A DNA stretch of 59,405 nucleotides, the filler included, from Stramenopiles sp. TOSAG23-3 (lineage: Eukaryota), in assembly GCA_900128585.1 (NCBI GenBank). It is 8 parts of 8 records of this genome, joined end to end, with 100 filler letters (N's around TTAATTAATTAA, not from the genome) between each part and the next. Parts side by side here need not be neighbours in the genome. Positions count along the whole stretch, not along the records: positions 1 to 7,368 come from LT643166.1; 7 more parts are not named here. The stretch is one strand, 5' to 3'. The number at the start of each line of letters is the position of its first letter. The stretch's first letter is position 1. Positions 1 through 59,405 of this stretch are shown here, in pieces. The notes beneath the pieces were generated by a model. That model did not search any database, was not told where the DNA came from, and saw nothing but the letters and a program-made list of their open reading frames with translations. Made by a program: the position numbers and the translations under genes.

Positions 1-2
1 TT

Positions 3-1433
3 TCTGACCAGAGCGGGAAAGTCCTTCTAAACTCACTTGCTTTTTCCCAAGAATGCGCAGATGCATGCAAAAAAATGACTAACGAAAAAAACCGGGAATG
101 CGTTTATGGGTCCCAGATATTCTTGAAACGACCGAGTAAACTCACCTGCAATATAGTTGACACGGCAACAAACAAAGATCTTTTCAACAAACAAACCTTT
201 GGCGAGGAATGCAAAACACAGTGTAATGGATTGGCACAGTATAAATTCCGAGATTGTAGCTGGGGGTCGACCAAATTGAGAAGATATACAAGGCCAGAGC
301 TAAACCTAGAAGTATGTAAAATTGATGACAAAGACGGCAAGATCCTTTTCAAGGAGAAAATTGATGGTCCAGAATGTGTTAGATGGTGCAAGGCGCTGTC
401 CAAACACCCTTCCCGACAGTGCGCCTACGGTTCTAAAGTGATACTGAAGAGGGCAGTGAAAAATATGTGCAAGATCGATGACAAAGATGGCACTGTCCTA
501 TTGAGTACAAATTTGGATGCACACGAGTGTGCTGCGAAATGCGAAGGTATGAGCAAGCACCCTTTCCGCCAATGCATTTTTGGCTCCTTAGTAATTCAAA
601 AACGGGCAACTTTGGCTCCCCAGTGGTGCCATATTGATGACGAGCAACATAAGACATTATATTCTAAGACAGTATTGGCTGATGCGTGTTTCAGACAATG
701 CAATGCACTGAAGGCACATCCATACCGAGAGTGCATATTCGGGTCGAAATTTATCCTGAAGAGGGCAAAACTGCAAGTGTGTAAAATCACGGACCGCAAC
801 GGCAAGCAACTCTTTAGTGCTACAGTTACCAATACGGTGTGTGAAAGGCAGTGTAAAGATCAGCAAAAAACATGGAAACATGTCAAGTGCGTCTACGGGG
901 CGCAAACATTTTTGAAATTGCCAGACAAAGAAACCCTGTGCCAAATCCATGAGAAGGAGGGCGGAAAAATTCTTTCTAGTAAGGTCATGTACATTGGTGA
1001 CGACTGTGTCAAAGAATGCGATTCTCTAGGAAGCCACCCCGACAGAATCTGTCGGTATGGATCAATAACAATACGGCAAAAAATTATAACTAAAAGAACA
1101 GTCTGGGTTCAGAAAATTCGCGAATGCCTTATTAAGAGTAAAAGCGGTACTCTTTACCAACGCAACACGTACTCTGCTCAGTGCGTTCAAGAATGCAAAA
1201 ATAGATACGCTCAACAACAGTTCGGCCATTCCCTCAGTTGTACATTTGGCAGTGAAAATGTCCTCACGACTACTGTGTACCAGGTTACCACAGTAAAACG
1301 ATTTGATTGTGGGTGCTATTTGGCACGGTACAGTGACCTTAGGGCTGCTTTTGGTAGCGATTGTAATAGGGCACTTGATCATTGGACCAATCATGGACAT
1401 TCGGAGAAACGGAACCCGAGTTGTATCCCCTAA
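3..1433 (+). CDS. Cys-rich tandem-repeat protein, 5'-truncated; about 50-aa repeats plus a C-terminal 'YLARYSDL..AFG..HW..HG..E.R' module
   Basis: The frame is open from base 3 (SDQSGKVLLNSLAFSQECADACKKM...). The unit CxIxDxxGxxL...CxxxC...HPxRxCx(Y/F)GS recurs about 7-8 times. Confidence 0.75.
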   Translation, partial: SDQSGKVLLNSLAFSQECADACKKMTNEKNRECVYGSQIFLKRPSKLTCNIVDTATNKDLFNKQTFGEECKTQCNGLAQYKFRDCSWGSTKLRRYTRPELNLEVCKIDDKDGKILFKEKIDGPECVRWCKALSKHPSRQCAYGSKVILKRAVKNMCKIDDKDGTVLLSTNLDAHECAAKCEGMSKHPFRQCIFGSLVIQKRATLAPQWCHIDDEQHKTLYSKTVLADACFRQCNALKAHPYRECIFGSKFILKRAKLQVCKITDRNGKQLFSATVTNTVCERQCKDQQKTWKHVKCVYGAQTFLKLPDKETLCQIHEKEGGKILSSKVMYIGDDCVKECDSLGSHPDRICRYGSITIRQKIITKRTVWVQKIRECLIKSKSGTLYQRNTYSAQCVQECKNRYAQQQFGHSLSCTFGSENVLTTTVYQVTTVKRFDCGCYLARYSDLRAAFGSDCNRALDHWTNHGHSEKRNPSCIP

Positions 1434-1610
1434 CCCGTTTGCACAGGGTGTTCTGTTTTTAATTTTTGAGAAATAAGAATTTTTATTTGTCTATATTGTG
1501 TTTAGTAATAACATAGTACAGGAAGGAGGGGGTGATATTTTACCGGAGGTATTCGTATATAGGTAATTCCTTGAAGTATACAAATTATATACTTAAGCGT
1601 TACAAATTTG

Positions 1611-1673
1611 TGCGATTGTAATGCTGTGTTGATTATATCAACAACAAAAAATTTGCGATTGTAATGCTGTGTT
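1611..1673 (+). repeat. 20-bp direct repeat TGCGATTGTAATGCTGTGTT (2 copies), containing the ATGCTGTGT motif
   Basis: Identical copies at 1611-1630 and 1654-1673. Confidence 0.85.
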
Positions 1674-1720
1674 TATTATTTGCTTTGTGAAATCGTCCTC
1701 CTCCTCCGTTCAATATCTTT

Positions 1721-2199
1721 GGCGCAGAATTGAAAAATGGTAAAAACTTTTTGGTAATTATTTGAAGCAAAGAGATCTTTATGAATAAAGGATACTTTTT
1801 TTTAATTTAAAGGGTCAAAACTGGTTTGAGATGCATAAAATTATGCCTGTACGCTTGATTTTTTATTACAAACAAAGGAACAAGTGTTTGTGTGGGTAGC
1901 GTTTGGTCTAAATCGTCCATTTCACACAAAATTGTCCCTACGAACCGTAATTCCAAGTCATTAGAGGGCAAACAATTTATAAACGTTCGTTGGCGGTCAC
2001 ACATGGTAAGCGGGACGATTGCCTGATCTAAACTTATGCATTTAAGCATCCCCCTTGCTTTTGTTTATCGTTCTAGGACGGAACGCTTCCATACTTTGAA
2101 AATCGAGTTGGATTTTTTTTCGCGCCACGGACACCGAACACTTTGTTGAACAGGTGTATATCAAAGCCTTTTACTTTTAAAAAAACAACGACGGTCGTC
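1721..2199 (+). repeat. Dispersed ~480-bp conserved non-coding element, copy 1
   Basis: Colinear with 32110-32590 (+) and 46545-47024 (-). Shares the 42-bp block CTTCCATACTTTGAAAATCGAGTYGGATTTTTTTTCGCGCCA at 2086-2127. Confidence 0.92.
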
Positions 2200-2768
2200 T
2201 TTTCTATTTTTTTTAGAAAATGGTATTTTTGTCATTTTTTGTTGTAAGTTTGTGTTGAAATAAATAATTTCTTTCATTTTTACACCGAAAAGAAATGTTA
2301 ATTTATTTTAAGAGATGCTGTGTTGATGTAACATACCGATTGCTAAAACAAAAAAAAAGAAACAAAAAAATTGCAAAAGAACAATTGTTGTTGGAACATT
2401 GAAACAAAGTTGGTTCTTTTTTTTAGTGCTGTGTATATGTATTTTACTTTTACCAAAATATATTATTGCATTTTATATAATATTATCAACAACATTGGCC
2501 AGCAGCAGCGCAGCATTTTACTTACCTACCGGTACTTTTTTTGTTTGTGGTGGCTTATTATTCCTTTATCCATCCCTGGTACCTTCCGCCCGACACACAG
2601 ACCACAGATCACGTAACAAATGTTGGAAAATAGATGTGTAATGTCATACAGACAGCTCCTTGACGATTACAGATGATGTATTCATTGAATTAAACGGCAG
2701 AACAGGGAGTTACACTGACTTTAAAAAGTTAGAAACAAGCGATCAATCAAAAGTTCATACCTTCAGTG

Positions 2769-3626
2769 ATGGCAGACGATAGACTTTTGTTGAGTGATAG
2801 CATCTCAAAGCACTACGACGAACGGTCTGGCTCAGTGTATGTGCAGAAAAAGCTTTCAATTTTTGGACCGATTGTTGGCCACTACAGCGTTGAAGTAGAT
2901 GGCGATCTGTACGATTTGAATGATCATTACTCAAAGCCAATAAAATTTGGAAAATTTATTGTCCGTTCGCCAGTTGAAGCAGCAATAAACGTCATTGCGT
3001 TCAGCACCCTTGTTGTGTTGACAATTGTGGCACTCCTAAACGACCCAGAAAGCGTAGATTATTGGACTCTCCCATTCAAACTGTTACACTTATTTTTCCA
3101 CAGCATAGTCCACATTGTCCCCAATTGGTCAAAAGAGGATGGGATGGACCACAAAAAGTGTTTGAGAATTATATGTGGGATAGTGTTTGGCATATCCAGG
3201 TATGTTGTTATATTGATATATTTCTGGAGGATCCATTGGAGCTTCTTCGTTGGATTGCTCGTGCTTTTCGGGCTCACAGTAAAACTAAGGTTCCTTGGTG
3301 AATTGATTAAAACTGCTGTTGCATATTCAGTGGTATGTGTAGTCATGTGTCGTGGCGAATGCTCCGGTCTGTGCAGCGTTTGCTCGCTTGGAGCTTTGCT
3401 TCAGCTTGGCGCCTCGGGATCGTTTTACTTTGTTGGTCAGTGCAAAGGACATGTGTACAAACCATGGACGAGAGACACCGATCGAAAATGGATTGCTTAT
3501 CATGTAGTTTCAGACATTGGGAATGCATTGTGGATCATCGGAAGTGCCTACGATCCCAGCTCGCCCGTCCCTTTGGCATTTAATGAATATGGTAGCCAAG
3601 GTTTTCCTCTTTGTTGGTGGCCATGA
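2769..3626 (+). CDS. Hypothetical multi-pass membrane protein
   Basis: 285-aa ORF with several hydrophobic helices; no family recognised. Confidence 0.55.
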   Translation: MADDRLLLSDSISKHYDERSGSVYVQKKLSIFGPIVGHYSVEVDGDLYDLNDHYSKPIKFGKFIVRSPVEAAINVIAFSTLVVLTIVALLNDPESVDYWTLPFKLLHLFFHSIVHIVPNWSKEDGMDHKKCLRIICGIVFGISRYVVILIYFWRIHWSFFVGLLVLFGLTVKLRFLGELIKTAVAYSVVCVVMCRGECSGLCSVCSLGALLQLGASGSFYFVGQCKGHVYKPWTRDTDRKWIAYHVVSDIGNALWIIGSAYDPSSPVPLAFNEYGSQGFPLCWWP

Positions 3627-4337
3627 TTACAAAGTATACAGAATTTCCTGTTTTCTTCTTTTCGTTGTTGTTCTTCGAACAACCTTCTTTTTTTTTCGAA
3701 AAAAAAAGGATTTTAGGGGAGGAGGAGAGGAAGAAGTATTGTATTAAAATATGATAATTATTTATTATTATTATTTTGTATTTAAGACTAATAATAAAAT
3801 ACCGTACTACCAGCAGGTACTAAGATTTTTTTTAAATCTCCTCAGCAATTTGATGATGAAGGCGTGTTGTTATATAACGTTGTTGTAACAGACAGGTAAA
3901 AAGAACTGGTATTATATTCTGTTATATAGAATATTTTCCGAATTGGTTCTTCCGTATCTCTGTGGTGTTTTTTTTGTTTCTTTTTTTTGTTTCAATGTTG
4001 GTTTACTTTCATGTTTCACTGGACGCTGTGAGAGTACCGGTAGCGGTTATACCAAGGTATTATTATTATTATTTTTTTTTTAAATTCTTCTTCTTCTACA
4101 AGTATAATAATATTCATCACAATTTTGTCTTGTTGAAGTGACAATTTGTAATATACGTTTTTATTATAATAGTTTATGTAATTCGTTCTTCCGTAAACCG
4201 TCATCTATTTTCATTTTGATTGTTTTGTTTTAGGCAAAGAAATTGTAAGTTCACGATAGTTGAGTTTTGTTAAGTCCCTCGCTAATTTTCCAAGTTCTTC
4301 CCTTTACCGTAGAATGATTTTGTGCAAGTAGCTGGAA

Positions 4338-4652
4338 ATGAATTGTTGTCGTAGTAGTAGTAGAAGGGTTTCTCCGGAAGCTGGGGTCGCCCCTGGGCTT
4401 GCAATGGGCGTCAAAGAACTGAAAACAGAAGGGGATAGAATGGCGAGGGAGATAGTTATATCCCACTTCAAAACTGTCTTAAAAGAAAACCCCAACGCGA
4501 CGTTGGACATGGCCATTTTGAGCTTTGAAAATGCCGGACCAGAATACGAAAATAATTTGACCGAATTCGCCAAAACGAGAATGAGGACACCAGAAATGTA
4601 CAGAGCAAGTTATGAAACATTCTTTATCACGGCCAAAGAGACGTTGGAATAA
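4338..4652 (+). CDS. Small hypothetical protein
   Basis: 104-aa ORF forming a GC-richer island in AT-rich DNA. Confidence 0.45.
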   Translation: MNCCRSSSRRVSPEAGVAPGLAMGVKELKTEGDRMAREIVISHFKTVLKENPNATLDMAILSFENAGPEYENNLTEFAKTRMRTPEMYRASYETFFITAKETLE

Positions 4653-4717
4653 AAACCAAAAAAACGTTATGTGTATTAATTAATTGTATCACTTTGAAAA
4701 TATATTTTATCGTCGGT

Positions 4718-7368
4718 TTACATATATTTTAAACTCTCCGAGGTAGACCGAAACCCACTGGCGCTTTGCTGCGAGACCCAAAGTTCGATGTCTTGCGGTT
4801 TGGGTGGTGTGGACGCACAACCTTGGTATACAATGACGTGCAATTGCTTCAGCACGGAACCCGCCCGCTGATTCGTCCGCAAGAAGTGCTCTAAATAATT
4901 TTCCAAATTGCTCGACGGTGGGAAAACGCTCAACGTTATGTAGAGAAGCAGCCAGCCTTTCTCCACGGACTCGCCTGAAGGGTTGTTGGTTATTTGTTTT
5001 ATTATCTGAAGAAACAATTCATCTCGCAGCACTGGGTGAAAATACGCGGTTTGGAGGGCCTCTGCGGCCAAAGTCATCGGGTACGTGTAATGACGATCTC
5101 CCATAAATCCCATGACATGCTTAAACATGCGAATGCTTACAATATTTTCTCGGTCGTCCAGTCTTGTCAAAGAGCCATTTATGGGCAAGGGGGAAAAAGT
5201 AAGAAAGTCTTCCGGTTGCCCGTCCTTTAAATTCTGGAAATTGTAGAGGCTATAGTGATCGGCGGTCCGAAATTCGCGAAAATGCAAGGCCTTTATCTGA
5301 ATCGTAATGTCTGCGATGGCGTCCACGTCTTCGCTTTCGACGGCTAGCCTCAGCTTTAATTGAAGCAGCTGAGGAAACGGCAAAGACAGGATTTCTTTCA
5401 TTCGAGCCGCCAGGCGCAAAGAAACCCCATACCCTGCGGCTTGCTTGAGAACTTGCTGCATCAAAATTACATCCAGTTTCATCACGGCCGTTTCTGATTT
5501 CTCTCTCAGGGCGTCGCAATCTGCTAGCCGCTCCGCAACTTTCTGTGCAATCGATGACGTCTCGTATCCTAGCTTGGTGGCCTGCTCCAGGGCAAATCGC
5601 ATTCGTAAATGATTGGTGGAAAGGGAGCTGGAAAGGTCATCGTGAGATTTTTGTAACTTCACCAGCAACGCCTTGGAATGAATTACAACTGACGCAATAT
5701 CCATGTCTGCCAGTGAGTCCAGCCGCAAAAAATCTGCTTGCTCGACTAGGTACGTCAATTTTGCTATATCTTTTGTAGACATGGCCCCGATTAAACCCAA
5801 AGTTACGTCTCGTACATCGGTGTGCCATTGGGCATACACCCTGACGCTCTCAATTTCATCGGCCGCAAAGGGGCTAGCTTCTACTTCGTCGATTTGCTCC
5901 ATCGTGGATATGACATCGGCCCAATTGCCATCCATCAAGGCTTTGCGCAATTGGATTAAATACTTTGCCGTTATCATCAGCTGGTGGCCTTCACCTGCCC
6001 GGACTCCAGCTTTTTGACCTCTTTCCAGAGCAACCTCAAGACCCGATGTTGTGATAGTGCTGACGTTGACATGAGCGCCCTCAAATGTTGGTCTGCCCAA
6101 CACCAGCGCCTGGCGCAAGTCTCGGACAGCATCGCGAATGGACAGCTCTGATATAATTGCATTTATCTCTGACTCTACAATCTCCGCATCGTCCACCCCT
6201 AAATAGTCCTTCTCTTCGTCCGTCAAAGCACCACATGCTTTTACACGAATTGAAAATTCTGTGATAATTTCCCATTTTCCAAAAAGAAGAGCATCTCGCA
6301 GAGCGAGTATCTTTTCTGCAACAGAACAGACATTTTTTAATTCAACTGTGCACCGCTGCAATTCGTGCGCGCATTTTATACTTGACCTTAGCATTTCAAC
6401 TTCAACGTTGGATGTATCGAGCGCCCCTGGCTCCCCATCTCCACCTCCAACCCGAAGTGCATCACGTAACTTTTCAGTATTCTGGCGATTTTCGGCCAGT
6501 TCACGAGTTATTTTGATTTCTTCCTCAATAAACTTCGCGTTGGCTGTCCCCACGCACGACACGCCTACAGCATCAAGAGCTTTTTGTTGGCTGTCAAAGT
6601 CACGATCCAAAATAGCTTTCCGTAACCTTCTCACAGCAACAGCTGTTTTTTCCAAAGACAATATTTCTAGAGAATCGCATGTCATTGCCCTGACGTATCT
6701 AATTGCAGCATCTAAGTCATCCAAATGCACGGTGGAAACGGAGGCGGCAATCAGATCTCCGCTCAACCCGCCTGAAGAGAGTGCGTTGGTTAGTTTCTCT
6801 TTCGCCGTAATCTCTAGCAGCTCGTTTCGTATCTGCAAAACTTCTGGCTGTGTTTTTTCGGGCAAAAGATGTACAGACACTCCGGTCAGGCTCTGCCCAA
6901 CGCTTGACCAGTTTTTGTCAGCAACATGTTTCCGTAGATTAAGAATAAATTTTGCTGAATTTAAAAGCCTGCCCGAAGATATTGATTTGCTGCCTATTTC
7001 TTCTGCAAGAAGAATCGCCTCTTGCAGCCCTTCAATGCAAGATGTACTTGGATCCAACGCTGCATCAAGAGCTCGAGAAACTTTTCTATCATCAATTTCT
7101 AATTTTAAAAGTCCAATTTCAGCTTTTGCAGACGGGGCTATGGTAACTGTATCATTCGGGTCAACACTTAGCAATCGGGCCTCGACACTCAACCAATCAT
7201 CGTGCAAAACATCCCCCCGAACCCCTCGCAAAACCTTTGCACAGTTTTGCAGTACTTGCGCTTTTTCTGTCTTACATTTCAGTCTGGCGCCTTCTGCTAT
7301 CGCAAGTACCAGAGCATCGGTAGATATGTCTGAAGTATTAATTTGTCCTACTTCTCCTCTAACCTTTC
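4718..7368 (-). CDS. MyTH4-domain protein (probably an unconventional myosin tail), 5'-truncated at the contig end
   Basis: C-terminal MyTH4 signature (FKHVMGFMGD...LRDELFLQIIKQITNNPS..S..KGW.LL....SVFPPS). The frame is open up to 7368. Confidence 0.8.
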
Positions 7369-7468
7369 NNNNNNNNNNNNNNNNNNNNNNNNNNNNNNNN
7401 NNNNNNNNNNNNTTAATTAATTAANNNNNNNNNNNNNNNNNNNNNNNNNNNNNNNNNNNNNNNNNNNN
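7369..7468. other. Artificial contig spacer N44-TTAATTAATTAA-N44 (also at 14837-14936, 22303-22402, 29765-29864, 37184-37283, 44596-44695, 52003-52102)
   Basis: The same 100-bp linker with stops in all six frames occurs seven times, and the flanking contig lengths decrease monotonically. Confidence 0.97.
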
Positions 7469-7470
7469 GA

Positions 7471-7746
7471 ATAAAACAAAAAAAGATATTCGAAGTACTG
7501 AAACAAGGTGCAAAGAAATATTATGGCTACGAATTTGTAAAAGTAGACCGCCCACCGGAACAAACGGATACAGAGGGATCGTGCACCTTAAACGCACTTT
7601 GCCGAGCGATCACGGCCGCGGAAGGAAACGTTACAAGGAAGGATCTAGAAGAATGGGTACCCGTCTTTGTCCAAATGCTGGTCAAACATTTTAGAGGTAC
7701 TGCCATGGAAGAAAGTATTGTAAAATCAAGACAATTAAAATTTTGA
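7471..7746 (+). CDS. 3' fragment of a hypothetical protein (possible CE-clan/Ulp1-like protease C-terminus)
   Basis: My translation: IKQKKIFEVLKQGAKKYYGYEFVKVDRPPEQTDTEGSCTLNALCRA...SRQLKF*. The Q-x6-C spacing resembles the Ulp1 oxyanion Gln/catalytic Cys motif. Confidence 0.45.
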   Translation: MKQKKIFEVLKQGAKKYYGYEFVKVDRPPEQTDTEGSCTLNALCRAITAAEGNVTRKDLEEWVPVFVQMLVKHFRGTAMEESIVKSRQLKF

Positions 7747-8052
7747 TAATTTAAGATTACCACCTGACCCACTGGTCAACGATCTTGATGTTTTCGCTGC
7801 CGATCGTTCTTTCAAAAAATTCTTCCACTTCGCTTTAAATTCCGGAAACTTACTCCCTACAAAGTCGCGTAGGAATTTTGCCCGTCGATCTATACTCGAA
7901 AATGCTTGTGACGTTTTCTCCGCTAGCCTTTTGGTAGTATTTTTGGTCAAATTACGATTTATTTCCATCTGACTCTCAAGTGCCTCTAGCTTTGCGTTTA
8001 GCCTCGCTATTTCAGCAGTATTGTTTTTCACGGACATGGGACCAGTGGACAT
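7735..8052 (-). CDS. Small coiled-coil hypothetical protein
   Basis: 105-aa ORF with a heptad-like N-terminal half (EIARLNAKLEALESQM). Confidence 0.55.
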   Translation of the reverse strand: MSTGPMSVKNNTAEIARLNAKLEALESQMEINRNLTKNTTKRLAEKTSQAFSSIDRRAKFLRDFVGSKFPEFKAKWKNFLKERSAAKTSRSLTSGSGGNLKLSKF

Positions 8053-8089
8053 TTCTTTAATACATGCACATATTAATAGGATAGAATTT

Positions 8090-8962
8090 TTAAATATGGT
8101 AAATATCTATGTATTCGCTCGCTCGACTGAATGAATACGCACAGGCAAATACGTACACATGCCACATAATGTGGGCGTTCAAATCGTCCTTCAGTTTATG
8201 GATAAACGATACGCTGCCGAATACAACCCCGACAATCACCCAAAAGCAAAACTTCGTTCGGTATTTTTTGACTCGTATACTTCCGCGATACAGTTGATAC
8301 AACGCGGAGACCACCGCGATTGTAATAAAGAACCAACACAGCAACAGGTCCAATTGCGCTTTCTTTTCGTACGCTATGTATAGAACAGCACCAAACAAGC
8401 TGGTAATACAGAAGTTTATCGCTAAATTGACAGACCATCTGCATCTCCATTCGCTAGTTTCTCGAGCCTGTCCGCGACAATTTTTGTACCACCAACCAAA
8501 TACGCCCAACTCTTGCTTGTAAGACGGTATCGTAGGCTTTACCTTAGGCAGCCACGACAAACAGTAGGAAATTATGGTCATTATCGAAAACACCAAGTCT
8601 CCACGTTCGTACGACACAAAACTACCCGGTAACCCTAACTTTAAGTCAGCGGTCCAGTGCCACACGATACTGAAATAGCAGGTGCTAAAGAGTAGGAATT
8701 TTAACCATAGTCCTTGGGCTTGCATCAATGGAAAGAACGCGAACAAGTTTGACATAATCACATGGAATTTGTTGACATTCGTGACATTTTCTTCGTCGTA
8801 CAAGAGGTCTATGCACAAAATATATGCGGTGTAAATGGCCGTAGAGAGAAAGAACACCGTGTCCATCTCTCCTTGGTCCTCGTCTTCGTCCAATAAACCG
8901 ATGGGATCGGGGAGTACCTTCGTATCCTTTATGGGGGATACCTTCATTTCGGTATACTTCAT
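8090..8962 (-). CDS. CREST-superfamily 7-TM protein, TMEM8/PGAP6/myomaker-like
   Basis: SNLFAFFP, FSIVWH (SxxxH), ERGDLVFS (conserved D) and HIMWH (HxxWH) occur in the TMEM8/DUF3522 order, with about 7 hydrophobic helices. Confidence 0.65.
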   Translation of the reverse strand: MKYTEMKVSPIKDTKVLPDPIGLLDEDEDQGEMDTVFFLSTAIYTAYILCIDLLYDEENVTNVNKFHVIMSNLFAFFPLMQAQGLWLKFLLFSTCYFSIVWHWTADLKLGLPGSFVSYERGDLVFSIMTIISYCLSWLPKVKPTIPSYKQELGVFGWWYKNCRGQARETSEWRCRWSVNLAINFCITSLFGAVLYIAYEKKAQLDLLLCWFFITIAVVSALYQLYRGSIRVKKYRTKFCFWVIVGVVFGSVSFIHKLKDDLNAHIMWHVYVFACAYSFSRASEYIDIYHI

Positions 8963-9034
8963 TAATATATATACTGGTATTATAATTTTACTTTAATAAA
9001 TCATCTCTTCGCTAACCCTACTAGTAACTCTGTT

Positions 9035-9262
9035 ATCCCATTTGGTACATCCCAACATCCCATTTGGTACGGATCTACAGCCACAATTCCCAATGGATCC
9101 CAATGGGATTCGTCTGGACCGTCTGGACCGTCTGGATCAGTGTCGTTCGACCAGATCCCAATGGGATCCCAATGGGATTGATACATCATTAAACTAAAAC
9201 AAAAACGAAAACTAAAACGAAAACTAAAACTAAAACAAAAACGAAAACTAAAACGAAAACAC
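9035..9262. repeat. Complex repeat cluster: ATCCCA boxes, palindromic ATCCCAATGGGAT, (CGTCTGGAC)x3 and an (AAAACN)n tandem
   Basis: ATCCCATTTGGTAC at 9035 and 9057; ATCCCAATGGGAT at 9097, 9155 and 9166; 9-mer x3 at 9111-9137; AAAAC(G/T/A) hexamers at about 9190-9262. Confidence 0.85.
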
Positions 9263-9278
9263 TTTGATTATTGAAAGA

Positions 9279-11081
9279 ATGACAAGCTTTAGCGATAAAC
9301 TAACCATCCTAGAACGCGTGCGTTCAACCTGTAAGTCCACACAGCTCACACTCCCACAGATTGTGGTTATTGGCGACCAAAGCAGTGGAAAATCATCCCT
9401 ACTTTCCGAACTATCGGGCATTCCATTTCCAGAAGCCGCGAAAATATGCACGAAATGTCCCATTGTGGTTCACACCAGCAAGGCAACAGTCGGTCCTAAC
9501 ATTTACACCATTGGGGAGACAACCTTTAAACACAGCGAATTGACCAATGAAATAACGCGTATCCAAACCGACATGGTGAAAGACACGAAAATATCTACCA
9601 CGCCAATCCTAATCCACGCTAAGGGCGTAGACATGGAAGATTTGGTCCTCGTAGATTTGCCCGGTATTATCCACACAAACGGCGGCAAAGATGATGTGCT
9701 TCAACTGATAAAGCTTTTTATTCAACCAGAACAAAGTCTCATTCTTACCATAACAGAAGCGACACGAGACGAAGAAACAGCACAAGCGTTGCAGTTAGCA
9801 GAGGATGCAGACCCATCTGGAGAGCGCACACTACGCATCTTAAGCAAGTTCGATAAGTTTGATAGTCTGGCGAAGCGTGCCGAAGCTATTTCTATCATAC
9901 AAGAAGGGTCCGGGGAATTAAGGCCACACGCTGTCATCTGTCGCCCAAACGGTAATGCGTACGAATCCTCGAATGAACTGTTGCATTTGGATGGAGTCGA
10001 TGATCAAGGCATCCAGACATTAAAAGGCCGCCTTCCAACACTGTTGAGTAAGCGAATTGACGTTAATCTCCCAGAGTTAAAGAAGCAGGTCAGGGAAAGG
10101 TTGAATCATGCGAATGAACGTATTTCCGAATTGGGAAAGAACGAACTCAATACTACACAGATAAAAATACGTCTTCAAAAAGTTATCAACGACGTTGAAT
10201 TTGATTTGTGCGGGTTCACACGCACGGCGGCACAGACATTGCGCAAACACGGTATGTATGGACCGTCCAAGATTAAGAATCAGATGTTTGTTGAAGAAAT
10301 GGTCGATGACCTGTACCGACATGATCTATTTACACCGCCCTTTTTTCAGGGGAAAGAAACCTTCAACAAATGCCTACAGCAAATTGTAGGAGTATGGACT
10401 CCCATTTTACAAATGTTAACAAAGAACATACGCAAAACCTTGAAGGAATTCTTACCAGACTTCAAGGGGATTTCCAAAGCGTTAAAAGCGAACATCATCG
10501 ACAGTTGGGAGACACATTGTCGCACCATGATGGACGAGCTCGAAGCACGAATGAAGGCGGCATTGAAAAAGGAAACAAGACACTCTACGATGAACCATTA
10601 CCTGACCGCAAAGTATGAGGATTTTTTTCAATATTCATCCACTGTAAAAGAAACCATCTTATCGGCCATAAACTTAGAAACCTTTGCACACGTATATTCA
10701 AAGGACAATTCGAGTTCGTCGAGATGGAAACCGATACCAGTGGCTGCGCAAAAGGATGCATTGTCTGACATCATCGACAAAGCATTGGAGTCGTACTCAT
10801 CACAGTTCGACAAATCCAATCTCGAAGAACAGCGGAAAGAAATGATCGTTGCCACCGTAAAGGCAAACACCACGGTGTCGTTGAAAACGTTGACGGACAA
10901 CATGATGGCGGCCGTGAAAGAGGTGATCTATGACGGAAAAGAGCATTGGATCAATGTTGTGCTTCTATTCATTGAAGGGGCATCCGAAGATGAATTTACG
11001 AAGTCCGAGCGAAAAAAGTACCTCAAAATTCAAAAAGAAATGGAAGAGTGTGCTACGCTACTGAATGATATTAAAGTTTAA
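9279..11081 (+). CDS. Dynamin-superfamily GTPase (Mx/Vps1-like)
   Basis: G1 LPQIVVIGDQSSGKSS, G2 ICTKCP, G3 LVDLPG and G4-like SKFD, followed by a helical stalk containing TMNHY. First ATG at 9279. Confidence 0.9.
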   Translation: MTSFSDKLTILERVRSTCKSTQLTLPQIVVIGDQSSGKSSLLSELSGIPFPEAAKICTKCPIVVHTSKATVGPNIYTIGETTFKHSELTNEITRIQTDMVKDTKISTTPILIHAKGVDMEDLVLVDLPGIIHTNGGKDDVLQLIKLFIQPEQSLILTITEATRDEETAQALQLAEDADPSGERTLRILSKFDKFDSLAKRAEAISIIQEGSGELRPHAVICRPNGNAYESSNELLHLDGVDDQGIQTLKGRLPTLLSKRIDVNLPELKKQVRERLNHANERISELGKNELNTTQIKIRLQKVINDVEFDLCGFTRTAAQTLRKHGMYGPSKIKNQMFVEEMVDDLYRHDLFTPPFFQGKETFNKCLQQIVGVWTPILQMLTKNIRKTLKEFLPDFKGISKALKANIIDSWETHCRTMMDELEARMKAALKKETRHSTMNHYLTAKYEDFFQYSSTVKETILSAINLETFAHVYSKDNSSSSRWKPIPVAAQKDALSDIIDKALESYSSQFDKSNLEEQRKEMIVATVKANTTVSLKTLTDNMMAAVKEVIYDGKEHWINVVLLFIEGASEDEFTKSERKKYLKIQKEMEECATLLNDIKV

Positions 11082-11114
11082 ATCCTACTATATAAGTATT
11101 TTTAGACCTTCAAA

Positions 11115-11987
11115 ATGGAATGCAAAGCCCATCAAAACCATTGCGATGCGCAAAATAGCTCCTCTTACGTTTTAAGCTGTTTAGATGAAGACTTAATCTG
11201 TTACCACCACTACGATATTGACGGTGGACGAAAAATGATGATATGTGAATCGTACACGCCCATAGTAGCTACAACCACAACCACTTCCGCCACGTCAACC
11301 ACGTCCACCAGCCATACGCCAACAAGTACACTGGTAACAACACAGGAACCAACCACGGTCGTCTCAACTTCAAATGTGCGAACATCCACAACAACAATGC
11401 TACCAAATACAACGACTCCGAATCCAAGTCTAAGAGCTCTGACAAATACGTCGAGTGCCAAACAAATACAAAAGAAGTATGTATTAAAGCAATGGAATAG
11501 AACAAATCTAGCAGCATCTCCTCCAGCAAAACCCGAATATATATATGTTGATAATAATTCCGACGTCGCAATATGGGCATGTATTATCGTATTGATGCTA
11601 TTGCAGCTCTACCAAATTCTCAGAAACAAGACATGCACTAGACGTCCACGAAAAATAAGCAATCCACCGCCGGTCAACAATCAACAATTTCAAAGAAACT
11701 CATGGTCCAATATGCCACCGGTACAGCATATGAGAAGGGAACAGAAAAGAAGAGAACGGAAGACGAAATTAAGAGAGATTGTAAATGGTAACGGAGTTCC
11801 AAAGCCTCCACCCACCAGCGAATCGTTGATGAAGAAACAAAATGACGCACCACCATTACCGTCAAGGCCGGCACCAAAACACTCGCCACCAAGTGCAGAA
11901 GATGGTCTGAAGACGTTGAACGCGCTTCGTGGAACTGCAAAGTTAAAGCAGCAAATGCGAAGATTACACGAATCGCAAAAAACGTAA
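11115..11987 (+). CDS. Single-pass membrane glycoprotein-like protein (Cys-rich head, Thr/Ser mucin stalk, TM, Pro-rich tail)
   Basis: TTTTTSATSTTST stalk, TM VAIWACIIVLMLLQLYQIL, and a PPLPSRP motif in the tail. Confidence 0.65.
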   Translation: MECKAHQNHCDAQNSSSYVLSCLDEDLICYHHYDIDGGRKMMICESYTPIVATTTTTSATSTTSTSHTPTSTLVTTQEPTTVVSTSNVRTSTTTMLPNTTTPNPSLRALTNTSSAKQIQKKYVLKQWNRTNLAASPPAKPEYIYVDNNSDVAIWACIIVLMLLQLYQILRNKTCTRRPRKISNPPPVNNQQFQRNSWSNMPPVQHMRREQKRRERKTKLREIVNGNGVPKPPPTSESLMKKQNDAPPLPSRPAPKHSPPSAEDGLKTLNALRGTAKLKQQMRRLHESQKT

Positions 11988-12013
11988 TATATATAATACA
12001 ATAGTAATTGATA

Positions 12014-13261
12014 ATGAACGCATTAGTTGTTAGGGACGACATACAGGATTTTATCAAATCTGAACTGTTTACCGGAAGAGTACCATACCCTCCAACACCA
12101 TACAAAAAATGGTTTGGTTTCCTCTACGTTGCAAAGGCAGAAGGAGACGAGAACACTTGGAAAGTTGGGATGACAAATTATATTAAAGATAGAACCAAAG
12201 CGTTGGCGAGAGAAAGAGTAAAACCTCCCGTGTACGTGTGGTCGTGTCCGAATGTACAAGTAATAGAAACAGCAGTCAAACAAGTATTGGTCCATTTTAC
12301 AGAAGCAGGCGGCGACAAAAAAGCCGAGGACAAAGTGGAAGCTTTGGCAGACGAAGACAATGGGGCAGCAACCAAATACAGGTCTGAAATATTTTCCTTG
12401 CCATTCCCGGTTTTGATCCGTATGATACGACTCATTGTCCTGTACGTTTACACTCGAGAACAATGGATCACGTCAAATTTCCATTACCAAACTCTGCACA
12501 AATACTTTCAATTAAAACCAGAGGGAATACGGTATGTCGATGATGATGATGAAAAGCGAACGGCAGCGGGTACAAAAGTCATAGATACTCGAGTAACGGT
12601 AAGATATCCTACGCTGGATGAAGTGAAAATAAAATGGCGGCTGAAACAGATTGGTGCATTAAAAACAGACGGTGCGAAACAATTAGGAGAACTAAAAAAA
12701 GCGTTAAGGGCCGAGGATGGGTTATTAGAAGGCGAGGATGTTCCCGTTAGTAGAGTTGAACTGCTAAGGCGTTTGGCAGAAATTGTATATCGACGAAATT
12801 TTGACAAAAATGAAAGAGAGCAAAAAAGGTCATTTAAAGCTGTCACAGGTAAGGATTTACCAGTGCCTACTGTAGATAAATTAAGAGACTACGCCAAAAG
12901 TCTATACATAACGGATCCAGAATGGTACGGCAAAACGTATCAGGGCATCGTACGAAGTAAATCGAGCAACAATAGGTATAAAGTTTATTTTTACATAGAC
13001 AATAAAGCAACGACAGCATTTGTTTATCCAGAGTTCATTATCCCGGACAACTCATTCGATCTAGAAGCTGTGTACAAGGAATGTAACATCGATTGGATAG
13101 AGAAGCTTATTCCACAGGACGAAGACATTCAACGCTTGGGCCTTATTGACTTTGGTGAATTTAATTTTGGTGAAGAAGAGAGTGGTGCCGATGGTACGAC
13201 CGTTATCACATCCAGTGACGATGAGGATGAGTATATGGAGGAGACTAAACTCAAGTTTTAG
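12014..13261 (+). CDS. T5orf172/MUG113 (GIY-YIG-like) domain protein with an acidic C-terminus
   Basis: GFLYVAK...WKVGMT....R...L...IETAVKQVL...SEIF pattern. Confidence 0.65.
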   Translation: MNALVVRDDIQDFIKSELFTGRVPYPPTPYKKWFGFLYVAKAEGDENTWKVGMTNYIKDRTKALARERVKPPVYVWSCPNVQVIETAVKQVLVHFTEAGGDKKAEDKVEALADEDNGAATKYRSEIFSLPFPVLIRMIRLIVLYVYTREQWITSNFHYQTLHKYFQLKPEGIRYVDDDDEKRTAAGTKVIDTRVTVRYPTLDEVKIKWRLKQIGALKTDGAKQLGELKKALRAEDGLLEGEDVPVSRVELLRRLAEIVYRRNFDKNEREQKRSFKAVTGKDLPVPTVDKLRDYAKSLYITDPEWYGKTYQGIVRSKSSNNRYKVYFYIDNKATTAFVYPEFIIPDNSFDLEAVYKECNIDWIEKLIPQDEDIQRLGLIDFGEFNFGEEESGADGTTVITSSDDEDEYMEETKLKF

Positions 13262-14000
13262 CTCCTCGTGCTAGCACAATAAGTTCTGTACTAGACTGAA
13301 CTGGCGGGTCTTCGTAAAGTGGCAAATGGTCATTGTATTGCTCGAGTGTCCACTGCGTAGAATAATAACCAATGGTACCCTCGATATCCAACAGCGACAT
13401 CTTACTGTGCGGGTGATGTATTTTTGTCTTCTCTAAATTCATACGTAAAACCATCATACTAGGAAGTATTGTAGCGTCGAATTTGTTTAGGACCGACTTA
13501 AAGTGTGTTTTATAACTATCTCTCCAAGTACCGTACTCTTCTTCAAACCGCTGTTCCATCTCTTTATCTTTCTTTCGCTTTTTGAATTTCATTTGTGTGA
13601 GCGCAATGTGTCCTAATGCGGTTCTAAGCATGATCACAGTATTATGATCCCCGTTTTGGAACGCTTGGTACATTACATCCGTAAAGTAGCGATAATTTTG
13701 TCTAATTTGAAATTTATTTGCGAATCCACTATCTTTGCAAAGAATCGCGTAAATCACGTTAAAGATGGAATTGTCGATGTACTTCGGTATACTGTTTCTC
13801 TTTATGGGGTCAGAGTGGTAGCCGAACAATTGTCTGGAAGCTTTTTTACACTTTGAAGTCATTTCGTCGAGTTTATCATCGTACTCCGTTCTGAAGAGAC
13901 AAGTTAACATTGCCCGCACTTTATCCATTTGGGAAGGTGGTGCTGGGAAAGCCATATTGAACAAACGATAGCCGTCCGAGGAGAGTCGTCTTCTTGGCAT
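13251..14000 (-). CDS. RasGEF (CDC25)-like domain protein, divergent
   Basis: VIYAIL...YRYFTDVMYQAFQNGDHNTVIMLRTALGHIALTQMK...SYKTHFKSVL...ILPSM follows the CDC25 pattern (EIL..FI.IA..C..L.NFN...I..AL....I.RLK / YR..L...IP). Probable ATG at 14000. Confidence 0.55.
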   Translation of the reverse strand: MPRRRLSSDGYRLFNMAFPAPPSQMDKVRAMLTCLFRTEYDDKLDEMTSKCKKASRQLFGYHSDPIKRNSIPKYIDNSIFNVIYAILCKDSGFANKFQIRQNYRYFTDVMYQAFQNGDHNTVIMLRTALGHIALTQMKFKKRKKDKEMEQRFEEEYGTWRDSYKTHFKSVLNKFDATILPSMMVLRMNLEKTKIHHPHSKMSLLDIEGTIGYYSTQWTLEQYNDHLPLYEDPPVQSSTELIVLARGAKT

Positions 14001-14033
14001 TTTGGAATATAAAAGGACGCTTTTATAGTAGAA
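14001..14033. promoter_or_regulatory. 33-bp bidirectional promoter with back-to-back TATAAAA boxes
   Basis: TATAAAA on + at 14008-14014 and on - at 14021-14027, each about 20-27 bp upstream of the divergent ATGs at 14034 and 14000. Confidence 0.6.
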
Positions 14034-14609
14034 ATGCAAATCGACGTAAGTTTTGCTCACCCCGTCGGCCCTTATTCCAACCCAATTAATCACCTGATAC
14101 CTACGTATTGCCATGTTGAGATATCCTATCATACGACTGCAATGTCCTTTAAACAGCAGCTGGTACAACACATGGAATCACAATCGAAAAAGTATTTGAT
14201 AGAACTAAAAAGAAGGTTAGATAAAATTAATGGCAAGATAATTGTGTGTTTTTACATTAATTTTGGAGAAGTAGTTTCATGTAGGTTCTTAAGCCCGTTG
14301 ATTGAAAACGCTTACTACCGCCCACCCGAAAAGCCCGTGTACGACGTTCTGCCTTTAAAATGTACACTTGATCAAATGAACAAATTGACCGAGTTTTATT
14401 TGAAAAATTTAGGAAAGCCGTACGACTATGTGCGGGCAATGCTGTGTTTATTCCCATACACCCTCCGAGATTGCAACTATGAAAAATACTTTTGTAGTCA
14501 GTTGGTGATACGATCCTTAGTGGAAGCCGGATTGTGTGAAAATCACCCGAGCCCAAATCATCTCACACCGCTTGAAGTTTACAATTATTTGAAAAAAATC
14601 CCCTGCTAA
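14034..14609 (+). CDS. Permuted papain-like (NlpC/P60, YaeF/YiiX C92-type) amidase/peptidase
   Basis: Motif order YCHVEI (His) ... LGKPYDY ... YFCSQLV (Cys) ... LTP. Confidence 0.8.
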   Translation: MQIDVSFAHPVGPYSNPINHLIPTYCHVEISYHTTAMSFKQQLVQHMESQSKKYLIELKRRLDKINGKIIVCFYINFGEVVSCRFLSPLIENAYYRPPEKPVYDVLPLKCTLDQMNKLTEFYLKNLGKPYDYVRAMLCLFPYTLRDCNYEKYFCSQLVIRSLVEAGLCENHPSPNHLTPLEVYNYLKKIPC

Positions 14610-14936
14610 TTTTAACCTAACCCAAACCCTAATTGCTTTTTAATGCTATTGTACACTAAGGGGGTTTTACTGTTACGGACCCCCTAATTTTTAGCAGGTG
14701 TCTATTATAGATGGTGTGTAGGTCATTTTTTGTTTCCTTGCCTGTGTCCCATTCTTTAAAATACCTATCAAAAAACATTTTGTACTTGTAAAGGTCGCTA
14801 AAGTACCGATTTTTTTTTGAAAAAAAGTCCATTGTANNNNNNNNNNNNNNNNNNNNNNNNNNNNNNNNNNNNNNNNNNNNTTAATTAATTAANNNNNNNN
14901 NNNNNNNNNNNNNNNNNNNNNNNNNNNNNNNNNNNN

Positions 14937-15200
14937 GAAAATAAAGAAGAAGTAGAAAGAAGAAGAAAAGGAAGAAAGAAGAAGAAGAAAGAAGAAGAAG
15001 AAGAAGAAAGAAAAGAAGAAAAAATAAAAGAATAAGATAGAAGAAAGAAGAAGGAAGAAGAAAAGGAAGAAGAAGAAAGAAGAAGAAGAAGAAGAAAGAA
15101 GAAGAAGAAGAAGAAAAGAAGAAGGAGAAGAGAAAGAAGAAGAAAGAAGAAGAAAAGGAAGAAGAAGAAGAAAGAAAGAAAAGAAGAAGGAGAAGAGAAA
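14937..15200. repeat. GAA-rich microsatellite (also at 15735-16050, 25300-25460 and 29625-29764)
   Basis: Imperfect (GAA)n/(TTC)n tracts, frequently at contig ends. Confidence 0.95.
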
Positions 15201-15795
15201 GTAGTTACATAAACACAGTATATATAATCAATATATATAAATATCCTTAAATATAGATGACTTATTCTGTAACCTTATAATACTTTTAATAAATAATTAG
15301 CAAACAAAACTGAGGAATTAACGTTAAATAATATATTTGTTCTTTTTTGAATTATATATATATCACTGTCTTCGTTTTGTTCTTTCTATGTTAATTAATT
15401 AAAATGGAAGTAAAGAAATGGTTGGAATCGTTGAAATTCACCCATTATAACAAGACAGCAGTAGGGATGAGTCAAAATAGGAGAAAGGACACAAATCTTC
15501 TCTTCTGGATTATCTATGCTGTGTGTATGTAAAATAGGTATATTTTATCACTTTTTTCATTCTATTTAGTTATAATTTATATTGAGAAATGATAATCACA
15601 TAAGAAGCGACTAATTTTTTTTGTCTTTGTTGCCAGCCTATTCTTATATATATTAAATGAGTAATTTAAAATATACTTTATCTAATTCACTCATTTTAAT
15701 AATACATTGAATAGTAATGAAATGTACGAGGGAGGGAGAATAAGAAGAAGAATAGAAATAAGAAGAAGAAAAGGAAGAAGAAAGAAGAATAAGAA

Positions 15796-15826
<31 letters not shown>

Positions 15827-16321
15827 AAGAAGAAGAAAAGGAAGAAAAAAGAAAAGACGAAAAGAAGAAGATCACCGCGACGGCGACGACCGACGACGCG
15901 GCCGAAACATTTTTAATTTTCATCAAAATCATTATATTCCTCTTCTTTCTTCTTCTTCTTCTTCTTTCTTGTTCTTCTTTCTTCTTCATCTTCTTCTTTC
16001 TTGTTCTTCTTCTTCTTCTTGTTCTTTCTTCTTCTTCTTCTTCTTATTATCATATTTTTATTTTTATTATTTATTTGTTGTTTTTTTTGTTGTTGTTCTT
16101 CATTATTCATTATTCACACATTTATTCATAATAATATTTTTATCATTTTTTCGAAATTTGTTTTTGATTTTATTTATTTTCTTATACTTGTGAAAAAATA
16201 TTCAATTCATCGTTTAATAGACGTATGATGTCTTTCAATTTTTTCAATTTGTGAGCAAATCTTTAAAACGATTTCGTCTTTTCCATTACGGACACATATA
16301 TATACAACATATATATATAGA

Positions 16322-17311
16322 ATGGCAAGTTTTTCTAACCGTGCATCATGGAGGTATGGGGATGAAGAAGGGCGACCGGAGCGAAGGCACCAGCCGAGGG
16401 CGCAGTTGTCGACGTCGGTGCTGGATATTGGGGCCGCGGAAGATGGGTACTACATGGGCCCGGTCAAACGCACGTACGTTGGGAAGCAAGATTTGATTAC
16501 TAGCAGGGAACTGCTGGAACAAATGGAGCAATTCGATGAGATGAAACCGAACCGTGGGGCGATGCCGATTTCGCCCCACACTGGCGCATACTATCGGCCG
16601 TCCGACGAAAAATTGAATGCCTCGACCCAACTCAACAATCGGTACCATAAAAAACACGACATCGAGGACAAACTGGGGAGTTTAAAAGGCGGCGCGTACG
16701 CCCCAGGGAAGCAGTCACCCCCGCCATACAAGGTGGGACGGAAGCCGTTTTCGAAAGACTTTTATTTGCACAGCAACGGCGATGGGATCGACCATGGAAC
16801 GATTAGGTTCCTGAAACGCCAGGACATTAAAGCCCCGGAAGGCGCCGCGGGAAAGCTAATTGAGCGGGACACCACGACGGAGGACCAAAGGAAATTTTAT
16901 CCCGACAATTGGTGGGAGAGCGAGAACAGGGATAAGGGCCTACTGGTCCACAAGGTGGCACGGGACAACAGGTGGTTTGATAACCCGATCACGGGGGAAA
17001 CGACGGCGGCTGCTCCCACCCACGCCCAAGTTGCCGCAAATATACACGCGGTCTCTGGGGAAACAAGAGATAGAACGCTGCTGCGTGGGGCGACCCGTGG
17101 TGGCCCAAAAAACACCAACCCAATATACCACGTGCCGTTCCTTGAAGAAGCAATGGGCAGCAGCGAAACACCGGAGAAATCTCGCGCGCTCAATCCAAAT
17201 TTAAAGTACCCGGAACATCGAGCGTTAGACGGGAATCGCCTTCGAAGACCGACCCAGCGGTTTCAGAAGACGACGGGGTTGCTGGCATGGGACGACGGCG
17301 CCAAGAACTGA
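16322..17311 (+). CDS. Hypothetical protein (hydrophilic, low secondary-structure propensity)
   Basis: 329-aa GC-rich ORF flanked by AT-rich DNA. Confidence 0.7.
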   Translation: MASFSNRASWRYGDEEGRPERRHQPRAQLSTSVLDIGAAEDGYYMGPVKRTYVGKQDLITSRELLEQMEQFDEMKPNRGAMPISPHTGAYYRPSDEKLNASTQLNNRYHKKHDIEDKLGSLKGGAYAPGKQSPPPYKVGRKPFSKDFYLHSNGDGIDHGTIRFLKRQDIKAPEGAAGKLIERDTTTEDQRKFYPDNWWESENRDKGLLVHKVARDNRWFDNPITGETTAAAPTHAQVAANIHAVSGETRDRTLLRGATRGGPKNTNPIYHVPFLEEAMGSSETPEKSRALNPNLKYPEHRALDGNRLRRPTQRFQKTTGLLAWDDGAKN

Positions 17312-17669
17312 GAGGAATATTCACCCTAATCCCTTAAATAACATTGAATAATTCAAAGCTGAGGTTTATTTTTTTAAATGGAGATGGGGGGCACCCAGGG
17401 CAGGGCACTAATCCGGTGTCTTACAAATCGGTGTGACGTTCGGCGAAAAGTCGTTTTTTTATGAAAACAAATTATATATATAATAGTATGTTTTAAGACT
17501 CTCATTTTTTTATGATATCAAGTATGTACTAAAATTAACTTTAAAAAGGCTCGGTTTAAAAACAAGAGCGTAAATGTGTGTTTCTGGTGTCATTAAACCC
17601 TCTGGTGCTCCATGAAAGTTAAAATTCACGGCGTACACTCCTCTCTTTCGCTTGTCATTCTACTCGCTT

Positions 17670-20297
17670 TTACCGGCCCAAGACATTACTGCGCTGAATG
17701 TGTATTTTGTTTAACCCTTTCACCAAATTCGATCGATACTTTTCCCACGCGACCTTTTGGGCCAGTTGTTGTTGGGGCGCAAACAACATGGCACTGGTCG
17801 AGCGTCCTTTTTGCCTCAGCAGGTGTTTCCGCATTTTGGCCCGCGTGGAAAAATTCGTTCTTCGGTAGAGATCAATCCGGTGCAAAATTAACACTTCAAC
17901 TTGCGTGTCTGCCACGACGGAAGCCTGCGCAACGTTTCCGACCGCCTTGACTTCTCCCGTGCTAGCATCTTCCGCCCCCAGCACATTGTCCTCGCCGATC
18001 AGGTCTCCAGGCATAAGGTGGCAGAGATCGATTGGTTCTTTTCTCCTCCACGCTTTGTTCTTCTTTCCGGACTGAAGAAGGCTCTTGCGCCGGATAGACT
18101 GCGAGACCATGGCATGGTCCATCTGGATATTCTCAATGGCGTAAGCCTCGCTGCTGTCGGGATGGTGCGCGTCGTGCCGGTTCGAATTCCAGTTGTTTTT
18201 TGATTTCGATAATTTCAAATGCTCTTGCACACTCTCCGCTCTCCGAAACTCCCAAGTCGTGTCGTTGTCATGCGAGACAGAGTATTTGTTTTCTTGGCTC
18301 CGCCTCGACGCCGACATGGACGCGTTTGCCTGGGAACGGCGACGCTGTTCCCGCCGCCGTTTCACTTTCTCGGCGTACGGCGATGTGCTGCTCTCTATCC
18401 CCGCCCCATGCGACACCACGGCGTGGTGATTCCGGATCGGGAGGTGCTTGACAACGCGGCACTTCCCTTTTTTAATGATCCGAAGGTTGTGGTACTCTTC
18501 GCCTTCGGCAAGCAACACGGAATCGCAATTGTGCTGTTCGATTTCAACGATGCCAGCGAGCGATCTTAGGTCGTCGTCGCTCAGCGCTTTTAACATGTCC
18601 ACCTTCCTTAGGAAACGCCAGATTTCTTCGATCTGTTCGGCTTGGAGCTCCTTGATCTCCTTCTCAAAGCTGCCCCGGTCCAGCGACAGAAGCACGGTTT
18701 TGCCGTGAGACACACAGGTGGCCCTTCGTGGCGCATTGTTCGTAAGGGCCAACTCTCCAAACGAGGTGCCCGTGTGCAGTGTTGTGATGTATTGCAGCCG
18801 TTTTTCTTTGTCGGGCGTCATCCGCATGATGTGGTAACCCGACCCAGCCTCCTTAGCCCGCCAGCGCGTTTCCCACGTTACGACGTTACCACTTTCCTGG
18901 TCCACCTTTGCCGTCACTTCATCATCGGCCACCTTCCCTGCCGAGTGGAGGGATATTTTCCCGAGCATGATAGTGTAAAAGAGTTGGCCCTCTTCCCCCT
19001 CTTCGAACAGCACCTCCCCATCTTCGAGATTCACACAAGACATTTTACGGCACAGGCGCCGGTGACTGTCTTTGGACAAGTTCCGAAAGCATGCCACGTT
19101 GGAGGTGAGATCGACCAGGCGCTTGACGTCGGTCTCGTCCCGCGATTCCCCCGGCTTCTTCAAACTCGCCAGGGCATTTTGAAAATACTCCGACAAATGG
19201 GAGAGAGCGCCTTCCCGTTTTATTTGGTCGATCCCCAAAGAGAGTTTCTCATGTTCCGCATGCTCTTTCTGCAGATCGTACACCGGCCCTGTTGAATAGT
19301 ATTCCATTCCACCGCTCACCTTATGCTTCAAGCAGCCATGAATTTTCTCCAGCCCGTGTTCCTCTTTCAGCGCCTCTAGCTCCGCATAGTCATGGGATGC
19401 CTCCGCAAACTTACTATCAAAACGGTAGGACATCGCCCGTGTGTACAAAATGTTGGCGTGAAGGTTTGCGTTCTGCTCTATAAAATCACGGCGTTCTCTC
19501 AGCTCCCTATGACTGAAACGTTTCGTGTTGGGTACGCGCTTGAAACACTTCAGGGCGGCCGTCAACGCCGTTATAGACTCCCCGTGCCGATGAAGCTTTT
19601 GAAGCGCTAGCCCGAGGTTGTAGCTCGCAAACGGGCTTTCCGGGTTGATTTCGGCCGCGTGCTTGAAGTCTTGTGCCGCCCGTTCGACCCTTCCAACTCG
19701 GGAAAGGCAATAGCCCCGGTTCAAAAGGCACCGAACGTCATGTTCCTGGTACGCCAGCCCACTAGTGTAATGCTTTATAGCGTTCAGGTAATCACCACGA
19801 AGCCGGAGCTGGTAGGCACGCAAAAAGTGCCACTGGCCGTTCTTTATCCCGCCGCTTGCCCCACTCCCCACGACGGGGCGAACCTCGACGTCGTGCTGGT
19901 GAAAGGAAAGGTTCCCTTCCAAGTGTTTTGTTGTTTTCTCCTGGCTTGACGCTTCTTGTAGCGCAAATGTTGCCAGCTGAGTCGGTTTATCGGTCGAACG
20001 CGGCGCCATTTTCTTCGCCCGTTCAACAACTCGCCGTCGAAGGCGTGCACTTTTCACACGGCGGTTGTTGCGGTGCTGTCCTCGGCGCAACAAGGACGCG
20101 GTGGACGGCCGACGAGGCTGCCTGGTCGCCGACGCCCCACGTTTCGTCCATGAGAAAAATTTCTTTGTTGGATCCCTCGATAAAGGCGTGTGAAATAACT
20201 CGGGCGTGAACCTCCCACCCCATTTGCAGGATACATTCCTGACCGCCAGCGCCGCGGAGGAAGGCCGCGTTTTCAAGCTTTCGCTTGCGGTCGGCAT
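17670..20297 (-). CDS. TPR-repeat protein with tandem cyclic-nucleotide-binding domains
   Basis: TPRs (AIKHYTSGL...LNRGYCL...ASYNLGLAL) followed by cNMP motifs LFEEGEEG..FY.I..G and FGELALTNNAPRRATC; the second domain is degenerate (LIGED...ASVVA). Confidence 0.85.
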   Translation of the reverse strand: MPTASESLKTRPSSAALAVRNVSCKWGGRFTPELFHTPLSRDPTKKFFSWTKRGASATRQPRRPSTASLLRRGQHRNNRRVKSARLRRRVVERAKKMAPRSTDKPTQLATFALQEASSQEKTTKHLEGNLSFHQHDVEVRPVVGSGASGGIKNGQWHFLRAYQLRLRGDYLNAIKHYTSGLAYQEHDVRCLLNRGYCLSRVGRVERAAQDFKHAAEINPESPFASYNLGLALQKLHRHGESITALTAALKCFKRVPNTKRFSHRELRERRDFIEQNANLHANILYTRAMSYRFDSKFAEASHDYAELEALKEEHGLEKIHGCLKHKVSGGMEYYSTGPVYDLQKEHAEHEKLSLGIDQIKREGALSHLSEYFQNALASLKKPGESRDETDVKRLVDLTSNVACFRNLSKDSHRRLCRKMSCVNLEDGEVLFEEGEEGQLFYTIMLGKISLHSAGKVADDEVTAKVDQESGNVVTWETRWRAKEAGSGYHIMRMTPDKEKRLQYITTLHTGTSFGELALTNNAPRRATCVSHGKTVLLSLDRGSFEKEIKELQAEQIEEIWRFLRKVDMLKALSDDDLRSLAGIVEIEQHNCDSVLLAEGEEYHNLRIIKKGKCRVVKHLPIRNHHAVVSHGAGIESSTSPYAEKVKRRREQRRRSQANASMSASRRSQENKYSVSHDNDTTWEFRRAESVQEHLKLSKSKNNWNSNRHDAHHPDSSEAYAIENIQMDHAMVSQSIRRKSLLQSGKKNKAWRRKEPIDLCHLMPGDLIGEDNVLGAEDASTGEVKAVGNVAQASVVADTQVEVLILHRIDLYRRTNFSTRAKMRKHLLRQKGRSTSAMLFAPQQQLAQKVAWEKYRSNLVKGLNKIHIQRSNVLGR

Positions 20298-20859
20298 GGT
20301 TCCTAACTTTTCCTACTACTATATTACAAATACAAATACTTTCCTACAGAATACTAGCGCTCATTCTAAATTGAAACGTTACAAACACAATTACTCGCCA
20401 GTCCAGTTCTTCCTTTGTTTTAAAATCTTTTCGTTTTCCTTTTCAATCAAACGTTTTGTATACACATACATATCGTCTCTATCTTTTCGTTTTCAGGTTT
20501 CTTATTGTATCTGTTTCGTTTGTTTGTTGTTCTCATTTCTCCATTTTTTCTTCTTCTCATCCCCCGCCCTACTTTTTTAACTATCAATATGATGTAGTAT
20601 AAGAAATTGGAGTTCCTATTAATAATTAATACTATTTATATACATACACACAGCATAAAGAAACCGTTATCTCAGTTATTTTATTAAAATCAGAAGAAAT
20701 AAAATAATAAAATAGAATAGTATTAATACAACCATAGCGTTACGGAATCTATACGCTATTGCTATATATAATTAATAAACAATTCAATTTGTTTTCATTG
20801 ATTTTTTAGTAGTTAGTTAGTAATTTAAATTGCAAGAGTTCAAAAGTGATCTTCTTCTT

Positions 20860-21918
20860 CTATAGTTTGCTTCGGTGCAATTGTTGAGGAGATGAATTGT
20901 TTCCATAGAAAAAGTTTGCGGAAGCTTCGCTTTCTTTTGTTTCGATCGGGCGTTTTTCTTGGAACATGAATGCAGCCGCTATCCTTCGCCCTTTTCTGAC
21001 GGATGAGACACCGTGGAGTACGTCCCCACCGTTGAAGAGGTACAGCATTCCTCTTGTCGGCTCACGGAAAACGGATGGTACGCAGCTTCCAATCGGCTGC
21101 CCAGGTTGGAACGGGTCGTACCGTTTCAAAATATTCTCGACTGCACCCACCCCACTCCGATGCACAGTCGGGAACACTACGCGCTCTCCACCTTCTAGGC
21201 AATCTTGAATCCCTATGACACCAGTCACGCCTTTTGGCTGGGCGCTCTTTGAACCTTTTGAGCGGGAGGAATCGATGGAGTCGAAATGGAACCCAAGCGC
21301 AGTTTGCGATTCCTTTCTAGGCTGCATAATGTTTACCGCAATCCCCAAGTCGGACAAATAAGGGTACAAATTATCGCAGCCCATGACATGCGCGAGAAAG
21401 GAGCGGAGATGGGGAGAGTGGTAAATCCATTGAACAACATCGTCCTCTTGCATGTGGCGGCTTGCAACCGCTGTCATGTTCACTTCTGTCAAAAGATCTT
21501 TTCGGCGGTCCCCCTTTTTGAAAGCCAACACCTCCCCCGGGGGGTACGCCGGGCGGCACGATCCATACCGATGGTTCCCATCGGGTTCTTTTCTGCCAGC
21601 ATATTTAGAGAGCCCCGGTAGGCACGTTAAGTTCAGAAATGGAACGTCAACTTCTCCGTCTGTTTCGTACTTTTCTTTCCATTTTTTCATACTGTCCTTA
21701 GAGTCTAGCGCCTGGTAAAAATCAGAGCGAATGTAAGGCGCCATGCGCTCTCTATAAAAATGCAAATACGCCGCCCAGCCTGGAGACGCTCGATCAAACG
21801 CATCCACCACCTTCTCCCGCTCTAACCAAGTCTTTAGATCCAGAAATGACCGCCACCCAGAAGCAGGTGTCTCATCAAATTCCCGCACAATGATCCTTAC
21901 CTTTCCTTCGTCAGACAT
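20860..21918 (-). CDS. 2-oxoglutarate/Fe(II)-dependent oxygenase with peroxisomal PTS1
   Basis: LGFHFD (HxD), a distal His in VLHGVSSVRKGRR with the 2OG-binding Arg, and a C-terminal -SKL. Confidence 0.75.
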   Translation of the reverse strand: MSDEGKVRIIVREFDETPASGWRSFLDLKTWLEREKVVDAFDRASPGWAAYLHFYRERMAPYIRSDFYQALDSKDSMKKWKEKYETDGEVDVPFLNLTCLPGLSKYAGRKEPDGNHRYGSCRPAYPPGEVLAFKKGDRRKDLLTEVNMTAVASRHMQEDDVVQWIYHSPHLRSFLAHVMGCDNLYPYLSDLGIAVNIMQPRKESQTALGFHFDSIDSSRSKGSKSAQPKGVTGVIGIQDCLEGGERVVFPTVHRSGVGAVENILKRYDPFQPGQPIGSCVPSVFREPTRGMLYLFNGGDVLHGVSSVRKGRRIAAAFMFQEKRPIETKESEASANFFYGNNSSPQQLHRSKL

Positions 21919-22529
21919 TCTTCTCCTCCTCTATGCGTGTCGTAATTCTGTAGTAGAAACCGAAGCAACGCACGCCAATCGAACGAACTCAAAGCAACCC
22001 AAAGGAATCCGAAGCAAAGCAAAGGGGGGAAAGAATTTAAGAAAAAAAAAAGGATTCATAAAATCCACCAACAAGTTCAATGTAAAGAAAGAACCAACAA
22101 GGTACTTAGTCTCTTCTTCTCGAATTCGGAAGTGTATTAGTAGTACCATGTGCGCGTTGTACTTCAACTACTTTTTCTTTCTTCTTTCTTTCTTCATTCA
22201 CATTCTTCTTCTCTCTCTCATGAGATGTGTTTTCGGATTTTTTGTACTACCGCCGCTGCTATTCTCTGTTTTATACTACGATGGTATTATAGTATTATAT
22301 ATNNNNNNNNNNNNNNNNNNNNNNNNNNNNNNNNNNNNNNNNNNNNTTAATTAATTAANNNNNNNNNNNNNNNNNNNNNNNNNNNNNNNNNNNNNNNNNN
22401 NNTTCCTCTAAATTTAACTAAACTAATGTAAAAGAAAAACAAGCTGTCTAAGTCATTGCCGTGTTTTATTTTATTTACACTTTCTGTGCGTCAACAGCAG
22501 AAAATATTGTCTTGCCGTGCCCGAACAAG

Positions 22530-24125
22530 ATGCTTCTGCGACAAATGGTGCTTCGCGCCGCCAGGGGAAGAGGGAGGCCCGCCTCGCAGCTGTGGAGGGC
22601 GTCTTCCTCTAGTGCGCCCGTCCGATTTGACAGCGACATGCAGCGTTGGACGGACGATTTTCTGGCGGCCGTGAAGGATGTTCCGGCCGCTACCGACCCC
22701 GCCCAGAGTGCCGCCGTCCTGCGCAGTTTGGTCAAGTCCGAACTCTTGAAGTTCACCGATATGCGGGACCAGCCCGAGAAGTTTTTCATGGCCCACAGGC
22801 ACTTGGCCACGGTCGGTCTCGGCGGCTTTGGCATACGCTTTACCGTGCAGTTCAACCTGTTCGCCGGGAGCATCGTCGGCTTGGCCAGCGAGGAACAGAT
22901 CACCATGCTCGACGACATCCAGAAAGCGGGGAAGCTCGGGTGTTTCCTTCTCACCGAAATGCAGGCCGGGGTCTTGAGCGGCCTGATCGTCGAAACCACG
23001 TGCACGTGGGATCCGGACACCCAAGAGTTTGTCTTGCACACGCCCAGCGACAAAGCGGCAAAGAACTGGATATCGCAGGGTTTTGTGGCAGAATGTGGGG
23101 TGGTCATTGCGGACTTGCAGATCGACGGGAAGAGCTATGGCCCTCACCCCTTCTACCTCGACCTTCGTGAGGAGGACATGAGCCTGAAGACCGGAATCAG
23201 GATCGAGGACATGGGAGTGAAGACGATCGCGAACGACCTCGACAACGCGCGCGTATGGTTCGACCAAGTGCGGCTGCCGAAGAGTAGCATGCTGAACAAG
23301 TTTGCGGACATCAAAGACGATCAGTACGTCCAAGTCGGAGACGAGCGAATGCGGATCGAGGTGATCGGCCAGCGGTTGCTGACGGGACGCATCGCCATCG
23401 CCGAGGCAGCCCTCTACAGCGCGCGCGTCCTCCATATGAAGACGGAAGCGTACGCCAAGGAGAAGAAGTGCAACGGGCTGGCCGGCGAGACCAACCTGCT
23501 GAGCATGCCGCAGATGAAGAACGTGCTTCGCGAGTCGTACGAAGAGCTGGACAGGATGATGGCCTTTACAGCAGGGGTGGAGAACGAGCTCAACGAGTGC
23601 CTCAAAAATGGGACGATCCCAGACGCAGAGCTGGTGGAGAAGATCGCCGTCTGCAAAATCAAATGCATTGAAGTCGCCGTAGAGAGGGTCCACCAGCTGC
23701 GCCTGGAAGTCGGGAGCTACGCGCTGATGCACGACACCGGCTTTGAGCTTGTGGATATGCTGCTGTGCTGCAAGTTTGCAGAAGGCGACAGCCGCATCCT
23801 TCAGCAGAAGCTTGCTCGTGATCGACTGAGGAAGCTGCAACGCAGTGGCGTCTCCGGGGAGATCGGGGACATGTTTGTCGGCAGAGCCTTTTCCGAGTCC
23901 GTAAATGCGTTGAAACTGGCGCAGAAACTGGCCCCGGCTGGGCGCGACATGAAGAAGCTTGGGGGGCTTATGGACGAGCATTGGAGTGACATTTACGAAT
24001 TGGCGGACCAGATATGCGAGCGTCACATAAACGATTCGCCAGGTGGTGATTTTCTAGAGCCCTGCGTCGCTCGGTTGAGTGGTGCGAACTTTGACTTTGA
24101 TAGCGAATGGAAAGATAAAATATAA
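22530..24125 (+). CDS. Acyl-CoA oxidase/dehydrogenase-family flavoprotein with a predicted mitochondrial presequence
   Basis: VQFNLFAGSI, GCFLLTE, EFVLHTP..AAKNWI, DNARVWFDQVRLP and FAEGD motifs. The N-terminus is Arg-rich and free of acidic residues (MLLRQMVLRAARGRGRP). Confidence 0.85.
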   Translation: MLLRQMVLRAARGRGRPASQLWRASSSSAPVRFDSDMQRWTDDFLAAVKDVPAATDPAQSAAVLRSLVKSELLKFTDMRDQPEKFFMAHRHLATVGLGGFGIRFTVQFNLFAGSIVGLASEEQITMLDDIQKAGKLGCFLLTEMQAGVLSGLIVETTCTWDPDTQEFVLHTPSDKAAKNWISQGFVAECGVVIADLQIDGKSYGPHPFYLDLREEDMSLKTGIRIEDMGVKTIANDLDNARVWFDQVRLPKSSMLNKFADIKDDQYVQVGDERMRIEVIGQRLLTGRIAIAEAALYSARVLHMKTEAYAKEKKCNGLAGETNLLSMPQMKNVLRESYEELDRMMAFTAGVENELNECLKNGTIPDAELVEKIAVCKIKCIEVAVERVHQLRLEVGSYALMHDTGFELVDMLLCCKFAEGDSRILQQKLARDRLRKLQRSGVSGEIGDMFVGRAFSESVNALKLAQKLAPAGRDMKKLGGLMDEHWSDIYELADQICERHINDSPGGDFLEPCVARLSGANFDFDSEWKDKI

Positions 24126-24524
24126 ATGTTTGGGGACTGGACAGGACGGGGGCGCGCGGTTCTTAGTGGTGGTGCTGAACATTTAAAATTTTGAAAAATA
24201 AAAAAAGCAAAACTTTCCGCCCCAACACAAAATATTTGCCTGCGTACCTTTTGTTCTTTACCCTTTGTATTTTTAATTTGCAGGAGTATTATGTAGACCA
24301 AAACATTTAAAGTCTTTTTAAAATAAAATCATATTTTATATTAAATAAAGAGAGGTACTTTTAATATTATATATTTAAATAATCTCTCTGCGCTGATCTT
24401 TAAAATAAAACAGGCGAGGTGCACGTTCGATTAACGAATGGCAGCGGAGCGAGGACTTATCGTACCGGGATGTACCGTCTTTGCCAACGATGCATGAATA
24501 ATTTAATTTCTGGGATTGGTGAGC

Positions 24525-24983
24525 CTAGGTCCAAATGGGGCGGTATAACATGTTACATTCCAACTCACCGACACAGGCGAGGCCTTCGAAACAGATGTAT
24601 TCGGGATGAGCAAAATCGCTCGAGTTCATGCAAAGTAGCTTGCAACACGCCTCAAAAGTATAAACATCTACAAGCATGTCGATTATGCTTTGGCAACTGA
24701 AGAAGCCTGTGTCGCTGACAAATTTCATCACTGCTCCCACTTCACTTATTAAAGCAATAGAATCGCCTACATAGCCGTATTTTGCGAGATCTGTACTTGT
24801 AGCATCGCGATACAATCCGTACGGACCAGGATCGTGCATACTAACACTGCCAACATCAACGGCTTTGATCGTTGTTGGATTTCCCATCAACGAGTAATCA
24901 GGTTTGCCATCTTCGTATTCAACGTAAACTGACATTGATAATCGCTCGAACAGCGGCGTAATTCCTTTTTTCGGGGGGCTCAT
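24525..24983 (-). CDS. Hypothetical protein (possibly truncated by a premature TAG)
   Basis: 152-aa ORF; the frame stays open for about 40 codons past the TAG. Confidence 0.4.
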   Translation of the reverse strand: MSPPKKGITPLFERLSMSVYVEYEDGKPDYSLMGNPTTIKAVDVGSVSMHDPGPYGLYRDATSTDLAKYGYVGDSIALISEVGAVMKFVSDTGFFSCQSIIDMLVDVYTFEACCKLLCMNSSDFAHPEYICFEGLACVGELECNMLYRPIWT

Positions 24984-25524
24984 AATTTTACAGATGTTTT
25001 CAGTTTCTTAACTTTAGTGTATATATCATGTAAATCTTTTATTATTTCTTTCGTCGATTATATAGCTTTTATAAAAAAGCATTTATTTTGTTTTAAACGA
25101 TGATTTGAAAGAAATCAACCGCCACACAAAAGTACAATTATTGAAAGTGAAACACTTGCACAACAAGAGACAGACGACAGAAGAAGAAGAAGGAAGAAGA
25201 ATTTTTTTTTATTAATAATTATGATGCTGTGATTATGTTAATTTATAATTAAAATATTCTAACTTCATATATCATAATAATAAAGAACTACTTCTTCATC
25301 AGCGAAAGAAGAAAGAAGAAAGAAGAAAGAAGAAAGAAGAAAGAAGAGAAAAGAAGAAGAGAAAAGAAGAAAGAGAAAAGAAGAAAGAGAAAAGAAGAAA
25401 GAAGAGGAAGAAAACAAAAAGAAGAAAGAAGAAGAAAGAGGAAGAAAAAAGAAGCGGGGAACTAAAAAAAGAAAAATATCAAGATAGCATTGTTCAACAT
25501 GAACACACCATACGATATTATAAC

Positions 25525-25700
25525 AATTCGCAACAGCGAACTTTTAATATACACGACACAGCATATATTTTGATTTTTTGTTTTCTATGCTATTTTGATT
25601 CTATTAATACAAATTCGCATCAGCGAACTTTTAATACACCACACAGCATATCTTTTGATTTGTTTCATTTTTTGTTTTCTATGCTATTTTGATACTATTA
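25525..25700 (+). repeat. Tandem duplication of about 87 bp, containing a TTCGC-N4-GCGAA palindrome and ACACAGCAT
   Basis: Units start at 25525 and 25612 (AATTCGCAWCAGCGAACTTTTAATA...ACACAGCATAT...TTTTCTATGCTATTTTGAT). Confidence 0.85.
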
Positions 25701-25963
25701 TATATATTATTATTTTTTATTATAATGAAAACATGAATAATAGATGCAATATTCGTTGTGGTGTGTGGTGTGGTGGGTTATATCAATTTGTATATTATTA
25801 TATTGTAGAGATTCAAACAACAGTATATAGAAACTTTATTATAAAATTATGTGCATATATATAAATAAAAAAACGTTGAAAAATATTTAAAATGAAAGAG
25901 ATTTTAACCAAGTTTAGTTGGAATAAGTGACAATTGCTTTTATAGCTTTTTTTTTTGAAGAAA

Positions 25964-27256
25964 ATGGAAAAACTTTTGAACGACAGTAGTCCCGACGACA
26001 GTTTGCTGGGTCCCGCCGCCGTTCCCCTTGGCACGGAGGGCTCGGCGGGGATACGCCTCGACGAAAATGAAAAGATTATGTTGGAAAATATTATGTTTGC
26101 GACTATAAAATCAGGTGAAAACGCCCAGAGTGTAGTTGGACGGCGGTCGTTTGGTACGCAGACAGATCAAAACATGGTAAATAGAGGCACACAGACGACC
26201 ATCCATAACGACGACACGTTTCAAATCAGCGAGAGCCTTCGGCGCGCTTTGTATTACAAAGTAGAACCATACAGGAACGGCCGGCACCCCTTCGCGTCAT
26301 GCCCCGGTGGCCTAGAATGCACGTTGTCCCACACGAACGATCGCCGAACCGTCCTAGAGAACATGAAATGCTTCCTTTCAAAACTGGAGCGCTACGTATC
26401 GGAGAATGAAAACGGCTACGGCAGGGAGGACGAGGCAACGTCGACGCCAAGAACGTGCAGGAAGCCAAAAAAGGCGCAAAACGAACACTTTGAAGCTGCC
26501 GATCGGGCTTTAAAATACACCCAAATGGAAGCATGCGGTGGAAAAGAAAATGTACCAGTGAGCGCCAACCCGTGGAACGATCACGAACGAGGAACTGTGC
26601 AAAACGTGAAAAGAAAACTATCGTTTGCAATCAATATTGACGAGAATATGCCCACCAAATCCAAATCCGCGCGCAAACCCGGGGCAACGACCGTGCAACA
26701 ATTTTCAAGCAATGAAGGCTTCGATAAAGGTAGCACGAGTAAATCCGAACCACACACGAATGCATCTCAGATGGCGTCTTTGAAGGACAGTCCATTCAAC
26801 GAGCCCATGTACGACAGGATAACGAAGATATGGTTTGACATGCCCCCCCCGCTGGATGGGTTGAACTCGTCAAGTCCGAAGTATAATGTAATGTCGCCTT
26901 TCTTGCCTACGATTTGGACTAAAACGCATTTAGAAGAGCTGGGTTGTATCCTTGCACCTTCCTACGCGAAAGATGTGAAAACGTATTCAAATGCCCAAGA
27001 GTCTTTGTCTTACTCTGCCTGCGTTAAAAGGGAAAAGCATTACTCCCTTCGACCGTTTCTCGGCGGCCAAACTGAATACACCATGGAAACAAGTTCAGCA
27101 CTGGATCGGGTGAACAATTGCAACGTGGACGAGATCCGATCGTTTTGGAGATTACTATCGGATCTTCCTTTTCCCGTTGGAACTGCAGACGGATGCACTT
27201 CGATGGGTGCGTACTTCTTTCCACGATTAATTGTGGCAATGGGTGAATTTCAGTAA
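25964..27256 (+). CDS. Hypothetical protein
   Basis: 430-aa ORF; no family recognised. Confidence 0.65.
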   Translation: MEKLLNDSSPDDSLLGPAAVPLGTEGSAGIRLDENEKIMLENIMFATIKSGENAQSVVGRRSFGTQTDQNMVNRGTQTTIHNDDTFQISESLRRALYYKVEPYRNGRHPFASCPGGLECTLSHTNDRRTVLENMKCFLSKLERYVSENENGYGREDEATSTPRTCRKPKKAQNEHFEAADRALKYTQMEACGGKENVPVSANPWNDHERGTVQNVKRKLSFAINIDENMPTKSKSARKPGATTVQQFSSNEGFDKGSTSKSEPHTNASQMASLKDSPFNEPMYDRITKIWFDMPPPLDGLNSSSPKYNVMSPFLPTIWTKTHLEELGCILAPSYAKDVKTYSNAQESLSYSACVKREKHYSLRPFLGGQTEYTMETSSALDRVNNCNVDEIRSFWRLLSDLPFPVGTADGCTSMGAYFFPRLIVAMGEFQ

Positions 27257-27864
27257 ATCCGATCTGCACCACGCGCAGCAGCAGTGCCGATAAGATTTCA
27301 ACCCAGACGACCACGCCGAAGTAAAGGCGGTTAAATCATAAATAGTTTTCCGGGGCGGGTTTTGGTCTTATACGCCCAAACTCTACAAACACGACCTTTT
27401 AAGATTTTCGCGGGGTACTCCATTTTTAAAATCTCTAGAGAGACAAAACTCGAAAATAATATGATACCTCAAAAACCTTATTATATAATAACGAAAATTG
27501 TTTGTTAACTCATTAGCAAAACTTTAACGAGATCAAACCAAATAAAAATATAATATATTTTAACTATTAAAGATCTAAAATAAACAATAATCCACCCCCC
27601 CCTTCTCCCTTTTTGCTCCTGAGTAGTCGTAACAATTTTTTAAATTAACAGGCCAATTTTCTTGTTTTTAAAATACTAAAAAACATTTTCAAAGAAACGG
27701 GCGCGGCTCCCACAGGAAAGCACACCGACAACTAATATACCCTTCAAAAAATGGTCCCCGCCCCGACATTTCTCACAACGACAATGCGCGAAAACCATTC
27801 ATTCAATGACAAATATCGAGAACGAAAGGAGCAGCATGTTTGCTCCCTACTGTGAAGGGCAAGG

Positions 27865-29280
27865 CTACTTTTTTGCCATGGTCGTTTCGTCCTTTTCACT
27901 GCTAAGGTCTACCCTGGACTGAAGCTCCCGCTCGATTGCGCTGACAAGGGCATTACAGAAAACTTCGCCGGAGGATCGGGACCGGCCTTCGCAAAAAAAA
28001 GCATGGGCTTGGAAAGGGATCTTGCGCAACGCCCTCCCGCTGAGGCCTTCCCCCTTCTTTGCTGCGTTCATCAGTATAGTTTCTACGGTAGATGCCGCAT
28101 TGCCGTCTTCTGCGGTTTTAAACGATCGAAACTCTTCGGCGGGAGAAATGATGCCCACTCGCGACAATTCCCTCAGGCACGACGCCAGGATGTCGTACCG
28201 TGCCCGTGCGTTCGGAAGCCCTATGTACTGCTTGATGTCTGCCCGGTCAACAAATGCTAAGTCAATGGCTTCACTAATGTTGGACGTGGTCAAAATCAAG
28301 ACGTTCTCGCGCTCCCTCAGCTGATCTATCTGCGTCAAAAGGGCGTTTACCACCCGGATCGCGTCCGAGGGCTCCGAGCCCGACATTGCAGAGGTCCGCG
28401 CAGCGGTCAAACTTTCGACCTCGTCGATCAAAACGCAGACCAAGGCCTCTTCGTCGTCGACCAAATCGTTGATGTGCTGGAACAGCTTCATGACTAACTT
28501 GCCACTCTCCGAAAACCACTTGCTGAACAGCGAGTGGGCGTTTATCTCCAGCAGCAACGCATTTGAGTAGCGTTCAGAGAGCCGCACGGACAGTTTGTGC
28601 GCCAACGCTTTGCAAAGGCTCGTCTTCCCGGTTCCTGGCGGTCCGTGCAGCAGAACGACTCGGTTCCATGATATAATGTTGGAGTCTACGTTCGCGTCTG
28701 AGAACAGCATCGCCGTCGCACAATACTGGACCAAGTTCTTCTTCACATCGATATCGTATATCAGGTTCTCCCAAAGCCCGTGAAACTCCCGTGCGGGCAG
28801 CACCCACTGCTGGCAAGAGCTCACGCTTTCCTCGCTCTCGTCCGTGTACTCCTCGCTCACGCCGTCGGAGCTGAGTCGGTACACGTACACAAAAATTTCT
28901 GCCTCACCGACGCGCAATGAACGCATGTCCTGCGGCATGTCGCCCAATGAGATAAACTTCGTGTTTGATCGCACTGTCTCGGATATTCTAAGGAAGTTCA
29001 GGTCGGCAAACGTCTCGTTGGGGTTCCCTTGAAGCGTTTGCAATACTTCGCTCTTCACTACCGCCGGCTGGACGCCGCTCGACGGATCTAAGACTACTTC
29101 CATATGGACAGGATACCTTCCGGCGCTTCCACCGTCGTACGCACTTCCCCTATCGACAACCATCATGTCCCCCGAACTAGCACCTGGATTACCCCCCCCA
29201 CCCGACGTGCTGGACACCCCCCCGTTGCCGTAAATGTTTGCATGTTCACTCGCGTCATAACTGATCCCGGACGTCTGCAT
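27865..29280 (-). CDS. TRIP13: Pachytene checkpoint protein 2 / TRIP13 AAA+ ATPase
   Basis: WNRVVLLHGPPGTGKTSLCKALA, EINAHSLFSKWFSESGKLV, LIDEVESL, EPSDAIRVVNALLTQID and LSGRALRK motifs. Confidence 0.95.
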   Translation of the reverse strand: MQTSGISYDASEHANIYGNGGVSSTSGGGGNPGASSGDMMVVDRGSAYDGGSAGRYPVHMEVVLDPSSGVQPAVVKSEVLQTLQGNPNETFADLNFLRISETVRSNTKFISLGDMPQDMRSLRVGEAEIFVYVYRLSSDGVSEEYTDESEESVSSCQQWVLPAREFHGLWENLIYDIDVKKNLVQYCATAMLFSDANVDSNIISWNRVVLLHGPPGTGKTSLCKALAHKLSVRLSERYSNALLLEINAHSLFSKWFSESGKLVMKLFQHINDLVDDEEALVCVLIDEVESLTAARTSAMSGSEPSDAIRVVNALLTQIDQLRERENVLILTTSNISEAIDLAFVDRADIKQYIGLPNARARYDILASCLRELSRVGIISPAEEFRSFKTAEDGNAASTVETILMNAAKKGEGLSGRALRKIPFQAHAFFCEGRSRSSGEVFCNALVSAIERELQSRVDLSSEKDETTMAKK

Positions 29281-30036
29281 CGTTTGTTGGTCTGTCGCTG
29301 ATGTAATTAAAATGACGTTGTTTCACCAAAAGTGTTTTCTTTTCTCGATTTGCGAATAAATTGCAATATGAACAGTCCTCTCGATTCCTTTAAAATATAC
29401 AGAAATTCTTTTCGCAAAAACATAAATCGCTTGCTGCAATCATTACAAAATGTATTTCATTTTACTGTCATACATATACTAGACTATTCGTCTATATATT
29501 ATAATATATATAAAAGTAAAACAGAAATTCAAATTTCAAAAAAAATAATAATATTCTTCTTCTATGAAGGGTAATAATAATATATTCTTCTCGACCAGGA
29601 GGAGAGGTATATTATCTTCCTCCAGAAGAAGAAGAAAGAAGAAAGAAGAAAGAAGAAAGAAGAAAGAAGAAAGAAGAAGAGAAGAAAGAAGAAGAAAGAA
29701 GAAAGAAGAAAGAAGAAAGAAGAAGAAGAAAGAAGAAGAAGAAGAAGAAGAAGAAGAAGAAGAANNNNNNNNNNNNNNNNNNNNNNNNNNNNNNNNNNNN
29801 NNNNNNNNTTAATTAATTAANNNNNNNNNNNNNNNNNNNNNNNNNNNNNNNNNNNNNNNNNNNNTAGAATAATGACGATTGTTGAATTTTGTTTTTAGTT
29901 CTTATTCTGTACAGAAATTCTATTTAAATTAAGTTCAATACATTAATGAGTTAGTGTATATGAGTGTCTGCGGTGGATTAATTGATTGTGAGTGTGAGTG
30001 TGTGCGCGTGCGCTTTTGTCTTGCTGATTCTTTACC

Positions 30037-31474
30037 ATGACGAGTTTGTTGAACGACGTTCCCAGGCACTTGCACCGCCAGAAGAAACTGGAAGCCCGGG
30101 GCGGGAAGGAGGAACCGGTTAGCGTTGCGATCGTTAGAAAGCTGTACGATATCCAGCTGGAGCTTATCTCGAACCAGGGGTACAAAGGCAAGGAAAGGAA
30201 AAATCGGACAATGCGTCCGAAGGACAAGCGGTTGATGGCTGATGTGCAGAATTTTTTTACGCCCCGGCACTACGATGAGGTGGTGGAGGAGAGGGGCACG
30301 AAGACCGTGTGCGCTTACCCGTTCTGCGGGAACACGGTCGACGAAAGCAATTGCGGGGGAAAACCTCGAAATTTCAAAGTTTCCCTTAGGTTTGGAAAGA
30401 TTATAAACACCGAAGGGCGGCACCTGTTCTGCTCGAACTATTGCTTCAGGACGTCCGGGGCGCTCCGCTCGACGTTGAGCAAGGTGTCCCCTCAGATACG
30501 CAACGACCTCCTGGCGCTCGTCCGGAAGGAACGGCAGGACGCGAGGGACGGGGCAGACCCTGTCAAGGTCGGGGAGAGCATGTTGGGCTCCCTGAGGATC
30601 GTAGAAAAGTTTCCGTCGGGCGGGGGCGGGATGCCAGCCCCCCCCCCCGATCCTCCTGAAAGGGGACGCGCATACCCTCATCGATGGGTACCGAGCGACC
30701 ACCTCGTGGACCGCGGACGACGGGGCCAGCTCCAGCGCGAGCCGCAGCCAGGACGACGAGCTCGTGCTCGTAGGGTTCACGACGGTGAAGGACACCCTGT
30801 TCAACAAATGGTACAGCGACATGACCAAGGCGTTTTTGATCAACCAAATGCGTTACCCAGTTCCCGGGGAAGATTTGAGCCTCTTGACTCACCAGCGCAG
30901 GGAAGCCTTGGCATCCATGCTGTGCCCGAGGGCGCACGATGCTGCGCACATCGCGGGGTTGGACTCGATAGCCACCTCCGCGTTGGAGGATGACATCCGG
31001 GAGTTGATCTGGACGTTCAATTTGAACGAACCGATCCCGTCCTTGACTGGTGAGCAGCGCGTAGAGATCGTCGTCCTTTTGCTGAAGGAGTTGAAGAAAG
31101 CCCCTTGGCAAACCAACCAGGGGACCTCGTACGTTGAAAATACCAAACCGGGGGACGAGGGGGACGACTGGTTGGACGACTCGTCCGAGGACGAGCGGGA
31201 CAGGGGGCGCCAGCGAGAGACAAGGCCAAAGTCCCCCCCCCGTCCGGGTACGGATGGATCCCCCAGCAAACCGCAGATAATATACCCAAACTTTATAATA
31301 GAAGAACGGCCGGAGGAACACGTCCAAGTGGACAACAAACTCCTGCCCATGCCCGGCCGGGCGGGGGCCCGGCCACTTGGGAGGAAAGCGAAAAAGCGAC
31401 CAAAGCGTTCATTAAGGGATCACGTTGATTCAACGGGAAATAATTCGTTGGCCTATTCTGTCCTTGATGACTAA
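30037..31474 (+). CDS. RPAP2: RPAP2/Rtr1 RNA polymerase II CTD phosphatase homolog, split by a frameshift in a C11 run
   Basis: YDEVVEER...CAYPFCGN...FCSNYCF zinc-finger domain. Removing one C at 30638-30648 joins it to the 30764..31474 frame and yields the LIDGY motif. Confidence 0.8.
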
Positions 31475-32109
31475 AAGCTGTGCAGAAGGCAAGGCGTGTG
31501 TTGCTGTCCCACGTTCCCGTCGAAGATTTCCTTCGGGGTGCATTGAACCGTGACGGCCTGGACCTTTATAAACTTCACGAGCGTGGGAAACAGCTGTTGG
31601 CACAATATGCCAGCCGACGTCGCGCGTCGTCCAGAAAGTTGGGCACGGTCTGAGAATCAGAAGTACTCCCGCAGGTATCGGCACGCCTCACCAGAGCATC
31701 CTAGTTTGTGGCATTCGGGGGCCATCGATGGCGAACATTCGTTTCTGTGCTCCAGTGACGAGTACAGGGAGGTGCTCGTCGAGAATCGTGAATCCCACGC
31801 AATGACGGCACAGACGATCAGGCTGTCTGCTGGGGAAATTGAGGAGATAGCCTAGGCGGTGGGCACCAAAGTGAACGAGCGTTCCCGTAACAGCGAGCTT
31901 TGACACCGTCCCTTGGGAGAACGATTTCGATAAGATGTATACTGGGTATTGGTAAAATATAATACGTACATAATGTTTATTTGAAGAGATACACGCAACA
32001 TAATGAGTTACATTTTCCGAGAGGAGGCTGTTTTCCATAAATCATGGCATAACATACACACAGCACCTGAAAGCGAAGGAATCCAATTTTTCGATGGACG
32101 AGTGTCTAC

Positions 32110-32590
32110 GGCGCGGAATTGAAAAATGGCAACGGACTTTGTGTTAACTGTTTCAAACGGAGAGATCATTACGGAAAAAAAATAATTTTACATAATTTAA
32201 GCTGTCCAAAGTGTTGTTAGATGTTTACAATTATGCGCGTACGGTTTATTTTTAAAAAGCAAACAAATGGATAAGTGTCTGATGGGGTGGCGTTTGGTCA
32301 AAATCGTCAATTTCACAAAAAATTGTCCCTCGGAACCGCATTTCCAAGTCATTTGAGGGCAAACAATTTATAAACGTTCGTTGAGGGTCGGAGACCGTGG
32401 CCGGAAGAATCGCCTGGTCTAAACTTATGTAATTATGCATTCTCCTGTCTTTTATTTGTTATTTTCTGGCCGAACACTTCCATACTTTGAAAATCGAGTT
32501 GGATTTTTTTTCGCGCCAAGGACACTGACCACTTTGTTGAACAGGTGTCTATCATGACATTTTACTTAAAAAAAAACAACCCCGATCGTC
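32110..32590 (+). repeat. Dispersed ~480-bp conserved non-coding element, copy 2
   Basis: Colinear with 1721-2199; the 42-bp block at 32477-32518 is identical to copy 1. Confidence 0.92.
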
Positions 32591-33230
32591 CGTCGTGTGT
32601 TTTATTTTTTCTTCTTTGTTTTTTGTTTTTTCATTGTTAGGATTAGGGTTCTATTTTTTCATCAGTTGTTGGTGTCTTATTATTGCTTTGTCATCTATTT
32701 TTACTTTGTATTATTATTGGAATTATATGAATACCTTCATTCTGTGACATTGTATTTTTTATAAAATATATAATTAATATAAAATACGAATAAAACAGAT
32801 CAAGAAGAAGATTATAATTAATTGTATCCCTCCTCGTATATTACTTATATAATAATAGCACCACTATAATAAATAATGTTTTATTTCATCAAGTATTTAG
32901 ATTATATTTAAAATCGTTAGAAATTTGATATTTAACCACAGTGTACATATAAATAGCATAGGAGATTATATATTATATTTTAAAACAACAACAGTTATAA
33001 TATTTATGTTAGTTTTAAAATTTTCATCATCATCATCATATTTTCATTACACCTTACTTAGTAATTGTATTTAGATATCATCCACAAAGACACACCAATT
33101 TCATTTGTTAAATGCATTTCTACAACAGTCAATAATCGAATTGGATTGCTGAGTGATTGACAAGAGTTTCGATTTGCGATATAGTGTTGTTTTCCCTCGT
33201 GTTCTTGTTCCGGGGCATGTTGGTTGAGCA

Positions 33231-35027
33231 ATGAGTGCACTGAAGCCCCTGGATGAGGCGGATGGTGGTGGGGAAAATTATCATGGTGGCGGCAAAAACG
33301 ACGACGAGTTTCCTTCTGGGCAATGTCAGGTTTGTAAGGATGTTGTCCGGACGTGCTCCATGACCAATGCTTGGGTGCGCACCAAGCTGGTGGCATCATC
33401 GATGTTTTGTTACTTGGACATATTGTCCGACCTTTTGGTCTCCATCTCTATTTATGGCCTGATAGACATGATAGAGAGGGGGCAGTATTTCTTCTGGTTG
33501 TCCATAGTTTTGATTGTTTTGCCGACCTTTGTTCACTCCTACTACACGGCGTTTGTGCAAGGTTGGCGCGACCGCACGACCAGGGAAAAATTGATGGACT
33601 TATGTAGCAACCTGTTCTTCTTGCGCCCGGCGATCGAGCTTGTTAACTCGTGCCAAGTCACGGTAGACTTGCAAAGGGTAAAATCGTACCGCAGAAAAGC
33701 TGAAACGACCAACATTACTTTAATGCTGAACGTTACGGACGATTGCAAATCCGAACAGTTTATTGTTTTCAAGGTGTGCGAGCTAGCGTGTGAGACGTTG
33801 CCTCAAATTTTTCTCCAAGTGTACATTCTTTGCCAAATATGGGACCATTGGCGCTGGACCTCCAGCAACAACGAAATCGTCAGCACGGACACTTCGTTCT
33901 GCTCCAGCCAGATGGTGTTTTTTGTGTCCTTAGGCGTAAGTTGCTTTCACGTTGGGATTACACTGCAGGACATAACGGAGAGGGACGTGCCGTTCGGGGT
34001 GTTCCCCCGCGTCCTCTCGTACGGAATGAAGCAGGATAGTCTTTGTGCGGCTGGGAGTTGGATGTGCCTGTCGTTTTTGTATTTTGCGGTAGACCTGTCG
34101 GAAAGACTTTTCTGTTGGGTCCCGTTCACGGTATTTTTCGGCCCCAACGCTGGGTTCATATCGTTTTTGATGGTAACGATCTCGATTCGTGCCATGCTGG
34201 CGTTCATCTGGCTGGGGAAATGTACCCTTCGGGGCGGGCTAGAAAATTTTGGAACTGTCGACAGCGGCGGAACGAAAAGGATGGGGCGCAAGCAGCGAAG
34301 AATACGGAAGAAGAAAAAAATAGACTGGTTTAACATCAATGCCTTGTTTGCGGAGTCGTTGCCATGGCTCTTGCTGGGAAGTTTCGTCGATTTGCCATTG
34401 TCGATGAAGTGGTTAAGAGGGTACAGGGATCAAAGCACCAACGCACCATCGTTTCAGCGCTACGCCACCGTCAGCGGTCGGTACTTTATTTCGTCGAACA
34501 TTTTGTCCGCGGTTGAAAATACACTGTTGTTTTGCGTCACGTTTTACAGCAGCGTCGACGACAGCTTGACGTGCGGGGCGTCCCAAAACCATGACCAGTC
34601 GTCCGCCGCTTACGGAGATTGCAAGGGTTCCGACGCGACGGGAAACTCGACAAATTTGGAATGTTTTAGAAAATCGGACGGTCTCGGCAAGTTCTCACAA
34701 TCGTTTTACACGTCCGTAAACGAGCCGTGGCTTCGTCAGAGGTGGGTCGCACTATTTGTCGGCGTTCTCCTCCTTCGTTTCTTGCTTTTTTTCATCTTTT
34801 ACAAAATTGTGTACGGGAAAACAGGCAAGGCATTGGACGAGAGGCAGACCAGTCATGCATCAAAATCATTCAAACGGCACCGGGCGTCTGTTAAATTAAT
34901 CGGTGTGCAAAATGAAGGACGGTCATCAGACCATCGAGCAAAAGTAAGAAAAATGTTGAAACGATTTTCCACCAGTGGAGAAACAGCCAATGAAAAAACT
35001 GATGATGTTTTGGAAGCTAGCATTTGA
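33231..35027 (+). CDS. XK-related (Xkr scramblase-like) membrane protein
   Basis: YLDILSDLLV, LSIVLIVLP and ELACETLPQIFLQVYIL (the E-x-x-P-Q-x-x-L-Q XK signature). Confidence 0.75.
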   Translation: MSALKPLDEADGGGENYHGGGKNDDEFPSGQCQVCKDVVRTCSMTNAWVRTKLVASSMFCYLDILSDLLVSISIYGLIDMIERGQYFFWLSIVLIVLPTFVHSYYTAFVQGWRDRTTREKLMDLCSNLFFLRPAIELVNSCQVTVDLQRVKSYRRKAETTNITLMLNVTDDCKSEQFIVFKVCELACETLPQIFLQVYILCQIWDHWRWTSSNNEIVSTDTSFCSSQMVFFVSLGVSCFHVGITLQDITERDVPFGVFPRVLSYGMKQDSLCAAGSWMCLSFLYFAVDLSERLFCWVPFTVFFGPNAGFISFLMVTISIRAMLAFIWLGKCTLRGGLENFGTVDSGGTKRMGRKQRRIRKKKKIDWFNINALFAESLPWLLLGSFVDLPLSMKWLRGYRDQSTNAPSFQRYATVSGRYFISSNILSAVENTLLFCVTFYSSVDDSLTCGASQNHDQSSAAYGDCKGSDATGNSTNLECFRKSDGLGKFSQSFYTSVNEPWLRQRWVALFVGVLLLRFLLFFIFYKIVYGKTGKALDERQTSHASKSFKRHRASVKLIGVQNEGRSSDHRAKVRKMLKRFSTSGETANEKTDDVLEASI

Positions 35028-35733
35028 AGCCAATTTAATTATAGTATAATGTAATTATATATTTATTAGTATAATACACTACTTCTTGTTTTGTACCACA
35101 ATTTATTTTTACAAAAAATATCTCATACTCATACCAATACTGTGTGTGTGTGTTGTAATGTACATTATAGTAATCTTTCTTCTTCTATTATTTTATATAA
35201 TTTAATATTTTTTAGAAATAATACATGTAATAGCCTCAATTAAACTCTAAATATTTTATGAAAAAAATTGTGATGTGAAGAAATTAGAAGTGAGGCAGTA
35301 TTACAATTAAATTAATATATTATTATATTGAAATATACCAAGGTACCGGTACTGGTATTATATGTGGGTATGTACGGTGCGTTCTTTCCATAGTCTGTTT
35401 ACGAGGAGTTGGTGGTGGTGGTGGTCGATTGAAATGTATGATGTGTCTATGTAGTACGGTACATAATAATAATAATAAAAAAGATATGTATTATTATTAT
35501 TATTATTATTGATGGAGAAAACTAAAGAGAGAAGCACCACCACCACAAAAACAAATCAAATAAAAAATTGATTAAAAAATTATATAGAAGTGTCTAGATT
35601 GTGTTGGGTAAAAAACTTTTAAAAGGGATTGAAAGTGACAACGTAGACACGTTATGTTGTTTTCATGGAAGACGTTTGCTGTTGACTTGAAAAAGATTAG
35701 TTATTGTTTTTGCCGAATTGAACAAAAGGGAAA

Positions 35734-37183
35734 ATGTCCACCCGGCTTTCTACCTCCGCTTTGAAGACCCTGTCGAGCCACATTCCGGTGCCCAAGTACT
35801 CGCGAACGAAACCTGCGGCAATTGTCCACGTAGGTGTCGGAAATTTTTGCCGAGCGCATTTGTTTGAAAATACCCACAAATACAACCAAAATTGTAAGGG
35901 CAATGAGTGGCTCATTCATGGTGTTGGTGTTCTCAACAACAGCTCCGAACGGGAGGCGTTTAAGAAAATGGAATCCAGCGAATACCTGTACGGCCTCTTG
36001 ACGCTACCGTCGAAGAGTGCCGAGATTATTGGAAGCATGTGCAGCTACGACTGGGTCCCTAACTCTGCCGCCTCGCTCGAAAATGCTGTCCAAGCCCTGA
36101 GTTCTCCGGATTCAAGAATTATTTCACTGACAATAACAGAAAAAGGGTATTGCACCGACACCAACGGGAACATAGATTTTGAAAATGCCGACTTGATGCA
36201 CGACGTGCAGACGCTAAAGGGGGGGGACCGCGCGTCGTCCTTCAAAACGGCACTGGGACTGGTCGTTGAAGGGCTCAGCAGGCGCCAGGAAGCGAACGCC
36301 GGACCAATTACTATCCTGTCGTGCGACAATCTGCCGTCGAACGGCGACGCGTTACGTTCGATACTGTCGGAGCTTATCTCAGCGACAAGGCCGGAGCTCC
36401 TGGAGTACACCACGAACCAAGTGACGTTTCCGAATTCAATGGTGGATAGGATTACGCCAGGCGTTACCGACGACACGGTCCGTCTGTTCGAGGCCGAGAC
36501 GAACGTTTTTGACCCGTTGCCAGTGGTTGCCGAGGACTTTACCCAGTGGGTTGTGGAGGACAATTTCATCGCCGGACGGCCGAAGTGGGAAGCGGTCGAA
36601 GAGAACAACATTTTGTTCGTCGATGACTGCGAACCTTACGAAGCCATGAAACTGGGGTTGTTGAACGCGTCCCACACTGCGATGGCATACGTATCGATCC
36701 TTGCGGGCCATGAAAAGGTCGACCAAAGCATGGGGGACGAGGACGTGTACAATTTTGTGAAAACGTACATGGACATGGCCACGTCGACGGTCCCGGACGT
36801 GCCCGGGGTTGATTTGGAAGAGTACAAGGAGACACTCAGGTACAGGTTTTGCAATCTATCGGACGATCTGTCTCGTTTGGCCCAGGACGGTTCCAAAAAA
36901 ATGATAGGCTTCGTCCTCCCGTCTTTGGTCATAAAACTGGAAAACGGCGAATCGACGGAGCAGATTGCGGGCGTCGTTGCCTCGTGGATCTGCTATTTAA
37001 ACCAGTTTCCAGATTTGGTCGACGATCCGAGAAGTGCAGAGTTGATCGACCTTGGGAAACTCGTCGTCGAATCGTGCTCTCGTCCTTGCGATGGAGAAGC
37101 GGGGGAAGCGACCAGGACGTTCGTTCACGCCACGTTGGGTGGTCTTACGGGAACCTCAGAACAGTTCATGGCGCAGATAGAAG
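35734..37183 (+). CDS. Mannitol 2-dehydrogenase (long-chain mannitol dehydrogenase family), 3'-truncated
   Basis: IVHVGVGNFCRAH, SLTITEKGY, LSCDN, FPNSMVDRITP, EDFTQWVVED and MKLGLLNASH motifs. Confidence 0.92.
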
Positions 37184-37963
37184 NNNNNNNNNNNNNNNNN
37201 NNNNNNNNNNNNNNNNNNNNNNNNNNNTTAATTAATTAANNNNNNNNNNNNNNNNNNNNNNNNNNNNNNNNNNNNNNNNNNNNTTTACATTATATTTCGT
37301 TATGTTAGTGATGACGAAAGAAGAAGGAGACATGGAGTGCTTTCGAATGAGTGGAGGAGGGTCGTGTACGGTCTTGATACAAATAGGGTTAAACTATCCT
37401 ATAAACTTTATAGTTGTTGTTCTCCAATTAGTATTCTAAAAAGTGAACGTTGCAGAGCATAATCGTTATTCATATGCTTTTTACTTATAAGCGATGTGTC
37501 TTTCTTTCTTTTTTTCAAAAAATGAGGATTCTTTCTTTCTTTCCACCTTCGTATTAAGGCTTTTATATATATTGATATATTGATTAAATGATATATACCA
37601 ATTCGTAATGCTAACTTTTATACATATATCCTTAATTCTTATTGTAGGTGGCTTCTTTTCTCTCTCTCCATCTATAACACAGGAACAAGTTTATAGTTGT
37701 AATTCTATTTAGACTATTATTTTATTCTTTTCTACAAAAGAAGAAGAAAAGAAAAAAGAAGAAGTATGATGAAACGACGAGAGAAAGAAGGAAAAGAAGG
37801 AGTAAAAGAATTGATGATCTATTATCTACAAGTCTATAAGGAAGAAAAAGAGATAAACAAATTCAAACTTTCCATTCTTGTTGTTTAATTTTCTTACCCT
37901 TGTTTTCATTTTCCCTTCATTTAGCCCTTGCGTATCTGTCGATAATATACGGGTACCACCACC

Positions 37964-39475
37964 ATGAAGAGGTCAACGGCATGGTTTTGTCCGGCTGCTA
38001 TCCAACCAACGTCTGGGTCTGGGCCTTGTCCTCGTGCGGCGCACTCGTGCGATTTGGTAGGGAACAAATTGTTTGTATTCGGTGGGTGGGATGGAAAGAA
38101 AGCGTTGAACGACTTGCACGTGCTTAACTTTGAAACGTGTACGTGGAAACAAGTAGAGTTGAGGGGTGCCGCCCCGACGGCAAGGAACAACCATACTATT
38201 GCGATGGTCGGGGTTTGTATCTACCTTCACGGTGGGCACGACGGGACCAAGTGGCTGAACGACCTGCACATTTTAGACACGGACCGCGGGCGGTGGTCAA
38301 CGCCGAACGTGTCTGGGGAGCTGCCGTCGTTCCGGGCCTGCCACACCATGACGCGGGTCGGGCAGAAACTGTACCTCTTCGGAGGGTACGACGGGAAGCG
38401 GTGCTTCAACGACATAGACGTCTTTGATTTGGAGAACAATTTTTGGACAAAACCAACATGTCACGGCGACGCGCCGTCTCCTAGGAACGCCCACAGTGTC
38501 ACAAACGTAGGGTCTGTGCTGTACATGTTCGGCGGCCATTCCGGTAGCAAACACTTGAACGACCTCCACTCGTACAACGTGGAGACCAGCACTTGGACCC
38601 AGATAGACACGTGCGGGCCGCCCCCTCCGGGCCTCCGAGGGCACACGGCCAGTGCGATAGGGTCGAAGATTTTCTTCTTCGGCGGGTACGACGGGCGTGG
38701 CCGGTCCAGCATGGTGTTCACGCTCAGCTTGGACGGGAACGAGTGGGAGCACCCGAAGCTGGCGATGGAGGACGCCCCCGCAGGGAGGCAACGCCACACC
38801 GCGTGCCTGGTCGGGAGCAAGCGGTTGTACATTCTGGGGGGCTTCGATGGGTACAAGTGGCTCAACGACATCCATGTCCTCGACGTAGGGTTGCTGGAGG
38901 AGTCCGCCTTGACCACAAAGTCCACTGATTCGCTAGTGACCAACTTGAAGCAGTTGCTGAACAACGAAGACATGTTCCCAGACGTCGTGTTTGTCGTCGA
39001 AAACCGGCGCGTGTATGCGCACAAAGCCATCCTGGCCGTTCAGAACGACATCTTCAAAGCAATGCTGACGAACGGGATGAAAGAGAGCACACAGGACGAG
39101 ATTGCCATTCCAGAGTGGTCCCACAATGCCTTCGTCTCCATGCTAGAGTTTCTGTACACCGGCTCGATCAAAGATTTCAACTCCGACTTGGCGTTGGACC
39201 TGGTGGGGTTGGCAGACCATTACACCATCGCTGGGCTCCGGCAGCTGTGCGAGAATACCCTGGTGCGATCGTTGGCCATCGGGAACGTCTGCCGGCTGCT
39301 TCGTTGCTCGAACAAGTACAACTGCACGTCCCTGAAACGGTACGCGCTCGATTTTGTCCTCGGGAATTTTGACGAGGTCATCACCACGCCAGGGTTTGAA
39401 GAGTTGTCCCAAGATCCCCAATTGCTCCTGGAAATCACCAAAGCGAGCATGCTTTACAAAACCGCGGGAAGGTAA
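37964..39475 (+). CDS. Kelch-repeat + BTB/POZ protein (LZTR1-like CUL3 adaptor)
   Basis: Six GG(Y/W/H)DG-type kelch blades, then DVVFVVENRRVYAHKAILA...F..MLEFLYTG BTB. Confidence 0.92.
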   Translation: MKRSTAWFCPAAIQPTSGSGPCPRAAHSCDLVGNKLFVFGGWDGKKALNDLHVLNFETCTWKQVELRGAAPTARNNHTIAMVGVCIYLHGGHDGTKWLNDLHILDTDRGRWSTPNVSGELPSFRACHTMTRVGQKLYLFGGYDGKRCFNDIDVFDLENNFWTKPTCHGDAPSPRNAHSVTNVGSVLYMFGGHSGSKHLNDLHSYNVETSTWTQIDTCGPPPPGLRGHTASAIGSKIFFFGGYDGRGRSSMVFTLSLDGNEWEHPKLAMEDAPAGRQRHTACLVGSKRLYILGGFDGYKWLNDIHVLDVGLLEESALTTKSTDSLVTNLKQLLNNEDMFPDVVFVVENRRVYAHKAILAVQNDIFKAMLTNGMKESTQDEIAIPEWSHNAFVSMLEFLYTGSIKDFNSDLALDLVGLADHYTIAGLRQLCENTLVRSLAIGNVCRLLRCSNKYNCTSLKRYALDFVLGNFDEVITTPGFEELSQDPQLLLEITKASMLYKTAGR

Positions 39476-39798
39476 ATCATTTTGTTTGAAAAACGAAAAG
39501 TTAAACTGTCAATTTTACTGTGTGTGTATTTACAAACGTTTAAAAGTCCCAGGCCACAAAGTCCTGAGTTCGTTGTAACATGTTTACGTTAGACTTACAA
39601 AACAAAACAATTGGTTGAAAACATTAAAATTGATATGATAAATCAATACACCAATAAAAGCACATGTCAAGTTACATTTCATCTGTTAAGTTTAGAATGA
39701 AAAAACAAATTAATACAGCATGTTTGAATGAAAAAAACTAATGATATAGTGTTTAGAATGATACGATCATGCCCAAATCTTACGTCTTGAATTTAGTT

Positions 39799-40584
39799 CT
39801 ATGGCAATGGGGCCAGCTTTTTTTTCCGTACGTAAGCGTCGGCATCCTTCTTCGTCAATGTATAGCCCCAATGTTGCAGGACTTGTCGTATCACCGGCGA
39901 CACCGAAATGTCATCGAACGCTTTCCCCGCCCTCGAACACTTCCCAATCAGTTGGTTCCGGAACCGGCCCTTCTTTCCGGCCACACCGTTCGAGCGGGAA
40001 ATCTGCCGCTCGTCATCAGTAGTGCGGCGACCGAGGTAGAAGCGGCAGTACCACTGAAACCATCCGTACGGGTCCACGCTCGTGCACCAGCCCTTCGACT
40101 CCCACATTTCCAGGTCTCCGCCACACTTCGCGTTGTAACGGTTCACGCCTTTTCGGTACTGTGCGGATGTGACTTGCTGCTTGATGTTTAACCCTTCGAA
40201 CCAATCCTTTGGAAACTCTTTGTACACGTTGGACGGGTTGTACTTAATGCCGGTAACGCTCGACTTAATGCTTCTAAAATATGTACCACCGAAGGACCCC
40301 GCCTGCAACACTTCTTTCGGCGTCATATTTGGTCGAAACTCTGGATGGTCGGCAAACAACAATTCGCCCGTTTTTTTATTCTGCTTTGGGATTGGCATGG
40401 TCCCATCTAGAATTGCCACCGCCGGAGGCGTCTTGTAGCCGGCTGGTAGTTTAGAATCCGAGGGACTTTTGCCCTTTGAGCTTGCAGGTGTTGTTTTTTC
40501 ACGTTTAATACGCTTGGCTGCTGAGGCCGCTTGAACTACAGCCTGTCGCTTCAACCGTTTGGAGGTTCGTCGAGCAATGTGCAT
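39799..40584 (-). CDS. Conserved uncharacterised protein (FRPNxTPxE...GSFGGTYFR / DPYGWFQWYCRF family)
   Basis: Motifs GSFGGTYFR, DPYGWFQWYCRFYLGRR..DDERQI and RQVLQHW, plus a basic NLS-like N-terminus. Confidence 0.75.
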   Translation of the reverse strand: MHIARRTSKRLKRQAVVQAASAAKRIKREKTTPASSKGKSPSDSKLPAGYKTPPAVAILDGTMPIPKQNKKTGELLFADHPEFRPNMTPKEVLQAGSFGGTYFRSIKSSVTGIKYNPSNVYKEFPKDWFEGLNIKQQVTSAQYRKGVNRYNAKCGGDLEMWESKGWCTSVDPYGWFQWYCRFYLGRRTTDDERQISRSNGVAGKKGRFRNQLIGKCSRAGKAFDDISVSPVIRQVLQHWGYTLTKKDADAYVRKKKLAPLP

Positions 40585-41143
40585 CGTCAATAAAGGAACG
40601 GGCAGTGAATTATGTAGATTTATTGTCAACAATATAAGGTCAGAATATACGCGTTTCTATTCACTAGTGTGTTTTCCCCGGAACGCATACACACACGTAC
40701 ATCCGCTTCACCAGTTTTCAATCTATCGTTCTAGAAGAACATTGAAATGCGGCGCCGGCATTGGTGATTGGAGGAGGAAAAGGGCAGAGGGGCGGCGGCG
40801 GGGGTATTATTATTATAATATATAAAATAAATAAATAAACACAGCACCACCCCAACAACAACACCACAGCACCACATATCATCATTTTTACTCCTTTGAA
40901 ATCGAACTCAATCGAATTCTATTACTCTCTACGGACAACCAACAACAGGGCAATAGGAGGGACAACCAGCATCAGAATAATTGTTGTTGTTGTGGATGGA
41001 TTGTGGAGATCATATGTAAAAGTAATAATAATCATGTATTCGTAATTTCAGTGTTTACCAAGTCAAGTACAAAGTTGGTACGTTTTAGGGAAAAATCAGT
41101 TCTGGGTTCTGGTATATGTTAGTTGAATAACATAATCAACGGT

Positions 41144-43969
41144 TTAAACAAAATTCAAGGTAACTGTGGCACGCGAATTTCGAAAGTGCGTCTCCAATAT
41201 TTCAACTTTCACAATGGTCGCGGTGTCGTTCGATTTTTGGACACATGCCGCGGTGCTGCTTATGAATTCAGCGCCTTTCACGGACTTGAAGGCGAACATT
41301 TGTCCCGGGACGGCGATGAACAAGCTCCCGGAAGTCGATGCGACGTCCGAAACTGCAATGACCAGATTCTTCTCCGTCGCTGACCAGTCGGTCACTTGTA
41401 TTCGACCGTCAGCTTGCGCTAAAATGTTCAACGTATTCCCGACTAAGGATGGAACAGGCGATCGAAGGGACGCCAAAACCACCCTGGTCTCATGGACATC
41501 AAACTGTAAACTGTCGGGGGAGGATATCAACGCCTCCCTCCAATAATCCCACAAGTAATAGCCCCCAATGTCATTTTCAAAATACTCTACAATGCTACGG
41601 CAGAATGGCTCGTCCGCCCAGTTGATAAACGCGTGGACGTCCGGGCTTCGCCCCGGAACAAACCCTTTGCAAAAGAAGTGGTTGGGGTATGTGTGTTCCA
41701 TGACACTGCCCGGCCTGCCTTTGACCATCGTCGACGGAGGGAGCACTTTCTTTACCAACTCCAAGCGCTCCGGTGCGAGCTTCGTCATATCGTCGGAGAG
41801 GAGCATGATCCCGCCCGTCAACCCCAATATGCTGATCGCGGTTTTTGTCTCCGTCAAAGAGAACCGTGAGTCTTCTCGAACCAGCAAACAGTCCGGGTCA
41901 TTCAGCCACCAGATGTTGTGGAGAAAGTTTCGTCGAATGTTCATCAACAAACTGTGTTTGATGGAGGGCACATTGAGGCTCATCCCTGACGCAATGCACT
42001 CCAGGAGGCTGGGGGCCCACAGTTCTTTTATGTCCCCACTGACTCGCAAAGCATCCACCAACCCCACCGAAGGGCCCAAAGGGGCGCCACACCCTAAAAG
42101 AAAGGCGTCGTCGCCGATGGCTTGCCGGATCAATTTCAAGCTGTCACGGTAAACCTCGACCCGGGATTTTGTATTGTCATGCCGGTGGCCTTCCCGGATC
42201 CCGGCCGTCAAGAAATCGATTTTAAAATATTCAAACCCGTACCTTTTCAGGGTTCGGAATATGTTTGATACGTACTCTTGCACCTCCGGGTGGGTAAAAT
42301 CCAGGATGTACTCGACGCCTAAATCGCTCTGCCACTCCGGATTAAAGTGGCCAATCAAGTGGGGCGCGGTAAAGCAGTCTCCTGGAAATCGTATGGTATT
42401 GAAGGCGTACGATGCAATGCCATCTTCCCTAATGCCTTTGGCCCTGACAAACCAATCCTTCTTATGGGCCCGGAACACTTTCGACCGGGCCCCTGCTAAG
42501 AACGGGGCGACCCAGATCCCCGCCTGAAACCCCCGAGCCCTGATGTTTCGCGCCAAGTCTTCAAGCCCGCTGGGAAACTTCTCCTCGTTGACATCCAACC
42601 AATCGCCGAGGTGCTTTTGGTACCCATCATCGAGCTGGATAAAATCCACTTGAAGGTCATTCCGTTTCGACAAGTAGGATACATTCCTCATCACTTTTTC
42701 CTCGGTGACGTCCGCATAAAATTCATACCACGAGCACCATCCCAACGGGACAGAGTGTGCATCGGTACTGATCGCGCGCGTTCGAAAACGGACATTGTGC
42801 GTATCCGCAACAGACTCAGCGAACGACTCGAGGAACGGTGTCGTGATGGGGTCCGTCGAGATAAGCATCCGCTCCGTTTGAAACGGTGAGCCGTCAACTA
42901 TCTTCCCGTACTCCAAATCGCAGGTCAACGTGCCCGAGGCTCCATGGTAGAAGAACGTCCCCAGCCCTACAAGTTGACTGGTGTACCCACAGAAAACGCT
43001 CTCCAACCCCGTTGCGCCGGCCTGGATCCCGATGTAATGGTCACTGTATATCCCCCTTTCGAACCGCATGAAAAAGGGGCTGTCCACGTTTATCCCAATC
43101 CCACCGATAAAGAATCGCCATACCGGGAAGTTCGAGATGGGTTGGAACAGAACGTGGCCGTTTGGGACTGTCACGCCGCGCGCGAACGTTCCAAACCCGT
43201 TTTGAAGGACGGAGGTGTCCTTATCGACGAGGTCCGTTAGACGCATGTCCAAACGGGCGCTCTTCAAAAATATTGGGGATGCTGGCAAGTCCGTCCCTGC
43301 ACAACAGTTGGACTGAATGCTGAACGAAATGGACTCGCGCGGAACTTTCGATCGCGACCGGAACGACTCAGAAGCCACGGCCGCTATCGTTACTTTCACT
43401 CGCGCATACTTTCCATCAAAATACGCGGTCTTCCCGTCGGTTGTGACGCCTTTCGCCCCAATCCCCGCCGCCCTGGACTTCTCCCACGACTCCGTCCGCT
43501 CTCCTCTGCGACAGCGGTAGCACAAAAATGCCCACGATGCATTTTCCCCGCGCCCCGCAGACACTAGCACCGATGGGTTTATCCTGACCATTTTCTGGTG
43601 AAGCAGACCTGCTAGGAGAAGGGTGCCATCTTTTCCCACCTTAAACCTCAACTCGTTCTGCGGCCGTTTTTGACTCCGGGCGCCGCGCACTACCCCTGGT
43701 TTGTTCGAGCCAAAGTCCGTCACGTTCCATAAGTTTACGCACAAGACAATACTTCGTATCCAGTAGTAGACTGGAAAACCCCCTGCAACGAAGCATACGG
43801 CCCACAACAACTTGACTGGCGGAGTGTCCGTTACAAATGTCCTGACGGCCGGTACGGCGACCCCCACATACAAAAAGAGCGACGACAAGCGTATGTATTC
43901 CCAGTACAGATAGATCGACGTTACGAACAGGACCGTGAACGCAATCGCAAGTTTCACTTCTGGCAACAT
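41144..43969 (-). CDS. GH36 alpha-galactosidase (melibiase-type) with N-terminal transmembrane segments
   Basis: GWCSWY, IQLDDGYQ, KFPSGL, GIWVAPF, YFKIDFL (nucleophile Asp), RVSGD (acid/base) and NDPDC motifs. Confidence 0.88.
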   Translation of the reverse strand: MLPEVKLAIAFTVLFVTSIYLYWEYIRLSSLFLYVGVAVPAVRTFVTDTPPVKLLWAVCFVAGGFPVYYWIRSIVLCVNLWNVTDFGSNKPGVVRGARSQKRPQNELRFKVGKDGTLLLAGLLHQKMVRINPSVLVSAGRGENASWAFLCYRCRRGERTESWEKSRAAGIGAKGVTTDGKTAYFDGKYARVKVTIAAVASESFRSRSKVPRESISFSIQSNCCAGTDLPASPIFLKSARLDMRLTDLVDKDTSVLQNGFGTFARGVTVPNGHVLFQPISNFPVWRFFIGGIGINVDSPFFMRFERGIYSDHYIGIQAGATGLESVFCGYTSQLVGLGTFFYHGASGTLTCDLEYGKIVDGSPFQTERMLISTDPITTPFLESFAESVADTHNVRFRTRAISTDAHSVPLGWCSWYEFYADVTEEKVMRNVSYLSKRNDLQVDFIQLDDGYQKHLGDWLDVNEEKFPSGLEDLARNIRARGFQAGIWVAPFLAGARSKVFRAHKKDWFVRAKGIREDGIASYAFNTIRFPGDCFTAPHLIGHFNPEWQSDLGVEYILDFTHPEVQEYVSNIFRTLKRYGFEYFKIDFLTAGIREGHRHDNTKSRVEVYRDSLKLIRQAIGDDAFLLGCGAPLGPSVGLVDALRVSGDIKELWAPSLLECIASGMSLNVPSIKHSLLMNIRRNFLHNIWWLNDPDCLLVREDSRFSLTETKTAISILGLTGGIMLLSDDMTKLAPERLELVKKVLPPSTMVKGRPGSVMEHTYPNHFFCKGFVPGRSPDVHAFINWADEPFCRSIVEYFENDIGGYYLWDYWREALISSPDSLQFDVHETRVVLASLRSPVPSLVGNTLNILAQADGRIQVTDWSATEKNLVIAVSDVASTSGSLFIAVPGQMFAFKSVKGAEFISSTAACVQKSNDTATIVKVEILETHFRNSRATVTLNFV

Positions 43970-44439
43970 ACCCGAACGCCACAAACTTAAATCTCTCGTA
44001 CCTTATACAATCAAACGATAAGCTTAAAAAAATTAATCTATATTCCTTGTTCTGGTAAAACATGCACTCTAACCGTCCATCTTTCAAACTTTCATACACT
44101 CACTGAACCATTTCCTGGATTTGAAATTAAATTGAACAAAAAAACCGCCGTTTTTTCGTGTTTTTTGTTGTTGTGTGGTTCTTCTTCTCCTTCCTTCCTA
44201 CTACTCGTCGTCGTTGTTCTTCTTTTTTTTTTTTTGAATTTGATATTATTATTATTCTGTTCTTCTATTCTGTGTCCTGTATATAAATAATATATTATTT
44301 AATTTATTATAATAAAAAAGATCTTCTTTTTTTCTTCTTCTCGATTCTCGATTCTCGCCGCCTACATTTTTTATTATTTTTTTAATAAAAAGTTAAAAAT
44401 ATTATATTTTACATAGACACAGTATAGAGAATGACCTTA

Positions 44440-44517
44440 AGCTCTTTCTTTCTTTTCTTTCTTCTCTCTCTTTCTTTCTTTCGACTATTTCTTTCTTTCT
44501 TCCTTCTCTCTCTTTCT

Positions 44518-44569
<52 letters not shown>

Positions 44570-44595
44570 TCGACTCTTTCTTTCTTTCTTTCTTT
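44440..44595. repeat. (TTTC)n satellite with GACTC interruptions; the complementary (GAAA)nGAGTC 17-bp unit is at 51910-52002
   Basis: Read directly at two contig ends. Confidence 0.9.
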
Positions 44596-44933
44596 NNNNN
44601 NNNNNNNNNNNNNNNNNNNNNNNNNNNNNNNNNNNNNNNTTAATTAATTAANNNNNNNNNNNNNNNNNNNNNNNNNNNNNNNNNNNNNNNNNNNNTCCAA
44701 ATTGGTTTGCTATACCGAAGAATGTGATTTGACAATGGTGGTGTAATTTTAAAAGAGTAAGAGACGTAAGTATTTTGATTAAAAATAATTTGAAACGTAT
44801 GAACAGGAAAGTAACTTTGTTTGAAACGACGCGTTCATTTTGTTCCTGTTCTCGTGTACGACGTAAAAAGAGAGAGTCAGGCGGATCTGCGCTAGTTGTT
44901 CCAACCTTTGATTAAGAACACTTCCACGAAAGT

Positions 44934-45782
44934 ATGGCGGAATATGCGGCGGGGAACGAGCAGAAAGGCTCTGGGGAAGGGGAAAATGGTGGGAACTCGA
45001 GTTCGTGGACCCGGGAAGGCGTTAGCGACGATGCAATTTCGCAGCAACAGGCGGAGATACGAGCGGAAGTCAACGAGCAGCAGAAACAGGTTGGGGACTT
45101 GGAAAGCCTCACGGTGCTGCTCGAGGAATACAGAGACAACGCTGCCTTCCACCCCAAAATATCCTCAATCATCGAGAAATACAGCGGTATTCGTAGGAGT
45201 CGAGGGGACGGCAGTTGCTTCTACCGGTCCTTTATTTTCGGCTACCTCGACACCATCAAGAACTCGAAGGAGAGGATGGACAAGATGGTCCAGCACGCTG
45301 ATGGGGTAAAGGCCCAACTGCTGGAGTTGAACTACCCTGAGTTCACGGTGTCGGATTTTCATGAGAATTATGTGGACGTGCTGAAGGATGTGAGCGGTGA
45401 GGACGGAAGGGGGGTGTCGACGGAGGACCTGGTCAGTATGCTGCGGGACCAAGGGGTAGACCAGTACACCGTCTATTTCACGAGACTCATAGCCTCGGCG
45501 TACATGCAGAAAAACCCGGACAATTTTTTCGCATTCTGCATGGCCATGGGGCACAACGACATCAAATCCTTCTGTGCGTCCCAGGTCGAGGCCTCGTATG
45601 TCGACGCGGACCAGTTGCAAATCGTGGCGCTCACCGAAAGCTTCAAGGTAGGTACCCGGATCGTGTATTTAGATGGTTCCACTGGGGAGCTAAATCACCA
45701 CGACTTTCCCGAAGGCCTTGAGCCAGAGATCCATTTGCTCTACCGTCCCGGACACTACGACATACTGTACCCGAAGGAGTAA
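44934..45782 (+). CDS. OTUB1: Otubain deubiquitinase (peptidase C65)
   Basis: RRSRGDGSCFYRSF and HLLYRPGHYDILY catalytic motifs. Confidence 0.95.
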   Translation: MAEYAAGNEQKGSGEGENGGNSSSWTREGVSDDAISQQQAEIRAEVNEQQKQVGDLESLTVLLEEYRDNAAFHPKISSIIEKYSGIRRSRGDGSCFYRSFIFGYLDTIKNSKERMDKMVQHADGVKAQLLELNYPEFTVSDFHENYVDVLKDVSGEDGRGVSTEDLVSMLRDQGVDQYTVYFTRLIASAYMQKNPDNFFAFCMAMGHNDIKSFCASQVEASYVDADQLQIVALTESFKVGTRIVYLDGSTGELNHHDFPEGLEPEIHLLYRPGHYDILYPKE

Positions 45783-46544
45783 GCAGCGCCGTGTCCCGTG
45801 CAACATGGAAACGCTACGGGGAAGGGACTCGGACGGTCGCGCTGCTATGGTTTGGCCCGAGCACCAGCATAACGTCGCGCGTGCCTGTTCCTACATTTCC
45901 TACAGAGCGCACGATGATTCCAGCCTCATACCTGGCAGAACGGGCGACGCACCTGCCAGGTAGCCCGTTCTTGGTTAACAATACGGACAGAGGCTTAGGC
46001 AGCGAGTATCAGAGTTAGCTTGAAAAAGGACAAAACACCTCTTCACAAAAATACCGAATGTTTAGAAACTTTTTACGATCAGAGAAGCACGCTTCATTTT
46101 ACAGGAGTAAGAAACGGTCGTTACTCGTACGTACGTAGTACAAAGTATAAAAACCAAATTATATATATAAAATGTTATTTTATTTTTACGAGAACAAAAC
46201 GAAACTACTTTAGATACAACACCTTCGCAGCTTTCGGCTTTCGGTCAGTACTGCTGCCTCAGAACGGGAAGAGCTGCGGCACTGTCTTCGTGTACGCAAG
46301 CCACCACGTTCCCGCTCCGACGTTGCGGGTGGTAACGGGCAACGGGCTGGTCTACGAAACCCACCAGCTTCAGGAAAGCTATAAGGAAAGTTCTTTGGGT
46401 GAAGTATGGCTGGGGCGATGAAACTCTGTCCAGCAGCTAATACTACGAACAGGGGTCGATCGCAAACAAATGTTCAATTTATGAAATAAAATACGTTAAT
46501 GCTATTCCCTGTTATTTTACCATTGTTGTAAAAAAATAAAAATC

Positions 46545-47024
46545 ACGTCCGTCGTTGATTTTTTTTAAGTAAAGGGCTTTGATAGACACCTGTTCCATAA
46601 AGTGTTCAGTGTCCTTGGCGCGAAAAAAAATCCGACTCGATTTTCAAAGTATGGAAGCGCTGTGCCCGAAAATGACAAAACAAAGCAAGGAGAATGCATA
46701 ACCGCATAAGTTTAGACCAGTAAATCGTCCCGACAACTATGTTCGGCTCCAAACGAAATTTTATAAATTGTTTGCCCTCCATTGACTTGGAATGTCGGTT
46801 CCTAGGGACAATTTTTTGTGAAATGGACGATTTCACCCAAACGCCACCCCAACAACCACTAGTCCCTTTGTTTGCGTTTGAAAAACGAACGGTTCAGGCA
46901 TAATTTAATATATCTTAAACCACTTTTGGCTGTTTAAATTATGTAAAATTATTCTTTTTTCATGAAGATCTCTTCGTTTGAAATAGTTAACACAAAGTCC
47001 TTTGCACTTTTTCAATTCGGCGCC
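46545..47024 (-). repeat. Dispersed ~480-bp conserved non-coding element, copy 3 (inverted)
   Basis: The reverse complement aligns with copies 1 and 2; the 42-bp block at 46616-46657 has one mismatch. Confidence 0.92.
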
Positions 47025-47739
47025 AAGGATACTCGTCACCCTCCATCGAAGATCATTCTCCGTCATAAATGGATTCAATGCTGTGTTTACCTTTAAAATG
47101 TATTTAATTTACATACACACAGTATTGGTAACTGTCAACATTATTTCTACAATCTTTCTTCTTTTTTATAATGCTGTCCTTATATTATTACTAGTTTAAA
47201 GTCGTAATAACAGTGAGAATAGAATACAATATGAGGACGAGATCAAGAAAAAGGCATCTTCTTCCTCCGTCCTGCTCTCCTCGTCGTATAATGTAGTATT
47301 GGACGGAGGGGGGGAGGGGAGGGAGAGAAGGAAGGGTGTGTGGATTGGAGTGATGCTTTATTTAATAAATATTATTATTGGATTTTTATAGCTCTTTATT
47401 ATTATATTTTTTATAAATAAAAGAAGAAGTTGTTTTTTTGTTGGTTATATATAATAATAATAGGAAGGAGCTAAGAGAGACTATTATTATTTATTTTTTT
47501 TTAATATTATTAATCTTGTTATTGGTGGTTATTTTATTAAAAATGAATGGACTTTCTATCTCGTATGATATTGATATTTATTTTGTTTTTATAGTGCGTG
47601 CGCGATTGTTTGTGTTGCATATTTTGAAACATTAAAAAGGTTGTATAGATCGAATAGAAACGAACGCATCCGACTGTTTAGCGTGTTTTATTAGTAGAAC
47701 CTACAACGGACGCAGTATTACGAACCAACTGTGGCAAGC

Positions 47740-48060
47740 ATGTCGTCTCGACAAGGAATAAACAGGTTAATGGAGGCCGAGCAGGAGGCCGCGAAGATCA
47801 TTTCGGAAGCCCGGGCAGACAAGAAAGCAAAGCTAGTGCGCGCCCAAGTGGAGGCCGACGCAGAGATTAAGAAATACATTGCTGCGAAGGACGAAGAGTA
47901 CAGTGGCCTGAAAGAAGCCAAAAACGTAGTGGATAACTCCAAAGAGGAGTTGACGGTGAAGTGCGAAAGCGAACTTGCGGAGCTTCAGGCCGGGTTCGAC
48001 TCGAACAAGGGCCAGTGCGTGAAACTTCTCTCAGAGATCGTCTCGATCGGTAAATTGTAG
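47740..48060 (+). CDS. ATP6V1G: V-type proton ATPase subunit G
   Basis: MSSRQGINRLMEAEQEAAKIISEAR...A..EA..EI..Y signature; about 106 aa. Confidence 0.9.
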   Translation: MSSRQGINRLMEAEQEAAKIISEARADKKAKLVRAQVEADAEIKKYIAAKDEEYSGLKEAKNVVDNSKEELTVKCESELAELQAGFDSNKGQCVKLLSEIVSIGKL

Positions 48061-48390
48061 TCGTCTGAGCGGACAAAAGGGAAGAAACCCGAGAAGAAAC
48101 CCCCCAACGGTGGTAAGGCGGCACTGCAGCCTCTGGGCGCACCGTGTACCGTCCGCCCACAGTGTAATGCTCCCTTGGGGCGTTGTTCAAATTTTTACTC
48201 TTAAATTTAAGAATTGCACAGTGTTTTACAATTTACAAACACATGATTAAAAAAACAAATTATATACACATGATTATAAGCCAAGAATTTCGCATCTCTT
48301 TTAAAAACAAATGCAAAACCAGTTGCTTCAAGCTACGAACACACAACATTCTTCTCTTCGTATCTAGTCGTCTAATTAATGACACACGGT

Positions 48391-51390
48391 TTAAATCAGC
48401 CACATTTCTTTCCTCACCCGGTACCCTCGGAATTTCCGCTGGCACAGGATGGCGGCGCTGATCATCCTCTCGTGGTGCAATTGCTTTCGCACCATCCACC
48501 CTCTTGCAACTCGCTGTATCTGGACCGCAGGAGGCGGCACTTCACGCACGAACTCATCGGGGTCCACCGAACTCTCTGGGACTTCCTCGTAGCGCGGAAG
48601 TCTAGACCGGTAGTACTCCACGCACGCGCCCAGCTCTTTCACGACATTGGCGGAAAACCTCTGCTTCTTCTGCGACAGCTCGAGCTCCCGCTCCAGCTTC
48701 TTCACCTTTGCGTGCGCCTCCACGAGCGCGGCCTCTTGCCCCCGAATGCGGTCTTGGAGCTGACGGTACCGTCCCCCGCTCTTGGCCACCCCCCCAAAGT
48801 TTTCGCCGTGGGCAACCCCTTCGCCGGTGTGAACCCCTGCAGTCCCGTACAGCTCCCCCATGGCTATTTGGGACTGAATGCTCACGGCGAGGCTCTCGAA
48901 ATTCCCACGAAAGCTGACGGGGCCGATGCCGCTGAACTGTCCCTCGACCTTTGGGTGAATGTGGGACGCAATCGACCGGCGCAAAAGGAGGGTGCAGGGT
49001 GTGTGCAGCGTCGGTGGGATCTTCATCAACGACAGCACGATCGGAAAAATTGGCTTCCCCTCCTTTTCCGCCCGAAGGATCTGGCCCACAAACGTCCCGT
49101 TCTTCATCGACTCGACGGACAGGATGGGGCAGAACACCATGCACTTCTGAAGCCCTTCGTTCGCACGCTCAATGTCCTCTTTGCTCGACTGCTTGTCGTT
49201 GTTGTCCACAAAGCACCACAGCCGGTACTGCTCGAGCTCGTGCCGGACTTGAGTGGCGTACTCACGGTGGGCGCCGCCGTGAGAGACGAACACGAAGCAC
49301 TTCCCGTCCACCTGCTTCAGCGCAAAGTGGTCCGCGTCTTTCCCGATCATTGGGATCATCTTCATCGGGATCTCCCTCCGGAAAGTGTCTTCGTACTCGT
49401 TCATTTTGTCGACAAAGTCAGGCATCAACGACTGCCACGCCGCCTCTTGCCGGCTTCTGGACAGGGCAGACGTCACCGCAGAAAAATTGTACGCCGGGGT
49501 CTTGTACAGAAACTTTTCAATGGACCGGGGCATCATCCCGCTGCTGTAGTTCGCGGTGAAGAGGGGGACCTTCTTCTCCGCCGCCACCACAAGCTCCCGG
49601 CGGCACGCCGGGGAGCGGTTTGCGTAGGGCCCGGACACGTACACGGCGACGGCGCAATGGCCTATCATGTCGTCCATCAGTTGCCCGGGCGGGCCTTCGT
49701 AACCTGCAAACTGCTGGATTACCTGCCGGCCAGCCCTTCCGCCATTGCTGCCCCCGGTCATTCCGTGGCCGCCTCTCGCGCCCTTGTTTTTCGACTCGCC
49801 GCTCTCCTCGGTCTTGCTGCTGAACGTTTGCCATTCCCCCGGGCCGGTCCTGTTCTCCCCGTCCCTCCCCTCCCCCCCTCCCAACCACGTCAGGAGCCCC
49901 GACCTCTCCCACAGCTCCCTCGCCAGCCGCTTTCCAAATTCTAGCTCTAAATCGTCGTGCCCACAGATCAGCCACACCGCCCGGCGCGCGGCGTGCTTCA
50001 ACAGCAATTCCCGCAGGTGCTGGGACCGGGTGACGTCCAGCGGCCGCAGGCCCCGGTTGTTCAGTATCTTGGTGCTCGCCCCTTGGTCCAGGAGCACCGT
50101 CGCCAGCGCGCCGTCCCCGTCCCGGACAGCCTGGTGGAGGGGGCTGTCCCCAAACCGATCCGGAAGGTTGATGTCGACCTCCCTCGAAAGCAGCGCTGCG
50201 ATCGTCGGGGCGTACCGCATCCCGACCGCTTCCCGCAACGGCGTGTACCGGCGCGCGTCCAGCACGTTCCTGTCCGCGTCCAAATCGTCTATTAGTTTCT
50301 CAATCCCTGCCACGGACTGGGCCAGCACGGCATGGTGCAGGGCCGTCCGTCTCTTCGAGTCGGTGTCATCGATGTCCTTCACCCCATCTACGATCTCCCG
50401 GATCAGTGCGTTCGAGCCAGTGCACAGGTCGATGCCCCGCATCACGTCCTCGTTCCCGACGACGGGGTCGCCCCCCCCCAATTGCAGTTGCGTCAGGGAG
50501 GTGTTGAACCGGAGGGCCTCCACGAACGCCTGCCCCGCGGCCACCGTGACCTGGTTGTCCACCAGGTTCAGGTCGGTCAGGGTCTCGTGCCCCCGGACAG
50601 CGCCCGCGAGGGCGATGACGGCAGACTCGTCCGTGTTTCCATACTTTCCGCACAGGCTGTTGTGGGACAGGTCCAAAGTGCGGATGGCCGTGAAGCTGCC
50701 CCGGGAGAGAATGCTTGCAATGCTTTTGCACCCCTCCGAGCCGAAGTGATTGTCGGACAGGTCGATGGAGGTCAGCGACGCGTTGGACACGATGCAGTCC
50801 GACATGATCGCGGCACCCTGGGCCCCGATAACGTTGCACGACAAGTTCAGCGATTTCAGCAGCTGGTTTCGCGACAGTGCTGCGGCAATCGCAGCGATCC
50901 CCTCCATTTTCCCTAGGAAATCCGTCAAGTTGTTGTCGCTCAGATCCAAGCTGGTCAGGCCGGCGTTCTTTTCCAGGGCCCTCCCCAGGGCGACGATGGC
51001 CTCCACGGTTTCCCCATCGTTCGAAAGCTCGTTGCGCCTCAAATTCAAAACCTCCACGCTGACGTTCCATTCCAGGGCCTCACTAAGTGCCGTCAGGCCC
51101 TCCGCACGGAACGAATTGTTGCTTGCATCGAGTTCCCGAAGGTGGGAGTGCCGAGTGGCCAGCGCGGACGCGAGGCTGATCGCAGCGGCGGAGCCCAGCT
51201 TGTTGTGGGGAATCAGGAGCGCTTCCATACTAATATTGCGGGGGACAAACATTGCTATTCTTTTCATATCTTCGTCGCTACACTGCCCATGCGACAAGTC
51301 CACAACATGCTCCGACTTATCGTCCCTCAGGGCTAGCAAAAGCTCCTTAATTTTTTCGCGCTGCTCCGCGGGGTCCAGCGACGTCGCCAT
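48391..51390 (-). CDS. LRR (RI-like) - ankyrin - TIR - TIR - coiled-coil - IQ multidomain protein
   Basis: About 9 LxxLDLSxN LRRs; ankyrin repeats (TALHHAV, TPLREAV, SPLHQAV); two TIR_2-like domains (VWLICG...SPACRREL; FVFVSHG...IFPIVL); IQRVARGWMVRK and CQRKFRGYRVRK. Confidence 0.8.
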   Translation of the reverse strand: MATSLDPAEQREKIKELLLALRDDKSEHVVDLSHGQCSDEDMKRIAMFVPRNISMEALLIPHNKLGSAAAISLASALATRHSHLRELDASNNSFRAEGLTALSEALEWNVSVEVLNLRRNELSNDGETVEAIVALGRALEKNAGLTSLDLSDNNLTDFLGKMEGIAAIAAALSRNQLLKSLNLSCNVIGAQGAAIMSDCIVSNASLTSIDLSDNHFGSEGCKSIASILSRGSFTAIRTLDLSHNSLCGKYGNTDESAVIALAGAVRGHETLTDLNLVDNQVTVAAGQAFVEALRFNTSLTQLQLGGGDPVVGNEDVMRGIDLCTGSNALIREIVDGVKDIDDTDSKRRTALHHAVLAQSVAGIEKLIDDLDADRNVLDARRYTPLREAVGMRYAPTIAALLSREVDINLPDRFGDSPLHQAVRDGDGALATVLLDQGASTKILNNRGLRPLDVTRSQHLRELLLKHAARRAVWLICGHDDLELEFGKRLARELWERSGLLTWLGGGEGRDGENRTGPGEWQTFSSKTEESGESKNKGARGGHGMTGGSNGGRAGRQVIQQFAGYEGPPGQLMDDMIGHCAVAVYVSGPYANRSPACRRELVVAAEKKVPLFTANYSSGMMPRSIEKFLYKTPAYNFSAVTSALSRSRQEAAWQSLMPDFVDKMNEYEDTFRREIPMKMIPMIGKDADHFALKQVDGKCFVFVSHGGAHREYATQVRHELEQYRLWCFVDNNDKQSSKEDIERANEGLQKCMVFCPILSVESMKNGTFVGQILRAEKEGKPIFPIVLSLMKIPPTLHTPCTLLLRRSIASHIHPKVEGQFSGIGPVSFRGNFESLAVSIQSQIAMGELYGTAGVHTGEGVAHGENFGGVAKSGGRYRQLQDRIRGQEAALVEAHAKVKKLERELELSQKKQRFSANVVKELGACVEYYRSRLPRYEEVPESSVDPDEFVREVPPPAVQIQRVARGWMVRKQLHHERMISAAILCQRKFRGYRVRKEMWLI

Positions 51391-52280
51391 GGGCACGTTC
51401 GTCCTTCCTTCGCCGAGAGCACGGTCCTCTGCTCAAGACCAAAGGGCCTTGGTCCAATATTTCTCTTCGAACGAATAGGCAGTTACTTCCCTTTTACGTT
51501 TGTACAAAAACGTAAATGCCAATTGAGGCTTCTGCCGTTTTTTAAAATTGCAAAATGTGTGAAACAAATCCTTCGTTTTCTTTTCTTTGAAATGGAAGTG
51601 TATTTGATTGTGTTGTTTTTTTCGCTTTTAAAAAAAAAAAATATTAATAATTATTAGAGATAGACGACTTAGTAGTACCAGGTAGTAGGGAAGAAGAACC
51701 GTTATTATATATAATTATTAATAATAATATTATTATTATTATTTATAGTCTCTAATAAAAATTAGTAAAATTATTATAGTAGTTATAGTCGTCTAATATT
51801 AAATGTAATCACCTCTTCTTCTTCTCAGTTCTCATAATTATTATCATACGTCATACGTCATACGACGAAGAAGAAGAAAAAATTTCAATAATAATAAAAA
51901 TATTAAAATAGAAAGAAAGAGTCGAAAGAAAGAAAGAGTCGAAAGAAAGAAAGAGTCGAAAGAAAGAAAGAAAGAAAGAAAGAAAGAGTCGAAAGAAAGA
52001 AANNNNNNNNNNNNNNNNNNNNNNNNNNNNNNNNNNNNNNNNNNNNTTAATTAATTAANNNNNNNNNNNNNNNNNNNNNNNNNNNNNNNNNNNNNNNNNN
52101 NNTTCGAGCGGGGTGCCCAGCAATCGCCCGAATGATACCACACTGGTCCCTCGAGGACCGGCGAGCACACATACCGGCGAACGCTACCCCCACCCAAAAA
52201 CTTTACCTATTAAGCGTCCCGATTCGCCTCCCCCAGGACATGACGACACGCACACGCACCTGCCCCTTCATGGTAGGAAC

Positions 52281-53669
52281 CTACTGTATATCTTCAGATA
52301 TCCAAGTGATAATACGAACCCATACTGCATCACTAATGGCGACTGTGTAATGCCCTTCACCGCAAAAAATTAATTGCCTCTCTTTCATTATCTTTTTCAA
52401 AGGAAGCGCGGACTTGGGCCGCACCAAATAATCACATTCGCCAGCAGCATAGCGATAAGTTATGCCAGAAGAATTACGCACGCATGCCTCCAGCAATGTC
52501 TGAAGAAATACTGATCCTACCTCCATTTGGTCAGCTACTTTGGAGAAAAGTCTGTTTGCTCTCGCAAGCTTTGGATAGTTTTTTCGAACGTAAGTCAAAA
52601 GCGCTGAACCGAGAAAAGGAGTTGAAACAGAATAAACTGCCCGGCATTTCAAACCGCACTCTATTTCTAGCTCATTCCGCATCTCCTTATTTTGCGATAT
52701 ATATGATGCTACAAGCCCTCCTAAGCTATGACCAAGAATAATTAACTTCCTTGGTTTTGACACCGTTTTATACGCTTTTTCAAATTTTGCCTTTAGTCGC
52801 CTACAAACTATCTCTGCTAAAATTTCCACTCCTTGATGGTTGGCTGGGCGCATATAAAATTGATCCTCTAATTCATAATTTACCGTCACTACACTTAAAT
52901 CCTTTGCCCAATGGTGCAGCGAGAGCGATACAAGCCCGCGTACCCATTGTCCGTCGTTGGCGCCATGCCCATGAAGTAAGAGTACCACTGGGGCCTCGCC
53001 CGGCACAATCTGGCCCCAGCTTCCTCCTTCCCTATCATATTTTCCGGCAAAAATCATCAGAACAATTGCCCCAGGTGCCATGGCAAGTTCTGTAAGAAGA
53101 AACAAAACATGCCGGTACACTGGCAAAAACAACCGATTGGTGTTCCATAGCGTTGACCACGAGATAATTAGAACAACGAATGAAAGAAGAAACTGGCCCC
53201 GATGATACACAAAAAGGGTCACCGCAATCAAAGAAAAGGTTAACTCGTAATTCGATACAATGTCTAACTTAGCACTAATGGTGCGCATTGCTTCTTTAAC
53301 CAGGTGTCTCGCCCAACCGTCCGCTGAGTTTTGGCCCGGAACATAAAGAGCAGCGGCAACAAGCGCCGAACTTACACCGACTGCACTAAAGATCCAACCT
53401 AAAACAAAATCACCAAATACATAATACCAGTTATAGTCATATCTACTAGTCGCTACACGGCTACAAGGTCGAAGAAATATCCCCGTAAAAATAAAAATAG
53501 CGCGAATCACTTGTTTTGTCAATGCACACGGAGCAACCAAATTCCAACAACAAAAAAGGAAAGGTGCTATGAAGAAATTCCCGGATTCAAGAATGTATGG
53601 AGCGGTGAGACCAAGGAGCGAGAAAAGCTGCAGAGCAAAAACAGCAACTAGTGCAACCCATGGTTGCAT
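52281..53669 (-). CDS. Membrane-anchored alpha/beta-hydrolase (lipase/PGAP1-like)
   Basis: Hydrophobic N-terminal half; LLHGHG, GHSLGG nucleophile elbow, STPFLGS, D (CDYLV) and H (EGHY). Confidence 0.8.
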   Translation of the reverse strand: MQPWVALVAVFALQLFSLLGLTAPYILESGNFFIAPFLFCCWNLVAPCALTKQVIRAIFIFTGIFLRPCSRVATSRYDYNWYYVFGDFVLGWIFSAVGVSSALVAAALYVPGQNSADGWARHLVKEAMRTISAKLDIVSNYELTFSLIAVTLFVYHRGQFLLSFVVLIISWSTLWNTNRLFLPVYRHVLFLLTELAMAPGAIVLMIFAGKYDREGGSWGQIVPGEAPVVLLLHGHGANDGQWVRGLVSLSLHHWAKDLSVVTVNYELEDQFYMRPANHQGVEILAEIVCRRLKAKFEKAYKTVSKPRKLIILGHSLGGLVASYISQNKEMRNELEIECGLKCRAVYSVSTPFLGSALLTYVRKNYPKLARANRLFSKVADQMEVGSVFLQTLLEACVRNSSGITYRYAAGECDYLVRPKSALPLKKIMKERQLIFCGEGHYTVAISDAVWVRIITWISEDIQ

Positions 53670-53997
53670 AAACTTGAAGTGGTGTTAAGACCAAACTATA
53701 GCTGAACGCTTATCGAGTTTCTTTCGACAAATTTTTTCTGAGGGATTATGAAATGCCAACGTCGTAGTAATCTTTATGAAGTAATGAGAAAATGAGAAAT
53801 GGGACGTTTTTTGACGGGCCAGCAATTTGTAGAATACTGGGTGGTATCAATGAAATGAAATGACCCTTCGGGACGCCTGGCAGGGGCCTATTTTTTCTAT
53901 AATAATAATATTTAATACCTAATATAATGATCGTCGATAGAAGAGAATGGGATGAGCCGCTCGTGGGTGCTACCCGTACCTACTAAGGATTCGTATG

Positions 53998-54025
53998 GAC
54001 ACAGCATCCTTCGCGATGCTGTGTC
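53998..54025. promoter_or_regulatory. Perfect 11-bp inverted repeat of the ACACAGCAT motif between divergent genes
   Basis: GACACAGCATC-CTTCGC-GATGCTGTGTC. Confidence 0.6.
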
Positions 54026-54471
54026 AATGTGAAGGCTTAGAATCTCGAAAATAATGGCGACGTGTGGATGAAGTTATGAAGTTCCAAATGTACTATTTAT
54101 TATTAATAATAAACATCAACGAACTACTATTATATCGGAATTTGAGTTATTAAATAGGCAAATGAATAGAGACTAACGAATACGCGTAGTATTATCTATC
54201 TACTGTTATAAATATTATTTATCTCTATTTGAATCCCTATAACTCTCATATATTCGTACAGTACAAATTAATACAAGGTACTATGTTTACGGTAGGGAAC
54301 GGTATGGGTACCTGGGAACCGGGGTAATTAAAACTTGACTTTGTTCTTCAGTTGCGTTTGTGTTTGTTTGTAATGATATTTCTTCTATTCGATTCAATTG
54401 AATTATTTCAAATGAGGAACAAGCACAACCTTTTCATGTTGCTGGCATTGCGTTGTAATTCATACATCATA

Positions 54472-56388
54472 ATGAAAATCTTCTCTTGCTGTTTAGTCCT
54501 ATTTTGTCTGCTGCCCGGACGGATCGATGCCGCGTGTGAAGTTAGCAACGGCGGGTGCAGCCCGGGAAAGTACTGCAGTTCCAGCAAAAATGACAATGGA
54601 GACCAACTTTGTCTCAGTTGTGACCCTGGGCTGTACCAAAACGCAAAAAGCACGGTGCTGAACCAATGCAAAATGTGCCCTAAAGGCAAGTACAACACCA
54701 ACCATAATTCCAAGGCTTCCAGCGCTTGCCTCCAATGCCAAAGGGGACAATACGTGGCCCAAGATGGCTCGAGCAGCTGCAAGAACTGCCCGTCGGGAAC
54801 GTACGGCGATAGAAAAGGGTTAAATTCAGAGTCTTCTTGCCGGCCTTGTGCCCTCGGGAGATACAACGACTCCCCGGCGGGGGATTCACCTGGCGCTTGC
54901 AAGAGTTGTTCGTCCGGCCAATACTCCGATTCAACCACAGGGAGCACGGATTGTACAATCTGCCCTGGGAAGAAAGTCTCGCTTCCGGCGACAACCAGGA
55001 GCAGCAAATGCACAGCGGTTTGCCCTGCAGGTTCTTACAAGGTGTCAGGAAATTGCTTGGTGTGCCCTACTGGCCAGTACAGCAAAGAACCGGGCAGCAG
55101 TGGTTGTACAAAGTGCTTGCTGGGGACGTTCCCAGGGGCTGCAAGCAACGGGCACTGGAATGACTGCGCTGCTGGAGAAGGCCAGACGTGTGAGTGTGAC
55201 GGTCTTGTCCGTCGAAAAAAGAACGACAATTCCTACCAAGTATTTAGCGTCCACGGGGGCATAATGTGCAGCACAGACTCGTTCGGGTTCAACTCAAATG
55301 GTGCATGCGCGTGCCTGGTGCCTTACTCACTGGACAAAGACACCAATGTGTTGAACAAAATGGAATTCAATGGTCTTATCTGCGCGTTTGTATGCATGTG
55401 GGCAGGGATGGTCAACTTTCAGAAAGTTGACGAAGAGGAGGGCGGAAATGTCTTCGCGACCACGGTCACGATTCTAACGTTCGTGTTCAACGTGCTTTTT
55501 ATCGTTTGGGCGACGAAAAAGTACTTTTCTCAGTTTTTGAAAGACAACGATTATTTTGAAAAATACACTTCCACGCTTCCCAAACCGGTCAGGAACACTG
55601 CCCGGTGCGTTTACACAGGCTATCGCGCGCTTTATAATGGTTTGTTGAAGTTGGTGCATGCTTTATTTATCAGGAGAAAGGATGCAATCGGAGAGCACGA
55701 AAATTGGGATAGAGTCTTTTCCGTGGAACATCAAGCGTTTTATTTTATCCACGATGCCACTATGACGGTCATGTGGGAGTATTATGATGAGGTGCAGCAC
55801 GCAGAGATATCCAGGGAAGGGCGCCTTTATCCGCGCCAGCACGGGTGGTATCGGTATTGGGACCCGAGTAGAAGCCGCAAACTTAGAGCGAAAGTTGGAG
55901 TGAGCCGATGGTATTTTCATCACGAGGAGCAAGGGACGAAGTGGAGCGCCGCAAAAGAGGAGCCTAAAAGCCTAGCTCATTTTAATCCTCTGACGTCATT
56001 GAAGACTTTCGGAAAAATGACTGTGGAGAATGTTGGTTCTTTCACGTCACAGTTGAGGCGCAAATTTACAAGAGAGGCCAGAAGCAACCCAGCAACCGAG
56101 ATGACAACAATCGAGGTGCCCCAAAAGGCAATGCTTACACACAAGGCAAAGCGACCGTCCACCTACGACATGTGGAAAAGGTTTTATGACGAGATACATG
56201 GCTCTTACTGTTACGAAAATATTAAACATGGGCATATTAAGTGGGAAGACCCAGAAACTGGACAAAACATTGATAATGTTGCACCGGAAAACGGATGGCG
56301 ACTTTACAATGATGACTCCAGCGCAAGAGAATACTTCCACAATGAAGATACCGATTACTCCTTTTGGGTTTACAGCCCGGCGAGATGA
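54472..56388 (+). CDS. Surface protein: signal peptide, GCC2/GCC3 (ephrin-receptor-like) Cys repeats, TM segments and WW-like repeats
   Basis: MKIFSCCLVLFCLL signal; CxxCxxGxY repeats; 2-3 TM helices; four W-x(10-12)-(Y/F)F-x-(N/H)...W modules. Confidence 0.75.
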   Translation: MKIFSCCLVLFCLLPGRIDAACEVSNGGCSPGKYCSSSKNDNGDQLCLSCDPGLYQNAKSTVLNQCKMCPKGKYNTNHNSKASSACLQCQRGQYVAQDGSSSCKNCPSGTYGDRKGLNSESSCRPCALGRYNDSPAGDSPGACKSCSSGQYSDSTTGSTDCTICPGKKVSLPATTRSSKCTAVCPAGSYKVSGNCLVCPTGQYSKEPGSSGCTKCLLGTFPGAASNGHWNDCAAGEGQTCECDGLVRRKKNDNSYQVFSVHGGIMCSTDSFGFNSNGACACLVPYSLDKDTNVLNKMEFNGLICAFVCMWAGMVNFQKVDEEEGGNVFATTVTILTFVFNVLFIVWATKKYFSQFLKDNDYFEKYTSTLPKPVRNTARCVYTGYRALYNGLLKLVHALFIRRKDAIGEHENWDRVFSVEHQAFYFIHDATMTVMWEYYDEVQHAEISREGRLYPRQHGWYRYWDPSRSRKLRAKVGVSRWYFHHEEQGTKWSAAKEEPKSLAHFNPLTSLKTFGKMTVENVGSFTSQLRRKFTREARSNPATEMTTIEVPQKAMLTHKAKRPSTYDMWKRFYDEIHGSYCYENIKHGHIKWEDPETGQNIDNVAPENGWRLYNDDSSAREYFHNEDTDYSFWVYSPAR

Positions 56389-56810
56389 GAGAAAATAAAA
56401 CAACTATTATTATTTAGACGACTAGTCCTTGCTAATGCTTCTGCTGTTTCATTATACTAACTTGGTATAATCACCACAGATGTTGTTTTCATAATTTTAA
56501 GTTTTAACCGATATTGTGTGAATGTTATTACATAATAGTTAGTAATAATACGTACGTAAAAATTTGAAAGGGAATAATGAGGATGATGATGGGGGAGTAA
56601 AATGGATGGCGCCGGCGAACGACGAAGCAACCCCACACCCAGTACACCTCTTCTGTTTCATTAGAGAATAGTAGCGGCTTCTTTTGCTTTCCGAGGCACT
56701 TTGCTTGTTATGTTGAAACTATGTTTTGTGTTTGTACAAATTTCCACGTGAAATAGGCAACGGAGCGTCCACGTTAAAAAACCAAACGTTTGTTTTAGTG
56801 GTTGTAGATA

Positions 56811-58481
56811 ATGGATAACAGTAGTACAGCTCCGTTCGTCCCTTCGAAGTCCTTTATCGGGGCAAAGGCAGGCTTTGTCTTTCAAATGGGGCTGCAAGGG
56901 CTAGGGTATTATGCGGACAAGCTATACTCCCCAGTGAAGGAAAAGCGTAGGCTTGAAAATGCAGTTGTAAATGGAGTAAAGAGGCAAAAACTTGCAGGTG
57001 AAGAAGATGTTGAGGAGCTAAACGAGAGCAGCCTAAAGGTGCTGGTGGCCCAGCTCGCGAAGTGCCATCAAAAGAACGAAGAACAGAGGATCAAGCACGA
57101 AAATAACCCCGAAAAGTTCATGGATAGCGAGATCAAGCTGCACAGTCTAATCAAACGCGCCAGCGTCGTGTCGGCGTACCCACACTTGTACCCAATTTTT
57201 GTGTCAGCGGGCGCACCGTCTTTGTTCGTAGCACTAATAATTCACCCCAACGTAGACATTTCACTGGACGCAATCGAAGCGCTGGCTGATATCCTGGACC
57301 CTAGTGTGATAGAGGAGGATTTTGAAAACACCAAAGGATTCTTTGAGCGTTTCTTGAAGGTAGAAGGTCTCCATGGCTTGGCCAACAATTTATGCCGCAT
57401 CGATGAAGCGTTAGGGGGACGGGAGCAGCAGGGTGTCGAAACGTGCCTATTAATTTTTGAACATATGCTAGAGTTTGATCCAGAGTTTGTTGCCCCCGTT
57501 TGTGGCACGACAACTTTGTTGGGATGGCTGTTGAAAAAGATCACAACTAAGGGCTTCGATACCAACAAGTTGGCAGCAAGTGAGATTCTTTTCATGTATT
57601 TGCAAGCCAGCAAACAGAACCGCCTTGCTGTAATACAGTGCAAAACCAGCCAAGGGAAAGAAATCAACGGCGTAGAAATGCTACTTCGGGGAATGCACAT
57701 GTACCGCAAGCGACAGCCAGTTACTGAAGAGGAGAAAGAGTGCGTTGAAAACGTCTTTTCTGCGGCAGTGTGTATGCTCTTGGAAACCGAAAACCAGAAA
57801 GAGTTCAATGAATTAGAAGGATTTGAACTCATGGTTAAAGTTTTGCGATGCCGTTCTTATTCTTACCGAAAGTGTTGGCAAGTCATGGACCAGGCGCTTG
57901 CCTATAATGGGGCAAACTGCGAATCGTTCGTGCAAGCGGGGGGGCTGAAAGTGTTGTTCCCGGCATTCATGGGGCGCGGAAAAATAGCGGTGTTGAGCAA
58001 ACACGGCAAGCTGAAAGCTAAGACTGCAATCAGGCCAGAGGACGAAGAGTTTGTTCTATCATGTATTATGACACTGAGCGTTTACTTGCAGGGGCTGTCG
58101 TATTCTCGCTTCATGGAAAAATTTGTCTCGCACGAATTTGAAAAGTTAGACCGCCTGGTCGAATTGCACGCGGACTACCTCGACAAGTTGGAAAACGGCG
58201 CCTCTGATGGAAGTCTATCGAAGCGGCTAGAAAATGGCTTGTACGCACTGCAGCGGGTCGATTGCGTTCTTGCAAATTTGCATGCCCAGACAGAGTACCC
58301 AGTTATTACCAAATTTATTCTTGCAAAATTCCACGAGCAAGGGTTGGAGCTAGGCGCTGTGCTTGAGACCGTAAAGGAGTGTTTGGAATTGTTAGAAAGC
58401 GAAGAAGTCAATAGCACAGTTTTGCAGAAAACCAAGAAAAGTGCTTTGGTGTGGGAAGCGGCCCTTCAAAAGCAAGAGTAG
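56811..58481 (+). CDS. CTNNBL1: Beta-catenin-like protein 1 (spliceosomal Prp19-complex associated)
   Basis: KNEEQRIKHENNPEKFMDSEIKLH, HPNVDIS, NKLAASEIL, EEKECVENVF, GGLKVLFPAFMG and EKLDRLVELH motifs. Confidence 0.93.
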   Translation: MDNSSTAPFVPSKSFIGAKAGFVFQMGLQGLGYYADKLYSPVKEKRRLENAVVNGVKRQKLAGEEDVEELNESSLKVLVAQLAKCHQKNEEQRIKHENNPEKFMDSEIKLHSLIKRASVVSAYPHLYPIFVSAGAPSLFVALIIHPNVDISLDAIEALADILDPSVIEEDFENTKGFFERFLKVEGLHGLANNLCRIDEALGGREQQGVETCLLIFEHMLEFDPEFVAPVCGTTTLLGWLLKKITTKGFDTNKLAASEILFMYLQASKQNRLAVIQCKTSQGKEINGVEMLLRGMHMYRKRQPVTEEEKECVENVFSAAVCMLLETENQKEFNELEGFELMVKVLRCRSYSYRKCWQVMDQALAYNGANCESFVQAGGLKVLFPAFMGRGKIAVLSKHGKLKAKTAIRPEDEEFVLSCIMTLSVYLQGLSYSRFMEKFVSHEFEKLDRLVELHADYLDKLENGASDGSLSKRLENGLYALQRVDCVLANLHAQTEYPVITKFILAKFHEQGLELGAVLETVKECLELLESEEVNSTVLQKTKKSALVWEAALQKQE

Positions 58482-58713
58482 GCGCGCGCTCACGCGCGCA
58501 CACACCGGGAGACCGGTTCTTAAAATGGATATTTTTGCACTTATAATTCGTAAAATTATCTATAGTTCGTGACAAAGTACTCTTCTCTCTCTCTCGTATA
58601 CCACGTTCGTAATTCGTAACAGTACGTTACGTAATACGAGTGAGACGAGCTGTCGTGCGCTTTTTAATATCGCAAAATCGTGCGCGTGTGTCTCATGCGC
58701 AGGTACACGGCAA

Positions 58714-59405
58714 TCAATAGTGTATAGATGCATAGTCTATTCCCGCGTCAGAAAATGGGTCCTCGTCGTCTGCCAATCCAACACTAATGGTGGCAGTACC
58801 TGCGTGTACCCCGCCGTTCATGCTGGGCCCTTGCTTGATGGCATTGCTTGCTAACCCTGCGGGGTTGGTCGACAGCGAACGTTTCGCATGGTCCTGCTTG
58901 TGCAAAGGTCGCCCTGCTCCATTATGTTTAAAGTTTCCTTTAACGGTCGTAGGACACGTGACAGCGTTCCTCCCTTCTTCAGTTGTCTTTTGCTTGCATT
59001 CTTCTGGGTGGGTGCGCGCTCGTTTTATAGCAGGCGTGCCATGGCGTTGACCATTTCGTTTTCCTAAATGTTGCTTCATGTGGGTTGCTTCCGCACTACC
59101 GCCGGGTTTTGGCGCAACAGCTTTTTGGGGCGCTGGTACGAGCCTACTATTGGCGACGAAGGACGGGACAACCGCGGGGGCTTTTCCAAGGCTGCTGACG
59201 GCTTTGAACTGTTTGTCGTACAGGCAGTTGCCTAGTCGTGGACCTAATAAGCGCAACGCTCGCTTTCGGGCGTCTGTAACGGCCTGCTTCTTGGCGCTCT
59301 CTATCGCTGCAAATTTATTCCGGTCTCTCCCGTTCCCGCACCCGACGTCTTCGTGCGTGGTACCGTTCTTCAGCGTAACGGTGACCAGCGCAGTTGCGCT
59401 AACCG
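58714..59405 (-). CDS. RAD52: Rad52/Rad22 single-strand annealing protein, 5'-truncated
   Basis: The frame is open to the window end. My translation, VTVTLKNGTTHEDVGCG...AIESAKKQAVTDARKRALRLLGPRLGNCLYDK, matches the Rad52 core; the supplied ORF misses most of it. Confidence 0.9.
   Translation of the reverse strand, partial: VSATALVTVTLKNGTTHEDVGCGNGRDRNKFAAIESAKKQAVTDARKRALRLLGPRLGNCLYDKQFKAVSSLGKAPAVVPSFVANSRLVPAPQKAVAPKPGGSAEATHMKQHLGKRNGQRHGTPAIKRARTHPEECKQKTTEEGRNAVTCPTTVKGNFKHNGAGRPLHKQDHAKRSLSTNPAGLASNAIKQGPSMNGGVHAGTATISVGLADDEDPFSDAGIDYASIHY

Follow-up and report, generated by a model that had tools for sequence, protein, structure and literature searches.

The closest described relatives of the repeat analysed here are the PIF/Harbinger transposons and their Tourist-like MITEs, among them Ping/Pong and mPing in rice. 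According to PMC13668399, PIF/Harbinger elements encode a DDE transposase together with a partner protein of Myb/SANT/MADF-like type, which binds terminal or subterminal DNA, the length of their terminal inverted repeats (TIRs) is very variable, and their insertions are marked by 3-bp TWA duplications. The same paper introduces a recently described, expanded PIF/Harbinger family, Harbinger-1M_cIno of Caenorhabditis inopinata (PMC13668399). Sequence away from the ends can matter as well: internal, non-terminal stretches of the Harbinger-type MITE mPing promote or inhibit its mobility (PMC9921582).

Here we describe a repeat from a marine stramenopile that is probably the conserved 489-bp core of a non-coding mobile family, derived from the end of a PIF/Harbinger-type (DDE_Tnp_4) transposon. 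What seems to be new is this family; the kind, a PIF/Harbinger-derived non-autonomous element, is known. Indeed, the likeness to Ping/Pong and mPing extends to a DDE_Tnp_4 transposase and a second open reading frame (ORF) lying between TIRs, and to derivatives of high copy number that lack genes and have end sequence in common with the autonomous element. The influence of internal sequence on mPing mobility (PMC9921582) is a further parallel, as are the few coding copies and many MITE-like derivatives with conserved terminal blocks that PMC13668399 gives for Harbinger-1M_cIno. The family is undescribed in the literature that we found on the transposable elements of uncultured stramenopiles, a scope that leaves repeat libraries and supplements aside, and the accessible portion of PMC13724720 does not describe the element. 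Its notable and unexplained property is a core with a length fixed to the base whilst a fifth of the core columns are near saturation. Invariant binding blocks around a spacer conserved in length and not in sequence are familiar from the point centromeres of budding yeast (CDEI-CDEII-CDEIII), which span ~125 bp, occur once per chromosome and are immobile. We draw on these as an analogy only, with no membership implied, the element here being high-copy, transposase-linked and about four times longer.

The window, by which we mean the whole stretch of 59,405 nucleotides that was analysed, is made of eight contigs of ~7.4 kb joined by artificial spacers, and the three copies of the repeat that it holds therefore sit on three separate contigs. 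The junctions (7369-7468 and six others) each read N44, then the 12 nt TTAATTAATTAA, then N44, and the repeat families that a repeat scan had placed at contig junctions were discarded as being these spacers. Long AAG/CTT and CTTT microsatellite tracts stand at contig ends (14940-16110, 44440-44595), and probably account for the breaks of the assemblies there. The genes of the window are eukaryotic in type, with long ORFs and few introns (MyTH4, Rtr1, otubain, mannitol dehydrogenase, TRIP13 and an LRR-ankyrin-TIR-IQ protein), and no tRNAs were found in it. The nearest named relatives of the TRIP13 ORF come from oomycetes and brown algae, at 50-63% identity, with metagenome proteins at 63-71%, which makes the host an uncultured stramenopile. 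The first contig is present in sequencing runs of 12 further studies, nearly all labelled marine or seawater. As an aside on gene content, the ORF at 48391-51396 on the minus strand (1001 aa) combines LRR, ankyrin, TIR and IQ motifs, an immune-receptor-like mix of domains in a stramenopile.

An earlier note on this DNA had reported three copies of a ~480-bp, non-coding repeat, and a family-profile search agrees with all three places within 8 bp (Table 1). Whilst that interval placed the copies rightly, the true unit is larger and includes flanking modules. Aligned pairwise and free of gaps, the three copies are 81% identical over 300-493 nt, and in a joint alignment with wide flanks their homology begins and ends together. 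The absence of a shared open frame, also reported earlier, was confirmed, with stops in all six frames of all three copies; entropy by codon phase (0.545, 0.562, 0.525) likewise shows no 3-base periodicity.

Table 1. Coordinates in the window of the three cores and of the modules that flank them.
Feature	Position	Strand	Details
Two 43-bp tandem units upstream of copy 1	1605-1680	+	inverted end motif TGCTGTG at 1622 and 1665
Copy 1, conserved core	1714-2199	+	486 bp; family-profile nhmmer E 7.7e-150
Copy 1, long-form 3' tail	2200-2470	+	homology to 11 other long forms up to ~2467
Copy 2, 5' module	32052-32101	+	14-nt end motif 32052-32065, then variable linker
Copy 2, conserved core	32102-32590	+	489 bp; nhmmer E 8.5e-152
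Copy 3, 3' module	46497-46543	-	ends in GGAATAGCATTA (46497-46508)
Copy 3, conserved core	46544-47032	-	489 bp; nhmmer E 8.6e-154
Copy 3, 5' module	47033-47092	-	end motif CACAGCA, minus strand, 47079-47085

A 23-nt word of the core occurs three times in the window against 0.00 expected (100 shuffles), and a scan of public metagenome contigs with this 23-mer found 36 further loci, or 39 with the window copies. The family is common, as had been supposed from three copies alone. After near-identical duplicates (98-99.8% over kilobases of flank: L017, L019, L025, L032, L035, L036) were dropped, and L018 was excluded as truncated by its locus end, the family alignment held 32 rows, 29 from metagenomes and 3 from the window, with a mean column identity of 80%. 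Retrieval by an exact 23-mer makes that block invariant by construction, and the sample favours well-kept copies and hides decayed ones; found independently of the word were the 3 intact window copies, one arm of L022, a degenerate 135-nt fragment in L009 and 2 end-cut copies. Core words were absent from the viral contigs and prokaryotic genomes searched. The window shares no DNA with any metagenome locus outside the element, and neither DNA nor six-frame translated comparison gave a shared gene neighbourhood between loci beyond the near-identical sets. The family is therefore dispersed, and even the 99.8% identical cores of L002 and L008 adjoin different genes. Partial, degenerate core fragments lie at L009:2743-2875(+) and L029:1-49(-), head-to-head with or near full copies, which suggests that insertions or duplications cluster. 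An independent DNA run has 234 contigs stacked on the element, and in it the assembly of the flanks of copy 1 breaks at 1625, where an upstream contig ends, and at 2481. An estimate of copy number from summed DNA depth (393-1110 on the element against ~7 on its flanks) was rejected, as contigs of other organisms are included in the sum.

The core is unusually constant in length. Among 28 independent (non-orthologous) full-length copies, 25 are exactly 489 bp long, two are 488 and one is 487, at a mean core divergence of ~20%; copy 1 of the window falls short of the 489-bp norm through 1-bp deletions at two alignment columns, 33 and 153. Across the core alignment as a whole, 2115 differences from consensus are accompanied by 6 unique indel events. 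As an internal control we took the 70 copy pairs, not independent of one another, whose homology also covers 150 bp or more beyond the core: they have 45 substitutions per indel event within it and 7 in the homologous DNA directly outside. Indels are thus ~6-fold rarer, relative to substitutions, in the core than outside, and the earlier observation of few indels despite many substitutions is strengthened by the 29 extra non-redundant copies. Indels do arise in this lineage, since in near-identical alleles they are about as frequent as substitutions. The T8 run, said to keep its exact length in the window copies, does so in all 31 copies that reach it (T8 in 22, TTTTTATT in 9), and the alternation of near-invariant blocks with variable spacers is equally clear in the larger sample: of 497 core columns, 135 show no variation, whereas the entropy of 95 lies above 1 bit, with about one fifth of the core near saturation while the length stays exact. 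Taken together, the exact length of 25 copies in 28 and the contrast in indels between the core and its surroundings make the suspected constraint on block spacing a real one. All non-orthologous pairs have a common segment that starts at the same base (window 1714) and runs for ~490-505 bp; homology beyond it is subfamily-dependent. A core length fixed to the base is a departure from PIF/Harbinger MITEs. Compared with Harbinger-1M_cIno, whose derivatives span 180-2752 bp and have clear TWA duplications (PMC13668399), there is here a single module length.

Other regularities in the core are fainter. Conserved and variable zones alternate with a period of ~166 bp (489 being 3 x 163), a weak signal of three cycles only. 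RIP-like mutation was considered and rejected, transitions and transversions (937:1178) showing no such bias. A 10.3-bp WW-dinucleotide peak has just 5.7x the mean power and ranks fourth; we make no claim of helical phasing. The core starts with TTTGGCGC (1717-1727), and TTTCGCGCCAA follows directly after the T8 run (2113-2126), ~400 bp on, both at the same places in all copies; the two are mutually inverted and nearly invariant, and RNAalifold pairs them in a 5-bp stem without variation. Both match the E2F-type consensus TTTSSCGC, an octamer that is found together with E2F in 24 papers.

Around this constant core, the modules vary. Short forms have a 5' module that opens with the 14-nt motif ACAYAYACACAGCA and a 3' module that closes with GGAATAGCATTA, and long forms have a different 5' module of ~110 nt and a tail of repeat units that ends in the reverse complement of the 14-nt motif. 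Of the window copies, the first bears the long tail and the second the 5' motif, and a complete short form is seen in the third; the 5' modules of copies 2 and 3 measure about 50-60 bp. In the tail of copy 1, repeat units contain the end motif in inverted form (TGCTGTG at 2316 and 2427), and the tail terminates in the reverse complement of the 14-nt motif at 2427-2440. Where the 5' motif and the long tail meet in one copy, as in L009 and L024, they give an inverted, TIR-like terminal pair of ~15-17 nt. The window has 6 occurrences of the 14-nt motif, where 0.01 would be expected. Sixteen copies have the motif upstream of the core, at -87 in L033 and between -30 and -54 in the other 15, with a linker of 23 to 47 nt between motif and core.

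Tails can be far closer to one another than the cores to which they are attached (L009 and copy 1 differ by 5.4% in the tail and 19.8% in the core), so the modules have separate histories. Within the core, pairwise distances in the three thirds correlate at a rho of only 0.25-0.30, and nearest neighbours switch between thirds, L021 being identical to L008 in the first and nearest to L015, then L024, in the other two. We therefore read the copies as in-register mosaics.

Traces of insertion were sought at the ends. Nine of 12 examined 3' ends are followed by TTA, with no matching 5' triplet assignable, and this TTA may be terminal sequence rather than a duplication; the PIF/Harbinger superfamily, in contrast, is defined by its 3-bp TWA duplication. 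The homology edges of 11 close pairs gave no clear target-site duplication, and one DNA run showed no empty allele; no empty site or excision footprint was seen.

The link to a transposon comes from two metagenome loci. The earlier note had held that the repeat was not a transposon or MITE, and had named a match to a transposon end with target-site duplications as evidence that would overturn this. The claim is not supported: in L022 the 3' half of the core forms both long TIRs around a DDE_Tnp_4 gene, and L009 repeats the layout. The match to a transposon end is thus present in part, whilst duplications were not found at homology edges. L022 has a full core on the minus strand (68-556) and a second, inverted core piece (profile positions 241-489) at 2781-3029. 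Its arms constitute a terminal inverted repeat of 309 bp at 98.4% identity, with 5 mismatches and 0 gaps, against ~80% for typical copy pairs. Each arm comprises the 3' half of the core (positions 241-489), the 3' module and 12 nt beyond, and the outer tips of both repeats are the GGAATAGCATTA in which copy 3 ends on its 3' side. The complete core and 5' module make up the left subterminal region of the element; the left flank ends at the contig end, so no duplication is readable there.

Between the arms lie two convergent ORFs. The one at 1596-2693 on the minus strand (365 aa) is a DDE_Tnp_4 transposase (PF13359, E 1e-10, 41.9 bits against a cut-off of 24.8), with 1099 relatives at E<=1e-3 and 426 at E<=1e-10. 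Full-length relatives are 31-38% identical to it, and all ten that were tested contain DDE_Tnp_4 above the cut-off; a word-based search with this transposase matched only itself. The other, ORF1 (912-1514, 200 aa), which converges with the transposase, has no Pfam match even at E<=1. There is a faint MADF lead for it in Atlas (score 0.75), and its AF2 model, of low confidence at a mean pLDDT of 51, has three N-terminal helices and a best Foldseek match at a meaningless E of 2.5. The second ORF is thus not recognisably Myb-like, which differs from PIF/Harbinger. GAAAG-type microsatellite tracts precede both ORFs in mirror orientation (L022:841-900 and 2700-2785), and the L022 element is therefore symmetric beyond its inverted repeats. 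In L009, the core has the same orientation, ~1.8 kb from a transposase fragment that is cut by the contig end, with an opposite-strand ORF between the two; the fragment is 35% identical over 136 aa and matches DDE_Tnp_4 at E 3.9e-5 and 23.8 bits, one bit below the cut-off. L022, which is apparently autonomous, is the one complete transposase-bearing copy seen.

From this layout of end and transposase, the dispersed gene-less copies, which are about 0.6-0.9 kb long, numerous and without coding capacity, would be non-autonomous derivatives of the transposon end. Compared with PIF/Harbinger elements, the TIRs here are long (309 bp) and built from the strongly conserved core, and in most derivatives a single arm is paired with an unlike motif at the opposite end. 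The 14-nt motif at the 5' end of the short forms is not the inverse of their 3' end, and they bear just one of the two termini of L022. Is such a system still at work? Judging by the near-identical long TIRs and the intact transposase ORF, it is possibly active.

How would a transposon end come to be so fixed in length? We posit that proteins of the element itself bind the invariant blocks, whose exact spacing would be needed for the assembly of a transposition complex. A copy in which a block or the spacing is gone would no longer be mobilised, and might soon be lost from a compact genome. Meanwhile, repair of excision gaps or ectopic gene conversion from other copies could swap segments in register; such exchange would explain the mosaicism and help to hold the length fixed. 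The multi-site protein-binding platform that the earlier note proposed is still plausible as the cis-acting end of a mobile element; a role in the host as an origin, centromere or insulator is the less likely form of the proposal. Two observations sit awkwardly with the transposon reading: simple decay after insertion does not predict a core better kept than its co-duplicated flanks, and the short forms, having no second matching terminus, speak against a purely selfish account.

Perhaps, then, each copy is now kept in place by selection, as a former transposon end that the host has exapted into a cis element. We consider this unlikely. The roles that might apply are those of a spacing-critical platform for proteins or nucleosomes at the 3' ends of convergent genes, possibly an insulator, a terminator region, a replication origin or a cohesin-type site. 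Put in terms of the core, there would be three conserved zones ~165 bp apart on a spacing-critical, site-selected platform whose register is kept by ectopic gene conversion, an arrangement that we hold to be just as doubtful and that could serve as a phased-nucleosome, insulator or replication-origin-like element. Selection in place combined with gene conversion would account for near-identical cores beside decaying co-duplicated flanks, which is what the two closest pairs have. L002 and L008 (cores 99.8% identical) differ by 1/492 substitutions in the core and 11/371 in the co-duplicated flank (p 6e-4), with 0 and 3 indels; for L026 and L029 (99.4%) the counts are 3/492 and 29/272 (p 6e-11), with 0 and 10 indels. 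Divergence is accordingly 0.2% in the core and 3.0% in the flank for the former pair, and 0.6% and 10.7% for the latter, 15-18x lower in the core. This retention could be due to selection at each site or to recent conversion of the whole core. Near-identical alleles point the other way, in that their cores are no quieter than their flanks, on few differences and with misaligned ends in two pairs: between L014 and L019 the core has 3 substitutions and 1 indel, whereas 3 kb of flank have a single substitution, and the L019 core is 478 bp against 488 bp in the orthologous L014, a deletion of ~10 bp in a locus otherwise 99.6% identical. The spacers near saturation in a core of exact length, the weak ~166-bp period and the two inverted matches to an E2F-type consensus would all suit a host function, as would placement. 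Among 21 element-bearing gaps between ORFs, 15 are convergent, 6 tandem and 0 divergent, against 23, 17 and 18 among the other gaps of the same loci (binomial p 0.003 against this background, 1e-5 against 25%). Convergent placement nevertheless fits either a role at gene 3' ends or insertions tolerated away from promoters, and purifying selection against promoter insertions would leave the same pattern. Moreover, no copy is orthologous across diverged species among the loci compared, and the link to a transposase and long TIRs suffices as a selfish explanation.

If the association with the transposase were one of coincidence or capture, the core would be an independent dispersed repeat, beside which the Harbinger-type element of L022 and L009 had inserted, or which it had duplicated. 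That transposase and core meet in a single complete copy is compatible with this, as are the alternative 5' and 3' modules around a constant core and the separate histories of tail and core in L009 and copy 1. We find it improbable all the same, given that the arms of L022 far exceed the identity of typical copy pairs and extend 12 nt past the end of the module, that L009 has the core with a second, divergent transposase in the same relative position and orientation, and that no other mechanism of mobility is indicated. A family of non-coding RNA genes, with the sharp 5' edge of the core as transcript start, a 3' hairpin and T-run as terminator and the motif ~45 nt upstream as promoter element, seems to us very improbable, and the structured RNA suggested by the earlier note is not supported. 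Some features would agree with it: the core edges are sharp across differing flanking modules, the upstream motif keeps its position in all but one of the copies carrying it and also stands upstream of several host genes, and folding of the plus strand is slightly more stable than that of shuffled sequence (mean z -1.2 over 10 copies, with 2 below -3, against +0.1 for the minus strand). However, Rfam gave nothing at gathering score in the whole window and only noise at E<=10 over 1600-2300, where the best of 8 sub-threshold rows scored 19.5 bits against a gathering score of 70. RNAalifold predicts 29 pairs over 554 columns (-17 kcal/mol) with a covariation term of +0.66, all of them within invariant blocks, and just one of the 29 has a compensatory change. 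A search for stacked complementary columns found at most 3 covarying pairs per helix on both strands, and the strongest mutual-information pairs are non-Watson-Crick, so that mutual information tracks subfamilies. The variable segments, tried as guide-RNA-like sequence, match other DNA at chance level (mean longest match 12.3 nt against 11.8 nt for shuffles, in ~300 kb searched). An internal T8 run would, besides, stop RNA polymerase III.

Transcript data touch on the surroundings of copy 1. Assembled contigs from three metatranscriptome runs, of three studies, cover both flanking genes and nothing in 1491-2671, which is not evidence of silence. In each of the three studies the RNA contigs have their first base at 2672-2684, with no loose end, where DNA contigs run on. 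The ORF with its start at 2766 lies 85-95 nt downstream of this point, which is likely the 5' end of its transcript, weakly so on assembled contigs; the transcripts of the downstream gene would thus seem to start ~200 bp past the element, a weak hint.

The transposon reading has implications beyond this family. It offers a concrete DNA transposon system for an uncultured, globally distributed marine protist, together with natural data on where a Harbinger-type end can change in sequence but not in length, which bears on the assembly of transposition complexes. It also counsels caution in genome scans: conserved blocks, fixed spacers, a lack of indels and a lack of ORFs are insufficient to infer a host regulatory element or an RNA gene, as lineage selection and recombination can give a transposon arm the same appearance. 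Were selection in place to prove true, the family would be a eukaryotic chromatin or replication element defined by its sequence and present in high copy, and as such much more notable.

The end motif also has a life outside the element. As ACACAGCA, often inside the 14-nt motif, it stands alone in intergenic DNA at 15517-15530(-) and 20642-20655(+), with further lone sites at 14440, 25225, 25557, 25642, 40840, 40865 and 54000/54017. Such lone motifs might derive from related elements, as relics or as ends, or else serve the host in regulation; the candidate role of a host promoter element was set aside, orientation and distance to ORFs being ambiguous. In all, ~15 sites of the 8-mer are intergenic over 59 kb, where length alone would predict ~1.8, and the two copies at 54000/54017 form a palindrome between divergent genes.

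Follow-up and report, generated by a model that had tools for sequence, protein, structure and literature searches.

Members of Mirusviricota are defined by genes for an HK97 capsid, a portal and a triplex; the MCP carries a small tower, and there are two triplex proteins, 1 and 2 (PMC10132985). Terminase defines their virion module, and their informational module, with RNA polymerase subunits, PolB, TFIIS and topoisomerase II, is related to that of the nucleocytoviruses (PMC10132985). Gaia et al. 2023 give TBP in 59% of mirusviruses against 0% of nucleocytoviruses; the corresponding shares for M16 are 60% and 2% (PMC10132985). For Nucleocytoviricota, Sheikh et al. 2023 describe 123 non-redundant viral dynamin-related proteins (DRPs), belonging to groups D, MidX, B1, B3 and C (PMC10280142).

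The window analyzed here, 59,405 nucleotides with filler included, from Stramenopiles sp. TOSAG23-3 (GCA_900128585.1), consists of eight whole contigs ordered by length, from 7368 down to 7303 bp, with N spacers between them. The second piece, positions 7469-14836, is a complete contig of about 7.4 kb whose features are listed in Table 1. We interpret it as an accessory-genome fragment from a large dsDNA virus of marine protists, most likely one of the Mirusviricota, that was assembled with the protist's contigs. A sequence-only reading had described about nine tightly packed, intronless ORFs, unlike the other seven contigs. No introns are seen and the coding fraction is 0.909, but the ORFs number eight (seven complete, plus the last 91 codons of an end-cut gene), and the seven junctions between them comprise two overlaps (12 and 11 nt), four spacers of 26-37 nt and one repeat-rich spacer of 316 nt. 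The contrast with the other pieces holds in part. The studied contig has the flattest local GC of the eight (sd 0.035 vs 0.067-0.127), and 4 of its 7 ORFs have a TATAWA box upstream, compared with 2 of the 29 ORFs on the other pieces. A Pfam scan of pieces 1 and 8 found MyTH4 on piece 1 and CTNNBL (2e-108) and Rad52 on piece 8, plainly cellular genes. However, pieces 1 and 8 are likewise ORF-dense, and piece 1 has a similar GC3.

Table 1. Features of the studied contig, in window coordinates.
Feature	Position	Strand	Basis
End-cut gene, last 91 codons of 403-aa gene; candidate clan-CE cysteine protease	7471..7746	+	L001 homologue
105-aa protein, no assigned function	7735..8052	-	ORF call
7-TM protein, CREST/TMEM8c(Myomaker)-like putative membrane hydrolase, 290 aa	8090..8962	-	Motif and fold
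Divergent spacer, 316 nt, short tandem repeats	8963..9278		Repeat analysis
Dynamin-related GTPase (DRP), 600 aa	9279..11081	+	Pfam Dynamin_N, G motifs
Mucin-like single-pass membrane protein, 290 aa	11115..11987	+	Composition, hydropathy
T5orf172-domain protein, 415 aa	12014..13261	+	Pfam T5orf172
Predicted stand-alone Cdc25-homology (RasGEF catalytic) domain protein, 249 aa	13251..14000	-	Predicted fold
Divergent promoter region, 33 nt	14001..14033		Two facing TATAAAA boxes
Permuted papain-like (NlpC/P60, C92-like) putative amidase, 191 aa	14034..14609	+	Sub-threshold Pfam, invariant residues
Non-coding tail, 227 nt, dispersed repeat	14610..14836		Several left flanks in metagenome runs

The stretch recurs in nature. 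A contig from another metagenome, L001, is collinear with it at 86.7-98.5% nucleotide identity, and 20 of the 24 runs listed, from 13 studies, hold all or part of it. Two independent marine metagenomes contain strain-level variants (88-99% identity) that span the stretch in full. The divergent spacer is repetitive, with an 18-nt unit present 3.9 times at 9191-9260, and contig variants have a 506-nt insertion within it at 8992/8996; depth in the bin 9191-9436 spikes to 114-1676 in three DNA runs, so the spacer repeat is present elsewhere too. Contigs from a marine metatranscriptome library match five genes, with two stretches free of mismatches; one RNA-library contig matches window positions 8128-8472, in the 7-TM gene, with zero mismatches. 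These matches are a hint of expression; the library may contain DNA.

IMG/VR contigs bearing homologues of the window proteins span 84-179 kb. The 133.8-kb contig G002 encodes homologues of four of the seven complete proteins, at 42% identity for TM290, 36.5% for the N-terminal 185 residues of the T5orf172 protein (an ORF in the equivalent position), 56% for the RasGEF-fold protein and 54% for the C92-like protein, of which it has a second paralogue at 28%. The last three genes keep the window order, T5orf172, RasGEF(-), C92(+), and three of four tested L001 ORFs from beyond the left end of the window's contig are also present, at 59-71% identity. G003 (83.6 kb) carries the RasGEF/C92 pair and a patatin trio, together with homologues of genes that neighbor the 83-86%-identical dynamins of L002 and L003; the head-to-head RasGEF/C92 pair is kept in L001, G002 and G003. 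G004 and G005 each have a TM290 homologue. Because a collinear near-identical contig and strain variants occur in independent marine metagenomes, and homologues in conserved order occur on IMG/VR contigs, a viral origin of the contig is supported.

Neither the studied contig nor L001 carries a hallmark gene, and the assignment to a phylum rests on homologues of 36-71% identity on other contigs. On those contigs, a terminase large subunit, unspliced and 606-634 aa long, just exceeds the Terminase_6N cut-off of 22 bits in G002, G003 and G005 (24.3, 25.6 and 23.5 bits); all five matches in a PDB profile search are terminases, and the alignment with T4 gp17 pairs both Walker A and Walker B. An RPB1 of 1497 aa, topoisomerase II and a Pox_A22-type resolvase are also found, and PolB occurs on G004 and G005. 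G002 encodes an M16 peptidase (7.2e-33) whose G003 homologue is 58% identical. A two-repeat TBP scores 86.5 bits in G001 and 71.6 bits in G002, and is absent from the G003 fragment. Searches for Capsid_NCLDV, run without a positive control, returned none on the five contigs G001-G005, all of them fragments (CheckV 8-50%), and A32 and VLTF3 were found on neither of the two fragments G001 and G002. Since terminase, TBP, M16, topoisomerase II, RPB1 and PolB are present and the NCLDV capsid, A32 and VLTF3 were not found, we favor Mirusviricota over Nucleocytoviricota; of the giant virus or mirusvirus fragment first proposed, the metagenome copies and IMG/VR kinship bear out the general claim and these genes favor its second option.

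The lineage has a common promoter design. Of the 269 ORFs on the studied contig, L001-L004, G002 and G003, 197 have TATAWA in the 50 nt upstream, compared with 203 of 2949 random windows; 177 of the 323 motif starts fall at 26-30 nt ahead of the ATG. In the divergent promoter region of Table 1, the two facing boxes form a near-palindrome. In our interpretation a short promoter precedes each gene, with a TATA box some 26-30 nt ahead of the start codon; this box may be read by the virus-encoded TBP and viral RNA polymerase found in relatives. This fixed-distance box, common to the IMG/VR contigs and scarce in the other pieces, argues against the view that this is ordinary cellular DNA, of the protist or of a compact contaminating eukaryote, with a superficial resemblance to a virus. 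Such DNA would fit the density of the other window contigs, whose stop-free cover is 0.70-0.86, and the fact that dynamin, RasGEF and TMEM8-like proteins are eukaryotic families. Yet the homologues and their local gene order lie on contigs with terminase, RPB1, PolB and TBP, and the nearest organism-named cellular dynamin, from a diatom, is just 29% identical and outranked by about 90 metagenome-only rows. We regard a cellular origin as very improbable.

The dynamin call is confirmed: Dynamin_N matches at E 2.7e-27, and G1 (GDQSSGKS), G3 (DLPG) and G4 (SKFD) are all present. Dynamin_M reaches 22.6 bits, under its cut-off of 28.5, and Pfam gives no GED match. In the tree, the window protein falls in a virus-rich clade that is separate from both Mx and DRP4C, a single diatom protein being nested in the wider group, and its own clade is sister to a clade on low-GC contigs that have the octamer AAAATTGA upstream of many ORFs. 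We take this octamer to be the mimivirid early promoter, which would make the sister-clade contigs mimivirid-type. No dynamin was found on G001-G005, so the dynamin-bearing contigs are tied to the terminase-bearing ones solely through other shared genes.

This sister clade is among the evidence that the fragment could come from a nucleocytovirus, for example one of the Imitervirales, rather than a mirusvirus. The DRPs documented in that phylum, the giant-virus GEFs that make up the top five BFVD structural matches of the RasGEF-fold model, the Nucleocytoviricota label on the Atlas neighbors of the 403-aa protein, and Erv1, dUTPase, RNR and S74 fibre in neighboring loci all point the same way; RasGEF, patatin, dynamin and T5orf172 genes are found in nucleocytoviruses too (PMC10280142). 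Against this stand terminase, TBP and M16 on the related contigs, the capsid, A32 and VLTF3 results given above, an RPB1 whose 120 best matches listed include no viral protein with an organism name, and the octamer AAAATTGA, which precedes none of the 61 ORFs in L001-L005. A nucleocytovirus source is unlikely in our judgment, and assignment to Mirusviricota is preferred.

Of the calls made in the sequence-only reading, the RasGEF-like one is confirmed by predicted fold, and the TMEM8/CREST-like one has support from fold and motif; Pfam matches neither protein. For the first, the true start is M45 of a 293-aa ORF, the Met at which the L001 homologue begins, with a TATAAAA box 27 nt upstream. 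HMMER found 126 representative homologues. No Pfam RasGEF match was obtained at E<=0.1 and no PDB match with a 78-sequence profile, but the AF2 model (pLDDT 92, pTM 0.85) has the RalGPS1a CDC25 domain as its best Foldseek match (8.5e-5). VIA gives Z 16.1 to RasGRP2 and RasGRF1 (rmsd 3.2-3.3 over 196-204 residues), and RasGEFs are 50 of the 50 among the matches listed. We file the product as a RasGEF fold with putative exchange activity.

The real start of the 7-TM protein is probably the second ATG, at 8947. The CREST signature is a 7-TM core with conserved SxxxH, D and HxxxH, and S98xxxH102, D122 and H264xxxH268 are invariant in six of six homologues. Among 48,161 chains the AF2 model (pLDDT 66, pTM 0.65) has Ciona and mouse Myomaker as its top two matches (Z 15.6 and 15.4; rmsd 3.2 and 3.0 over 187 and 177 residues), a small margin above the best GPCR at Z 14.3; the highest Foldseek TM-score, 0.63, is also to Myomaker.

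The remaining genes vary in how firmly they can be named. The mucin-like protein, with no Pfam match, is borne out by composition: a Cys-rich head, an S/T-rich stalk (60% S/T at residues 61-90), a single hydrophobic segment near residue 151 (TM near 151-169), and a Pro- and basic-rich tail. It is 96.6% identical in L001, and its gene has a TATATAA box 27 nt before the ATG. The T5orf172 domain is likewise confirmed, at residues 35-94 (25.2 bits vs a cut-off of 20). The N-terminus of this protein looks GIY-YIG-related and nuclease-like, and the C-terminal half is hypervariable. Identity to the L001 ortholog is 60%, compared with 87-99% for its neighbors; in one variant, positions 12534-13259 are replaced by 646 other letters, and all 10 homologues found come from metagenomes. 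The C92 amidase call stands as a weak one. The Peptidase_C92 match (E 0.0048, 17.4 bits) is under the cut-off of 27, but C26-H27, C154-S155 and G127-K128-x-Y130-D131-Y132 (GKPYDY in the window) are invariant in four of four homologues, and H27 followed by C154 would be the permuted His-then-Cys catalytic pair; the product may be a C92-like amidase. The Ulp1-like fragment shares 98.9% identity with the C-terminal part of L001:2584-3795, which encodes the full-length 403-aa protein. By eye that protein has the catalytic order H..D..Q..C, but it has no Pfam match at E<=0.01, and C48 clusters appear in the Atlas search only at ranks 13 (0.89) and 27 (0.88). It is a candidate clan-CE (Ulp1/adenain-like) cysteine protease, as a lead only. 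The 105-aa ORF, whose 3' end overlaps the preceding gene by 12 nt, is 97% identical in L001 and matches no Pfam family at its cut-off.

The genes are predicted to encode a dynamin-related GTPase, a RasGEF domain in minimal form, a 7-TM putative lipid hydrolase resembling Myomaker/CREST, a mucin-like membrane glycoprotein, an amidase of papain-like type and a clan-CE-like protease, as well as a T5orf172 nuclease-like product of a fast-evolving gene. We propose that in the infected cell they act on host membranes and small-GTPase signaling, with the dynamin remodeling or severing membranes and the GEF activating Ras/Rab-type GTPases, either the host's own or those that related viruses encode. 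From these predicted functions, the contig genes probably reshape host membranes and may manipulate the host.

The viral DNA might be an endogenous element in the protist chromosome or a persistent episome rather than a co-sampled infecting or ingested virus. It shares an assembly with cellular contigs, and its tetranucleotide profile and overall GC are close to those of piece 1 (r = 0.87; GC 0.414 vs 0.415); integrated and episomal mirusviruses are known (PMC12768974). The tail is a dispersed repeat: in contigs of runs X1, X3 and X4, several different left flanks meet the stretch at 14593-14596, and depth rises to 54-201. Among fetched loci the tail is present only in L001. The run data consist of contigs. 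However, no host-like flank is seen, the ORFs are intact and their promoters conserved, contig variants occur in metagenomes of those 13 studies, and the GC3 of its ORFs is 0.38-0.54 compared with 0.53-0.80 for most ORFs of pieces 3-7 (one at 0.46). We give integration or an episome a low probability, though these observations are compatible with it.

A joint reading, which we offer tentatively and at somewhat less than even confidence, combines one rigid TATA/TBP promoter design, a dynamin clade exchanged between phyla and a candidate natural host. Nearly all genes of the lineage would be driven by a box 26-30 nt upstream, implying almost leaderless mRNAs; if the virus's own TBP reads this rigid promoter, this would account for the presence of TBP as a core gene specific to mirusviruses. 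The virus-rich dynamin clade would be common to the mirusvirus lineage and mimivirid-type giant viruses. If this is true, presence in two very small runs labeled as a single organism would point to a rare candidate natural mirusvirus host. Among the papers listed in a literature search, none was found to mention dynamin, RasGEF or a TATA-box promoter in mirusviruses, and supplementary tables may list such genes.

Compared with described Mirusviricota, the relatives differ in that PDB sequence searches and Atlas, used without a reference profile, recognized no gene for an HK97-fold capsid, portal or triplex protein among candidate large G002 ORFs. They are alike in combining terminase, RPB1, PolB, topoisomerase II, TBP, M16 peptidase and A22-type resolvase with patatin, Ras/Arf GTPases, Erv1, dUTPase and SNF2, functions listed as mirusvirus core or shared (PMC10132985; PMC12768974). 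Marine origin, a GC of 40-45% (published range 25-72%) and an unspliced terminase close to the published alignment length of 609 aa agree as well (PMC10132985; PMC12768974). With no introns seen, the relatives show features described for the intron-poor marine mirusviruses of the provisional order Demutovirales (Medvedeva et al. 2025, PMC12768974). Like the DRPs of Nucleocytoviricota, the window DRP is virus-encoded with an intact G domain, and its clade resembles the largely viral group with few protist members of Sheikh et al.; the viral DRPs in that work are all classed as Nucleocytoviricota, whereas this one lies on mirusvirus-like contigs (PMC10280142). Neither a targeting peptide nor, in a hydropathy scan, a hydrophobic or TM window is seen in the window DRP, so MidX-type mitochondrial action is not implied. 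The RasGEF-fold protein differs from known RasGEFs in being only 249 aa long, without REM or regulatory domains, and in a sequence too divergent for Pfam or PDB profile search. It shares with Cdc25-homology domains (RalGPS1a, RasGRF1, RasGRP2, SOS1) and giant-virus GEFs (Klosneuvirus, Fadolivirus, Tupanvirus) a common fold over about 200 of its 249 residues, at Z 14-16 and rmsd 3.2-3.5. The 7-TM protein, in a model of moderate confidence, differs from Myomaker and CREST proteins by an acidic N-terminus and an additional helix there. Its best structural match is to Myomaker/TMEM8c, and it keeps the SxxxH, D and HxxxH positions of the CREST superfamily of 7-TM hydrolases (alkaline ceramidase, PAQR, Per1).

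The window consists of eight whole contigs sorted by length, from 7368 down to 7303 bp, joined by spacers of N44-TTAATTAATTAA-N44. On the second of these (contig 2), ORF calling with ATG starts and the standard code gives seven complete ORFs plus the last 91 codons of an eighth, truncated by the contig end, for a coding fraction of 0.909. Adjacent genes overlap by 11-12 nt or are separated by gaps of 26-37 nt, the exceptions being a repeat-rich divergent spacer of 316 nt 5' of the dynamin gene and a tail of 227 nt. The sequence-only reading had described about nine tightly packed ORFs, setting the contig apart from the other seven; the packing holds, but eight ORFs are counted. Contig 2 does have the flattest composition of the eight pieces (standard deviation of local GC 0.035, versus 0.067-0.127 in the others), but the others are also ORF-dense, and piece 1, the first contig, is close to it in GC and GC3 and resembles it in the tetranucleotide comparison that had been proposed as a check (r = 0.87). 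Compared against Pfam, pieces 1 and 8 both carry plainly cellular eukaryotic genes, the former encoding a MyTH4 protein and the latter CTNNBL (2e-108), Rad52 and a DUF676 esterase. GC3 is 0.38-0.54 in the ORFs of contig 2 and much higher, 0.53-0.80, in most ORFs of pieces 3-7. Rfam and tRNA scans across the whole window returned no matches.

Positions of features discussed in the text (window positions unless another sequence is named)
Feature	Sequence	Position	Strand
Contig 2	window	7469-14836	
ORF cut by contig end	window	7471-7746	+
7-TM ORF	window	8090-8962	-
Dynamin gene	window	9279-11081	+
T5orf172 gene	window	12014-13261	+
T5orf172 C-terminal half, replaced in variant	window	12534-13259	
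RasGEF gene	window	13251-14000	-
C92-like gene	window	14034-14609	+
Junction of alternative left flanks	window	14593-14596	
Repeat tail	window	14610-14836	
Piece 1	window	1-7368	
Pieces 3-7	window	14937-52002	
GAA/AAG microsatellite	window	14937-15200	
Piece 8	window	52103-59405	
MutS domain I ORF	L002	986-1330	
MutS domain I ORF	G003	80166-80504	
ORF with Peptidase_S74 domain	L003	12519-17549	
7-TM gene to terminase	G002	6037-10330	
Split PolB match (L118, L119)	G005	59073-61604	

The remaining pieces fall into two sets by composition. GC3 in pieces 1 and 8 is 0.39-0.56, with modest GC swings, and intergenic GC in pieces 3-7 is as low as 0.26; the assembly may contain two cellular genomes or two compositional compartments. 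Piece 3 opens with a long microsatellite rich in GAA/AAG. The tail of contig 2 is a dispersed repeat, at 4-15x the depth of the genes, to which several different left flanks are joined in contigs of three runs; a short CCCTAA-like run opens it, and it has a G5/C5 hairpin inside.

Two of the genes named in the sequence-only reading are confirmed directly by Pfam: the dynamin (Dynamin_N, 2.7e-27), which has G1, G3 and G4 motifs and lacks a hydrophobic segment, and the T5orf172 protein (25.2 bits, cut-off 20). The C92-like ORF scores below threshold (17.4 bits, cut-off 27), and His27, Cys154 and a G-K-x-Y-D-Y motif (GKPYDY in the window protein) are kept in all four homologues. The other ORFs of contig 2 match no Pfam family. 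The mucin-like transmembrane protein is as described, with 60% Ser/Thr in residues 61-90, a single TM segment and a tail rich in proline. What the contig end leaves of the cut ORF is the C-terminus of a 403-aa protein, in which an H..D..Q..C order, seen by eye and lacking statistical support, fits a clan-CE protease. One metagenome variant has 646 unrelated letters in place of the T5orf172 gene's C-terminal half, behavior like that of a mobile or diversifying cassette.

Two further assignments depend on predicted structures. The RasGEF ORF, called at 293 aa, truly starts at Met45 and encodes 249 aa: this is where the copy in L001, a collinear and nearly identical metagenome locus, begins, and 27 nt upstream of it is a TATAAAA box. 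A HMMER profile of three copies of 249-251 aa (from the window, L001 and the IMG/VR contig G002) found 126 representative homologues across all databases, while Pfam does not see the family and no PDB sequence matched. The AlphaFold2 model, built with 78 homologues aligned, has pLDDT 92 and pTM 0.85. Its top Foldseek matches are Cdc25-homology domains, RalGPS1a first at 8.5e-5, and VIA-align scores it at Z 16.1 against both RasGRP2 and RasGRF1, with RasGEFs making up 50 of 50 rows among the matches listed. The RasGEF-like label is correct at the level of the fold, to which sequence profiles are blind. For the 7-TM ORF, S98xxxH102, D122 and H264xxxH268 are kept in 6 of 6 homologues. A search of 48,161 chains, independent of Foldseek, placed Ciona and mouse Myomaker (TMEM8c) on top (Z 15.6 and 15.4, rmsd about 3), ahead of GPCRs (Z at most 14.3), and Myomaker again had the highest TM-score in Foldseek. 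The suggestion of a TMEM8/CREST-like protein is therefore supported but short of proof; the model is of moderate quality (pLDDT 66).

Larger relatives of contig 2 were sought in IMG/VR. Scans with the dynamin alone, a 35-sequence dynamin alignment, or the 7-TM protein alone found no relative. L001 carries 3.5 kb more than contig 2, including a patatin-like phospholipase, and this patatin led to five IMG/VR contigs; alignments of the RasGEF and 7-TM proteins led to further ones. In G002 (133.8 kb), the T5orf172 N-terminus, RasGEF and C92-like protein all have homologues, ordered and oriented as in the window; a homologue of the 7-TM protein and the patatin trio of L001 are present too. G003 (83.6 kb) has the patatin trio as well, together with the RasGEF/C92 pair. 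Dynamin_N has no match in the five related contigs G001-G005, and the dynamin-bearing contigs are tied to the virus group of G003 because it shares homologues of the genes flanking dynamin in L002, L003 and L004.

The related contigs encode a terminase large subunit of 606-634 aa, scoring above the Terminase_6N cut-off in G002, G003 and G005 and 86% identical between G002 and G003; in a PDB profile search all five matches were terminases, aligned across Walker A and B. Related IMG/VR records also encode PolB, topoisomerase II, M16 peptidase, SNF2 ATPases, an A22-type resolvase and a two-repeat TATA-binding protein (TBP). Ras/Rab/Arf-like GTPases are encoded on related contigs as well. Among the 120 best listed relatives of their RPB1 there is no organism-named virus, and eukaryotic RPB1 is 33-36% identical. 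By passages of Gaia et al. 2023 (PMC10132985) and Medvedeva et al. 2025 (PMC12768974), Mirusviricota are marked by TBP and M16 peptidase together with a terminase and an informational module like that of NCLDVs. The sequence-only reading had left open a giant virus or a mirusvirus; an origin in one of the two is supported, and the terminase, TBP and M16 peptidase of the related contigs favor the latter. Capsid_NCLDV, A32 and VLTF3 gave no match in the IMG/VR relatives searched, all of them fragments; the capsid search was run without a positive control. No HK97 capsid, portal or triplex gene was recognized among candidate ORFs; in G002, ORFs of 1131 and 676 aa gave nothing useful against PDB sequences and one of 640 aa nothing in Atlas. 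In 20 ORFs scanned directly around dynamin loci, no capsid or polymerase hallmark came up; in alignment-mode scans, which covered the best 25 of 53 families (59 ORFs) and 7 families (32 ORFs), a hallmark could be hidden. We consider contig 2, either co-sampled with the protist or integrated in its DNA, quite probably a mirusvirus fragment rather than one of a giant virus. A polinton-like virus or virophage was rejected, given the size of the related contigs (84-179 kb) and their polymerase and terminase genes.

Several features of these relatives deserve mention. A stand-alone ORF of 115 aa, matching MutS domain I and nothing else (4.3e-10), is conserved between L002 and G003 at 38% identity. 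The PolB match in G005 falls in two stretches inside one open frame of 1434 aa, which suggests an insertion such as an intein, and many relatives of the G002 RPB1 have intein/LAGLIDADG domains or are forms of about 1000 aa spanning about 70% of the query. Near the 86%-identical dynamin of L003 lies an ORF of 1676 aa with a C-terminal Peptidase_S74 (endosialidase chaperone) domain, probably a fiber or spike protein. In G002 and in G005 (locus L116), the 7-TM Myomaker-like gene sits two genes from the terminase, and the conserved ORF of 514-539 aa between them may be a virion-module gene. G005 (179,204 bp) has direct terminal repeats according to IMG/VR, yet a CheckV completeness of only 50%. 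Another locus, L115, is on a 372-kb IMG/VR contig.

The lineage shares a promoter motif. Over contig 2, L001-L004, G002 and G003, 197 of 269 ORFs have TATAWA in the 50 nt preceding them, compared to 203 of 2949 random 50-nt windows, and the motif starts 26-30 nt before the ATG in 177 of 323 cases. Upstream of ORFs in the other window pieces it is found in 2 of 29. The strict motif precedes 4 of the 7 ORFs on contig 2, and the spacing fits the 7-TM gene if translation starts at the second ATG. The RasGEF and C92-like genes point away from each other across a 33-nt divergent promoter at 14001-14033. The fixed TATA box and the viral TBP suggest that this lineage would use TBP-dependent promoters with very short leaders. 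A literature search found no paper linking mirusviruses to "TATA box", and passages from one of the papers matching "promoter" concern other viruses.

These genes are widespread in environmental sequence. About 90 metagenome-only rows outrank the first organism-named protein, from a diatom (29% identity), in a dynamin search, followed by Mx and DRP4C; members of the dynamin cluster occur on contigs up to 142 kb, with close relatives on contigs of 142 and 126 kb. Of 578 pattern matches in a scan of metagenome contigs, 507 were confirmed; 79 loci were retained. L001 is collinear with contig 2 at 86.7-98.5% nucleotide identity, its proteins 87-99% identical save the T5orf172 gene (60%), and L002 and L003 have only the dynamin in common with contig 2 (83-86%). 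The stretch is present, whole or in part, in 20 of 24 listed runs from 13 studies, two very small runs being flagged as a possible source, and contigs in two independent marine metagenomes span all of it as 88-99% variants. In run X1, a 10.2-kb contig reaches 8.4 kb past position 7469. Contigs from an RNA library (X16), in which DNA carry-over is possible, match five genes, two stretches without mismatch; gaps in this cover say nothing about gene silence.

Dynamins 35-38% identical to that of contig 2 occur at low-GC loci in which the octamer AAAATTGA, which we take to be the mimivirid early promoter, lies upstream of many ORFs (for example 5 of 10, 5 of 13 and 4 of 17); upstream of ORFs in L001-L005 it is found in 0 of 61. 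These contigs (L006-L013, L017, L020; 22-32% GC), with sister-clade dynamins, also encode FtsH, GDP-mannose dehydratase, TTL, SIR2 and RNR, and because of these genes and the octamer they are probably mimivirid-type giant viruses. The dynamin tree has 32 rows and is rooted at its midpoint only; two of its branches are long, and composition is biased in several rows. Left out were one near-duplicate and one partial copy (L011 and L012), as well as the weak or incomplete matches L026, L027 and all from L029 on. All six TATA-type dynamins group together (96/94), with seven of the eight AAAATTGA-type rows as their sister group (97/96). The remaining row, L020, falls in the wider clade, adjoining a group with the diatom protein, and Mx and DRP4C fall outside. 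Passages of Sheikh et al. 2023 (PMC10280142) give 123 viral DRPs, all from Nucleocytoviricota. We found no paper linking dynamins to mirusviruses (one review has both words, in unrelated passages), although the gene families in question may already be tabulated for mirusviruses in supplements to the three key papers, which lay outside that literature check.

Mirusviruses, abundant in the oceans, are described in passages of the literature as known almost solely from bins recovered from metagenomes, with a few episomes and a single integrant in a chromosome, so that little is known of their hosts and gene regulation. A fragment within a protist assembly offers a host candidate open to testing, and the fixed TATA box with a viral TBP a concrete promoter mechanism likewise open to testing. 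The dynamin, the minimal RasGEF and the Myomaker-like protein lengthen the list of membrane and signaling genes attributed to mirusviruses, with functions that would fit manipulation of host membranes and small-GTPase signaling. The sister relation of the dynamins to a clade on mimivirid-type contigs adds a clear example of genes shared by the two phyla to which large DNA viruses of eukaryotes belong. Among mirusviruses, Demutovirales are characterized in passages of PMC10132985 and PMC12768974 by an unspliced terminase, a retained RNA polymerase, marine occurrence and few introns; the relatives of contig 2 resemble them in their unspliced terminase, RNA polymerase, marine source and few introns.
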